Positions 1 to 64,000 of a stretch of DNA of 64,000 bases are shown here, piece by piece. Both the position numbers and the translations under genes were made by a program. Every line of letters starts with the position of its first letter. The first letter of the stretch is position 1. Under the pieces are notes generated by a model. The model worked only from the letters and a program-made list of their open reading frames with translations. It did not search any database and had not been told where the DNA came from. The stretch covers positions 41,230,001-41,294,000 of the forward strand of contig CM060732.1 in NCBI GenBank assembly GCA_030704615.1, given 5' to 3'. The DNA is from Takakia lepidozioides (Eukaryota; Plantae; Bryophyta).

Positions 1-1938
1 TGCTAATCTGAACACTGCAGCTGGTCTTATCCCCGGCGTCGCAATCATGGTTGCCGAGAACAATGGGGCTTGACACACAGAGGTGGCTGCCCCCAATAAC
101 ACACCGGCTGCACTAGCCTTGGTAGCAGGTGTCAGTGCTACACGTGTAGCTCTCCCCAATGGCATAGTAACCTCCGCCTCGGTAACAGTCGGGCGAGAAC
201 TAGGTGCCATGGATGGCTTCGACACTGTCTCCGCCAATGTGAATGACTGAGGAAGCCTCGCCTGACGGCTTGCCTCCCCACGTTGTGGATCCAATTCCAC
301 CTCTGCACCTCGTGGCTCAGGAACTTGTGCTGCTCCTCGAGTCACGGCTGCAGCAGACTCCACCTGCACTAGTGGTAGTGCTGCTCCGCACATGAATTCC
401 ATGTCTCCCATATCTCCTCCCTCAGGAGCAGGAGGTGGACCATCCCGCCTGGGAGCCGGTACCACCTGAGCTGTAGCCATGGCAGCGAGCCTCTGCTCTA
501 GCTGCTGAAGCCGGTTGGCCATGTCTTGGTCAACACCCTGACCTCCGCGTCCTTGGCCATGTTGAGCTTGCCCTTGGCCTACACCTCGTGCCCGACCACC
601 TTGTCCTCTCTGGGCTGGTCCACCTCGCCCCCGGCCACCATTTTTCCCTTGGAACTGGCCTGGGCGCAACTCAGGGTGCAAGTCATAACACTGGGCATCT
701 CCATGCCCATACTTGCCACAATGCCCACACTGCAACTGTGCAGGCTGTGCTTGTGCCGGCCTTCTGCCACTCTCTGGGCAATCTCTCTTGACATGGGGTC
801 CTCCACATGTCCAACATATCACCCCTGGTTGTTGTTGGCCTGCAAAAGATGCCACGGGCCTTTGCACCTGAGGTCCCATGTAAGCTCCATGGAACTTGGG
901 TTGGGCAACCTTGCCCCCCTGACCACGTTGGGCAGTCCCTTGTACCTGTTGGCTGGCAGCTGCACCTCGTGCAGGCATGTCCTTGCCAAATCCAATGGTA
1001 ACAACTCGCTCCTCCACCATGTTGAGCTCAATCCGCTCAGCCAGTAGAAACACATCCGCTAATGTGGGTTGGGCCGCTTGTAACAGGGTTGCATCCCGCA
1101 CCCTTCTCTTGAGCTCCTTGTCCAAAATTCCATACTAGAACTGGACTGCCTGAGCTTCAGTAACCCCTTGGGTCACACTTATCAAGCGCCTCATACGAGT
1201 GTAGGCCTCTCGCAAGCTCTCACTGGATTTGCGCTGGAAGTCTTGCAAACTTCGCAGCTTCTCTGTCCGTACACCTTGGTAGTTCCTCCGCAAGTTCTTC
1301 CACTACTAGTTCTTCCAGTTGAATCTAGGCACATGTGTTGTAATTGTGGCAGGAGGAGTAGTAGCACCTTTTGAACTGGTACCACCTGCAGAAGTGTCGG
1401 CACTACTTGTTCCACTACTAGTGCTTGTAGTTGGAGATGTTTGTGTAGCTGCTGGTGTCACCGCTGCCCTTGTGCCTCTAGTGATTGAGACATAGTTAGG
1501 TGACCAATACTCTCGCCACTCCTCAATCTCCACCGCATGTCCCCGCCTAAATTCATGGTAATCATCCATGGGCGGCCCCTCAAGGTGCTGGAATAGCCCC
1601 TTCCACGCCATAAAGGGCGTAAACAGTTGTGGATTGCGCATTTGCTGCAAATCACACCAACTGTCAAACTCTTGTATAAAGTCATCAAGCTCGATGGTGT
1701 TCACAGCTCCAGAGTACCTACGTGGCCCCTTGGTAGCTCCATACATCTCCTCCATCGTGTCCCACAACAATGACACGGTAATGACTTGCACCCTCGGCGA
1801 GAATCCTCCTGACTCCAAGTCTGAACCTTCCTCAGAAGACACTGAAGGTGAAAGTGGCCTAAACCGCACACCTTGTCTTGTGTACCCACTAGTATCGCTG
1901 GTGCTTGTACCGGCACTCCCCTCAGCAGCTGGTGGCAC
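1..1938 (-). pseudogene. gag: Retrotransposon Gag (capsid plus two zinc knuckles), runs off the window start
   Basis: One minus frame from 1938 to 1: RRYSGAVNTIELDDFIQEFDSW, capsid motif LRSLQDFQRKSSESLREAYTRMRRLI, knuckles CWTCGGPHVKRDC (778-816) and CGHCGKYGHGDAQC (688-729), then an RG-rich tract. In-frame TAG stops at 1303-1308 (two) and 1135-1137. Confidence 0.85.
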
Positions 1939-2859
1939 CTCCGTGATGAAAACTCACAACCCAACCGGTTGTCAACCTGTCTCTAATCCCCACTTTCTAC
2001 AAGGTAACCGGGTAAAGAACTTGTTGCAGCTACTGGTTCAAGCAGGAATAAATAGGTTTCTAATGTAGATCTGTACCTGCACCTGCATCCACCGCAAACA
2101 CTCCTATGGTCTGCTGGTCATCAACCCAGCCTCACCATAGAAGAAACACTAGTGGTCTTGCTGGTCATCACTCCAGCCTCACCACCGACAACATACTCTA
2201 GGATTGGCCGGTGATCAAATCCGGACCAACCTCCTATGAAAACAAGCGCCCACACAAAGCTAATATGGCGCACAGTCAAGCATGCAGGTGTGGAGGGGAT
2301 CCAAATACAAGAAAATCAAGACAGCAACTCCCCCACACCAAAAACACTCCACAGTGTCGCTCCTGCAAGGACACCCCAGCCCAAACCCGGACTGACTCTT
2401 GCCTCCACCTACGGAAAGGTTTTGGCCTACAGAGAGGGTGAAAGACTATGGAGAAGAGAAACTAAAGCAATTCCTAACCCCAGAATGCTCTCATCCCACC
2501 ACTCTCCCTCCTGTCTCTATCCACTCGCTTGTATGGCCATGGCAAGTATCCTTCAATATCCCTCAATCAATCCTTCAAGAGCTCTTCAACAAGGCAATGC
2601 CCATGTAGAGGATGTGCCACCTCCAGCAGAGCAGGATGACATGCATGGTGCGGCGGAGTTGCCTACCATGGTTGCTCACACTCCATTATGGGGTACGAGC
2701 AAGGATTTGCAGCAGGCTGTTGATGGACGGGTACAACAAGCCTGGGTAGAGGCCTTCGTACCGTCAGGAGAAGAGGAGAGTGCGGTGATTGCACCAGGAC
2801 CACCTCAGTTGTCGCCATTGGACACCACACCTCTTGTGTGGCAATGCCCGGATGAAGGC

Positions 2860-3810
2860 ATATGTCTTCTGGACTTGTTTGGCGGGATCAGCACTGGATT
2901 GGCTGCAGTACTACAGGCAGGTATACGAGTTCGACGTTACCTGTATGTGGAGAGGGATGAGACTGCACGACGCGTCTCATTGCGCCATGTTGCTCAGTTG
3001 GTACAGCAGTACCCTGATTTGTTGCTAGTGTCTGCAGTTCGTGGTTACCAACAAGCCTTGCCAGCCGACATTTTGTTGCTAGGGGCGCAGGATTTGGAGC
3101 GGGTTGGCTCCATTGATCTGGTAGTGGCAGGTTAGCCCTGCCAAGGGCATTCATCAGCCGAGCATGGCAATGGATTGCGAGACTCGAGGACGGGTCTGTT
3201 TTGGGAGATGATGCGGATTTTGCGCCACTTGCAGCTTCATCAAGCTGTATCTCCAGCATACATCTTGGAGAATGTGCCATTGATGGGTGATTCTCGGGCC
3301 AGGGTGATGGCTAGTGTGCATCAAGTCCGGTCGTGGCTTGGGTCAGCAGTGTTGCTGGATGCAGCTGCAGTGGGGTCATGGGCTCATCGTCTACGGCTAT
3401 GGTGGACTAACTTGATGTCACCCGCACTGCTCAAGCATGCATTTGATGGGGTGCAGCGGCCAGCACACCTCACAGTGGATAGCATTTTGGACACAGGGAG
3501 GCAGTCTCAACGTGTGAGACACGATGACCGTTCGCCTTTGGCAGTGGTCAACAGGGTGGGTCAACCACAAGCAGCATTACCTACACTGCTCAGCTTCCCA
3601 GGATCCCATGCTTTTTCAGGATGGTGGACCTGGCCTCTTGTGGGATAGCCAGTTGCAACAATTAGTGGAGCCCAATGCTGACGAGCGCGAGCGGGCGATG
3701 GGTTTTACCACAGGTACCACGGCGGTGTCATCTCTTTCTGAGGCATCACGTCGTCAGGTGTTGGGGCAAACAATGGATCTCAATTGCTTGACCTGGATTA
3801 TCAGCTTGGC
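2860..3810 (+). pseudogene. DNMT3-like C5-cytosine DNA methyltransferase domain of the Pol polyprotein
   Basis: Motif I LDLFGGI (FGG 2878-2886); motif II YVERD (2944-2958); motif IV VAG*PCQG (stop TAG 3133-3135, PC 3136-3141); motif VI ILENV (ENV 3268-3276); motif VIII LLDAAAVGSWAHRLRLWWTNL (cf. DNMT3 IDAKEVSAAHRARYFWGNL); motif IX ERERAMGF (3683-3706); motif X RRQVLGQ (3749-3769). One frameshift in the T-run near 3612-3616. Confidence 0.9.
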
Positions 3811-4270
3811 TATGGCTGAGCAGCGCAGAGTACGGAGTACACTTCCCTTCATGGTCTCCCTGCCTACCGAGACGGTACAGGCAGCGAGTGGGGGCGAGCA
3901 GGTGAGGACCACGAGGTGTAGGCCGCATCCATGGCACACGTGGGAGGTGCTCGAGGTTCAGAAGGAGTTGGCAGCCAAGGCGGCGGTGATGGATCAGGTT
4001 GGGGATTTTTCTCGGATTGAGGAGGTCCTCAAGGATGGGATGATGGGGCAGGATGAGACATTGTCACTGACAGAGGAGGCAGTGGTCACTGCTCAAGAGG
4101 TTGCAGCATAGCAACCACGGGACGCGTCTTCTACCTCTAAGCCTGCTGGACTCAAGGTTGCAGTCACGGAGGACAACTGGGAACCTGATGTTGGACCTAT
4201 AGTCACCGAAGGAGAGAGACGACGTATACGGCGGTTCTTGAGGGCTTACAGGAACTGATTTGCCTTCAGT

Positions 4271-5000
4271 TTGAAAGACTTAGGAGCACTGAAGGGTCAA
4301 GAGATTCGCATTGAATTGGCTACTGACACGCCAATCTTTCGGAGACCCTATAGATATAGTGACATGGAGAGGTCCTTGATTCAGATGAGAACTCGGGACC
4401 TTTGGGAGGCTGGTTTGGTGGAGCTATCTTGGGGAGAGTATGCTTTAGCCACAGTGATGCCAGCCAAGAAGAATGTCTTTGACAATTGGACAGAGAGACG
4501 TATGTGCGGTGATTACCGGCCTGTAAATCGTCAGACCAAGTCAGATAGGTATGCCATGCCAACACCAGAGGAGATTTTTGATGCCATTGGGCATGCCAAG
4601 GTCTTTAGCACGTTGGATTTACGACCCGGATATCACCAGTTGCCGATCAAGGAGGCGGATAAGCAAAAGACGGCATTCTGGGGGGTCAATGAGCACGGGA
4701 AGGATTGCCTATACCAGTGGCGGTTCTTACAATTGGGCTTAAGAACGCTCCGGCAGAGTTTCAGAGAGTCATGGACAGGATTCTAGCAGGGGTGGAGTTT
4801 GCTCGGTGCTACATAAATGACATCATCATCTTTAGTGCTACGGTGGAAGAGCATGAGAGACACCTTCAGGGGGTATTTGAGCGCTTGAGGGTGCACGGAT
4901 TGAAGTTACATCCGGGAAAGTGCAAGTTTTTCCACAACCAGATTGAGTATCTGGGTCACATGATATATCCTGGAGGATTGGGGGTACAGCAGACTAAGGT
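4271..5000 (+). pseudogene. pol: Reverse transcriptase domain (gypsy type)
   Basis: PIFRRPYRYS, RMCGDYRPVN, DRYAMPTPEEIFD, FSTLDLRPGYHQL, GLKNAPAEFQRVMD, YIND (4810-4821; YxDD mutated), KLHPGKCKF, EYLGH. Frameshift near 4730. Confidence 0.95.
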
Positions 5001-5239
5001 AGAGTCCATTGCACAGGTTCCACGCCCCACGGATGTGAGCCGAGTTCGAGCTTTCATGGGGTTAGCAAACTATTATAGACGGTTTGTTAAGGGATTTAGT
5101 GCCATTGCAAAGGCTCTAACCAAGCTGACCAAGGTGGACCAGGAGTGACAGTGGGAAGATGAGCAAGAACAATTTTTTCATTGCTCAAGGCGAGGCTGAC
5201 CTCGGCGCCCATCTTGAGATGACCTATCAGGGGGCGTTA

Positions 5240-5600
5240 TTTTCAATTGCATACAGATTGGAGCATGCTGGGGCTTGGAGCGGTGCTCACACAGGTGGAT
5301 GATGAGGGAAGAGAGTTCGTAGTGGCTTATGCTAGCCGCTCGAACAACGTTGCAGAGTCTAAGTATAGCTCATATGAGGGAGAATGCTTAGCTGCAGTGT
5401 GGGCCGTGGCACACTTCAGGTGCTATCTATACGGCAATCTCTTCACCCTTGTCACGAATCACCAACCACTCAAGTGGTTGATGGAGTCAGACAAGCTTAC
5501 GGGGAAGCTTGCACGGTGGGCACTCATCCTTCAAGAGTATGACTTTCAGGTGGTGCATCGACCGGGTTTGGTCAATCGCAATGCAGATGGGTTGAGTCGC
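5240..5600 (+). pseudogene. pol: RNase H domain (gypsy type)
   Basis: HTDWSMLGLGAVL, VAYASRS, YSSYEGECLAAVWAVAHFRCYLYG, FTLVTNHQPLKWL, KLARWALILQEYDF, ADGLSR. Confidence 0.95.
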
Positions 5601-5989
5601 AATCCATGCACGAGCCAGCAGGATGACACTGGAGCTCGGTGGCATGGTGAGACGGACGAGGAGATGGTGCCCGGATGACATGCATTTGCATTTCTGTGTA
5701 TCTTGGCAGCGGAAGGCAAGGTTGGACCTGCAACAGGGATGACTGTAGATCAAGTGTCTGAGGACCCTGAGGCCAACAATGAGCAAGGTAGCGCCAAAGA
5801 TATACATGAGGATTCAGTTGTGTTGGACTACCTCCGCACTGGAGACACTGCAGCCACTGTGACTGCCAAGGAGAGGGATCGGATCCTACAACGAGCCAAG
5901 AGGTTCAAGTGGGAGGGGGCACACCTGCTCCGAGTGTGGGAGGATGGTTGAGTGAGGATTGTGCCTCACCCAACACAGCGGGCATGGTT

Positions 5990-7030
5990 AGTGCGGCATG
6001 CCCATGAGGAGTTGGGGCATTTTGGGGTGCGACGCACTCATAGTTTACTGTAGGGGCAGTATTGGTGGCATGATATGCACACAGAGGTGCAACAATTTGT
6101 GGCTAGGTGCATGGTGTGTGACAGGGTGCGTGCTTCATTCAACGCCCCTACTCCACAATTGCACCCTCTTCCGATCATGGGATTGGGCTACAGGTGGAGT
6201 CTTGACTTCGCAGGGCCGTTGCCACTGACCATGCGCCACAACAAGTACGTGTTGGTGATGGTAGAGCACTTCTCCAAGTGGATTGAATTGGTTCCATTGC
6301 CTGATAAGGCTAGTGAGGGAGCTGCGTATGCATTCTTGGATTGTGTGCTTAGCCGATTCGGTGCTCCAGCTGAGGTACTCACGGACCAAGGGAGAGAGTT
6401 CTTGGGGGAGTTTCAGGCTTTGTGTGACAAGGCCTTGATAGACCACCGCACCACTTCTCGTGATCATCCTGAGGCCGATGGCTTGGTCAGAGAGAGTTGT
6501 TCAGACAGTAAAGAGGGGTTTGCGCAAGTATGCTTGCAGAAGGGACACATAGGAGATTGAGACCTTCAGTTACCCTGGTTAGCCATGGGCTACAGGTTCA
6601 GCAAGCAAGCATCACTTGCCTCCTTCTCACCATACTTTCTTCTCTTTGGCCGAGAGCCAGATTTGCCTACATCCATTCGCAGAGAAGCTGCTACAGTTCT
6701 TAACCTTGACGATCCGGACGTGTGGGCACGTGCATGTGAGCAGCGTGCAGAGTTGTTCAAGAAAGTCATGCCCATGGCTTTCGAGAACCTTGCCATTGCA
6801 CAACATCATGATACATTGAGGTATGCTACCATACGTGGTGGGCGCTATCGTCCTGGGGTTTGGAAATTCAACCCTGGTGACTATGTCTATCTGCAGCAGA
6901 CTGCTCCTACGACATTGGATGTGACTGCAGGACGTGTTATTTTGAGGGTTCGAGAGATTTTGCCCTCAGGCGTCTTGGTCTTGGAGGGTCGGGATGGCAT
7001 AACTTGGAAGGACCATGTGCGTAATTGTGT
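5990..7030 (+). pseudogene. pol: Integrase (HHCC zinc finger, DDE core, C-terminal domain)
   Basis: AHEELGHFG...CMVC, WSLDFAGPLP, VEHFSKWIE, FGAPAEVLTDQGREF, TTSRDHPEADGL, SPYFLLFGREP, FNPGDYVYL. Several stops and a frameshift. Confidence 0.95.
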
Positions 7031-7100
7031 GCCATGTCACCTTCCGAATGTCGATGGCAGGATTGACCCAAACCTGGCAGTGGTATCTGCAAGTTTGAAA

Positions 7101-7244
7101 TGCATGTTGTGTGGGTCTGCTAGAGGGACAGCCACCATGCTGGTGTGTGATCGATGCTCTAGAGGTTGGCATATGGGATGCTTGACTCCACCTCTTGAGA
7201 TGGTTTCTGATGGGGATTGGTTATGTCCGTATTGCATTGGATAG
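7101..7244 (+). other. PHD finger (C4HC3) fused to the integrase C-terminus
   Basis: CMLC...MLVCDRCSRGWHMGCLTPPLEMVSDGDWLCPYC then stop, in the same ORF (6585-7244) as the integrase C-terminal domain. Confidence 0.9.
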
Positions 7245-7500
7245 TGGGAGTGGATACAACCATGGAAGGCTAACAAGAAATGCAAGGCCAAGCTACTAGG
7301 AGACCAACACACGAGATCCTGACTCAAGTTCACAGATTGCAAGACGGCGACTAACGATGGGGTTGCTCTTGTACCCGGCCTCTTGGTCTATAGAGTTTGA
7401 GTACAATAGGGATAGTGATAGAGGACTTAGTATGGCTGTGGCTATTACATCTTGTAGCTATCTGGAGTTAGAGGGACCTAACCACCAGCTAGGGGGGCGA

Positions 7501-8097
7501 TTGTGGTATAGCTTTCTAGGATTGTGTGCTTAGATTGTGTGGTGGACAGCGATGTATGTTGTGGCACGATGCTTAGGTGCACGACAGCTGTCATGGTTTT
7601 AGTCATGGTTATCTAGAATTACCTACTTCTAGTTAAGTAGGACATTTTAGATATTTATATTTATATTTTGTGTGTTGGAACTTCATTTGGTCTCACATGC
7701 CAAGTGAGGTATCGAGCCTCACTTGAGACATGGAAATATGTTTTCCCCTTGTGAGTGTTGAGGAGGCTCATCTTCTTGTAGTTGAGCCTCCATGAGCTTC
7801 TCTCACCTCTATAGCTCTAGGTATTGAGAGGGAGTGTGTTGAGGGCTTTGTAGGGTGGATTCCTTTAGCAAAGGTGCCATTGGCTTGACTTAGTTTATGT
7901 GATAGAGTGGATTTCACTTGGAAGGACTAGGGCTTGTTCTTCATGTGATTGCTTCATGCTTTGAGAGCTTTCATTGTCTTCTACTTCTCTCATTTCTCAT
8001 CTCTTATCATTGTGGTATAGCTTTCTAGGATTGTGAGCTTAGATTGTGTGGTGGATAGCGATGTATGTTGTGGCACGATGCTTAGGTGCACGACAGC
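7501..8097 (+). repeat. 88-bp direct repeat (7501-7588 and 8010-8097) flanking the putative LTR
   Basis: ttgtggtatagctttctaggattgtg...gcacgatgcttaggtgcacgacagc occurs twice with about 2 mismatches. Confidence 0.95.
7589..8009 (+). repeat. Putative LTR (421 bp, TGTCA...TATCA)
   Basis: TG...CA termini, downstream of the polypurine tract, followed after 3 nt by TGGTATAGC (PBS-like). No second copy in the window to confirm it. Confidence 0.6.
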
Positions 8098-8394
8098 CCC
8101 TAGAACTATGGCGCGGCTCCCGGGCCTACCCCGGGCTACTCACGGTTGCTGGGCAGATCCTAAGGACCAAAAGAAAACACCACCAGAAAACAAACAACTC
8201 TCTCCTTCCCTTGTCCCCAATCTTCCTTATTTGGAGGAGAGTTAATAGATTAATATGGCCCTTCGCGGCCTCTTATATTGTCACTCGAGCTTACTGATCA
8301 CACGAATCTGATGTATGGTGTAGTTCTGCTTCTACCACAAAATGGAAATAATTAAATGCTCAATTATTTAAATCAATGGTACAATGGGTCCTTC

Positions 8395-8700
8395 GGCCAA
8401 TGGTCTTATGGGGCCTTCCCCTGTCAATCATGAATTTTGGACAAGTGTATATCCACAAGTCTCTTCACCTCTTTGAGAGGGCTATATTTTCAATCAATTA
8501 TCAAGCAACAAGTCATGGTTTGGTATATCACATAAATCTCATATATGAATGAAAAAATGACATAAGTGTCAACCTTCCAATGTGAATGAAGCTTGGGATG
8601 CTCTATTGACTCGGCGAATTGGTACTCTATGCAAGCCTCCTTCGACACTCGTCAACTACGTCCAACCCGGCCTTTCCTACTCGTCTCTAAGTCTCCACTT
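8395..8700. repeat. Diverged dispersed repeat, homologous to ~12715-13050 (possible old LTR fragments)
   Basis: Shared collinear blocks aagcaacaag..tatggtttgg, atatgaatgaaaa, ttcctactcgtctct..tccactt in both places. Confidence 0.45.
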
Positions 8701-9527
8701 CACATTCAACTTGCAATAATCTTTCTTTTATAACTTCCAAAATGGCTCCAAGGCCTGTACAAGTTGTGACCTCTCTCGTTAGCTTCTAAAATGCTTTCAT
8801 ATACTAAAGAGCTCAAGCTCCACTCTCTAGAACATAGGCTCCATCTAGCCACACTCACAAAGCTAGACTACAACAAGCAAGATGAAAGCAAGCAAATGAA
8901 CTAGGTGAAGAAACAAGGAGGCATTGCCCTCTTTATATATCGTTTTTTGGCTCAAAAAACTATTGGAATAATAATAATAAATTAGTATAATCTAGATGGA
9001 GTTATAATTTAAAAAACATAGAATGAAATAAACTAAGATGTTGGATGGAAACCTTAGAGGCAAATGATAAATGTTTTTTCATCCATCCCTTGGATGGCTA
9101 GTTGGCACTAATTGTCGTTTATCATCCACACAACCTTCAGGGCGAAATTGTGATTTTCATCTCATGGATGAAATAAAATACCAAATTTTTATAACTCAAA
9201 ATAGGGTGTCTACATAAAATCCATTACAAAATTATGTAGTGCAAGCATACCAAAAAACAAAAACCAAATAATACCCCCCAACTATACATCCTTTGTTTGC
9301 AGATGGTAACAAAATTTTATAAGGAGTGATTTTCTTGGGGTGATGGTTTCTATACAATTACTAATCTTACCGGCAAAGAAGGGTTTAAGTTCTCCTTGAC
9401 AGGGCGCATTTGCATTCTTCGTACATGTTTATGTGTTTGTAGTCTTGTAATTGCCTTCCAAGTCTTGTTTACTAATTACTAATTAATACTAGCCTAAACC
9501 CCCGAAGCACTGATAGCTGGGACTTCA

Positions 9528-11886
9528 TTTTTTTTTTTGTCCATTCATTAAGCACCTACCGAGTTTAGGGAAGAAGAGGGGATACCTCTTCCCACTACCC
9601 CTCCAATTCCTGGGTGCTTAGGGTCAAGCAATCCCGCAGGAAGGGCAAAATCCATTTAAAACTTCACTTTTTGGGTTTTAGACGGGTCAATTTAATCAAA
9701 AGCCTCAATGACTATTTATCCACTTTTAATATGATGTATTATTTATTATTTATTTGCTTATTTTTAACGGAAATGGACAGAGGCCCTTTAGGTCACATTG
9801 GTAGAAGTCTTGGAAAAAATAACCAAGACAGAAAGCCATGAGGCATGCATCGCAAGCGATTGGGAAGCTCCCCAAAACCACGCTCCTAGGGCTAAGCTCT
9901 AGTCACAGTCAACGGCTTACTGGTGGGCTAGCGAGCCATAAGCCAGACTGATTGAGAAACTAAAGAGACACTACAGACTAGAAGGGCAACAGCAAGTTCC
10001 TCTGGATAGGACCAGAAAACAGAAGCCTACCTCATCCAATAGCAAAGGGCTTGGTGAATAGCAAAAAATAGAGCCCAGCCATGTTCCTAGATGGGAGAAG
10101 AGAGATCGCAGCAGCACTGCAGCTAGCACCAAGAACCTAACATACGTCGTCTAGCCAAAAACTTGAACCAAAACAATAAAAGAAAGCGACGGGAAGGCCA
10201 GCCAGCATCTGAGCCATCCTGCCAAGGAAACATCATAACTACCAACAGCCTAGAGAGTAATCAGCCTAAACACCAAATGCCACCATGTGGCACACTCCAA
10301 CAGGGCACTTAGGACGAGCACCCTCAGCGTTTCTGCCTGAGAGACTCGAAATTGAGGTGAGCGCGGACTGTGGTATCTCAATTTTTTCTTATGCTTCCAG
10401 TTGATATTGCTGTCATCGGGAAATCCAGGGGAGCCCCTAAAGCTAAGGGGGTCTCCAGTTGACTGGAGGTCGAGGTGACCAGGTGACCCTGTCTTCCTCG
10501 TGAACACACAATATTCCAAGGTAAACCCATTCTGCATCAAATTGTGTGTGCAAGGCTGCCTTTTTGCTCTCAGAACATCTGCGAGCTGAGTCCATCACCA
10601 CCCCCCACATCTTACTACCTTCAATTACAATGTCATAATAAATGTGTTGCAAGATAGCCCAAATGTCAACTGGTTTTTTTTATTAAAAACCAAGGAACAA
10701 CTGGCCTTCCAGATATGCCAGAGGGTTAGTGCCCGCAGGCAGTTCTATACTTGGCAATCGCTCCAGGAATGAGAGCTAGAAGAGTTAAGCAAGAGAATAA
10801 GGGGATCCGAATAGTCAAACCTTCGCCAATGATTGTAGAGGGACCAAGATTTAAGCCAAACCTGTCTGGCAAAAGAACAAGAGACCAAACAATGCTCCAT
10901 CGTTTCCACTGACTGTCCAGCACAAGATAGACAATAGGTATCAGGTGGGGGTTGAGAGAAAGCTAAAGAAAGAATTCTATTACTGGTCCTCCAAAGGAAA
11001 GCTGAGTGTTTGGCCGCCCGTTGCTTAAGCCAAATATCAACCCAAACATGCCTCCACGCATCTTGATGCACATTGAGGTGGACCCATTTTCTGGAGAGTT
11101 TAGTCTTGATAGGCAAAGATATTGCCTGCATCTGGTATCCCATCATAGCCGAATACGAGAAGAAAGGTTTTCACATAATCCTTCACACACCACTTCCACT
11201 CACCAGGATCCCATTGAAGCTGAGAAATAGGAGACCTCCGAAACCAATACACAAAGATGCTTGAACCTCATTGACCTAGTGTGCCAGCACCTTGTACGTA
11301 GGATTCACCACCCCTGAACTTCTCTCAATAATCCTAACTACATAGGAACAGTTTCAATTACCTCGAAGAGGCCCAATACAAGTCAATGAACCATCATCAG
11401 TAGCACTGAAGCCCAACCCAAAAGCCCCCCGGTCACCCACCTCAGTAATATACATGACATCACATGGCTGGCCACCTATGCATCCTCTCCACGTAGGAAG
11501 CTGGCAATGCTTTCTACCAAGCCGTAGAGTGGAAGCCCATCTCTCCTGGACAGCCTGAGAGATGATGGGCCATCCATGGGCTCTACTATTCCGATGAAGA
11601 TGGAAGGGCCCAGAGGCCGGGTCAACAAATCCCAAAGGAGTCCAAATGTCTTGCACTCGCTGGATACCACTTGCTTCCCAAGCAGCCCAGCAGGCCGAAG
11701 CCAAAGCCAAAGACTCATTATTCAATTGCATGTTGCAAAACAAATGCTGTCTAAAAGCCTCATCCCAAGATGAGGGAAAAGTTTGGTAAAAGAACTCTCT
11801 AAGAACAGTCCAAGCATTCCAAATGCCGCCAGACATCTGAACCCCCCACTGGTTTGCGATTGCCACGACCACCTTGAACCGGCCAT
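9528..11886 (-). mobile_element. 5'-truncated LINE (L1-like) 3' part with zf-RVT domain and poly(A) tail
   Basis: Minus ORF 10745-11146 WVDIW..KHSAFLWR..CLSC..ETMEHCLVSCSFARQVW (zf-RVT), then LWHIWKASC. T-run at ~9528-9538 is a poly(A) on the minus strand. Boundaries approximate. Confidence 0.8.
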
Positions 11887-11926
11887 CTAAGACTTTTTTC
11901 AAAAAAATAAAAAAATAAAAAAAATC

Positions 11927-12070
11927 GAAGTCGCAGGATATAAAACAACCTTGTCACGCAACCTTGATTTGAGAAATGAAAGCATACTTTTTCCCAAAAA
12001 CAAAATTGAAGTCGCAGGATGCAAATCAACCTTGCGTTGACACAACCTTGATTTGAAAAATGAAAGCATC
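11927..12070. repeat. ~81-bp tandem repeat (2 units), with related caaccttg..cgcaac motifs to ~12250
   Basis: gaagtcgcaggat...caaccttgatttg.gaaatgaaagcat repeated. Confidence 0.7.
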
Positions 12071-13709
12071 ATTTTTGCACTGTTTTTTGCATTTTGTATG
12101 GGACACAATCATGGTTGCGTTAACGCAACTTTGTTTATGCTATGGATTTCAATAGCCTCTTTTGGGAAATAAATTTTCGTCTTGCTTAGTGTTTCGTATC
12201 TTCTAATCTTTTGGGAAGTTCAAGGATCAACCTTGCATCAACGCGACATTGATTACAAGGGGGTTTAATGGGAATTAACAAGCACCTGCTGCATCTGTGT
12301 TTTCTGAATGTATGGTTCAAGTACATCTACCATATCCTCATTCCAGGGAAGTACCTGAGCGATGACCCTCGATAATACATCCAGTCTTTAACCATCCACT
12401 CATCCATTGTTCATGCATTGCGAAGCATATGTCTATCCATCAGCCATCTCGCATTCAACCATTCATGAATTATTCATCCATCATTCATCCAACAGTCATC
12501 CAAGTACGCATGATATGTACACTCATTCCCGCGGAAATAGGTCTCCCGGGGCTTCCTCATCCTTGATTGTAGGCCCATGCACCCTATTGCGTGAGCATCT
12601 TTTCGCTCACGGATTGGCATCTTCCCGCTCACGCATCTTTACGCTCACGTGAGCCGCTCACGGACTAGCAATCCCCACAAAAAAACCTTTCATAAATTCA
12701 ATGAACTTAAAAGCAAATGGCCCTTGGCCCCTTTAACACCTTGACTTGGGTCTTTCCCCTTCTTTGGTGGATTCTTCTCCACAACAAACCACATATACTT
12801 CCTCTACACATATAAAGGGTTAGTTTTCTTCAAGCAAACATAAGCAACAAGCCTATGGTTTGGCATAAAAAATATGAATGAAAATGAAAATGAAATCAAA
12901 CAAGTGAGGTGGAAATCACCCTTAAGTGTGCAATGGTGCTTGTGATATTCTAATAGCTCGGTTGCATGATACTCCTTGCGGCCCTTCTTGGTACTCATCA
13001 AGCTTGGTCCATCTCCGGCATTCCTACTCGTCTCTCCCACATTCCACTTTTGGTGTTCACAATCTCTGTTGTAGCCCAATGGTAATGGGCATACACCACC
13101 TCGGAAGTGGTTGTGTGTTCACTCCACGGACAAGTGTCACAAAGGTGTCCACCTTCCTGCTGGATGGCAATAGCCCTTTGGGGTCAAGAGACACCATAAT
13201 TTACGCTTCCTTCGGGAGGAGTCATATATAAACTTCCCATTGCACTTTGAATCGGTGAGATGGTTTTGAAATTCCGGTGATGACTGAGAGTCCGACGGAG
13301 ACTTAATTTAATTTAGAGCAAGTATATGATGTCATTGTGCAATGTCAACGTCGTAATTTTTACAATCTGCCTGAAAATAAAATTGAATTATGAAAATCAT
13401 TTTGGTCAAACTTATTTGCTCTAAATTGCTTTCTTTTGATTTTTCTTTTTTGAAAGAAACGCCAGCCCCAACAACTGGGCCTTAAGGGGCGAAATAAACC
13501 CCCTTTCTGAGCGATGGAGGCATTACAATAGCAGAGGCCCGACCCGAAGGCAGCTTACCACCTAACGACAGCCCCGGTTGTGTTTCCTCACCTATTCAAT
13601 GTAGGTAAATGTTACAGAACTTCTAGATATTAATTATGATAAAATTGCCAAACAGAACTCAATGGTTTGCCAAGTTTTCGAAACTCTCGTAAGTTCAAAC
13701 CTTTACTTA

Positions 13710-13935
13710 TACGACCATATATTTCTCATGTATTCTTATAATATTTACTATTTGATGTCATACATCAATTCGCTACTAATCTTTAACATGTGACCCCACA
13801 TGCACGACCATATATCTCTCATGGATTTTCATACATGATGATTATGGGCATCCACCTCAACCTACGAGCCCCACATGCATGACCACATATCTCTCTTATA
13901 TATTTCCATACATGGATGACATGGGCATCCACTGA
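13710..13935. repeat. Imperfect ~80-bp tandem repeat (2-3 units)
   Basis: gacca(t/c)atat(c/t)tctc..., cccacatgca, atgggcatccac recur. Confidence 0.65.
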
Positions 13936-14257
13936 AATATGACTATCTCAAGGCTTAGAATTTTTTTGAAGTAGCAAGACAAACTTTTAATGTATTGCGA
14001 ATCTGACCTTGCAACTTGCGGTTTCTGCCTGTAGTACTACCAGTAGGCTACCCACTGCTTTCCAGAGGGAGCCAAATTCTAGTTTAGTTATACTTGGAAA
14101 TGAGCCTCAGATAGCGTCCAGCCGCCAGCGCTGCGGTGACCACGCGCATGTGATGGGTCTTCTTCAATAATACATGGGTATGGAATACTTTTTGACCACA
14201 AACCCTGTCACTGTCACTCACTGTCACTGTCCCTATCCCGGCCTTAGCTTGTCCCTG

Positions 14258-14441
14258 CTACACCCTTATCAAACCCTGCTACACCTTAGGGATGTAGAGG
14301 TGGTAAAAAAAAGTACTCGTTATGTTGGGAACAAGTGGGTGTTACGAGGTAGGATGTTCGGAACAAGTGGGTTGTTAACAACGTAGTTGTTCCGGAAAAG
14401 TTGATGTTCTTAGGGTGTAGCAGGGTTTGATAAGGGTGTAG
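14258..14441. mobile_element. Small foldback/MITE-like element with ~31-bp terminal inverted repeats
   Basis: ctacacccttatcaaaccctgctacacc (14258) pairs with ggtgtagcagggtttgataagggtgtag (ends 14441). Internal ~24-bp direct repeat. No clear TSD. Confidence 0.6.
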
Positions 14442-14882
14442 GAGTTTCACATTTGCCACTCTGGCGCCTGTTACTAGAGACTTTCCAAATTAGGACACAA
14501 GTGTGAAAGTGATGGGAAGGAGTGTTTTTCCAACTATTTTCTGTATTTCAAGAAGCTCAAGAATAAATCAAATGCCGAACAACGAGTTGGTGTCGCCAAA
14601 CTGAAGTCCGAAAGGACTGGAGTCCGAAAGAATGATGTCGATTTTACTGGGAAGACAATAGGGAGTAATATAAGAACTTAATGGACGCGTGCGATCTGAT
14701 GGTACTTTCGCCGGATTCCGGCAGCCTGGGCTCCTCGGGCTGGGCCCTTGTCAAATCCTCCCCACGCCCTCTTACCTCAGTTTCGCTATTAAATACTTAA
14801 GAATCCAAGTGGTTTTCATGTTGTGGTGGGTAGCCTGATGGTAAGGCAATAGCATTGTAGGCGGCGAGGTTCTGGGTACCTT

Positions 14883-15410
14883 GATTGATGGGGAGGCTCT
14901 CCTAGTGTAACCCGCATATTGGTATTCCAATCTGTGTAACCCTCTGTAACCCCGGTCTCTCATGTAACTCTAGTTAGTCCATTTTGTACTTAGCCAGATT
15001 TGGACTTAGTCAGATTTGGACTTAGTCAAATTTCGAGACCAAGTGTGGGTTACACTGACTGGAGTTACACTCCATTCTATGTAACCCGTCGTGTAACCCC
15101 ATGTAACCCCATGTGGAGTTAACCTCGGTACGATGATTGATGGGGAGGCTCTTCTAGTGTAACCCGCATATTGGTATTCCATTCTGTTTAACCCTCTGTA
15201 ACCCCGGTCTCTCATGTAACTCTAGTTAGTCCATTTTGTACTTAGCCAGATTTGGACTTAGTCAAATTTCGAGACCAAGTGTGGGCTACACTGACTGGAG
15301 TTACACTCCATTCTATGTAACCCTGAGTGGAGTTACACACCTCGTCGTGTAACCCCATGTAACCCCATGTGGAGTTACACACCGCGTGGTGTAACCCTGA
15401 CCGGAGCTTA
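14883..15410. repeat. ~252-bp tandem duplication rich in GTAACCC/GTTACAC motifs, directly upstream of the PPR gene
   Basis: gattgatggggaggctct...ccattctatgtaaccc at 14883 and 15135, near identical. Confidence 0.9.
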
Positions 15411-15702
15411 CACGTTCCATGTCACTCTCAATAGAGGGGTGGGGAAGATTCGACATGCCGGAAACTGTTGTTCCAAGACCCCTTGGTAAACTCCTGAGAC
15501 TGCACCACAGGGAGCCCTGTATTGGGAAGGAGAGAACCACGATCTCAAAACAGTGAACGACGACGGCAGGATTGGCCTGGGAGCTGAATAAAAGGCTGGC
15601 ATTGAGGGGGGCAATCTACAAGCTTTGAGCGAAAGAGAGTAGCTTTTACAAATAAAGATCTCCAATAAGAAGAGACTGGGGCATTCCGAAAATCAGGTAC
15701 GT

Positions 15703-18294
15703 ATGAGTTGGAGGAATCTGGGGTCAAAGAAAGGTGTCCTCCGATGCAGCCTCGACTCAGACTTTTGCAGAATGGCAGGTTTGAATCAGGCCCAGTTGTT
15801 AGCATCAGATACATGCACGGTGACCACTGCATTTGAAGGAGGACCAAGATATGGAGTCGTCAAGAATTCTGCTAGCACTTATGTGGACGTAAGGACACTT
15901 TGTAAGGCAGGACAACTGAAAGAGGCTCTAAACATTTTGAACCAAGGATGCATTTCGGAGTACTCGAACGCTTATGTCTGTCTTCTGCAGCAATGCATCA
16001 AAATCAAAGGCCTAGTCGAGGGAAAGCAGGTGCATGCTCACATCATCCGAAGTGGGTTCAAACCAAACATTTTTGTACTCAGCACCCTTGTCAACATGTA
16101 TGCCAAGTGTGGGAGTGTGGTGCAGGCACGCCAAGTGTTTGACAAAATGCCTGAACGAGACATGGTTACGTGGAACACAATGATAGGAGGATATGCCAAA
16201 CATGGATGTGGTAGGGAGGCTTTCGAGATCTATGAGCAAATGCAACAGGAGGGAGTGATACCTAACAAGGTCACATTCGTCTGTGTTCTTAACGCGTGTG
16301 CCACCCTAGCAGCACTAGAAAAAGGCAAAGAGGTTCATGCTGAGATCATCAAAGCTGGAATTGGCTCATATATTAAGTTGGAGAATACCCTTGTTGACAT
16401 GTATGCCAAATGCGGGAGCATAAAGGATGCGCAGCAAGTGTTTGAGAAAATGGTGCAACGAGATGTGGTCTCATGGAATGTCATGATTGCAGGATATGTT
16501 CAGCATGGATGTGGTTGGCAGGCTTTGGAGAGCTACGAGCAAATGATGCAAGAAGGGGTTGTGCCCGACAAGGTGACATTTATTTGCGTTCTCAAGGCGT
16601 GTGCTAGCCTAGGAGCCCTGGAAAAGGGCAAAGAGGTCCATGCTGATATGATGAAAGCTGGAATTGTGTCATCTACTAATTTGGAGAACACCCTTATTGA
16701 CATGTATGCCAAATGTGGGAGCATGAAGTTTGCTTGTCAAGTGTTTGACCATATGGCACACCGAGATGTGGTCTCATGGAACACCATGATTGCAGGATAT
16801 GCTCAGCATGGGCGTGGTAGGGAGTCTCTAGAGTTCTATGAGCAAATGATCCGAGGAGGGTTGCTGCCCGACAAGGTCACATTCACTTGCGTTCTTAATG
16901 CATGTGCCAGTCTGGCAGCGCTGGAAAAGGGCAAGGAGGTCCATTCTGAAATCATCAAGGCTGGAATTGAGTCATTTATTAATTTGGAGAATACCCTTGT
17001 GGACATGTATGCTAAGTGTGGGAGCATGAAGGATGCACGTCGAGTGTTTGACAACATGGATCAGCGGAATGTGGTCTCATGGAATGCTATGATCGCAGGA
17101 TATGCTCAGCAGGGTTGTGGTAGGGAGGCTTTGGAGATTTATGAACAAATGATATTTGAACGGTTGATGCCCAACAACGTTACATTCACTTGTGTTCTCA
17201 GTGCATGTGCCAGCCTGGCAGCCCTGGAAAAGGGCTTAAAGATCCATGTTGACATCGCCAAAACCGGAGTCCCGCTGAATATCATTGTGGAGACTGCCCT
17301 CGTAGACATGTATGCCAAGTGCGGGAGCATGACAAATGCTCGCCGAGTTTTTGACAATATGGCTCATCGAAATGTGGTCTCATGGAGTGCCATGATAGCA
17401 GGATATGGTCAGCATGGGTCTGGTAGGGAGGCCCTTCAGCTATTTGAACAAATGCAAAAGGAAGGCTTGAAGCCTAATGGTATCACCTTTATATGTGTTC
17501 TCGCTGCATGTAACCATGTGGGCCTACTGGATGAGGGCCGTCACTACTTTTTTTCCATGAATCAAGATCATGGCCTCACTCCTACAATGGAGCATTTTGG
17601 CTGCATGGTGGACCTTTTTGGCCGTGCAGGGCAATTGGAGGAGGCAGAGGACTTCATCAACATAATGCCAATTGAACCAGGTGCCGGGGTGTGGGGGGCC
17701 TTGCTTGGTGCTTGTAGAATTTATGGGGATGTAGATAGAGCAGAACGTGCAGCACATTGCTTTCTCAAGTGGGATCCTCAGCATGCTCCGACTTACATGC
17801 TGCTGTCGACCATTTATGCTGCGGCTGGCAGGTTGGACGATAAAGCAAAGGTGACAAAACTAATGGAGGACAGAGGTGTCAGAAAGGAGCAAGAGAAGTG
17901 CTGGACTGAGGTCAACAACCAGGTACATACATTCAATGAAGGAGAAGCATTACACCCTCAAATGGAGAAAATTCATGCCGAGCTGATTAGATTGTCTGAG
18001 AAGATGAAGGAGACAGCGTATATGGCTGAAATGTACTTTGTACTGCATGATGCGGTGGAGAGGAAAGAATTTTCCCTTTGCCAACACAATCAGATGTTGG
18101 CCATTGCTTTTGGGCTCATCAGCACCTCCCTTGGGACGCCTCTCCGTGTTTTCAAAAACCTTTGGGTGTGTGGGGACTGCCACACCACCACCAAGTTCAT
18201 CTCAAAGATTGTGAGACGATCAGTAATTGTACGGGATGGCAACCGCCTTCACCACTTCCAAGATGGAGTTTGTTCTTGTGGGGATTACTGGTGA
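15703..18294 (+). CDS. PLS-class pentatricopeptide repeat protein with E1/E2 and a degenerate DYW domain (organellar RNA-editing factor family)
   Basis: 863-aa uninterrupted ORF: about 17 L/S/P repeats, E1/E2, C-terminal CGDCH...HHFQDGVCSCGDYW. The true start may be ATG 15772 if GT15697-AG15770 is an intron. Confidence 0.95.
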   Translation: MSWRNLGSKKGVLRCSLDSDFCRMAGLNQAQLLASDTCTVTTAFEGGPRYGVVKNSASTYVDVRTLCKAGQLKEALNILNQGCISEYSNAYVCLLQQCIKIKGLVEGKQVHAHIIRSGFKPNIFVLSTLVNMYAKCGSVVQARQVFDKMPERDMVTWNTMIGGYAKHGCGREAFEIYEQMQQEGVIPNKVTFVCVLNACATLAALEKGKEVHAEIIKAGIGSYIKLENTLVDMYAKCGSIKDAQQVFEKMVQRDVVSWNVMIAGYVQHGCGWQALESYEQMMQEGVVPDKVTFICVLKACASLGALEKGKEVHADMMKAGIVSSTNLENTLIDMYAKCGSMKFACQVFDHMAHRDVVSWNTMIAGYAQHGRGRESLEFYEQMIRGGLLPDKVTFTCVLNACASLAALEKGKEVHSEIIKAGIESFINLENTLVDMYAKCGSMKDARRVFDNMDQRNVVSWNAMIAGYAQQGCGREALEIYEQMIFERLMPNNVTFTCVLSACASLAALEKGLKIHVDIAKTGVPLNIIVETALVDMYAKCGSMTNARRVFDNMAHRNVVSWSAMIAGYGQHGSGREALQLFEQMQKEGLKPNGITFICVLAACNHVGLLDEGRHYFFSMNQDHGLTPTMEHFGCMVDLFGRAGQLEEAEDFINIMPIEPGAGVWGALLGACRIYGDVDRAERAAHCFLKWDPQHAPTYMLLSTIYAAAGRLDDKAKVTKLMEDRGVRKEQEKCWTEVNNQVHTFNEGEALHPQMEKIHAELIRLSEKMKETAYMAEMYFVLHDAVERKEFSLCQHNQMLAIAFGLISTSLGTPLRVFKNLWVCGDCHTTTKFISKIVRRSVIVRDGNRLHHFQDGVCSCGDYW

Positions 18295-18661
18295 TAGGAG
18301 CATCTTGGATACGTGAGGATGGATATGTCATATATTTCAAAGCTCGCAAAGTGAATGGAAGAGTGTATGGCATGAATGCATTCAGCACTTTGCACTCTTT
18401 TTTAGCTGCCCCTGGCAATGATCACAGCTGAGTATGATCATTGGACAGCAGTGGTGTGAAGACCAGAAAAACTGTGTCCTGGAGTCCTCAACATAATGAT
18501 AGGTGTGCAGAAAATCTGCATTTACTGGGCTAGAAGTTTACGATAACGCAACAAGGACACAAGCATTCAAGCGATCCAAGAAGACCGCAGGGACATTCAC
18601 AAAACATAGCTCTCTGTCTCTGAGTCATTGTTCCTGGATGTATGTAAAGACGGTAACTCAC

Positions 18662-18735
18662 CAGCTCCTGTGATGCGGATTTAGCGTTCTCCTTCACCAG
18701 CTCCGACGCCGAGGCCACTGTCGTTCCACTATCCA
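18662..18735 (-). pseudogene. Inverted upstream exon of the plastid pyruvate dehydrogenase E1 alpha pseudogene
   Basis: Minus strand: acceptor ttttccctcttgcag | ..TVASASELVKENAKSASQEL | donor gtgagt. Phase 0 end matches the plus-strand exon starting LVTKEEG at 19168. Confidence 0.65.
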
Positions 18736-19167
18736 CTGCAAGAGGGAAAATGTGCAAACTGACGGGTGGAATCTTGCCAAAAGAATTTGCTGGTGAGACT
18801 TCCTGCTTGGTACGCTTATACGTCCAGGGAGGTCTTCGAGATCTTCAGATGGATCCAGAAACTTTCATTGTCTTATGAAAGCAATCATCTTCCCTTGAAT
18901 ACGGGCTCTCCTGTTCTGTTATCTCCTTCCATGGTGTTGCTGGCTTTCAGTCTGGAGATGGCCGTTTCTGGCAACCTATCTCCTTCCATTTCTCCATTGT
19001 CTCCAGGAGCTTATGATAGTGTTTGCTATGTTTGTCCTCCTTAGATTCTTGCCCCCTTTTCCTTTAATTGACACTATCTTCCTAAATAGCGCCCTGCCCC
19101 GTAGAAGCAGTGACGCATTACTGTCATATGGCTAATTTTATTGATTCGGTCCAGGGTGAAATTGCAG

Positions 19168-20448
19168 TTGGTCACCAAGGAAGAGGGACGTGAGATTTAT
19201 GAAGATCTGGTGCTTGGACGATCATTTGAGGACATGTGCGCCCAGATGTACTACAGAGGAAAGATGTTTGGATTTGTGCATCTGTACAATGGCCAGGAAG
19301 CAGTGTCAACAGGCTTCATCAAGCTGCTAAAAAAGGAGGATTATGTCACGAGCACCTACAGGTAGAGACCATGTACATGCACTTAGCAAGGGCATCCCAG
19401 CTCGGCAAGTGATGAGTTAACTCTTTGGAAAGACCGCTGGCTGCTGCCGGAGACAGGGAGGTTTGATGCACCTGTTCTCCAAAGAACATGGGTTACTGGG
19501 TGGATTTGCCTTCATTGGAGAAGGAATCCCTCTTGCAACTGGAGCAGCTTTTACCTCGATATACGAAAGGGAGGTCTTGAAAGATGACAATTCCGATGCA
19601 GTGTCAGTTGCTTTCTTTGGGGATGGGACAGCCAAAATGGCCAGTTTTTTGAGTGCCTAAACATGGCAACTGTTTGGAAGCTACCAATCATCTTTGTGGT
19701 GGAGAACAATCTGTGGGCTATAGGAATATCGCACTACAGATCCACCTCAGATCCAGAAATCTGGAAGAAGGGACCTGCTTTTGGCATGCCTGGAGTCCAC
19801 ATTGATGGCATGGATGTGTTGAAGGTGAGGGAGGTTGCTAAGGAGGCCATCGCAAGAGCTAGAAGAGGTGATGGACCTACTCTCATCGAATGTGAAACAT
19901 ACAGATTCAGGGGCCACTCGCCCGCCGACCCTGATGAACTCCGTGCCCCTTGTAAGTTGACGGAAGATTTCTCCACTGCACCACTTAAATAACTTTGCTC
20001 AAACACAGACACTTTGATGCAAATGGATTAGTGGAATTTCTTATGATGACTGTTCATGTGAGTACCGTTGAGTATCTTTTGAAATATCCAGCGAGAAAAG
20101 AGCATCTATTTGCTACAATTTGGCAAGTGAAAGTGGTTCTAGGTACACTCTGCAAATAGGTTCTTACAAGACGACTTTTGTTTAGTTAGAGAGAAAGTAA
20201 AAGTGGAAGGGATCAGGGATCACACAATGTGGGGATAAGGCTGGGCCAATCTTGAATCCTAATGGGGTGTCCTCTATTTGGTTGCTGACAGCTGGAAAAG
20301 CACACTATGCTGCAAGGGATTCTATTGTTTCCTTCAAGAAGTCTGTTGGAGAATGAACTTTGCCGATCCTAGGGGATTTGGTATTGGACCTGATGGGAAA
20401 TTAAGATGTGAAGACCCCGGATTCACCGCTGGTTCTGCCCAGGTGTAA
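19168..20448 (+). pseudogene. PDH-E1alpha: Plastid pyruvate dehydrogenase E1 alpha pseudogene (intron retained)
   Basis: [54 protein letters not shown]; intron 19952-20291; C-terminus DPRGFGIGPDGKLRCEDPGFTAGSAQV*. Lesions: 4-bp insertion ~19362, TAA ~19418, frameshift ~19633, internal deletion ~20358. Confidence 0.95.
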
Positions 20449-21092
20449 TTCAACCCACCGCTCACTGTATGGCTCTTAAAAAAAGCTGATCCCATTTGGA
20501 AGTTGGTGAAGCCGCTGTATTCAAAACTCACTGAAGTCATGCCAACAGGCTGGAAGGTTGTCTGAGTGACAGATCTGCACAATAATGAGTCACACACTTG
20601 TTTGTTGGAGTATCTGTCCAACGCGGGGTCATAAACTCTTCAAGTTCTGTGAGGATCACCTCGAAGTAGTCTTAGGATTCCCCTTTCCACAGCTTTGTGG
20701 GTCGGGGATAATTTTGTCTAGAGCTGTTTTAACTTTTATTTCATGTGTTTAAGACAGCATGAACATTTAGCTAGTTGCTGGTTTCAGTCACACCTGTTGA
20801 CTGCTGCAATGGATTTTTTGTTTTGCCAAAGAATTAGGATACCCATTAGCTCAAAGATATTTTGAATTAGTTTTATGCTCAGGAGGGTGATAGTCAACCC
20901 TTTATGCAATGCCAAGGAAACAAACTCATATTTTGTTTCTCACCATTGTCATTTGCTGAAGTTGCCTTCCAATAGTATTATGTTCAATCTTTCGTCCCGG
21001 CGGCTTACTGCCTCTTGTGATTTTTGTCTCTATTGTTGGGGGGAGTTCCCCCTTTGCAAACCCTGTGTGGTTTGGTTTCTCCACATTCTTAA

Positions 21093-21874
21093 CCCTTAAT
21101 TTCCCAAGCCCTTTTTGGAGTTTTTAACAATTTTGGGTACCCAGCTGCAGTAAATTGCCCCTAGAAACCTACCAAAAATCATCCATAGATTCCAGCCATA
21201 CAGAAGTGGGCCCAGCCCACTTATGCACAACATATCAAAAAAGAGCCAATTCCACCATGGGAATTGAGATTATAACATTGGCCCAAACCTCAAATTTCAG
21301 GTCTCAAAGGAGAAGTGGACCAAGCGAATACCTAGCTTTATCCAATTTTGCTTGCCCCAAGACCCACCTTTTCCCAAATCCACAGTGGAATGGCTACAAC
21401 CCCTCTAAATTGCAGGTCCAACAGATTTTTTCACCTATGGTTGCTTTGTATATAATTACATAGGGGTTAAAATCAAAAAATTGACAAGAATGTGCCTCCA
21501 AATGAAGTACTTTTTTTTCTACAAAATTTCTAAAACCCAGCTGTGGATGTGTGTATGTAATGCGCACACACCACAAGGTGGAGTGGTTTTTACAATTTTT
21601 TAATTTTTACTAACTTTATTGATTTTATAATTTGGGCCTGTTTCCCGCCACATCAGCAGTCAATAAGCCCCAAAAATCTGACATAATTACCTTAGATATT
21701 TTTTTGTAGGTGGTAGCTTTTGTTTTTTCTTAATTTTTCTTTTTGCATCATGTTCCAGACAAGTCCTTTGTCATAAAAGCTTCAGGAGTGGCCCCCATCA
21801 GAGGAGATATGCTGAAATTAGGTGGAAGTGGAAATTTAGAGTGACCCCATTCCGGTCACTTGGGAAATTAAGGG
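21093..21874. mobile_element. piggyBac-like non-autonomous element (MITE), 782 bp
   Basis: Perfect 16-bp TIR CCCTTAATTTCCCAAG / CTTGGGAAATTAAGGG flanked by TTAA on both sides (21089-21092, 21875-21878). Confidence 0.8.
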
Positions 21875-24690
21875 TTAATGCAGTTTGGGGCCTCTATTTC
21901 CCCTTTTTCCAAACGGAACCAACTGGGGCTTCATCCGCTCTATCAAAACGAAAAAGAAAAAGAAAACCAACTTGAATTGTCGTGAGGATTACTGAGTATG
22001 TCCTTAAGATGACAAGAAAAACAGTCCCCTGTTTCCAAGGAGAAACAAAAAAAAACAAAATAGTCACTGGATTTTTTAGGAGATCTCTAAAAATAGCTCC
22101 ATATTGAAAAAAATAGCTCCATAGCTAAACAGAGCTTTTGAACAAAAGCAACAACATAAAGTCTAGGAAAAAGAAATAGAAATCTAGATGATTTAAGGTA
22201 AGCATTTTAAAGTTTAATCCCTTTTACCCGAAAAGCCAAAAAAAAGTTTAAGAAACCTAAAAGCAAATCTGGACTTAAAAATTGCTTTATGGACTACGTA
22301 GCAAGCTCCTTCTCACCGGCTACTTGAACATGACCGGCTAATGCTACACCGACATGCAGGCGACCGGCTGTAGTAGGCTAGTGTAGGAACCTACCTGTTT
22401 CTACCTTCCCCTTTCCCTTTCCCGCCCCGCCCCGCTGCTGATGTGAGGTTACGGAGAGGGAGACGGGTTACGGGAATGCGTGGACCAATGAGGACGCAGT
22501 AGGTCGTAAATGAGGAGAAGATCAAAGGTTATCCTGAGGAACCGGGCTCCTCTCGGCCAATCACAGCATGATGCAGCATCAGCCGGTTATGGACTAGGTA
22601 GCCGGGGAGGCGAGACCGGCTACACCACACCGGTGGCGTCGAGGGATTCCCTAGTGCCGGCTACACCCCGTAGCCGGTCAGGCCTCCCCGTCTACCAGAC
22701 ATAACCAAGGTTTCTAGTATTCGCTGGCAGTGGTGGGCTACGACGGGTAACAGGCCTGTCTAGGGCAAATTAAGCGCTGCCACGTAGGCAAAATGCCTCC
22801 AAACCTCGGTTATGAAGCTGTAAAAGGCTCAAGGGCACTGAACGATTGTAGCTCATTTTGCAGTTGTTCTACAGTTCAGTTTGGTGGAGAGTCTGTACTG
22901 GCTGTGGGTGTGTTGTATGCATCATTTTGAAGTTCAGTGTTCGCTGAGATTCTTGACTAGCCCAACGTTGTTGTCTGATTCGAAGTTTTGCTACTGATTA
23001 ATTGACACCATTCCTCAGTGTTCAACTGTTGTGGTTGCATACAAGCCATGGTGTCAATCACTAGCAACGGTAGAATGTCAGCCAGTAGCATAAATCAACG
23101 AGTAGTGTTGATGGTTGTTGCCATTTGGGCAATTTTGAGTACAAGTCCGAGCATTTTGGGCTGTAGCACAATGACCATTTGCACAAAAACATTAATGCCC
23201 GTTGAACAGTGAAATTAGTTCAATTATATAGTCGAGTATGGTCACTAATGTCTTCCACCTACAATGACCTTTAGTTGTGACAAACACCACTGAGTGAAAT
23301 CTGTAACTAATGTGAAACATGTAATAGTGGTATACGAGCCACATATATAGCGAATGAAGTCATCTCACTAACTACTTGACTGGTACATAGTTAATTTGCA
23401 ATAAAACATACCCTCTTCCATACATAAATGAAGTAAACCTAGCGAGATTTTTCCTTGAATTTCCATTACTAGCAGTAGTCTATTTCACCTCATTTTGTTA
23501 TAGTGAGTCTACCTCAAACCTAAATTCTTTCACTCAATATCTCACTGGTACTTAGATAATCTATAGTGAAACATTCCGTCTTTTGTACTAAAACAAACTA
23601 AATGATGTCACCGACAGTACTTAGGGAAGTGTTTCAAAATCTAACCCAAAACTTGTGAGTGTTTGAGGAAGTAAAAGATGAAAATTTGATGGGCTTCTTG
23701 TGTTGTCCACGTCCCAGTGTGGCTGGTCTAGGCTACTTCTCTACAATGCATGTCTTGCCATTTGCATCCTAAACAATGTGATGGACCTATGAATACTCTA
23801 AAAGTAGACCCCAAATCCTACATAGACGGTACATGAACCTTACATAGTATTCACCTTAAATAACATGTACAAAATGAGGGTACAGTTTAGGCTACAGAAC
23901 CAATGTTGCAAATGCAGGTCGTGATCGTTTTGGAGTAGCTTCTCTGCTACTTCCTTCCGAAGCAACATCCTGAGTAATGGGTTTGTAATTTGCGTCCCTC
24001 CTTGGAATGCTTTTGGCGCTCTCACTATCCGAGTCAGAGGACTCGAGTAGTATGTTCCCCTCCGACACCATGGCTCTCAGGCGACCACTCCTTTGTAAGA
24101 GTGTAGGGTCGATGGAAGGCTTGCAGGGTGAGTAGCCCAAGTGCAACTATGAACAAAAAAAGAACAACACAAGGAATGCGCAGCTAGCTCGTCTTTAGCC
24201 TAAGTGCTTGGCACAAACAGATGGAAAGAAAAATACGAGGAACGAGACATATACCCGACACAATAAATGGGTGACAAATTATTTCACCAATCCTAGTATA
24301 TCACTTGTCCAGGTGAGCTATTCTATCACTATGGATAATAAAATATTTAACTAGTTATGCCTACTCACTGAAATTTGAAAAAGAAATTGAGAATATGTAA
24401 AGCAGTTCATTCAAGAGGAATTATTTTGAAGGTCCCAGAAAAAAAGATAGAAGGTTCGACGAATGAGGTGGCACGCAAAGGGGTGTGGGTATGGGTAATT
24501 TAGCTTGTGAGGTGTCAAGCAAAGCCAGATAGAAGGGAGCATATGTGCCACATGGGAGCCTCCGCTCTGGCTCACCATCTCACCCACGAATGTAGTCGGT
24601 GGGCCCCATCTGCAGGTAGGTATAGCCATATGGTATAGTCATCTCACTGAGTGGTAGTAGTTGTTTTATATCTTGAGGGTGGGCCCAAGT

Positions 24691-25560
24691 ATGGGAGGTA
24701 GGATGAAAGTGGCTGGAAGAGGGCGAGCCAAAGTTGCAAAGGGTGCAGAGAAGTTCATAGAGGCAAGTGTTATAGTGGGCGTGGGTGCAGCAGATATCGA
24801 CGTCGAATGTTTACAAAAAATGGAAGAGTTTCTAGCTACCTGATGCATTTCTGCCTTATGTGCACTTGAAAGAGGTGACACTTTGTTCTATTGGCATTTG
24901 CAAATGGTTTGTAGGTTGTATGTGTCGAGTTTTATCATGTTAAACAAGCTTATCAAAAAGTACCTTGGGGGGATAACCCGAAGCTTGCACCACCTGGACA
25001 TATTGTCCACTGTAAAGCTCTTCGTGGTAAAGAGCTTCATACTTTACAGGCATGGTTGGGTATTCTCTTAAAAATGTCGATAAACTAGGTTTCACATTTG
25101 TATACAGAAATGTAAGTGCACACCAAATGTAGGAGGGTGTGGATCTGTATATCAAATATGGTGGGTCATCGACGAAGAATCGTGTATACCTCACACACCT
25201 GAATGTGTTGGAATGCGTACAAATGTGGAGCAAATACTAAATGCGCAGACAACTCGCCAATAATTTGCCTTCTGTATTACTCAGCATGTTAAAATCCGGT
25301 CAGTTTTACCTTGCAGTTGCATCGGTGGTGCCCTATAGAAATAGTGGGATGGATTTTCATAGAGTTGGTTCTATCTGGAAAACAATGGTGCAACTATACG
25401 AGTTGGAAATGGTGGACATCGCTCGAATTTTTTACGAGTGTTCGACCGGTTCTTCACGACTTCGGGACCTCTTTTGTGCACAACTTGTTTCTGAAGTTGA
25501 TAATTTTGCCACTTCACCTGTGCAATCTGACTCTGTGATTCAAAAGGGACCAAACTTATG
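24691..25560 (+). pseudogene. Replitron-type HUH (Y1) endonuclease/transposase, degenerate
   Basis: Across frameshifts and stops: ASVIVGVGAADID..LCALERG (ERG 24868-24876)..WHLQMV (HLQ 24895-24903)..KKYLG..PPGHIVHCKAL..LHT.GMVGY (25049-25063)..KNRVYLT..MLKSGQFY..PY..GMDFHRVGSIWKTMV. Recognised from memory of the Replitron HUH family. Confidence 0.75.
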
Positions 25561-27606
25561 CCAATGAGTGAACTTGTAGCTACCAAGGTCCCCTTTATTC
25601 CACTTGCTCATAGATTTACTGACAATCACCATGCATTTTAGTGACTAGTGGGTTCCCTATATAGCAAGTTTTGGCACTTTCATCTATCTATAGCCATGCA
25701 CATTTCTCTCTTTACATAGCCACCTTCATTTCTCCAACAAGTTGACTCTGACTTTCATTTATACAACTATGCCCTTATGCACTTTTAAATTTTTTGAGCC
25801 TTGTTAATAAAGATTGATGCTGGACCATCCAACAATCCACAGCCCCTTATATAGGCATGGGAGGCGGCGCCGGAGACTTCTGGACAGAAGACACTTCCGA
25901 GACGGTCCACCCTTTGACACGTTTTCACTAATTCTAACCGTACAAAATCTCTAATCCTAACCCACCATTGGCTGCTCCAATGGTGTGCCTATTTCCTTAC
26001 CTTCTATAAATAAAACATTCCCTCCCCCCTCCCCCCCAATTTAATACATCTCGCATTCCTCCATTCTTTTTTTGGACCCCCTTATCTCATTCCTTAATAT
26101 ACGTGGCCTTACTACATAAGCCCCCACTCTAATTCCTGGGCCACAGTAATTCCTGGACCACTGTAGAATGAACAGGCCCCAATGAAACTGCTCTACATAT
26201 TAGGTGTCCCACCACCCCCACCCGTATGCTCGACAGCCCCCCACCCTCACCGTATGCTCGACGGCTCCCTTTTTCTCTCGCCCCTCAGTGTCTTTCCCCT
26301 ACCTCTCCACTAGCCCCCCACTTCACTCAGTGCGTAGCTAGTCACTCACCGATTTTCCTTGATTGAAACTTGGGTTTACATATTGGATATGGAATATTTT
26401 TGCTTAGATTACTGGACACGTGTATTGTACAGTGGCATGCAAAGCTGGTGGAGTGTGAAAAGTGAAGTGTGAGCTTCACGAGTTTCACCACGATTTTGCA
26501 GCTTCACGATCTTGCAACAACTACCTATACAGAAATATAGTCTGGAGCAACAAGAGACTTACGGAGCCGAGTCCCAGCTCCAACATTCGTGCATGGTTCT
26601 GGTTCCGCAATGTCTCGTAAAGATGTCCATGGCTGCGTCATGAACAGCGCATGTAATGTTAAGTAAGGGGGCTGTGAACCCAACCATTTCGCGTTACTGC
26701 CCTTCTTGGAAGCAATGAAATTTGCAATACTTAAAACAAGAAGAGAAAAGAGACACACTTCACATGTGTATTTCAAGCTATCAATGTGCCTGTCTGTCAA
26801 ATAATGGGCAAATAATATCGTATCTGAAACAATGTCAGGGATTGTGAGGGATGCAGCCCATCGTCAACCCTGTCCGAGCTAGCTACATAGCACAACACTA
26901 TGGCCCTACATGACGCGGGAGAAAGCCGTGAAACAAAACCGCGGGGAAAACTCTCCGTGCTCTTGGGGCCTCATTTATTAGAGGGATGGTCGCTTTCCAG
27001 GCTCTTCTGTTTGTAAGTGCTTCAGTTCGTAAGTGCTTTTTTTTAAATAACCATCACTGAAATGTGCACCCGTTTCTTTGTGAACCTCTCCAGGCTATCT
27101 GACTGGCCCAGTACCAGTCCATAGTGGATGCAGAATGGAACATCATCTACGAAAAGGTAGACAAGTGTGTCTGGAGCGGTGCAAAGATTGTGCTATCACG
27201 GCTTGCTATGGGGGATTTGGCCACTTAGGTATTTGTGTCCAATTTGTAGTTGAGGTGGAGCAATCAGTAAGAACTCTATACTGGGTGTGACTTTTATATA
27301 GTGTGGTCTTAAACTTAGTGAGAGAAGAACAACCACATCAGATTTACTGGCGGTTCGACTTGATGCCTGGAGGCCCATAAGGTGGCACTTTGTTTCAACC
27401 ATGATGCATCTGGCCAAGGTAGGGCATTACCAATCGGTACATTAGTGTGGTGATTGCTGTTGGTATACTTTGAACCAACCATCGCAAACTGCCTAAAGTC
27501 ACGAGTCAGAAGAAATTTGCAAATAATGTGGTGTATCTCACTGTGAATCATACCCCTTGTCCCATTGTGGAGCAGTAAAATGCTCTATTGGTCCAATGCA
27601 TGTGCA

Positions 27607-29105
27607 GCACATAGATGATGGCAGAGTGAGGATGAAGGCCAACTGTGCAATTCTGACAGATGTGGCATTGCGTCAAAAGGCCATGGAGGTTCTGTTGAAC
27701 TACAATCCTTCATGGCTCCGTCTCGGACTGGTTGTAGTTCTTGGTTGCACTGCCCACAAGTGATCACTGTGGAGGGGTAAGCAAGGGAAGCCAAAGTTCT
27801 GAGTATGCCCTGTTGGAAGTCCTACTAGAACGGAACTTCCTGGCAGACGTTCCCTTGCCAAGTTCCTTGCCTCCAACAGGTCAGTTCATGGCACATGCTT
27901 CGCAGGATGGTATCTCATTGGCAAGGTTCAGAGTTGAGTGCTGGTGAGATTTTAATGCTCGTTGCACTACACAATGATTAAGATAACCAAAATTAGTTTC
28001 AGCTCTGCTAAGCAAAATTGTTTTTGATATGGTCAAGGCAATATCCTGTCTCTTTACTTTCTGTTATCTCATAAATTGAGACTTTGAAAGATCGATGGTG
28101 AATGGAAGATGATCCATTGCCATACAAACCTCCAATAGACCTACACACAATCAGCGTCAGTGGTAAGATCCTTTCACTGGAAAGTCATAGCAAACGATGC
28201 CTAACAAAATTTGCAACGTCTGCCCAGCTCATAGAACAAAGAATTTGTGGAACTTGGTCCCTTAGTAAACTGGTTAAATGTGCTGCAAAGAGTTACAAGG
28301 TTGTTTTGATCTGTATTTCAAATCTGAATGACAGATTTTCTCTCCGACGCCATGCAAGGAGAAGGGGATCTGATTGGACACCTTCGGAAAGTGGGATACC
28401 ATGTCTCTCAAATTCAGGTGAGATTTCAGTAGTTAGAACTGATGATGAACGAGTCCATGAATAGGTCGCCAAATGACCAAATGCTTGGATACGGTTCGAA
28501 ATCCTTTACCCCACCAGTGACATGGAATGAAATTCCAATGACGATGTTGAGAGATTTTGACAAAACAAAGGGCATGTGTGGGTGGGGCACAGACTCTATG
28601 TGTGCACAGTTTGGTTGAGGACCTTCAGGATGGTATCCGTTGTGCCGTCTGGCGCAGCGCCCATGTCAGAGGATCTATCAGTTCTTGCGGTGCTTTCCTA
28701 TACCTCTACCCTCTTGGCATCTCCCTGACCTTCTGCCTGTTTGCAATTTGGGTCCGCTCCTCTCAATCCAGGGAACAAGAAGTCTTTGCTACATTGAGTG
28801 AATAGAGGAGGTAGGCAGATGCAGATGGGATAGGGAGTTATTGAGGCAGCTACAGACAATGGAGACATGCACATACGGGGAGAGAAGAGAGAAGACAGCT
28901 GCACACTAATTAGAATAGCTCCCTGCCACCGTATTCTCATGAATTTAACTTAATTTTCATTGGTGGTTGGTTTGCATGTGAGTTGTCTGTGAATGCAGAA
29001 GAGGAAGTGGCCATGTCAAGTCAGGAAGACACTTGTGCACAGTTGCAAGGTAGCCTTGCAAAGTCTGGGACAGGCTGGGGTGCCTCTGCAGGATGAAAAG
29101 GGGGC
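27607..29105 (+). pseudogene. Fragments of an abnormal-spindle/ASPM-like (calponin-homology) gene
   Basis: HIDDGRVRMKANCAILTDVALRQKAMEVLLNYNPSWLRLGL (27607-27735), LVEDLQDGIR (~28611), HSCKVALQSLGQAGVPLQDEKG (~29037-29102). Frameshifted, with exons missing. Confidence 0.75.
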
Positions 29106-30034
29106 TAGCTAAACAGGCATCTACATTGACAGCTGTACGGACATACTGCATACTGCAAGCATGCGGTCTCAACAGATCTGAGATAAACTCGCACCTTACA
29201 AAATACCAGTTAACATGTATACAGATGCAAATAAACTCACAGCTCAACTGTGGCAGAGTTTATTTGCATTGGATAAAAAAATGTACTGACATACTCAAAG
29301 TGTATGGTTTGAGCAGTTGTCATCATGGGTAGCCCAGTGTTAACCAAACAAACACCAGCAGATACTCGTCGGAACACATTTGGGTCCACCAAAATTGGCG
29401 AAGAGAACATCCCATATAAGCCCACTAGAATGTTGCTGATCCGAGCATTTGTGTCCTGGCATACATCAATAATCTGCAGACCGACTTGGGGCCCCGACAG
29501 GCTCTCACCCACAGACTGCTGAGAAGTAGTTTAGCAGGAGATCAGCAGGTCTCTCGGGAGGTAGCAGCAGCCGGCGATACAGATATGCCTCCATGGTCGT
29601 TGGATTACCAGTCAAACAGGATAGATATATCCTCTCTGTCTAGACCGTTGATCCTTAGCTCACATTGTTTTGTGCTGCGTAAGGGCTCAGGTCAGGCTCG
29701 GGATGTTACACGTGGCAGAATGTGCATTACGCTGGAGAAGGCCGTCGTGGAGGACGTGCTTGAATCTGGACCGTCGCCTCACGTCGCCATCCGCACTGTC
29801 GCAGACTGTCGCAGATTGTTGAGAGCTATATATATATATAGGTAAAGTCTCGTATGTTGGCTCTCTGCTGCAGTGGTAGGGGATCTGCATACACGCTGCC
29901 CTCTCTCTTCTCATCTCATCTTCTCATCTTTGCCCCTGCGCTTTTCTTCTTTCTTATTTCTTCTCGAGCCCAGTACTCTAGTTGCTCTCTCTCATCCTCT
30001 GTGCCGATGCGGTTTCCCTTGCCGTGGGGGTGCT

Positions 30035-30497
30035 GTATGTCGCTGGTGCACTGAGAAAGGCGATACAGTCTGCGAAATTTGCCGTGAGGGTGGGGGTGCT
30101 ATATATCCACTTTGGTATGGCTGGTACGTGACTCACCAGCCATACGGATATACAGCACCCCCACGGAAAATTTCACAGACTGGTTCGCCTTTCTAGTGCA
30201 CTAGCGCTGACTTGCGATGTGCATACTTCACACTTCCTGAGCAAGCACATGGAGTCTCTAGGTTCCCAATCTCATCTTCTTCTTGGCATATGCGACACAC
30301 GGCTATAACGTACGGACAATATGTCGATTGAACTGAGCGGAGAGCGGCGAATCACAGGCTCGCATCGGTTGGAATTTCGCCACCCTCGAATCCTTGCTAT
30401 GGCCGCTGCAGAGCGTCACTTTCTGGAGGCTGAGTATGATGACTACGCCTCAGCTAATGCTAGTGGCGCTGCTTGCTGCCGCTCAGCAGCTCTGATA
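30035..30497 (+). pseudogene. Fragments of a RING-CH (RINGv) + DUF3675 E3 ligase gene
   Basis: CRWCTEKGDTVCEIC, GYTAPP, PRILAMAAAERHFLEAEYDDYASANASGAACCRSAALI. Confidence 0.8.
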
Positions 30498-32603
30498 CCA
30501 TGTCAGAAAAAACCGCTGGCGTGTGTGGTCGGGCTAGGGATTGAAGCTAGGCCTACCTGCTTTGCTCTGCTCTGAGTACCCTGCGGACATGATTATCGAT
30601 GCTTTGGACCGCCAGCAAATTAATTCTGATCTGCTCTGAATAGGGAGATGACTATGACAAGTCAGGAGATTTAGAACTTGTTGTTTCTGGAGGAAGGAAC
30701 TGGGGACCACATAGCAAACTGTTACCAGTAGGCAGAATTTCCTCTAACAATTAGAAGAACTACTTGTGAGTGCCAGTAACTTGGATGTGACTTGTATGCT
30801 TGGACCTTCCAGAGTCCAGACAATCATCTTCAATGAAGCATTATGGTGAACTTTTCACCAGCAGCTCACACACACTGACAAATCTACCTCAATTTGATGC
30901 AGTGTCACGAATTCCAGAAAGATCTATTATACCAGGAAAGAGGATTCATCCCTCAATCCAACGATGTCTTGTTTGACTATCGGTCAGTGGAATACTCGAT
31001 CAACCGATTGGACTGACAAGAGGAAGTATTCAATCATGAGGGAAAAGCCATCACTACACTCTTCAGAAAAATATAATGTCGTTCCTGCCTACCTTAGGTC
31101 GCTTCCATCCGTGTAGAACAGAACGAGTAGGGATGAAGATTTGGCTCCATGGACATCTGAAATGCAGGGGGAGCCGGCCTGACCCAAAATGTGTTCCTCT
31201 GTACTGGAAACCTTGACAAAAAGGTGATATTTCAAGGTGCTTTCTCTCATTTCCCTCCCGACAAGTGCCCACGTGTAGTGCAGCTTGGTGAGGAAGATTA
31301 CCAAAACAACACCTGTAGCGCAGTTGTGGATAGCAGCACACCTACGTCGAGCAAATTCAGCACTTCCAAGCGATCAACCGATACGGTGAGGGAAAACCTG
31401 GATCTTTAGGTTTATATTTGTATACGCAAGTATGTGCCGACTATGGCTCCTAGTGAGCCATAAAGGCGAGCCCGGTATAAACATTTCAAAGCGGGTTGGA
31501 TATTTCCATGAGAAGATACATGTCCCCAAGTGCCTCTCACTTTTTATGGCCGCAGAGTAGGTTAGGAGTTAGGAGTGGGTGGAGAGTGATATAGTACAAT
31601 ATTTAGGAGACTTACTGTAAGCGATCTGTAGGCGTAAGCAACAGAGAGATTCTCAAGGGTGCACGCGCACACGGAGCGGAAGCTGTGGAGAATCTTGGAC
31701 GAATGTGCATACATTATATGTTCTTTGATGAGTTTACGTTCAAGCCCACGAAACTCTAATGTCTCTACGACAGAGCGGCAATTAATGTGGGCCGCGGGTG
31801 CTCCATGTACGGGATTTTTTTGCCTACCCTTGAGCATGCATGTCAGCCTTCCACACGTTTTCCAGGGATATCGGTGTGCCCTCACAATCCTGGAATGAAA
31901 GATTCAAGACGCGATTTCACGAACTTCATTACACTCAGATTTTTGTCGATTAGTTTCAAGCCAATTGTGGGAGATTGTCCAGAGGACCAGTAGAGGAGGA
32001 CGAGGTTTATGGACAAGGGTGATGAGCAAGGAGGCTACCTGGAGGTGGAGAAATATGAGTAATTACGTCCAGCAGGGGTCAAATTTCAGCAAGAGAGTTG
32101 CTGGCATAGGCAAGGGTATGGAAAGCATGGAGCTCTGGAAGGAGTATTTTTCGAACCCCAGTCCACGGTGTAAAACTCGAGGCAATAAGGTGGGTGTCTG
32201 TTTTCTCACAATTCCTTGTGGCTGGACAACCCCATATACATATGTTGCACCTCTCGCAAGTTGCAAGAACTCAGAGAACCTTACCTGTATAACTTGTCTT
32301 GATGCATTTGGAGATTATAGTTTTGAAACACCTCTGTGTAAAAGGAGCTTCTCTGAAGCACAAATTCAGCATATGCTCTGGATCCTGGTAGGTAGTTTGC
32401 CAGTAAATTATGGGTTGTCAATCTCTATGATTTTTTGTTCTGGAGGCAGGGATAGCTCAAGCAGGCAGGGAGTGAATGTGGGTGCAGATCCATTGTAGAG
32501 GACCGGGTTTCAAGCACAAGCATATAAACGAGGCACAGTGGATTGCCGGCTACAAGAAACCTCCGTGGGTGGATGACAACCTGGAGGCACCTAGGGGTAA
32601 GTA

Positions 32604-32689
32604 GAGAGAGAAGACTCCAGCCGAAGCCGGCGTAACTGAGAGCCACTTCACCTTGCAGCTACTGGCCCCTTTCGGGGATGGGCCCTATC
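32604..32689 (-). mobile_element. 86-bp putative retroposed insert (SINE/LINE 3' end-like) with 11-bp TSD
   Basis: Flanked by AGGGGTAAGTA twice (32593-32603, 32690-32700). Absent from the paralogous copy at ~39401-39411. Minus-strand 3' end is (TC)n. Confidence 0.6.
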
Positions 32690-33680
32690 AGGGGTAAGTA
32701 TCCTTTTTGGGATGGATTCTGAGAGAGAGAGAGGCATGTAGAAAATAGAAGATAGGGGGTGATAACTGGGAGACTTCTTGCTACAATGATCCTACGTTTG
32801 ATCACATGACATGCAAGGGCTTACAAAGACCAGCGGATTCTACTGGTATTCTTCTGTTTCCAGGATCAGGATGTACTTTTTTTTCCTTCTGCAGCAGCAT
32901 ATTGGGCTTCTTTCTTCCTCTATCAGATGGAGAAGGTGATACCTGTGAATATTGCCCCTTTTTGTCCCCCCCCCTCTTCTTTTGCTTTAGGTTTCCATGT
33001 GTGTGTATAGCTGACATAGCATGTACCCCACTTTTCATGGGCTTTTAGTTGGCTAGTCAATCTGAAGTTTCTCATAAGTTTATGCTAGGGATTTGCAGAA
33101 AAATATCAAAAGAAACAAAATACAGAAGTGGAGAAGCTCTTGAATGACTGTTTTGGAAACCCCAAACAATGGTGGGACAATCAGTAAGGTGAAAGCCTGC
33201 TATGTTACAGCAGTGTGCAAACGACAAGATCAACGGAAAACCTTCCTCGCAAATTAGTGATGTCGTCCATGGTCTCTCCCTTGCCTCTCTCACTCTGTTT
33301 TTGTGCATCGGGGTTGAGTTGTTCATCAGTTTCTCTGGTTCTGCTTTATTGTCTACTATGAGTGTTGCATATCCTATGGACAGAAAAAAATTGTGTCTTT
33401 CCTCAACACTGTGACTGGCAGTGCAACCACATTTGCACGTGCCACATCTCTTGCAAGTGAGAGGACTAGTAGGTCACTTCATGGTTTTTATGTTCAGGTT
33501 TCTTACTCATTGTTTTCAGAGGTTTTTTTCCTGTGCAGAGTCTTGGCAGCTAGTCACTAAAAAATGATTGGATTGTCTTGTACCCTGTGATGGATTCTCT
33601 GAGATACAAGGCTTGTCAAATACGTGGGGCCGGGAAGCGGGGTTCTATCCTGTCAATTCTGTGGATGGAGGGAGAGCTGA

Positions 33681-36644
33681 GTGAGGGGGGGCTGGAGTGT
33701 GGTGCAGATCAATCCCATAGGACTAGATTTCAGGCACAAGGGCACGGAAGAGGCACTGTTGATTGAAGGCTACAAGAAACCTACATGGGTCACTGGTCAA
33801 CTGAAAGTTGGAGCAGCCCGGTTGTTTGAATCAGATACCTCCAGACAGAGAGAGGGAGGTTACAAGAAGTCTTCTGGCTCTTGGGATGTCAGGACAGTAT
33901 GTAAAATGCGAGTGTGGGTGTGGAACAATATCATAGGACCAGATTTCAGGCATAAGGATACTGAGGAGGCACTGTGGATTGAAAGCTACAAGATACCTGC
34001 ATGGATAGATGGTCAGCTGGAAGGAGGAGCAGCACAAGTTTTCCAATCAGACACCTCCAAACGAAGAGAGGGGATTCACAAGAAGTCTTTTTGCACGCGG
34101 GATGTTAGGACACTATGTAATACAGGACAACTGAAAAAGGCTCTGCACATTTTGAACCAAGGTGGCATTCTGGCAGACTCCATCACATATATCTCCCTCT
34201 TGCAGGAGTGCACCAAGATGAAAAGCCTAGCAGAGGGAAAGCAGGTGCATGCCCACATTATCCTAAGTGGATTCACGCCAAACTTATCTCTTCTCAACAT
34301 CCTTGTCAACATGTACGTCAAGTGTGGGAGTGTGTTTTATGCACGCCAAGTGTTTGACATTATCCCTGAACGAGATGTGGTTACGTGGACTATAATGATG
34401 GCTGGCTATGCAAAGGATGGGTATGGTAGAGAGGCTTTCAAAATGTATCAACAAATGAGACAGGAACGGGTGATGCCCAACAATGTCACGTTCATCTGTG
34501 TTCTCAAGGCATGTGCAAGCCTAGGTGCCCTGGAAAAGGGCAAAGAGGTCCATGCTGACATCATCAGAGCTGGAATTGCTCCAGATGTTGCTCTGGAGAC
34601 TTCCCTTGCTAATATGTACGCCAAGTGTGGGAGCTTAAGGGATGCACGTAAAGTCTTTGACAATATGGCTGAACGAAATGTAGTCTCATGGAATGCAATG
34701 ATTGCAGGATATGCTCAGCATGGGTATGGTAGGGAAGCTTTTGAGATCTACAACATGATGTTACAAGAAGGAGTGACACTTAACAGTGCCACTTTCATTT
34801 GCATTCTCAAGGCATGTGCCAGCCTTGAAAAAGGAAAAGAGGTCCATGCTGATATCGGCAAAGCTGGAATTGGGCCAGATACCATTCTAGAGACTGCTCT
34901 TGCTGCCATGTACTTGAAATGTGGGAGCGTGAGGGATGCACGTGAAGTGTTTGACAAAATGTGTCAACGAAATGTGGTCTCTTGGAATGCTATGATCACA
35001 GGATATGCTCAGAATGGGTGTGGTGGGGAGGCTATCGAGATTTATGAGCAAATGAAACGAGAAGGAGTGATGCCGGACAAGGTTTCATTCATTTGTGTTC
35101 TCAATGTGTGTGCTAGTCTGGCAGCCCTGGAAAATGGCAAAGAGGTCCATGCCGACATCGTCAAAGCTGCAACTGCCCAAGATATCATTCTGGAGACTGC
35201 TCTTGTCAACATGTATGCCAAATGTGGGAGCATGGTGAATGCCCGGGAAGTGTTCAACAATATGTGTCAACAGGATGTGGTGTCATGGAGTGCACTGGTT
35301 GCAGGATATGCTCAGCAAGGGTGTGGTAGGGAGGCTTTGGACATCTATGAGCAAATGGTACAGGAGGGGATGATGCCCAACAAGGTCACATTCATTTCAG
35401 TTGTCAACGCATGTGCCAGTCTAGGAGACCTGGAAAAGGGCAAAGTGGTCCATGCTGACATTGTCAAAGCTGGAATTGCTCATGACATCATTCTGGAGAC
35501 TGCCCTTGTCGACATGTATGCGAAATGTGGTAATATGATGGACGCAGGACAAGTGTTTAACAACATGACTGAACGAAATGTGGTCTCTTGGAATGCCATG
35601 ATAGGAGGATATGCAGAGCATGGGTGTGGTAGGGAGGCTTTTGGGTTTTATGAGCAAATGTTGCGCGAAGGAGTGATGCCAGATAAGGTCACATTCCTCT
35701 GTGTTCTCAATGCAAGTGCAAGCCTAGGAGTCGTGGAAAAGGGCAAAGAGGTCCATGCTGACATCATGAAAGCTGGCATTACGCAAGATATCATTCTGGA
35801 GACTGCCCTTGCTGTTATGTATGCCAAATGTGGGAGTGTAAAGGATGCACGTCAAGTGTTCAACAATATGGCTGAACGAAATGTGGTCTCATGGAATGCA
35901 ATGATTGCAGGATATACTCGGCATGGGAGTAGTAGTGAGGCTTTCGAGATCTATGAGCAAATGGTACGGGAAGGAGTGACACCAAACAAGGTCACGTTCA
36001 TCTGTGTTCTCAATGCGTGTGCCAGCATGGGAGCCTTGGAAAAGGGTGAAGAGGTTCATGCTGACATCATCAAAGCTGGCATTGTGCCAGACATAGTTAT
36101 TGAGAATACCCTTATTAACATGTATGCCAAATGTGGGAGCGTAAAACATGCACGTCAAGTGTTTGATGGTATGGTTCAACGAAATGTGGTCTCATGGACG
36201 GCAATGATTGCTGGGTATGGTGAGAATGGTTGTGGTAGGGTCTCTGTCCAGCTGTTTGAACAAATGCAACAGGAAGGCCTCACGCCAAATGGTATCACCT
36301 TTACATGTCTTCTCTCTGCATGTAGCCATGTTGGGCTGGTCGACGAAGGCTGTCACTACTTTGATTCCATGACTCGAGATCTTGGCCTCAGTCCTACAGT
36401 GGAGCATTTTGGCTGCATAGTCGACCTGCTTGGGCGTGCACAGCAGTTTGTTGAGGCAGAGGACTTCATTAACAAAATGCCAATCCAACCGGATGCTTCC
36501 GTGTTGGGGGCTTTGCTTGGTGCATGCAGAACTCATGGCAATGTGGAGGTAGCTGAACGTGTAGCAAAATGCCTTTTCAAGCGGGATCCACAGGACGCCG
36601 CAACTTATGTATTGCTATCGGACGTGTATGCGGCAGCTGGCTGA
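33681..36644 (+). CDS. PLS-class PPR protein, E-type (stop inside E2; DYW absent)
   Basis: 987-aa ORF (GTG start in the track, real start uncertain) with about 23 L/S/P repeats, E1 and partial E2. After the TGA the frame continues WDDQAKVRKMMDRYVKKEPGHC. Confidence 0.85.
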   Translation: MRGGWSVVQINPIGLDFRHKGTEEALLIEGYKKPTWVTGQLKVGAARLFESDTSRQREGGYKKSSGSWDVRTVCKMRVWVWNNIIGPDFRHKDTEEALWIESYKIPAWIDGQLEGGAAQVFQSDTSKRREGIHKKSFCTRDVRTLCNTGQLKKALHILNQGGILADSITYISLLQECTKMKSLAEGKQVHAHIILSGFTPNLSLLNILVNMYVKCGSVFYARQVFDIIPERDVVTWTIMMAGYAKDGYGREAFKMYQQMRQERVMPNNVTFICVLKACASLGALEKGKEVHADIIRAGIAPDVALETSLANMYAKCGSLRDARKVFDNMAERNVVSWNAMIAGYAQHGYGREAFEIYNMMLQEGVTLNSATFICILKACASLEKGKEVHADIGKAGIGPDTILETALAAMYLKCGSVRDAREVFDKMCQRNVVSWNAMITGYAQNGCGGEAIEIYEQMKREGVMPDKVSFICVLNVCASLAALENGKEVHADIVKAATAQDIILETALVNMYAKCGSMVNAREVFNNMCQQDVVSWSALVAGYAQQGCGREALDIYEQMVQEGMMPNKVTFISVVNACASLGDLEKGKVVHADIVKAGIAHDIILETALVDMYAKCGNMMDAGQVFNNMTERNVVSWNAMIGGYAEHGCGREAFGFYEQMLREGVMPDKVTFLCVLNASASLGVVEKGKEVHADIMKAGITQDIILETALAVMYAKCGSVKDARQVFNNMAERNVVSWNAMIAGYTRHGSSSEAFEIYEQMVREGVTPNKVTFICVLNACASMGALEKGEEVHADIIKAGIVPDIVIENTLINMYAKCGSVKHARQVFDGMVQRNVVSWTAMIAGYGENGCGRVSVQLFEQMQQEGLTPNGITFTCLLSACSHVGLVDEGCHYFDSMTRDLGLSPTVEHFGCIVDLLGRAQQFVEAEDFINKMPIQPDASVLGALLGACRTHGNVEVAERVAKCLFKRDPQDAATYVLLSDVYAAAG

Positions 36645-37057
36645 TGGGATGATCAAGCAAAGGTTAGGAAAATGATGGACAGATATGTCAAAAAGGAGCC
36701 AGGACACTGTGGGCAGCCAGCTGCATGCATTTGTTTAGGAGAGTAGTTGTATCAACAAATCCTGAACAAGTGAATTAATGGGTGGAAAAAAGACCTAAGA
36801 AATGACTTTCTTGAGCTGAAATTTTATCTACAATTGATTGCACCCTTGGTTCACCAAATGGATTGCAATTTTCATAATTTTCAGCATTTTTCAAATGTCT
36901 GTCTGAAAATAACAAGGTTGATAGACCTATCTTCATAAAAGAGCCTATGTGTGAAAACTGCTCGTGTTTGTGGACTCACGAAAACAACCCCCGAAAACTA
37001 CAGTAAAATTGTTTTAAATGATAGTGGTTTCTGATTTTTATTTTACACATTCTTGCC

Positions 37058-37950
37058 AGGTCTTGGTGGCCCTACGTGGTCTGGGGTCTGGGCCTTTGGA
37101 ACATCTGGAAAGCTCGCTGTGCTTTCATTTTTGACCATAAACCCTTATGTGTCAAATCATGCCTTGCCTCTATTTTTTTCGACTTACTTGTGGAGGGTCG
37201 CAAATTGTGGGATGTGCTTATGATCACAGTTCACAGATGCTCTTCGGTGCGGGGAGCGTCCCTTCTCTCGCAATTTGATGCCGAGTGGAAATCGGGACTT
37301 CTTTGTCAAAGGCAGGGGGACAGAGTTCACTGGGCATCCGGACCTCCAATCAACTGGTGAATCACCAAATCATTGGGCTTCTCCGGCGGAGGTGGAGGAC
37401 GGGAGATCAACTGGCGTCACCGCAGAAGCAAAAATTCTAATGCTAGAGCTCACTTGAACTTTTGAGCTCTTATTTTTTCTGTGATTGTTCTGTTTCTGGT
37501 CCATGCTGCAGGCAGTTCGGTTCTTATGCTTCCAGCTCATTCTACTTCTGCTTTTTATGAGCCTGAATCGTTGGGCTTTCATTTTGGCTCCCTGGTCTGA
37601 TTCCTAGTTGCTATCCCTCTTCTTCAGGGATGTAGGCAGATGAGCAGCTAGTTGTTCCTTTGTTTTGCTGCAGGACTTGGTTCAGCTTGCCTGAGCTTTT
37701 AGTTGGCTCTGGTTATCATTCAGATTTCAGTTAGTCAGCTGCTTCGACCTAGTTCTCTCAATCAGTAGTTTAGCCGTCGTACCCCTGAAGCGGGGCTTCC
37801 TGATTCATTCAGGGCTTTAAATGGTTGTTGCAGGACACGCCGGAATTTTGGATTAGTAAACAGGAATATGAGGAAGAGGGCCTCAACTGTCTTCGCAAAT
37901 GCGGGCAAGCCTACACTTATCCTAATGAAGTCTCTCTCTCTCTCTCTCTC
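37058..37950 (+). mobile_element. LINE 3'-end fragment, related to the element at 9.5-11.9 kb, ending in (TC)n
   Basis: LWNIWKARCAFIF..FDAEW..DRVHWASGPPINW parallels LWHIWKASC..FDAEW..DRVTWSPRPPVNW. Confidence 0.75.
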
Positions 37951-39190
37951 TCCCTCTATCCCTCTCTCTCCTGTGGTTGAACCGGCTTGGTCAAGCAAGT
38001 CTGGTAGCCAGTGGACTGAGCCACACTGGCAATATATGTCATAGGCAACATCCTCAGAGGGCTGTGAAGGGTTAATGTTTCTCATCTATTCCACCCCCTC
38101 TCCGAGGCCCAGCAGATTCATTTTTCTTTGTACTTGACTCGATTCTCTTAGGGCTACCACTAGCCTCATATTTTTACTAGTGTGGGGATAGGCTGAAAGA
38201 TGAATCACAGGTGATTGTTTACTGCCCTACAATTGCTCAGCCAGTCCGACAAGGGGCTCTCACTCCCACTCAAGCAACACCTGATTTGGGCTTTGGATAT
38301 GGAACTAGAGTGTCTCTCTTTCTGAAATAGATTGTACACATGAGACTTTGTTTCCATTTCTCTTTCTGAAATAGAAATGGCCACAAGGCTAAGGCAAGAA
38401 AAACTTAAGAAATATTCCCCAGTTAACCGTTAAGTGCCCAGACTCATTTTCACCCTCGCGTGGAAAAACATGACCCTGGCCCACAAAAACATTTTTATCT
38501 GGAAAATCTCTATGTCCCTGTAAAACTGACCGTTGGAATGACTTCCCACCTACCCCACCTCCTGCCACAAAAAGTTTCATCAAATTCCAACCGCCAGATC
38601 AGAAGATTATAAAGTGTAGAGTGGGGACAAAAAAAACTCTTAGTTAAGAAATAGGTGCCAGAAAAAGCAGTTTTTTGCTCGTCAGTTTTAGTTTCACTTT
38701 TTTTGAGAGTCTCAAGAATGTTGTACCATACCTGATAACACACATCCTCATAATTTTTCAGTTTTTTCTGAAATGTTCTCAAGTGGGCTCCTTTGTAGTG
38801 ACAAATTGGGGGGTCAAAATATCCCATTTTCTTTGGGCAGGCCAAAATATCCCTTCCTAAAATTATATGAACAAATTCAGCCGTTCAATTCCGGTTGAAG
38901 TGTCATGAACAGCTATATAAGATCCCAAAAAAAGTTTGGGACCAATCGGTAATTTCCCTCACATCTTTAGGTTCCCTTCCCAAGACTTCAAATGGCACAC
39001 CTATATTATAGCCTGCAGGCCTAGGATATTTGGAGCCATAGCCCAAAAGGGCATGGGGTTTGGGAGCTCCTCTGGAAAAGGTTTTACTCCACCATCATCA
39101 AAGCTAAATAAATGAACAGTACTGGATGATGGTGAATGGTGTTGTAGTGGTGAGTACTGGAGAAGATAAATTGATCTAGCCCTTTGTCGC

Positions 39191-40871
39191 CCTGGTAGGT
39201 AGTTTGCCAGTAAATTATGGGTTGTCATTATCTGTGATTTTTTGTTCTGGAGGCAGAGATAGCTCAAGGAGGCAGGGAGTGAATGTGCGTGCCAGATCCA
39301 TCGTAGAGGACCAGGTTTCAAGCACAAGCATATAAATGAGGCACAATGGATTGCCGGCTATAAGAAACCTCCGTGGGTGGATGACAAGCTGGAGGCACCT
39401 AGGGGTAAGTATCCTTTTTGGGATTATGAGAGATAAAGATAAAGATAAAGTTTCTTATAAAGAGAGAGAGAGAGAGAGAAGCATGTAGAAAATAGAATAT
39501 AGGGGGTGAAAACTGGGAGACTTCTTGCTACAATGTTCCTACGTTTGATCACATGACATGCATGCATTGGTCCGTTTCCAGGATCAGGATGTACTTATTT
39601 TTTCCTTCTGCAAGCATATTTGGCCTTCTTTCTTCCTCTATCAAATGGAGAAGGTGATATCTGTGAATATTTGCCCCTTTTTGTTCCCCCCCTCTTCTTT
39701 TGAGGTTTCCATGTGCATATCGCTGACAGAGCATGTCTCCCACTTTTCACGGGCTTTAGTTGTCTAGTCCATCTGAAGTTTCTGATAAGTTTACGCTAGG
39801 GAGTTAAAGAATAATATCAAACGAAACAAAATACAGAAGTGGAGAAGCTCTTGAATGACTGTTTTCGAAACCCCAAACAATGGTGGGACAATCGAGGCAG
39901 TAAGGTGAAAGCCTGCTATGTTACAGTGTGCAACCGACACGATCAACGGAAAAACTTCCTTGCAAATTAGTATGATGTCGTCCATGGTCTCTCCCTTGCC
40001 TCTCTCATCGGGGTTGAGTTGTTCATCAATTTCTCTGGTTGTGCTTTATTGTCTACAGTGAGTGTTGACATCTCCTATGGACACAAAAAAATTGTGTCTT
40101 TCCTCAACACTGTGGCAGTGCAACCACATTTGCACGTGCCACATCTCTTGCAAGTGAGAGGACTAGTGGAGAGGTCTAGGTCACTTCATGGTTTCTTACT
40201 CATTGTTTTCGGAGGTTCTTTTCCTGTACGGAGTCTTGGCAGCTCGTCACTAAAAGATGGTTGGATTGTCTTGTCCTCTGTGATGGATTCTCTGAGATAC
40301 AAGGCTTGTCAAATACGTGGGGCGGGGGGGGGGGGGGGGTTCTATCCTGTCAATTCTGTGGATGGAGGGAGAGCTGAGTGAAGGGGGGCTGGAGTGTGGT
40401 GCAGATCAATCCCATAGGACTAGATTTCAGGCACAAGGGTACGGAAGAGGCACTGTTGATTGAAGGCTACAAGAAACCTACATGGGTCAATGGTCAACTG
40501 AAAGTAGGAGCAGCACAGTTGTTTGAATCAGATGCCTCCAGACGAAGAGAGGGAGGTTACAAGAAGTCTTCTGGCTCTTGGGATGCGAGGACAGTATGTA
40601 AAATGAGAGTGTGGGTGTAGAACAATACAAGAGGACCAGATTTCAGGCATAAGGGTACTGAGGAGGCACTGTGGATTGAAAGCTACAAGAAACTTGCATG
40701 GATAGATGGTCAGTTGGAAGGAGGAGTAGCACAATTTTTCAATCAGACACCTCCAAACGAAGAGAGGGGATTCACAAGAAGTCCTTTGGCACGCGGGATG
40801 TTAGGACACTACGTAATACAGGACAACTGAAAAAGGCTCTGCACATTTTGAACCAAGGTGGCATTCTGGCA
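39191..40871 (+). pseudogene. Segmental duplicate of the upstream region and N-terminus of the 33.7-kb PPR gene (source 32384-34175)
   Basis: Collinear high identity from cctggtaggtagtttgccag to aaccaaggtggcattctggca. TGG>TAG stop at 40618-40620, a frameshift, and truncation before the first PPR repeat. Confidence 0.95.
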
Positions 40872-40998
40872 TTTCTGGTGATAGTGAATACCTCTGATGT
40901 GCGTAGTTTGTCTGATTCATGTCAAGTGGCCTTGTCAAGTTCCTGATATATGCATGCACATTAATGGGCAAGCCACCTTTTCCAACTCAGCAGAAGGT

Positions 40999-42406
40999 TT
41001 AAGAAAAGAGCTGCACCACATCAACAGCCATGGCATCTGAAAGACCAGCTACATCAGGTGTGGACAAGCCCCCGACGTCATGCTCCACTGGATTCTTCTG
41101 TTCTTCCTCTAATGTGCTTTGTAACTCATCCACCTGCCAACCCAAACACCCACATGCTTTAACTAGTACCCCTGTGACAAATTGGACAATACAATTAATT
41201 CCTCATTTGCCAGTACACATGTGAGTATTAGAATTAAAGCACCAACACTTTGGGGTCTTAAAACACAGGCAGCTATCAGATCGCTTAGTTAATGGCAAAA
41301 ACTCTGAGCTACAAAGAACAATATTACGTTGCCAGCTCTTCATAACAACCAACGACCAGATCAACAGCTACCACTTACAGCAACTTTATGTTAATGTCTG
41401 AGCCATGGACCCAGAAGCATGAAATACGGTTATCTTGCAACACAGAAAATAAACAATGCAGACATGGATACCAGATTTCTTCCAATCCGAACGACCATTG
41501 GGCAGACTTTGCTTGCTTAGATAGTCATAACGGGTTCCAACGGTTTCCGCTTGATTATACACTAGTGAAAGATTACAACCGACAACCAACCAATAGAACC
41601 GTTCAGTAGCATGCACCCACTCTGACCAAGTATGTGCTACTCACCACATGCAAGAGAAGCCCGAATTGCTTCTTTCGAAGCTCAAGAGTGCGAGATGCCG
41701 CAAAATTCTCGGCTTCCATCACTACGAGTTCTTTTTCTAGCTCATCCAGCTGTCTCCGCGTCTCAGATCGTGGGGACTGAGCAGCTATCAATCTCCTGAT
41801 GGCTTCACATTCTTCCTTGTGTTGCCGCTCAATCTTAGCCTCCTCCAGTTGCACCTTCAAATCCTCTACGTCAATTTGTGCCTAGACCAACCCTCCGATT
41901 CATCATCCACAGATTGCTACCACAAGTATGGTTCCACACCACAATATGTGTGAAGACTTTACTCAAAAAAATTGCAGTAAAAGAAATGTAATGCGGGAAC
42001 ATGCGGTTACGACCCAGACCTGTGCAATTTGCTTGTTTAGTTCCACGTGCAACCCTTTGAAGCTCTCCTGCTCTCGTCTGTTGGCATCGATGGCTGCTTT
42101 GGTTTTGAGGAGTGGCAGTTCAAACGTGGCCAGTTCTTGCAGGAACGACTTGTAAAGCTTTTCGCAGTCGCTGTAGTTGTTAGCTTCCTTCTCTATCTCA
42201 GTTGCAAAAGCAATAAACTTTTTCAGGAGCTTCTTCAGAGGGGGCTCCCCTCTGGTAGTGGTGGTGCGCGTCAGAAGCCGCTGTCTGATGACCGCATCGT
42301 CCTCCGAGGGACTAATGGCGTAGTGGGCTGCCATCGCTCCGCCTGCCCCCACACCCTCTTCTTCAGCCCTGCCTTTCCTCGTTTTCACACTACGCCCTAT
42401 TTTCAT
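40999..42406 (-). CDS. THO7: THO complex subunit 7 (3 exons: 42406-42020, 41881-41645, 41133-40999; ~252 aa)
   Basis: [57 protein letters not shown]|VDELQ. Two GT-AG phase-0 introns give an uninterrupted frame. Confidence 0.93.
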
Positions 42407-43769
42407 GGGATGGATTTCGGATGAATGTGGGGTGATGTGAGAGGCAGCTTGATCTTCAGTTGTTGATAAGCCCCGTGCAAGAGCAATTTCGGGTGTGCGC
42501 CGAGCAATGTATAGAATTAGGTCAGACTTACTGGCGCAGGAGTGACATAGACTTCTGCCCAGGAATGCAACGTAATTAAATTAGTTGGGTCTAAAAGGCT
42601 AGCCTTTTTGCAATCTATTTAGAACTTACAGGAGACTCTTTCAGGCATGCATCAGTTGTTGCTTTGGGTTGAAGTGATTTTTTTAAGTTCGACTGCAGCT
42701 CGAGTTTGAGAAAGGATTCAGTTGATGATATTTTTGGCCTACAGTTGAATAATTATTAAGAGGAATACTGATTTTGTAGTGTCACTCTAGACTGTTTTGG
42801 GATCGTCGCATGCTGTAAAAGAGATCTGAAGCTTGAAGGATTTTGAAAGTTCGTGCTAGCTGTGACCACACCTTTGATCTTTGTAATTTGTCTAGTAGAC
42901 ACTGGTGTCCTTCTTCCTGGGAAAGAGGGAACAAGAATAATGGTATGTGCCTTGAGCGGCAACTGATCAGTGATAATGCACAACCTTGACTATGGTTGAC
43001 TTCACAAATTTGTTTGTGCTATTGGAGAATTCTATCAAGTGATGTAAAATTCATTTGGGCACATTGGCATCAGACATCCTCGCAATTCAGTTACATTACA
43101 TGAAAAGACAGGCTGAAGTGCCATAAATGTCAAATGAGCATGCGAGCAAACACGAAGGAAAAAAATAGAGACAAAATAGCACCCTAATGAGCATAAAACG
43201 CGTTTCATCATGTATTTGGCTTTTGGCATTCCTCGCGTGGAACTAAGAGGGCCGGGAGGATGGGTGGGGCCCACGTTGAAATAAGGCTAACACGTACGCA
43301 CCTTGGGCCTGCTGCTACAGGCTCGCGAGAGTTCCTTTCTTGATGATGCGTCTGCTGGACTTAACGGGTACGCGCAAATGCCCACCAGCGTTGTGGGGAT
43401 GTATCAAGGGGCGGAAGGGAGGGTGACTTAACGGTTATAAAAATGTCATAATGAATGATTCATTATGAACATACCAAAAATATCATAGCGGGGAAAGTAG
43501 AGCTTTGCCAATCAGCATGTGTATTAGCACGATTACTATGTTCAAGCAGGTATTTTTTACCAGGGGTGTTACTCATTGCCTAGTCGTTTCATAGAGGTAC
43601 TAACAGTTGGGTGCTAGTTTGTTTCAGGAGAACGATGTTCACTTTGTGGTGGCAAATTGCTCCACCCCAAGCAGGGTGATTTGGTTGCGCATTTGTCTCA
43701 TAAACTTGCTAACTGCAGGTGGTTGGTAATGGAAGACCGGCTGCAGCTGAGTGGGCGTCATTGTAGTTG

Positions 43770-45024
43770 TGTGATTTTACAGCTGCAGTTTGGTGAAAGC
43801 AAACGTTGGCAGCTTGGTCATCATTGTGTTAAATTGGGTTTGACATGATGACATGTTGTAGGCCAACTCCTTTGATACTGATGACTTTAGAGATTCCATG
43901 TACTGAGATGTTTGTGTTTCAATCTTTGAGACTACACCATCTTTGAAGGCGACTATGTCCCGTTTGTGCTCTTCGTGTTGCGTTGTCACCATGGAAAGCA
44001 GCTCATGTCTTAACATTCCATTGTTGAACCCAGACTGCAGCTGAATCGATGCGACTGTACTGACATCAGCACCTTGTTGATGTATGTGATCTATAATCAT
44101 TGAAGTGTGTCCGGATCCACTACAGTTTTACCATTGAGGCCGCGGGGTGTGGAAGGAAATCCACGTTCTTGCCCATGATGCATATGTTCTTTTTCCCTTG
44201 CCAAAGATTGTAGACAGTTGCATTCTTGCATGTGACGTGAATGGTTCCAGCATGCAGCACTTTTTCGTTGTTGAGTGCATTGGTGAAGAAGTAACTAGCC
44301 ACGTTGTCCTTCCCCATTAGGTGCCAGATGGCCCTGTAGATTTCGTCCTATGTTGCAGTGATTCGGAGTTGGCAAACGATGAGCGTAAGTGCTTCTCTTT
44401 TTACAACTTGTTGTTTAGGCTGGATAGTAGCCCCACTGATGTTGCACAGTTGTTCTTGCACCTAGAGGATCTCGATCTCGTGCCTTTAGGCCATGAGCAA
44501 GGGCCCGAGCCCTGGTTTCCTTTATTGCCGTGTACAGATATCCAAAATTTGCTTCTGTAGTGGGTTTGCCAACTTAAAGTATTTCGAGATCTTCCCCTGC
44601 ATTATAAGCCTCATAGACAATGTTAGCAACAATTTGTGTGCCTGGGAGTCCTTCCATGGTAGAGCCTTTCATGTCGAGGGAGATACGGTCTCCGCGGCTC
44701 TCCATTTCAAAGTTTTTTTCCACCTTTCCTTGAACTGGGGTGCCATTTGATATGTTAAGGATGAACACTCTGTTGTTGAGTAGAAGGTCTATGCCATCAT
44801 TTTCCGAGTGCTTGAGGCATACTTTGATGAACCCCGACCATATTGTGGGATCTTTCTTATCCCCAAACACCGATATCGGGTGTAGTACCTCTGTCCCCAA
44901 ATGAATGCAAATGGAGGCAAAACGGGCCTTAGTCTGTGCTGTAATTACTGAGCACTTGATGGCTCGTTCCTTCTCAAACCAGATGAGTACGTGGTAGCCC
45001 ACCGAGAGGCCCGTAGCTGGGTGT
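43770..45024 (-). pseudogene. Degenerate TE ORF (LINE ORF1-like, family uncertain), C-terminal part; interrupted by the CACTA element
   Basis: Minus ORFs 44574-45002, 44120-44317, 43777-44100. Coding-like sequence continues from 58234-58782 across the TGT TSD. Confidence 0.5.
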
Positions 45025-45919
45025 CACTACAGCAAATAGGGGGGGTTTGCGACGCCAGCCGCGCCCCCATGCGACGCCAACCCCGCGGAGCGTGTTTGCG
45101 ACGCCGGGCCGTCGCAGCCAAACCCCGCGGGTCGCCACCTGGCCGTCGCACGGGTTGATGAAGGGCAAAAGGCAGCCCTTCCGTGCGTCGCCCCCCAGCG
45201 AAGGGCAGAAGGCAGCCCTTTCTGGCGACGGCCGGTCGTCGCACGCCGAAAAAAAAAACCCTTTCTTGCCCTTTTTTTCATCGCAACCCCTTCTTGCGAC
45301 GCTAGACCGTCGCATGGTGGCATGAAGGGCAAAAAGCCCCTGCGACGGCCCGGCGTCGCAAACGGCCCGGCTGCCCTATTCTTGCAAAACAAAAAAACAG
45401 GTCACAGTTTGCGACGGCTGGCCGTCGCCGTTTGCGACCCCAGGCCTCATAAATCCATTCAAAAAAACAGGTCGCAGTTGACGACGGTCGGCCGTCGCCA
45501 TTTACGACCCCCGGCCTCATAAATCCTAAAAACCGCATCGCAGGTGGCGACGCGTGGGGGTTGCAGGCGGCGACGGCAGGGCTTTTTAGGTTTAGGTTTA
45601 GGGCCTTTGGGGGTTCTTAGTTTTTTTTTTTTTTCACATGGTACTGGGGTACGGTGTTTGTTTTTCTTTATGGTTTAGCTTGTTGTTGTGGATCTTCTTG
45701 TAGATTGTGACATTCATTTTGATAATTCTCTTGATACCACATCTGTATGTGTTGCTCCAACATATTCATTGCATCTGCCTTCTTTCTTGAAAGACTACCA
45801 GCCACAGCCATATTTGATCAATCATAGAAATAAAGTACAATATGCATGTACATGTACAATCAATCGAAGGGATGGGTCCAGTTCGATGCGAGAATTATTA
45901 TGTAGCTTTGATTTTGAAT

Positions 45920-48667
45920 CTAATCAACTTGAACATCATCATCCGGAGCTTCTTCATCCTCATCAAGCTGCAAGTCTTCTTGGTCATCGGAGTCATCGGA
46001 GTCATCGTCATAAATGGCCCAGTCCTCAAAAGGCACCTCCGAATCATCCTTCACCTCGTTGTCAATGGTTGTGTCTTCGTCTCTTTCTCCAACATCCGTA
46101 TTTTCTAGAGCTTCATCATATAGGGTCCATGATGCATTGTCCGAGGCGTCATCATCCTCTTCTACCCCCTCTACCCAACTTCCATCATCAGCATCATTAT
46201 GACCAGTCTCTCCGTCCACCGCAATTGCCTCACCCCATGGAGATCTGACACCATGATAAATACGTCTTTCTCTTGGATGAGCATGCACAATCACCTTCCA
46301 ATTCTCCCCTCTTGTTTTGTCATCGGAGAAGAAAACTTGCTCCATGTCTGAAGGCCGTGAAAAAAACTCATCGGAGGGACGATGAGTAGGGTTGAGCCTA
46401 TCTGCATTGACGCACATGAAACCACAATCATCTTGCACTAGTGTTGCGGAGGGCTCCACAAGATGTGGCTGCTTCCCTTGAAGAGAAGAGGCCGGTACCT
46501 TGTATACTAAAGTTGGAGTATGCTCTCAAGCTCTCCAATGTACTCAAGTTTGCTCATAGCAGGTCGTGTATCTCCCTTGCCCCACACAGAGTCTTGCCAA
46601 TATGTGGCATACAAGCCAGAATCAAAGGTTGTTATGCGCTTCATGTCAAGAGCACGAATGCGGAAATGACGACCGTGAACCCAAACCCCCGTGTATGAGG
46701 TCGCGAATTGAGAGGGGCCCCTTGCAATGTCTTGCACCAAATCTGAAACCACCTCTCTTTGAGCAACGGCGTCATAAACTGAAGTCCGAAGCCACTGTTG
46801 GAATGAACTTAGAGGCTGTAATTCCATGGGAAAAATTTGTGAATGAACATTCCGGCGGCCCGCTCCTCGTCGTGGGCGTCTAGTAACTGGCCTTGGATGG
46901 TTCCGCCTCCATGCAAGCGTCTCCTCATCTCGTTGCTGAACAAGATAATTGTATCTTGCCTCCCACTCATGTATGGATGGGGTGTTCTTCAGTATGAAGT
47001 CATGCGTTTGCTCAATCACCAAGGTCGGCAATTTTACCCTCTTCGATTGTTTGGGCAAAACGATGTCCTTGGTTCGTGCATCCTCATCTTCCTTCCACAT
47101 CCGAGGGGCTTCCTCATCCACCCTTGCCATGTACTCCGTGCAATAGAACATAGCTTATTGCAACGTATACCCCTCCGCCATGCTACCCTCCGGGTGCGCC
47201 ATTTGTCTTACAAATCCTTTCAAAGTCTTCATATAACGCTCAAGGAAGTACATCCACCGAGAATGAACGGGGCCGGCAATCAAAGCCTCTTCCACTAAGT
47301 GCACTACCAAGTGCACTTGGATGTCAAAGAAGGAGGGAGGAAGGTGCATCTCCAACATACACATTACCTCCGCCGCCTCCTTCTTCATGCGTGGAAAATC
47401 TGCTTCTTCCAACTCTTTGGAGCAAATCCACCGGAACAGGCCTCCCTCAGGAGTCAATGTCCCACGTACTGCAATGGGCAAGATGTCTTGCAATATATTG
47501 TGGTAGTCATGAGACTTCAAACCATGGACCCCGTCTTCTTCGCTGAACTTCGTACGTAGGGATTGGGATGACCCATAACCAATTGGTGTTCGGACAACAC
47601 TTATGGTGGCTATCACTTTATTGTATTCCTCCTTTGTCCATTGCCAAGGTGCGTGCCTATACTTCCACCATACAACACCATTTGGGTCCACACCATTTTG
47701 TTTGGCCCATAGATGGCGCATGCGACCCTGCTCCTCAAGCTCATTTCTAACACCGAGAGAATCTCCTTTTGCAGCCACTCCCTTCTTTGCTGGCGTGCCA
47801 TGAAGAACCCGAAAAAAAGACGAGCGGACATTCTTCTCAATATGCATGGGATCTAGAAGATGGCGAATCTTCAGGTCCTACACAAAGACTTACACAAAAA
47901 ATTTACGTGAAAGTGACAATGCAACGCATACCAAATGTGCAATATCACATGCATGCATAGGGATATTGACGGTGTTTTTGTTGAATATGTACCGCCCAAT
48001 ATGGCAACTCGTAGAAGATTGAAAGTCATTTCATGTCAGGCACGTTCACTTCACCGTCCGTGCCCGCATGGGCCTCCTTCCATCGGTCCTCCCAAAACTG
48101 CCCGGACGGTGTCATAGGGGGGGGGACGTACTTCCTCTTTGCCATCAAACAAGTGTTTCTCTCTTCTTCTCCATCGATGGCTCATAGGAAGAAATTTGCG
48201 GTAATTGGGATACATCATTTTGTGAAGATGGCGGGAGCTATGTGCATCAAGATCATCACCACAATGCAAGCATGCATAGTACCCTTTGGTGCTTAGCCCC
48301 GAGCAAACAGTTAGTCTTGTACTACACATCCCGCCACATTAGCCAAAACAAAAAGTTGTCATATGCATGGCCCATAATGCCATCTACGCCACTACGGTGC
48401 ACAAGATTGTCGCCGCTACTTCAATCAATCCCAATCCTCATCGATATTATCCGGCATTGACAAGTGAATGTACGCGGGTTGTTCATGGGGAACATAATAT
48501 ACCTGGATAATCATGCATTGTACAAAATAAGATGCCTCTCATCTGAAAAGATTGTCCAGCCACAGGGTCAAGTGAAGCATCCAATGCCGGGACCCCCCTC
48601 CATAGCTCCTTAAGTTCATCAACAAGAGGTTGCAAATACGTGTCCATGTTTGCCACTTGTTTTTTCC
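45920..48667 (-). pseudogene. CACTA transposase (TnpD-like), C-terminal part (Transposase_21 end, DUF4218, DUF4216-like)
   Basis: KKQVANMDTYLQPLVDELKELWEG, SGLSTKGYYACLHC, MHIEKNV, GLKSHDYH, LPPSFFDIQVHLVVHL, GPVHSRWMYFLERYMKTLK, PEGSMAEGY, EQVFFSDD..WKVIV. Confidence 0.93.
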
Positions 48668-48948
48668 CTATGAGACATTCACATCATTGTTTCAATGCTC
48701 CACCAATATGCAAAGCTCGCAATCACATTGCACAGGAGGCATTTCGCGCCGGTCTACTTGCAGAATTTGTGCCAGAGCATGTGCCCGATGTGACCAGTTG
48801 GTTCCCCTAGCAACACGTAGATGAGATGTGTAGGGTCGAGGGGTATCGTAGGTGTCGTAGGCGCTATGGCCGGCGACGAGCAGGCCCACCGCCCTCCCCC
48901 CCCCCCCCCCCCCCCCAGAGCTCCAGTTTCCTCAGGCGGTCCCCTTGA

Positions 48949-49865
48949 TTGTGGCCTCCCCCCCCCCCCCCCCGTCTGTTTCTTTGCCTGATCCGGACGT
49001 TGTACCCCCGGCTGCACCTCCGACATTACATCCTCAACCACCTCCACTTTCATCTCCTCCGCCAGCAGTACTCATCTCCACCACCACCACCACCTCCTCC
49101 ACCTCCACCTCCACCTCCACCTCTACGTGCATGTGCCCCCCGAACCCCTAGGAGTGTTCGGCTTCGCCCTAGGTTTCCTCCCCTTCGGCTTGGGCGGCCT
49201 GAGCCGGATCCTCGCCCCCGATGGGAAGCGCATAGGACTATGTTACTTAGGACCGTCCAGCCTCGTTGTTGGGGGAATCATCTCGACCCTCCCACCCCCA
49301 TCCAAGAAAATGTGGAGTTCGAGTATTGGGGGAGACGGTATGTTGTGAGAGCAGCTACAGACCCTGCTATGGGTCCGGGTTTATTCACGGTCAATGGTCC
49401 TCCTTGGAGAAATAGCATGGTGGACTTGTTTCCCTACTACGGTCCATACTACACCTTCGCGGGCCTCGAAGCCCCATACATCTTACCCTACATTTTGTGT
49501 ATCAACGGACAGGATGTACGTAGACGGGGGTTGTCTCCCATTGAGATCAGATTTTATGATGGTGACCCCGACATCTTCGGCAATGTTGATGGGCTGGTCA
49601 ATATTTTTTTTGGTCATCCTAGGATAACCAATGTAGTATGGGACGAGCGAAGCGATGGGCATGAGGTCATACGTCAGTATACTGTGAGGGGATGCACATG
49701 TTTGTGATGACATGTGCTAGTAGGACTATTAGGGCTGACAGCAAACTATTTGCATCATACGAGTTCTCCCGGGATGATTGGGACCTCCGATTACAGCGTG
49801 AGTGGGATGCGTATGATAGAAATAGGGTTCTTTTGAGACAAGGATCGCGTAGAGGGGCATTGTAG
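48949..49865 (+). pseudogene. Proline-rich plus SET-domain-like ORF inside the CACTA element
   Basis: MGPGLF (49369-49386), LFPYYG, YILCIN, FYDGDPDIFGNVDGLVN, NVVW; after a frameshift at ~49695, FVMTCASRTIRADSKLFASY (to 49760). Confidence 0.6.
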
Positions 49866-50839
49866 ATTTTCTCATGATGTACTTTGTATACATCCGATTA
49901 ATCGATTGATGTAAAAAAAATTCTTGTTATTCGTGTGGGTTGCAACTTTGCATATGTGATCTAAACATACTTATGTGAACCAAATATGAGCTTGAACCAA
50001 GTTGATTCAATGGGTCATTCTAGTGTTGAACGCAGCTACGTGTCATAGAGACGGAAAATTGTGTTTCGCATGCAGATGATTTACAAAAGTCATTTGGACC
50101 CATAACCAGATTTTGTTCTCTCATTTGCACTCCAAAAATTGAGTTATCTTCAACTTCATGCACTTTTCATATAGAGTTATGCAAAAAGTGACCCTAGAAA
50201 CACACTTATTTGTTTTCCTTTTTTTTTTTTGTCCCATTTTTGGCATGGATATAGTGGTGCAAAGCCTGATGTCACAGGACAAAATAGAGCTAAAAATAAA
50301 ATCATTATGCCCCTCAAAACCGCAATATATTTTCTAAATGCAAATATTTATTTTAAATTCATTTAAATTCGATTTAATTCAAAATTGGTGCAAGGTGAGT
50401 GCGTCGTTGGGGAGGCATTTTTTTTTTAAAATTTTTTTTAATTTATAAATTTTATCTTGTGGATCTTTGTACAGGTGTTGCACACATATTTAAGCACATG
50501 TAGGAAAAAATGAAGCTTGAGCCACATCCGTTTATTGGGTGCAATGGCATGAGAGGTTTTTCTTTCACATTAATAAACAAAAATTGGTTGATAGGGTGAA
50601 TGCGTCATTGGGGGGGGGGGGGGGGGGGGTGGGCAAATGATTTTGTTTGGGTTTGAAACTTTGCATGCGTGTACGTTGCGCACATACATGTAATTATTGA
50701 ATGACATATTTGATGCCCACACACATTGAAGGTTGTTGTTTGCATTTCGCTTATAATGAAGTGTATGGTTGCAAGGACACATTATAATATATGTCCCTAT
50801 GTTCATTTGTTCGTATCAGGACTTTGTCCATCCCTACTT

Positions 50840-52026
50840 CAGGCGGGAGCTGTGGGCGAGACGCCGCCCCCACGGTACCGGACAATGATGACAATGACAG
50901 TGACATTGACAATGACAACAACAATGAGCATGGAATTAACCAGGAGGATGTGCAAGCCATGGAGGATCTCTTAATGCATCATGTGGGCGCTGCATCCCAT
51001 GAAGAGGGAACCCGGCCAATCGATGATCCTGAAATGGCCCCCTCAAATGACATGGAGAGGGAGGCGAGAACTCCCTTGTACGAAGGGGCGAAAGTGAGTC
51101 GACTTTCAACAATCTTACTTTTGCTCAATCTTCAAATTTGATTTGGCATAAGTAATGTTGGGATGTCTGCTATAATGCGAACTATTGCAGACTATATCCT
51201 TGCTCCACACTCGAAACCCAAGATGCCACGGTCGCGGAAAGAGGCGCGCGAAGTCTTGGACTATGTGGGGATGAAGTATAAGATTTTTCATGCATGTCTA
51301 TGTGATAAAACCCTATACTACGGAGAGGATTCGCAACTCACCAAGTGCCCAAAGTGCAAGAAAGATCGATATCGGGACGATGTCCAAGAGAAAAAAGTAC
51401 CACGCAAGGTATAAGCGTCATTCCCCCTCGCATGGAGATTACTTTATTTAATCTTCTCAATGTATATAAAGTGTATTCGACAAAGTTTAGGGTTTAGAGA
51501 GTAGTACTCATGCAAGATCTGATTGTGGTTTTGGAAGGAGTGAGTGAGGAATGGAAGGAGCGACATTCGGTTTTGACCATTCACACCTAAATGAGGGAGA
51601 TGTTGCAGAAAGGGAAAGACATAAGGGTGTTGTATTATGTGTGCTAATGGGATGATTACATGTGGGAGGCGTGGGATATTTCATCCTAGAAAATGCATTA
51701 CTTTTCGATCATCCCGCGATTGAGGGCACAATACCAAAGCCCCGAATTGGCCAGACTCATGAGATGGTACGCCTCGCATCGGAGCCCCCTGGGAAAGATG
51801 TGTGGGGCACAAGATTCACAAGCATGGAGGCATATTGAAGAGATGTGGCATTTTCTCTTGGAGAACCCACGACATGTCCACCTCGGCTTCTCCTCGCATG
51901 GGGTCAACCCATTCTCTGTCCAGTCATGTAGTCATTCCACTTGGCCGGTGACCATGATGAATTACAACATCCCTCCGTATCTTTGAATTAAAAAATGTCA
52001 TATCATGTTGGCTGCCATTGTGCCAA
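50840..52026 (+). pseudogene. CACTA transposase N-terminal exons (inverted segment)
   Basis: EARTPLYEG, MPRSRKEAR, HACLCDK..CPKC..RY, HYFSIIPRLR, DSQAWRHI, LGFSSHGVNPFS..HSTWPVTMMNYNIPP, IMLAAIVP then donor gtgagt at 52027. Confidence 0.92.
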
Positions 52027-53859
52027 GTGAGTGTACTCATTTCATGTTTATTATTGCCTTAGACTTTACATTAAACTTATGATCTATGCAAGATTGATGA
52101 GTGACATAATCATGGAATAAAGACGTGTAATTCATTTTGTAGGATTGGGCATCAAGTCGTGGCTGTAATGTGCGTAGTGAACGACGCATCAATACTTATG
52201 TCGTAATTTTGATTCATGTATGCTTATCAATCATACTATATTATTATATAAACCTAAATGTACCTTAAATGAATGTTAATGAGAGGGGTAGGAAAAACAC
52301 TCACCTTTGCCGCATCCGCAATCTTGTTCTTCTTGTAATGTTTTTTGACAACATGCGGTTGCCGCCTCGGTGGTCTGGTGCCGCCCGGCGGTATCCGTTC
52401 CCAACACTTAGTGCACCAACACTCAATCCTGTCGGGGGGTCAAAGGTGGACGTGGTTGGACGGGGTGGCCCACGAGGGGGCAACCCGCGGCGTGCCCGAC
52501 TCGATCCCGGAGTGTCAACATCCTCCTCATCACCTGAAATTTGGCCCCGGTCCCTTCTACGATTGTGCCCGGCAGCCTGTATTGGATCAGGTGCAATGGG
52601 TGGCTCCTCGCCACAAAAAATGGTCGCTCTAGGGCCACAATTGATATGTGGTACTACCTCCCCATCCTCGAGGGAGATGGGTCGATGTTTCCTCACCATC
52701 GCATCCTAATTAACACACACCACCAACACTTTCATTTCTAAAAAACCGTTGGCAAAAAAACCCTATGCCTCAGCCTCGGGGCTTTCAAAATTGATAACCA
52801 AAGGCGGAACATCCCTATGGTGCTAGAACCCAAGACAATAAATCCTTCCTCTCGTTCTATCTTCAGGATGCCCACACCATGGAAAAATTTGTTGAGACCC
52901 AGCGCTTTGCGATTATCAGATTGAACCATATTTTGGGTATGTGAATCCTAATTACACCGTTTATCCTTCTAACCCCAAGACCCACAACCAAAACCGCCAA
53001 TCCAAAATCCAGCACCATAAAGAAAAGCAAACACCCTAACCCAGTACCATATGAAAAAAATAAAAATAAAAAAAATAACTAAGAAACCCAAAAGGCCCTA
53101 AACCCTAAACCCAAAAAGGCCGGCCGTCGCCTCCTGCGACACCCTCGCATCGCATTTGACGATGAGTTTTTTTCAATTTTTTACCCGGGGTCGCACCCCA
53201 AGACGAAAAGCCGTGTTTTTTTTTAAATTTATGGGGTCGGGGGTCGCAAGCAACGACGGCCGGCCGTCGCAAATATCATTTTTACATTTCAAAAAAAGAG
53301 CGGGGCGCAGGCGTGCAACGGCCGGGCGTTGCACGTAGGCGCCGCGCCTTTTTTTTCTTCCCTAAGTGCTTGAAGCATCTCTTTCCCCTCCCGTTTTCGT
53401 TTGTTCTTTGGGAGAGAGGTAGTTCAGAGAGTGGGGTTTAGGGTGGAGGAAAAATGCATTTGCTATTGAGCCCGAGGTGGTCGCAAGGCCCCAAGGAGTT
53501 TGCCTCAACGCCGCTCCAACGCCCAAGGTAAGCACAGCCTCCTCCCTCACTTTCTCTCTTGCTTTCTTGCCCTAAGCACGGGCTGATGTCTCTCTCCCCT
53601 GTGTGGTAGGAACGCTGCGCAGAGACGCGATCTGACGAGCTGAAGAGAGAGAGAGCCGTGGTGAGCGGGGGAGAGACGTCCTGCGGCGGCGGGGACCCGC
53701 GCCGCTAGCAGCCGCGACAGCACCGCAGCAGCTCGCCGCGCCAGCTCGCTTCAAGCACCAGCAGTACCAGCAGCCGCAGCAGCAGAGGTACGTCAGGGAA
53801 ATTGCACTCTCCCTTTCCTCTTTGCTTTTGTTTACTATTCAAATGTAGTCTTCCTGCCC

Positions 53860-55010
53860 TAAGTTTAAATTTAGGTCTGGTGCCAAGAGTGGGATAGACC
53901 CTTGAGCGCATCCATGATGTCCTCCCCCATGTCACAGACTGGAAACAGGTTCAGGAAAATTTTCTTCCTAACTTCATTTTCATCGGACAATTTTCTGGTA
54001 ACAAACATGGCTTTGGACACTACACTCTCTAAGTCAGGTTTATCCAGCAAGGTCAAGACTTGTGGGTCCAGATTCAGATCCTTGAGAATCTCTTCTACTC
54101 TCTTCTCCCAGGGCTTACCCTGTTTGACAGGGCAGTCCTGTTTCCAAGATATAGAGTCGATTAACTTAGGATATCTGGTGTTGGACATATGTTGCAGTTG
54201 AACCCACCATCTGACCTTGAATTTATCTTGTCGGGAGCTTAAAAGAGAGCAGCACAGAAGAGAGAGAGAGAGAGAGGGACAAAGAGAGGGAGTGAGAGGG
54301 AGACATCAAGGGGCAACAAAGAAAAGAAAAGAAGGTTTTTTTTTTTCTTTGTTGCCCCCTCTCTTGGGGAAACAAAAGGGACAGATCCTACCTCTGTCAG
54401 GGGCTGACGTTGGTAGTAAGACTTACCTTCACATATAGAATTAATCCGGGTTTTCCATATATCATCTACAAATCCCTTCACACAAGCATCAATCTGCTGT
54501 GTGTGAGTTGCCCAAAAACTAGGCCTCAGAAGGGGCTGGGTTTTTGGCTCAGCCTCGACTTTTTCAAAGTTAGTAAACAGAGGTACATACACAATTCCCT
54601 TGATTTATTTGAAGAGAACGTCTCTTTGGTGAGAGGACCCCGGACAGTGTATCAGAAAATGAGTATTGTCTTCAGATTGCCCACACAACGGGCAATTGCT
54701 AAATTTCAGTCTAGTGCCGAGAGTGGGTAGACCCTTGAGGTCATCCAAGATGTCCTCCCCCATGTCACTGACTGGAAACAAGTTCAGGGAAGTTTTCTGC
54801 CTAACTTCATTTTCATCAGACAATCTCATGGCAACAGACATGGCTTTGGACACTACAGCCTCTAAGTCAGATTTATCAACCCATATTGCAGATCCGTACT
54901 CCAAGGCAAGTCTAATAATGCGACAAAGCATGGTTTTCTTAACCTCAGAGTTGACCCCTCTGCAGAAAAAGTTAAAAAGAGAGAGGGAGAGGGAAGATAC
55001 TTTTGTCATG
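53860..55010 (-). mobile_element. Non-LTR retroelement 3' fragments (partly duplicated) inserted in the CACTA element
   Basis: CPLCGQSEDNTHFLIHCP zinc motif. The segment DLESVVSKAM..LSDENEVR..NLFPV.DMGEDI occurs twice (~53870-54040 and ~54700-54875). Confidence 0.6.
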
Positions 55011-55600
55011 TCAAGACAAGGACAAGACCCCTAGGGTTGTTGTCAGGAAAAATAAGAATAATCAGACATATCAGCCACTTTTCAGTGGCACCATCCATCA
55101 ATCATCAAGCTGGAAAATCCAGAATTACCTCCATGCACAATAATGTGTTCATGTCAGTAATCTTCATAACCCAAAGAGTAAGTAAAAATACTAATTGAAC
55201 ACCAGTCATAATCAGGATATACATTCAGAGGATGAAAAAAATCCAAAATTCCCTGCAACCCAATTTTTCAAATTTTTCAAATTTTTCAAAGATGGAAGTC
55301 GGGACAACAATTCCATAAACCCAGTTTCCAGAGGGAGAGAGAGGGAGAGATCAGGAAACCAAAAAAAAAGAAAATGGGGGGGGGAGTGACTGAGCCCATG
55401 GTGCTCAACAGCTGGTGGTGGTGCTCAGTCACTCCCCCCCCCCCACCTTTTTCTTTTTTCTTTGTTGCCCCCTCTCGAGACCCCAAGCACTTGTTGCTCT
55501 TAGCACCCGACATGCTTAGTTTTTTTTTGTTTTTGATCTGGAATGTAGAGGTTGTTTCCTAATGAGGCCAACTTGTGGGTTTGCATGACAGGTGCCAGCT

Positions 55601-57265
55601 TATGGGGAAAGAGAAGAAGTCCCCTGCCCCAAAGAAAGGGGCGGACAATCCGTTTGCTCTGCCGGCACGTGTGACGCGCCAGGGCGTCTCACGGTTAACC
55701 AGCCCCGTCGACAGCCGCAGCCGGAGGGCTCGTCTGCCCCCCGAGGCCAATACCCCCCCCCTCTTGTCCACATCTTGGATGCGTCAGGGGCCGGCTCAGC
55801 CAGCATCGGGTGACACCGGGGGCGAGTCGGACAAGCTTGCAAAGGTACAACTGTCGCACCTTGTTCCATGATTTATCCTTTCCTTTGCATGCATGATTTT
55901 CTTTGTTGTTTGTTTATTTTTTGAATTTGGAGGGGTTATTTGTCTTCAGGAGGCAGCAACATGGCTGGCCTCATTGGTGCAGTCCAGTGGGGTTGCCAAT
56001 GAGGGAAAGCACGTGGTGTTCATGAAGGACCCGAACACCAAATGTAAGAAGAAGAGGCCTCGATCTCCCGAGATCCCTTTTACCATCAATGAAAGGGCTG
56101 CCGAGGAGAGAGAAAGAAGGGAGAGGGAGAAGGAGAGAGAGGAAGTAGCGGGGAAGGGGAAGGAGATGGTCGTGGAGAAGGGGAAGGAAAAGAAGAAGAA
56201 GAAGAAGAAGTCCCATGGAGAGGAAGGGGTGAGTGTGCATGCGGGGGAGGGCAGTGGGGTAACAAATGAGCAGGGGAAGGAGGCTACAAAGAAGGGAGAG
56301 GGTGGGAAGAAGAACATGCCCTTGGCGATACAGGACGTGGAGTTGGCAAAGATCGTGGTGCCACCGGTGGAGGTGAATCGCCACGGTGATCCCTGCGGTG
56401 CGTTCTGGGAGGCTATGAAGAAGCCAGCCTTCGAACTCGCATTGAGGTGGTTCCCTTTGCACATCGAGTGGGCTGATCAGCACTTTGGCGCGAAGCGGGC
56501 GTATGCCCGTGAGTTAGACCGCCGGTTTCCGGGCAATTGGAGTGACACAAGGGGATGGAGATGGTGGGGCGAAACTTGAAGGACAGGAGGTAATGTGCCA
56601 GACAGATCATTCGGAGGCAATGGAAAAGGGGGCCATACCCAAACCACCTTATGGAATTACACAGGTTGGCAAATCCTGAATCATGTCACCTTCCATTTGT
56701 CGCATGTGCATTAATGAGGTGGATTCAATGCAACGTATGTGTGTAATTCACTGATTGTTGTGGGGGGGGGGGGGGGGGGGAGGCATAGGTATCGTGGGAT
56801 GCACTCATTGCGGGAGAGACTGATGCCGCAAACAAGGCCAAATTTGACCGGGCACGCGAAGCAACAACAGTCCGCCTTGACAAGCACGAATCCACACACA
56901 AGTGGGGCGCCGACGGATCCAAGGGTTTTATCTTGCGATTTGTAAGTTGTACCATCATCGCGAAGAACTGACTTTAATTTGTGGCATGTGTAGCAACGTG
57001 CGTTTGAGAGGAAGCCATCTCCAGTAGAGTACAACTACGCCAAGGAGCATGGTTGGCAATCCCTCATGAAGAACATGGCCGGGATGAGTGCACTACAGGG
57101 CACTAATATGGATGAGGTCGGGGGTCATGGTCAGGGATTGGATGATAGCTCTGTGGGACTTAGGGGAACGCCGCCTCATTTAGGTGCTCTGGCAAAGGGC
57201 GCGTAGTCATCAGGCTCATTAGATAGCTCTGAGTCCTCCACTGAGGATGAGGATGAGGATGACTA
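55601..57265 (+). pseudogene. Second CACTA ORF (TnpA/ORF2-like, spliced, degenerate)
   Basis: MGKEKKSPAP..DKLAK|intron|EAATW..K/E-rich..VEVNRHGDPCG..WFPLHIEW; ends in an acidic tail near 57265. The assignment rests mainly on its position inside the element. Confidence 0.5.
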
Positions 57266-58233
57266 GTCCTAGTCCATGTAGGTCCTAGGGTCAGCCTACT
57301 GAACCCTTGTGAGCTTTTCAGCTCATTTTCTGTAAATTTATTTCCATCTTATTCATGTGTCGCACCGTCCTCACCCTCGATTCATGTTTGCTCAATTGTG
57401 TACCTGCTAAATCAGAGAAATGGAACTGTAAGGTCTCCCATCCCCAAAAACAAAACCAGGCAAAAAACAAAAAACCACCCCCAATTCACCCCCAAAATCA
57501 ACCCCCCCCCCACCAGGCTGCCCTCGCGACTGTAGGACGTCGCCAATGGCGACGTGTTTTTTGGGCGGGGGTCGCACGCCGCCACAGTCAGGCGTCGCCA
57601 ATCCCATTTGCGGGCGGCAACCCCCGACACCCCCTGCGACGTGTTTTTTTGGTCCGGGGGTCGCAAGCCGCCACGCCCTGACGTCGCGTAGCCCGCCACC
57701 CTGCCTACGCACGTCTTTTTTTTTGGATTAAATATTTTTTTAAAAACGACGCCAGAGCGTCGCCAAAACCCATGCCCGGGCATGGCGGAGCCCGACTCCT
57801 GCTCCTACTGTTTTTTTTGCCACGCCCAATAGTCGCTTGGCGTACCACCCGGCTTACGCCACGTGTTTTTGGGTTTTATGATGGGACTCCTGGGCAGGTT
57901 AGAAAAATAAATAAATAAATGCGATGCCGCGTCGGTGCCCCCACCAACGCCGTCGGCTGGAGGGCGGCGACAGCGAGACGTCGCTCGACGGAGGCCCCTT
58001 ACCATCGGCGCGGACGGTCTGAAAAGCAACGTCTGGCAGTCACGGGAGTTGGGGTGGGGGCTCGCTACCCCCATACGTCGCATTTTTGTGACGTCATTTT
58101 GGCATCGCCCATGCGACTGCCGGGCGACGGCCGGGCGTCGCAAATTCTGCGCCTGCCCCCAGCCCGAAAAGAGCGTTTTCCCGACGCTGCGGCGTGGCTC
58201 GGGCGTCACAAAGGCCCCCCTTTTCCTGTAGTG

Positions 58234-58782
58234 TGTGTTTCGGCATTGTTTGGCAGTCAATGAGTGAGGTGCAGAAATTGGCCGTCTTTGTTGTCCGATC
58301 TCTGAAACGGGTACAGCAGCTGAGGCACATGGGGGAACGCTTTTGGACAGTCTAGTAGCTCGAGACACTCATTTGGCGTAAGGCTAAGTTGCAACAGCTC
58401 TTTGGGTAGTCTGTGGTCATGTACATGTGGAGTTTCATAGCTCTGCGCAATACTCTCTATCGTGGGAAATCCTAACCACCGTTGATATGTGTATGTCGTC
58501 GGGTTTGACATGATATCGTCACTATTGCGGCCTTCTTTGTTGCTAGTAGCAGGCTTCAAGAGACGCGCAAATGTCACTTGCCGTTCATTTGAGTATCAGG
58601 GACTGAGCGGTGTCTTTTGTTAGTGTATCCCCCATGTGCAGCTCTTCTAGATGACTTTGGAAGGTGGAGGACTGAGTAAGGTTGGACATCTGTTGGTCTG
58701 TCTGCTGAGGCACATTGGTAGCAAAGGGGAGCGGGGATATCAGGGAAAGCGGCACTTCTGCCATCTCATTCTGTGGTTGCAT
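58234..58782 (-). pseudogene. N-terminal part of the TE ORF interrupted by the CACTA element
   Basis: Minus ORFs 58585-58782 and 58257-58577 lead up to the TSD and continue at 45024. Confidence 0.5.
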
Positions 58783-59587
58783 TGTGGGAGCTAGAGAGGG
58801 TAGGAGGGAAGAGTGGTGGAGAAGCTGTTAGGGTATATTGCACTGTTGTGAGGAGGGGTGTCGATATCAAGTCGTTCATGTCACTGGATTAGGAGTCCGT
58901 GCAGAATGCACAAATATTTGACTTTGACTTGACGTATCATTGACTTTTGACTGCAAGGACCGACTTTACTAACACATAAATATTGATGTGCTGTTGTCGT
59001 TAATTTCAATTCTTAAATATGGTACGATTTTTTTTATTTTTTTTCCCTTCAATAATTTTAATAAATTAATGGGCTTCTTCCCCTTTACTCAAAAAGAAAA
59101 AAGAATAAAACCTCGTAGGTCATTAATATAGCAAAAAAACCGCACACCACACCTAAACAAACCAAAAACCAAATGAGAGAGAGAGAGAGGAGGAAGAGCA
59201 TTATCTGCTCAAATGAGGGAAGAGAGGCATGCAAGAGTATGAGGTAAAGGCCACATTTAATTTTATGTATTATGGAATGGGCAAACTGCTACCCATTCTG
59301 CCAATTAGAGGCTGCAAACTGCGGACCAAGTAATGAGCTTTTGAATTGCAACAAGAGGACCAAGGATATCAAGAAGAGGTTTTACAAAGTCAAACTTGCA
59401 ACATTTTAAGAGCATAATGAGCAGCTCTGCAACCTCTGATTGGCGAGACATGGTAATGGGCTGTACAAAATCGAGCCTATGATTATGCTGGCAAAGCATA
59501 TTTTGCTTCTTAGTTTGTCTCCTAAAGCGGAAAAATTTGCCTAAAAAATCCTATATATATATATATATATATAATATTATTAAACTT

Positions 59588-59791
59588 AAAACCCATACCC
59601 AACCTGCTTCACAGCCCCCAGAAGAAGCACGTATAGCGGGTCTTGGATGCACAAAGTGGGTCCGAGTTCATTTTTGAAATGAACCACGGGTCCGGCTATT
59701 TGGTGACATTGTGGGTTCGGGTCCGGGTCCGGGTTACATATATCCTTATCTGCTGGGTACCCAAGGTCAGGACCCGTACCCGCACAACACT
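59588..59791. mobile_element. hAT-like element end (CAGTGTTG terminus with CGGGT/ACCCG subterminal repeats)
   Basis: Reverse complement of 59769-59791 is CAGTGTTGTGCGGGTACGGGTCC, with many cgggt motifs upstream. The other end was not found. Confidence 0.5.
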
Positions 59792-61838
59792 GGTCAAGAC
59801 CAAGGGATAGCATAACTGGCACTACTGAAGAGAGCAAAGAGACAAAAAAAAACCCATAGAAATCTTGAGAAAAACAAGCCTCAAAAGACAATTGGCTCTC
59901 TTGCTTTGCTTTGGCACAACATAAGAGGAAGGTAAGACTATGGAGCATGACTGGGCACAACACACCAATCAGCCCCTTGACACGGTGTAAGGTACTTTGA
60001 CCACATTTTCTCCTTTGACTTGCATGTCTCCGCAAAGTCTCTCTCTACCAGAGAACCAACAAAGGAACCACAACTAAGCAGCACCCAACTCTAAGTGGGT
60101 TTTGATCTTTGACTGACAAAACTTCCGATGGCATCAATTGACCTCCGGGTCTTCAGTTTCACATGGTGATGGGAAATTTTGAAGGTCAAAAAAAGAGAGA
60201 CGATTGGAGCGACCAATATGATGCAAGAAAGGGTGTGGGAATGTGCACACCTGGCGTGAACCAGCCTTCTAGAAGGAATCTAAGGGTCTAGGCCTCTCCA
60301 GCTCCAACTTATTACTCCTCACTAATCTACACCCAAGGCTTTCTAAAAAGCAAAAAAATGGAACAGGTACCACAAGAAAATTATAGACTAGCTCAATAGC
60401 CATCCATGTTTATCAAGTGCTACAACAAATGATTCGTAGTTGCACATTTGATATGGATTGATTGGTCGGGACAATGGCCACGACAAAATGTAAGGTACAT
60501 TACATGGATAGTGAGAGAGGGGCATGGAATTGACCCGTGTGGGGTCTGAACTCTACTGCCGCTTAACGTAGTGAGGCCAGCCACCCACATATGGTATATC
60601 AAGGAGGAGAATGCACCCCTCCTTACTACTCTAGTATCTACATCTGTGTGTTGAGCAGTAGGCTCTGTAAATTCACTGGACGTTAAAGAAACTTTATCTT
60701 TACATAATTATTTTACTTACTACTTAGTGGGGTCAGCTGTGCGGTTCTGTTGGAAACTTATAAAGCATCTCCGGAACCAAATAAGGCCGGAGGGCTCTCA
60801 CGGTTTCTTGTGGGAATAACCGGAGATTTAAATCTGATAGTATAAGAAGGATCCCTTATAATTCTGACTACGAGGCTTGACCTGCAAAACCCCACTTGCT
60901 CTGTAGAACCAAACAAATAAAACCAACATCTTCGTAACTCACATGGCCCCTTAGAAAATGCAAAATAAACCATAGATATATTATTAGTGTCAAACTATGA
61001 CTATGATGATTGTGACAATAGAATCTTGAGGCCCAATTATCTATTTACAGCTCTATTTCCAGGGGTTTAGCATGGGATAGAGGAAATGATTTGAACCTCT
61101 AGAGTTCTACGTGATTAATATACAAGAGATAGTACCTCATGAATATTAAATATGCAAAAAAAATAAAAAATGCTGAAACTTAGAGGGTGGAGACCGCTCA
61201 ATCAACTATAGTATTTGACAAACATTATTGCTTGTCCAAGATGTACATGAAGTTCATGGTGTTTTTCCTGGTTTTCTGAAACGCTATGAATTTGTGCAGT
61301 TTAAACACAGTTCATATAAATTGTGTGAACTTGAGTATATAGATATATCCGCGTTTATAAGTAGAAGTTTTTGGTACAAGTGTAGATATGCTAAAACTGG
61401 GTTTGTAGCGGGGCAATATTGATCTTGACACCCCTCCATCAGCCCGTTCCGACCACTCGCTCATGTCCAAATTCTCCTGACCCGTTCAGGTCATGTCATC
61501 TGCATCCCTGGCCACCTTTCTATTCATTACTGAGACTGTCCTAAGATCTAAACAACTTGATGGTTAATCGAGCATGTTCCTAACTATATCGCTTACTTCC
61601 ACATTTAATTTCATGATTTCCTTTAGTAAAAATTGGAATATTGTAATCATTTTGTGAGCATGAATGTTTTTTGCAACCTAGTTTGCAGAAAAATAAAATC
61701 ACAAATCTTATCGAAATTCCTGAATGGTTGAACCCAATTTCCGTAGAAATGTATCTCATGATGTTGGGCAGCTTCTTCTAATTGTTTAGATTTTTTGAAC
61801 CATATTTGGATTTGGAATGATCCGGAGGGGAGTCAATA

Positions 61839-62388
61839 CCGTCCCTGGACAACCGTTTAGGCGATAATTAATTCAAAATGAAAGTGCCTAACCAATTCTT
61901 TGAATTTTTCAGATTTTGGCCTAATTGTTCGGAAACTATGGGACCAAAGTGCCTAATGCCCAAAAATTCCAGCAAAAAACTGGCAAGCCTCTTCTCATTT
62001 GTTTGTAATAAGATCAAAATTTCATTGAACAAAAATCAATACAAATTATATGCGTGCGGAAATAACTTCCTACAAATCGAAATCTATTTGCGAGAGCTCC
62101 ATGTAACTTAGAAGGCCCTTGCATGGACTCCACAATGTCATCATCTTAGGGTTTCAAAGGAAATGAAAGGTAGCTGGTCCAGCCTGGAAGGGCCCATGGG
62201 CATTGGGTGTCTATTTTGTAATTTTATTCTTAAGAAAATAAATGTTTTCTCTTCTCATGTGCCTAATTGTAAAAAATTATAGCATGAAGATGCCTAATGT
62301 GAGAAATGGTTTTCAAAACGTGCCTAATTTGCTGATTGATTGAATTTATTATTAGGCGCAAAAATGCCTAAACGGTTGTGCAGGACAG
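61839..62388. mobile_element. Tc1/mariner-type MITE (TA TSD), 550 bp
   Basis: TA|ccgtccctggacaaccgtttaggc ... gcctaaacggttgtgcaggacag|TA, with internal gtgcctaa repeats. Confidence 0.8.
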
Positions 62389-63499
62389 TACATTGCATTT
62401 TTAGCATTGTGCCAATCTTTCTTATTTACAGAATAATTTGGGTTTGTTGTTTAGAATAGAAGGGTCCCAATGTTTTCAATCAAGTTTGGAAAGTCCTCAA
62501 AAAGAAATTGATTGATTCCATCCATGTAAATACTCCCCTCGAATAGGATTTGATGTAGTAATCCATTATTTATGAAGGCTTATGCAAAGGGCCACCCCAT
62601 TCCATGCAAGAAACCCCAATCCACTTTGCCCTTCTTGTGCTCATCTCTCTCACTTGCCAAACAACCGTTTGCATCGGAGTAGACACTCTGGCAAAGCAGA
62701 CCTTATTGTAGATGTTGCATGTTGTAGCTTTAGATTTTGTTGAGAATCCATCGAAAACTCCGTGTTGAAGTAAAACCATGAGGCCATGGCCGCTCAGGCA
62801 TTTAGGGGTTAAAATATGATCTAGAACAATATCAAATGAGCCCACAAAACCCATATTCTCATTAGTGCACAATTGATTTCGTCTGTTACAATCTCTCTTA
62901 TTACGGATTCCATCCCTATGTTGAGTAATTCATCCATATGGAAACTATGTACTTTCATCCAACCATCCTCACGACAATATGGCACACAAAAGACTAATGT
63001 AAGAGAACATGAAATTTCACGTTCCTGGGTCATGTCCTTGATTTCTGTCCCTAATAAAAGTTTAATATATTTTTGTTTGACTATATAAAATGACATGCTT
63101 TCTGCGGCACAAAAAAAAAGAAAAAAATATAGAAGGACGGATGGATTAGATATAAATGGGTGTGCTGATGACTACGTGGATATGCGAAGCATATGCTTGG
63201 AAGAATGATTGAATATGAATGCCATTATGAAGGAGGACTATCCAAATTTGATAATAACCTTGATGGAATGGATTTGTGGATATGCTACCAGTTGGCAGTA
63301 GAGGGCCCACTGTCATTGACCCCCAATTTATGCAAATCCAGTTCTATGACCCATCTGACTGAACAGTTTAATTATCGCAATGACTAAAATAATCATATGA
63401 ATAAGAATAAAGAGCTAAAGTTATTAAGAAGAAGTTGTCATTTTTTCCCTTTCTTGGGAAAATAGGATGGACCCGGTAAATGCATTGAGAAGGTGCTTA

Positions 63500-63827
63500 G
63501 AGCATCTCCACCGGGGGTACACCAAACAACCCTGCAACGGTAACCTCCTGAGGCCTCCAACACTCCCCTCCCCCAGCGGCAACCCCATCAAACTGCCCTG
63601 CACATGTCTTTTCGGCTGACGTGCCTTGCTCCAGAGGGACCACTTGGACTGACGCCGCCTTACCCTCACGCCATAAATGCACGCAATCATGTTTTTAGTC
63701 GCTCCATTAGATACCGGCCGGGTCCGGCGGGCCTATATCCTGCAAGAAAGTACGGGGCACGGATACCAAGGCCGGGGGGCTCCTTTGCCTCTGCCGGGGA
63801 ATTTAGAGACCCCCAATGGAGATACTC
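63500..63827. mobile_element. PIF/Harbinger (Tourist-like) MITE, 328 bp
   Basis: TTA|GAGCATCTCCAccggggg ... cccccaaTGGAGATACTC|TTA. Confidence 0.85.
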
Positions 63828-64000
63828 TTACATAATGCCGTAAAAGCTTACAAAGGTGAACCATGCTTCGCAGAGGAGAGGTTGGGTAGCATGTGAGCAC
63901 GAGGGCGAACTCCCCCCGTACATGGAGAATATTCTACAGCAAAACAATAATTTTGAGAAACTCATAAACCTCTCATAAACATGCGAAACTATTTCTAGTG

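Follow-up and report, generated by a model that had tools for sequence, protein, structure and literature searches.

A decayed Ty3/gypsy element in Takakia lepidozioides with a DNMT3-type methyltransferase, a PHD finger and split direct repeats

The 64,000-nucleotide stretch of Takakia lepidozioides DNA analyzed here (the window; contig CM060732.1, positions 41,230,001 to 41,294,000) holds what we read as a decayed split-repeat Ty3/gypsy element, whose ORF1 would have encoded Gag, protease (PR) and a DNMT3-type methyltransferase (MTase), with reverse transcriptase (RT), RNase H (RH), integrase (IN) and a PHD finger supplied by readthrough, the MTase methylating the cDNA, and integration following end joining; to this reading as a whole we assign a probability of about 0.65. 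From sequence comparison it is almost certain that the copy belongs to a Ty3/gypsy family that encodes a DNMT3-type MTase of its own and, at the C-terminus, a PHD finger. The features, in window coordinates, are:

1..2590, minus strand: leader and gag from this family, reversed relative to the main copy (Marchantia ORF1 matched at 53% identity, E 4e-175)
2591..2853, plus strand: remnant of the PR–MTase linker (BLASTP to linker of relatives, E 4e-22)
2854..3815, plus strand: DNMT3-type C5 cytosine methyltransferase domain (Pfam PF00145; motifs I-X in unrearranged order)
4109..4117, plus strand: in-frame TAG and, directly after it, CAA CCA, a readthrough context of CARYYA type; end of ORF1 (TAG/TAA at the homologous place in 53/55 loci)
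4259..5148, plus strand: reverse transcriptase, damaged (Pfam RVT_1; stop at 4256, frame change near 4732, YIND)
5223..5600, plus strand: RNase H (Pfam RT_RNaseH, 5e-34)
5940..7080, plus strand: damaged DDE integrase, including the H2C2 zinc finger and the C-terminal part (Pfam Integrase_H2C2 and rve; tblastn to relatives)
7098..7241, plus strand: PHD finger, end of ORF2 (Pfam PHD, 2e-10)
7489..7500, plus strand: polypurine tract (PPT) adjoining B1 (same motif before B1 in relatives)
7502..7586, plus strand: repeat B1, putative U3 start (83/85 bases identical to B2)
7580..7595, no strand: near-palindromic joint CACGACA-GC-TGTCATG, candidate integrase site (same joint in L010, L062, L069, L074 and L076)
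7589..8009, plus strand: repeat A2, putatively the rest of U3, R and U5 (A1/A2 pairs in relatives)
8011..8095, plus strand: repeat B2, with which the element ends on the right (repeat comparison; host DNA next)

Pfam searches of the window translation, with X put in place of stops, recovered the order MTase, RT, RNase H, integrase and PHD finger that a first-pass annotation had read from the letters. The profile search it had proposed for the repaired MTase domain returned DNA_methylase at E 5e-11 (43 bits, cut-off 22); RVT_1 was matched in two pieces (7e-17 and 4e-4), and Integrase_H2C2 and rve at 2e-14 each. The MTase motifs lie at 2866-2886 (I), 2944-2958 (II), 3112-3147 (IV), 3262-3276 (VI), 3382-3414 (VIII), 3683-3706 (IX) and 3749-3769 (X), with 10/10 checked motif residues retained, and the PHD motif spans 7101-7235. 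As had been noted, the frame joining MTase and RT (3602-4732) contains exactly two stops, at 4109 and 4256. Further stops occur at 3133 (within MTase motif IV), 5146, 5220, 5676, 5949, 6051 and 6558, and frame changes near 3612, 4732, 5178, 6487 and 6531; the stop at 3133 and the frame change near 3612 break the MTase, and the RT reads YIND at 4810-4821. The copy is dead, in agreement with the first reading.

The match to relatives begins near 2580-2591, and this copy's own gag, protease and repeat A1 were not found in the window; A1 would have lain at the 5' end that is missing here. Upstream, a gag of the same family runs on the minus strand from 1953 to 1, with two zinc knuckles by eye and no Pfam match, and 1-2590 would represent either an inversion or a second copy. 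The minus-strand leader aligned only weakly with the window A repeat, and no TATA box, TGTC start or self-priming pair was found in it. A 5009-base contig of run X8, whose organism label and study differ from those of the window, spans 2591-7529 with 173 letters differing; it fits the window from 2591 on and, on the other side of that position, continues in sequence unlike it. Contigs of this run leave 1-2590 without cover, which carries no weight either way. The missing gag and protease and the minus-strand gag had gone unmentioned in the first-pass annotation, as had the 3' repeats B1-A-B2, the target-site duplications (TSDs), the self-priming site and the A/B joint.

Relatives were collected as 80 loci fetched via their MTase, and members without an MTase could therefore not turn up. 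The order Gag-PR-DNMT-RT-RH-IN-PHD is present in 17 of the 80, most of the others being cut by contig ends or deletions. MTases about 70% identical to that of the window were found in Marchantia and Calypogeia, 56% identical ones in Sphagnum, and further relatives in Klebsormidium and Closterium; judged by these sequences, the family extends over mosses, peat moss, liverworts and algae related to land plants, and the proposed land-plant LTR family with its own methyltransferase is borne out. In Marchantia polymorpha, five or more ORF1 gene models are full-length and retain protease and catalytic motifs. The top PDB profile match is Ty3 Gag-Pol, the gypsy order Gag-PR-RT-RH-IN with a DDE integrase is present in the family, and relatives show the TG...CA ends, short TSD and PPT of Ty3/gypsy. 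Two like LTRs at both ends, as in ordinary Ty3/gypsy, were not found, the copies having A...B-A-B or A...B instead; neither the window nor the scanned family proteins gave a match to a tyrosine recombinase. Scans for the family pattern in IMG/VR (0/4 matches confirmed) and, with a single sequence as query, in metagenomes (0/239) added no members. The literature search returned de Mendoza et al. 2018 and citing papers and no land-plant report of the family, which Repbase, Dfam and supplements, outside that search, may list.

Downstream of ORF2 the window has the layout B1-A2-B2. The complete form A...B-A-B, with A1/A2 pairs, occurs in L022, L062, L069 and L079, some copies have the form A...B, and a B before the 5' A was seen in 0/25 loci. 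In run X8, contigs fork at 7588 and 8009. The ends of relatives read TGTC...GACA with a 4-bp TSD, which is exact in 8 of 11 insertions, has one mismatch in 2 and is absent in 1 (L051, with an irregular 3' end, was omitted); no NCGN target preference was seen in these TSDs. The two halves of the internal joint at 7580..7595 equal the right and left ends of the element. A self-priming complement is present in 6 of 10 loci and also, with a different sequence, in the distant L074, a clear match being missing in 4 of 10; the control gave 0/1059 exact matches, and self-priming of the RNA is very likely. TSD and primer-site counts refer to relatives, the window copy having no A1. At the A2/B2 joint, which looks like ligated cDNA ends, the primer site is kept in L048/L049 and a PPT remnant with filler in L022, while L062, L069/L079 and the window have a blunt joint. 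Split repeats, 4-bp TSDs, the self-priming site and the A/B joint together make it likely that integration takes place at an internal palindrome of end-joined, probably circular, cDNA.

In Ngaro/PAT elements, split ends are modelled as template switches during reverse transcription. Switches at the internal B1-A2 joint, with a linear A...B-A-B inserted by its ends and no ligated circle, would suit the ordinary TG...CA ends with 4-bp TSD as well as a repeat layout that is the same as in tyrosine-recombinase elements (PMC5890265). We nevertheless regard them as unlikely here: a primer site just after A1 and a PPT just before B1 predict B+A LTRs, and the primer-site and PPT remnants with filler at the A2/B2 joint have the appearance of end-joining traces.

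The stop at 4109 had been taken, with that at 4256, for decay, which it is not, since a stop stands at the homologous place in 53 of 55 loci (39 TAG, 14 TAA, 2 other), loci that belong mostly to one subfamily, include insertions sampled more than once, and amount to about six independent lineages. With the stop so conserved, the MTase closes ORF1 (Gag-PR-DNMT), and readthrough is the likely source of RT-RH-IN-PHD. The earlier assignment of the MTase to the polyprotein thus stands as to frame, which it shares with RT, but it ends the Gag-PR ORF and is not simply part of Pol. The stop is followed by CAACCC in 44 loci, TAACCC in 3, CAGTTA in 2, CAACCA and CAATCA in 1 each and others in 4, so that most have CAR-YY(A/C); the commonest context misses the last base of the readthrough signal CARYYA (PMC3441728), which matches 11 of 4649 hexamers in the window pol. 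The intact L074 has an ORF1 of 1369 aa, TAG, and an ORF2 of 1047 aa in the same frame, and Marchantia ORF1 proteins of 1278-1281 aa, with protease and PC motifs intact, stop at the homologous place. The stop is not universal: in KFL_009030040 of Klebsormidium and in four other proteins, no stop separates MTase and RT. For a stem 3' of the stop, single folds of 7 sequences gave z from +0.34 to -2.85, and an alignment of 10 sequences gave zero consensus pairs.

The MTase is under purifying selection. The dN/dS comparison suggested in the first-pass annotation gave 0.125, 0.123, 0.104, 0.197, 0.175 and 0.098 between subfamilies (a range of 0.10-0.20), with saturation in several pairs that include the window; constraint is weaker than on RT in the same pairs (0.12 vs 0.045), and decayed Sphagnum-type pairs reach 0.39-1.0. 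The catalytic Cys, Glu and Asn are kept in 79, 78 and 81 of 81 MTase sequences, and the SAM-binding motif is near-invariant. The model of an intact relative's MTase (pLDDT 92) is predicted to fold like DNMT3A/B, all Foldseek matches listed being DNMT3A/B/C entries (best TM 0.72); profile searches gave DNMT3A at 1e-24, M.HaeIII at 4e-9 and Arabidopsis-type DRM2 at 1e-5. The family enzyme is expected, with good probability, to be active, and we see an even chance that the cDNA is its target.

An MTase acting instead on host chromatin or other copies, silencing competitors or damping its own family, has a minor share of the probability: Gag-level expression would yield much free enzyme, a self-limiting role is named as possible by de Mendoza et al. 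(PMC5890265), and moss DNMT3b methylates CG and CHH in heterochromatin (PMC6453930), but the Gag-PR fusion in every complete locus would, from LTR-element biology, put the enzyme in the particle. A domain retained for binding DNA or RNA without catalysis is less probable still; the negative yeast test of the Klebsormidium domain (PMC5890265) and the dN/dS above that of RT would fit it, whereas the near-invariant catalytic residues and SAM-binding motif do not. A one-time joining of a host DNMT3 fragment to a gypsy element, which the rearrangement of the window copy at 2590 might suggest, is extremely improbable and was rejected, the same layout recurring in dozens of loci from several named genera, DUF3444 being absent from all scanned proteins (23 and 14), and the RT and MTase trees agreeing in grouping the window with Marchantia, Calypogeia and Sphagnum-type copies (99; 100/100), the MTase tree having been built without any host DNMT3. 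Host streptophyte DNMT3 genes are multi-exon and encode the MTase followed by DUF3444 (PMC6453930), a pattern that the family elements do not have.

The PHD finger of a relative is nearest to CHD4, PHF12, PHF21A and KDM5A-type fingers. The finger sits on the integrase and not on the MTase, an arrangement that does not establish a DNMT3A-like unit of writer and reader; it may bind the H3 tail, probably unmethylated at K4, and steer insertion to silent chromatin.

In the life cycle we propose, RNA would start inside A1, about 30 bases past the TATA box, and prime itself on the 11-16 bases following A1, with the plus strand beginning at the PPT before B1; because the primer site follows A1 and the PPT precedes B1, the linear cDNA would carry B+A LTRs. 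The MTase, which likely outnumbers RT in the particle, would methylate the new cDNA. The A2/B2 joint would arise when the ends of this cDNA are joined, in a two-LTR circle or a head-to-tail dimer. The integrase would then cut the internal GACA-GC-TGTC of one LTR and insert with a 4-bp duplication, yielding A...B-A-B; A...B copies could arise from cutting both sites, from a one-LTR circle or from later B-by-B recombination. The least certain step is what methylation achieves, which may be a host-heterochromatin look for the new copy or a shield for free cDNA. More tentatively, and with the odds somewhat against it, this could be an ancient integrase-bearing lineage of green plants that uses end-joined circles instead of linear cDNA as normal substrate for integration and cuts the internal palindrome, each particle containing active DNMT3 that methylates the cDNA and possibly shields one of two palindromes so that just one is cut; intact Marchantia ORF1 copies, annotated as 'hypothetical proteins', may add to de novo methylation in that plant.

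Why transposons carry their own silencing enzyme has been an open question since 2018, the one gypsy example until now being algal. Marchantia polymorpha, a genetic model with intact ORF1 models, makes it testable, and the stop offers a concrete prediction, namely that the enzyme is made at capsid level. Circular LTR forms are commonly regarded as dead ends, a view that would be altered by a family in which each complete copy resembles a re-opened circle. With its split ends the family would probably escape LTR finders, and DNMT3s borne on TEs might distort the number of DNMT genes counted in bryophytes.

In Tf1/Tcn1 the primer site is complementary to the RNA start, as proposed here for the family, and UAG-CARYYA readthrough is known from SIRE1 and TMV; Tf1/Tcn1, SIRE1 and TMV-type systems differ from the family in ordinary paired LTRs and the lack of a DNMT. 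In IS3/IS911 copy-out paste-in, a DDE enzyme acts on a joint of two ends, few bases apart, in a circle; these are bacterial DNA elements, and the likeness is an analogy only. Ngaro/PAT-type tyrosine-recombinase retrotransposons share the split direct repeats, as does SymbioDIRS-Dnmt3, which also has a DNMT3 cargo and methylates CG in yeast (PMC5890265); the family differs from both in its DDE integrase, protease and 4-bp TSDs, with no tyrosine recombinase match. Self-priming has been named for the Tf1/Tcn1 chromoviruses (PMC6317226). The non-chromovirus lineages Phygy and Selgy are early-land-plant gypsy elements with a 4-bp TSD and no chromodomain, like the family (Neumann et al. 2019, PMC6317226). 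By their descriptions in that source, they are set apart from it by a tRNA-Trp primer and NCGN target (Phygy) or a tRNA-Ala primer and a length of about 5 kb (Selgy), with no extra domain in either; neither such a tRNA primer site nor an NCGN target was found in the family loci. Gypsy-7a_cRei of Chlamydomonas likewise carries in its gypsy polyprotein a PHD finger, for which a role in directing insertion has been proposed, and differs in near-ordinary LTRs and in having no DNMT listed in the accessible text (PMC9940879).

The closest known system is KnitGypsy-Dnmt3 of Klebsormidium nitens (de Mendoza et al. 2018, PMC5890265), with domains and repeat layout as here. We take KFL_009030040, from its architecture PR-DNMT-RT-RH-IN, to be a copy of it; as a sister Klebsormidium protein has the PHD finger after IN, the novelty claimed for the architecture was overstated. 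KFL_009030040 falls in the same large RT clade as the family, its branching relative to the bryophyte copies being unfixed in the RT and MTase trees. The KnitGypsy-Dnmt3 domain gave no methylation in yeast, which the authors call inconclusive (PMC5890265). In KnitGypsy-Dnmt3 the DNMT is in one ORF with RT and RNase H, whereas the family has the same frame with a conserved stop between; self-priming, TSD and joint structure are not described in the accessible text of PMC5890265, and the family's hosts are mosses and liverworts. Common to both are an intronless, unrearranged DNMT3 domain with its catalytic residues, a gypsy polyprotein, DIRS-like repeats of the form A1...B1-A2-B2, and purifying selection (PMC5890265).

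The window copy was translated with X at internal stops and scanned against Pfam, which returned a C5 methyltransferase (E 5e-11) together with RT, RNase H, integrase and PHD domains, the series that the first-pass annotation had proposed, here spanning 2854-7241. It had also called the copy dead, and this holds: the reading frame is interrupted by nine internal stops (one of them conserved in the family) and changes five times, and the RT motif is damaged. Homology to relatives starts at about 2580-2591, and left of about 2590 the minus strand carries a leader and gag from this family (53% to Marchantia ORF1). This minus-strand part, 1-2590, lies head to head with the methyltransferase-bearing part, lacks an intact start of the 5' repeat A, and represents either an inversion or a second copy of the same family. 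In sequencing run X8, which bears another organism label, a single contig spans 2591-7529 at about 96% identity to the window. Other features of the window were identified by sequence comparison (THO7) or domain scan (all others):

15643-18294, intronless PPR gene with E and DYW domains
33681-36644, intronless PPR gene extending to the E motif
42020-42334, minus strand, first coding exon of THO complex subunit 7 (THO7)
45920-47877, minus strand, decayed transposase-like fragments with DUF4218, presumably CACTA-like

The THO7 exon matches Sphagnum at 90% identity, Ceratodon at 85%, Marchantia at 81% and Diphasiastrum at 76%; by this single gene, a non-Sphagnum moss is the likely host. The stretch 32721-34175 is repeated within the window at 39468-40871.

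Both stops in the frame shared by methyltransferase and RT had been taken for decay, which does not apply to the TAG at 4109 (TAG CAA CCA): a stop occupies the homologous place in 53 of 55 loci (39 TAG, 14 TAA), these being the loci that contain both the methyltransferase end and the RT start, mostly from one subfamily. In L074, a relative from the metagenome scan, an ORF1 of 1369 aa (Gag-PR-DNMT) is followed by TAG and an in-frame ORF2 of 1047 aa (RT-RH-IN-PHD). CAR-YY(A/C), or its apparent C-to-T decay, follows the stop in 52/55 loci, and the motif is retained, with differing synonymous letters, across lineages that are 46-67% alike; some algal relatives are without the stop. CARYYA is described as important for stop readthrough in the accessible part of PMC3441728. 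Judged from sequence, the conserved stop and its CARYYA-type context make it likely that the methyltransferase is produced at Gag level, and RT and integrase at a fraction thereof.

The intact L074 methyltransferase domain found DNMT3C/A/B as its first PDB matches, scored better against DNMT3A than against M.HaeIII in a profile search (1e-24 vs 4e-9), and gave an AlphaFold model (pLDDT 92) with a TM of 0.72 to DNMT3A/B. Among 81 copies, the catalytic Cys (79/81), Glu (78/81) and Asn (81/81) are retained; the motif VIII arginines are frequently changed to H, C, Q or stop, a pattern as expected from CpG deamination. A dN/dS comparison across copies, suggested in the first-pass annotation, yielded 0.10-0.20 for the methyltransferase between subfamilies, about 0.045 for RT in L074 pairs, and 0.39-1.0 for decayed near-copies. 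The domain is predicted to be a DNMT3-type enzyme. Besides L074, the Marchantia proteins Mp_4g09160, Mp_5g06330 and Mp_Vg00370 have intact methyltransferase domains.

The methyltransferase query returned 44 proteins (7995 candidates scored). The named matches are from Marchantia (up to 71% across the whole query), from Calypogeia (71%) and from Sphagnum (56%), and their sequences run Gag, zinc knuckles, protease, methyltransferase. Of 508 matches in the metagenome scan, 215 were confirmed; 80 loci were kept, 17 of them with the full order Gag-PR-DNMT-RT-RH-IN-PHD. With an intact ORF2 as query, matches were also obtained in Riccia, Klebsormidium and Closterium and in a Coleochaete transcript ORF, and the 120 matches listed name no vascular plant. 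DNMT precedes RT in Klebsormidium KFL_009030040 and several Closterium proteins.

Several protein records stood apart. A DNMT3-type domain lies between RNase H and integrase in P0033, P0034, P0038, P0040, P0094, P0104, P0107 and P0129; these eight form their own branch in the DNMT tree, which suggests that the domain moved inside the polyprotein or was captured a second time. In the gypsy polyprotein P0140, protease and RT flank a Dam-type adenine methyltransferase, and a PHD precedes integrase. The male sex chromosome of Marchantia carries two full-length copies of ORF1, P0380 and P0381 (Mp_Vg00370, Mp_Vg00540), which are annotated as hypothetical proteins. P0026 and P0285 carry cyanobacterial NCBI labels (Obscuribacterales, Synechococcales) and are likely plant or algal DNA inside metagenome bins.

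Trees of RT and methyltransferase, calculated under LG+G4 with no mixture model and resolved for the shallower forks, both join the window to copies from Marchantia and Calypogeia and to Sphagnum-type copies (SH-aLRT 99 and 100/100, respectively), with L070 as next neighbour; the methyltransferase tree was among the analyses the first-pass annotation had outlined. In both, the Marchantia and Sphagnum-type elements are closer to each other than either is to the moss element of the window, contrary to host kinship, which may reflect old paralogous lineages or horizontal transfer.

A PHD ends ORF2 in many relatives, and that of a relative is nearest to the fingers of CHD4, PHF12, PHF21A, KDM5A and UHRF1, readers of H3 unmethylated at K4. 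Since it sits on the integrase, steering of insertion would be its likelier role; the PHD of a Chlamydomonas gypsy element was interpreted similarly (PMC9940879, accessible part).

The integration model was built on relatives, as the window has the 3' half only. Complete relatives have split direct repeats in the layout A1...PPT-B1-A2-B2 (PPT, polypurine tract), and A1...B1-A2-B2 is also noted for KnitGypsy-Dnmt3 (PMC5890265, accessible part). Elements begin with TGTC and end with GACA, flanked by a 4-bp duplication; of 11 insertions, 8 have an exact duplication, 2 have one with a single mismatch and 1 has none; the B1/A2 joint consists of the two end motifs joined across two bases and is retained in the distant L074 and L076. 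In 6/10 loci, the bases after A1 complement a stretch about 30 bases 3' of the TATA box in A, as does an unrelated 16-base sequence at the corresponding place in L074; exact 11-mer matches in the control for this putative self-priming were 0/1059. With a primer site 3' of A and a PPT 5' of B, ordinary reverse transcription would yield B+A LTRs; B stands ahead of 0/25 5' A repeats. At the A2/B2 joint, three insertions are blunt, L048/L049 still carry the primer site, and L022 retains filler together with a remnant of the PPT. Because of these joint states and the 5' A repeats, we propose that the cDNA ends would be joined to each other, with the A2/B2 joint as product, and the molecule then cut at the internal palindrome, the B1/A2 joint. 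The A...B copies (L028, L032, L045, L059, L066) are compatible with a cut at both sites, with a one-LTR circle, with recombination at a later stage or with collapse during assembly.

The kind of element is already known from the Klebsormidium KnitGypsy-Dnmt3 (de Mendoza 2018; PMC5890265, accessible part). In the published literature we found no land-plant record of the family and no description of the stop, the self-priming or the joint, a scope outside which lie Repbase, Dfam, bioRxiv supplements and the main supplementary figures of PMC5890265; the accessible parts of PMC12344493, PMC11244446, PMC12885004, PMC10952607, PMC9516144, PMC6453930 and 10.1101/2021.11.30.470311 do not describe them. 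The placement of the enzyme at Gag level, before the stop, is testable, and the integration route would be unusual. The family is set apart from the early-land-plant gypsy lineages Phygy and Selgy, by their descriptions, in primer, target and domains, and from DIRS/Ngaro by target-site duplications and the absence of a tyrosine recombinase.
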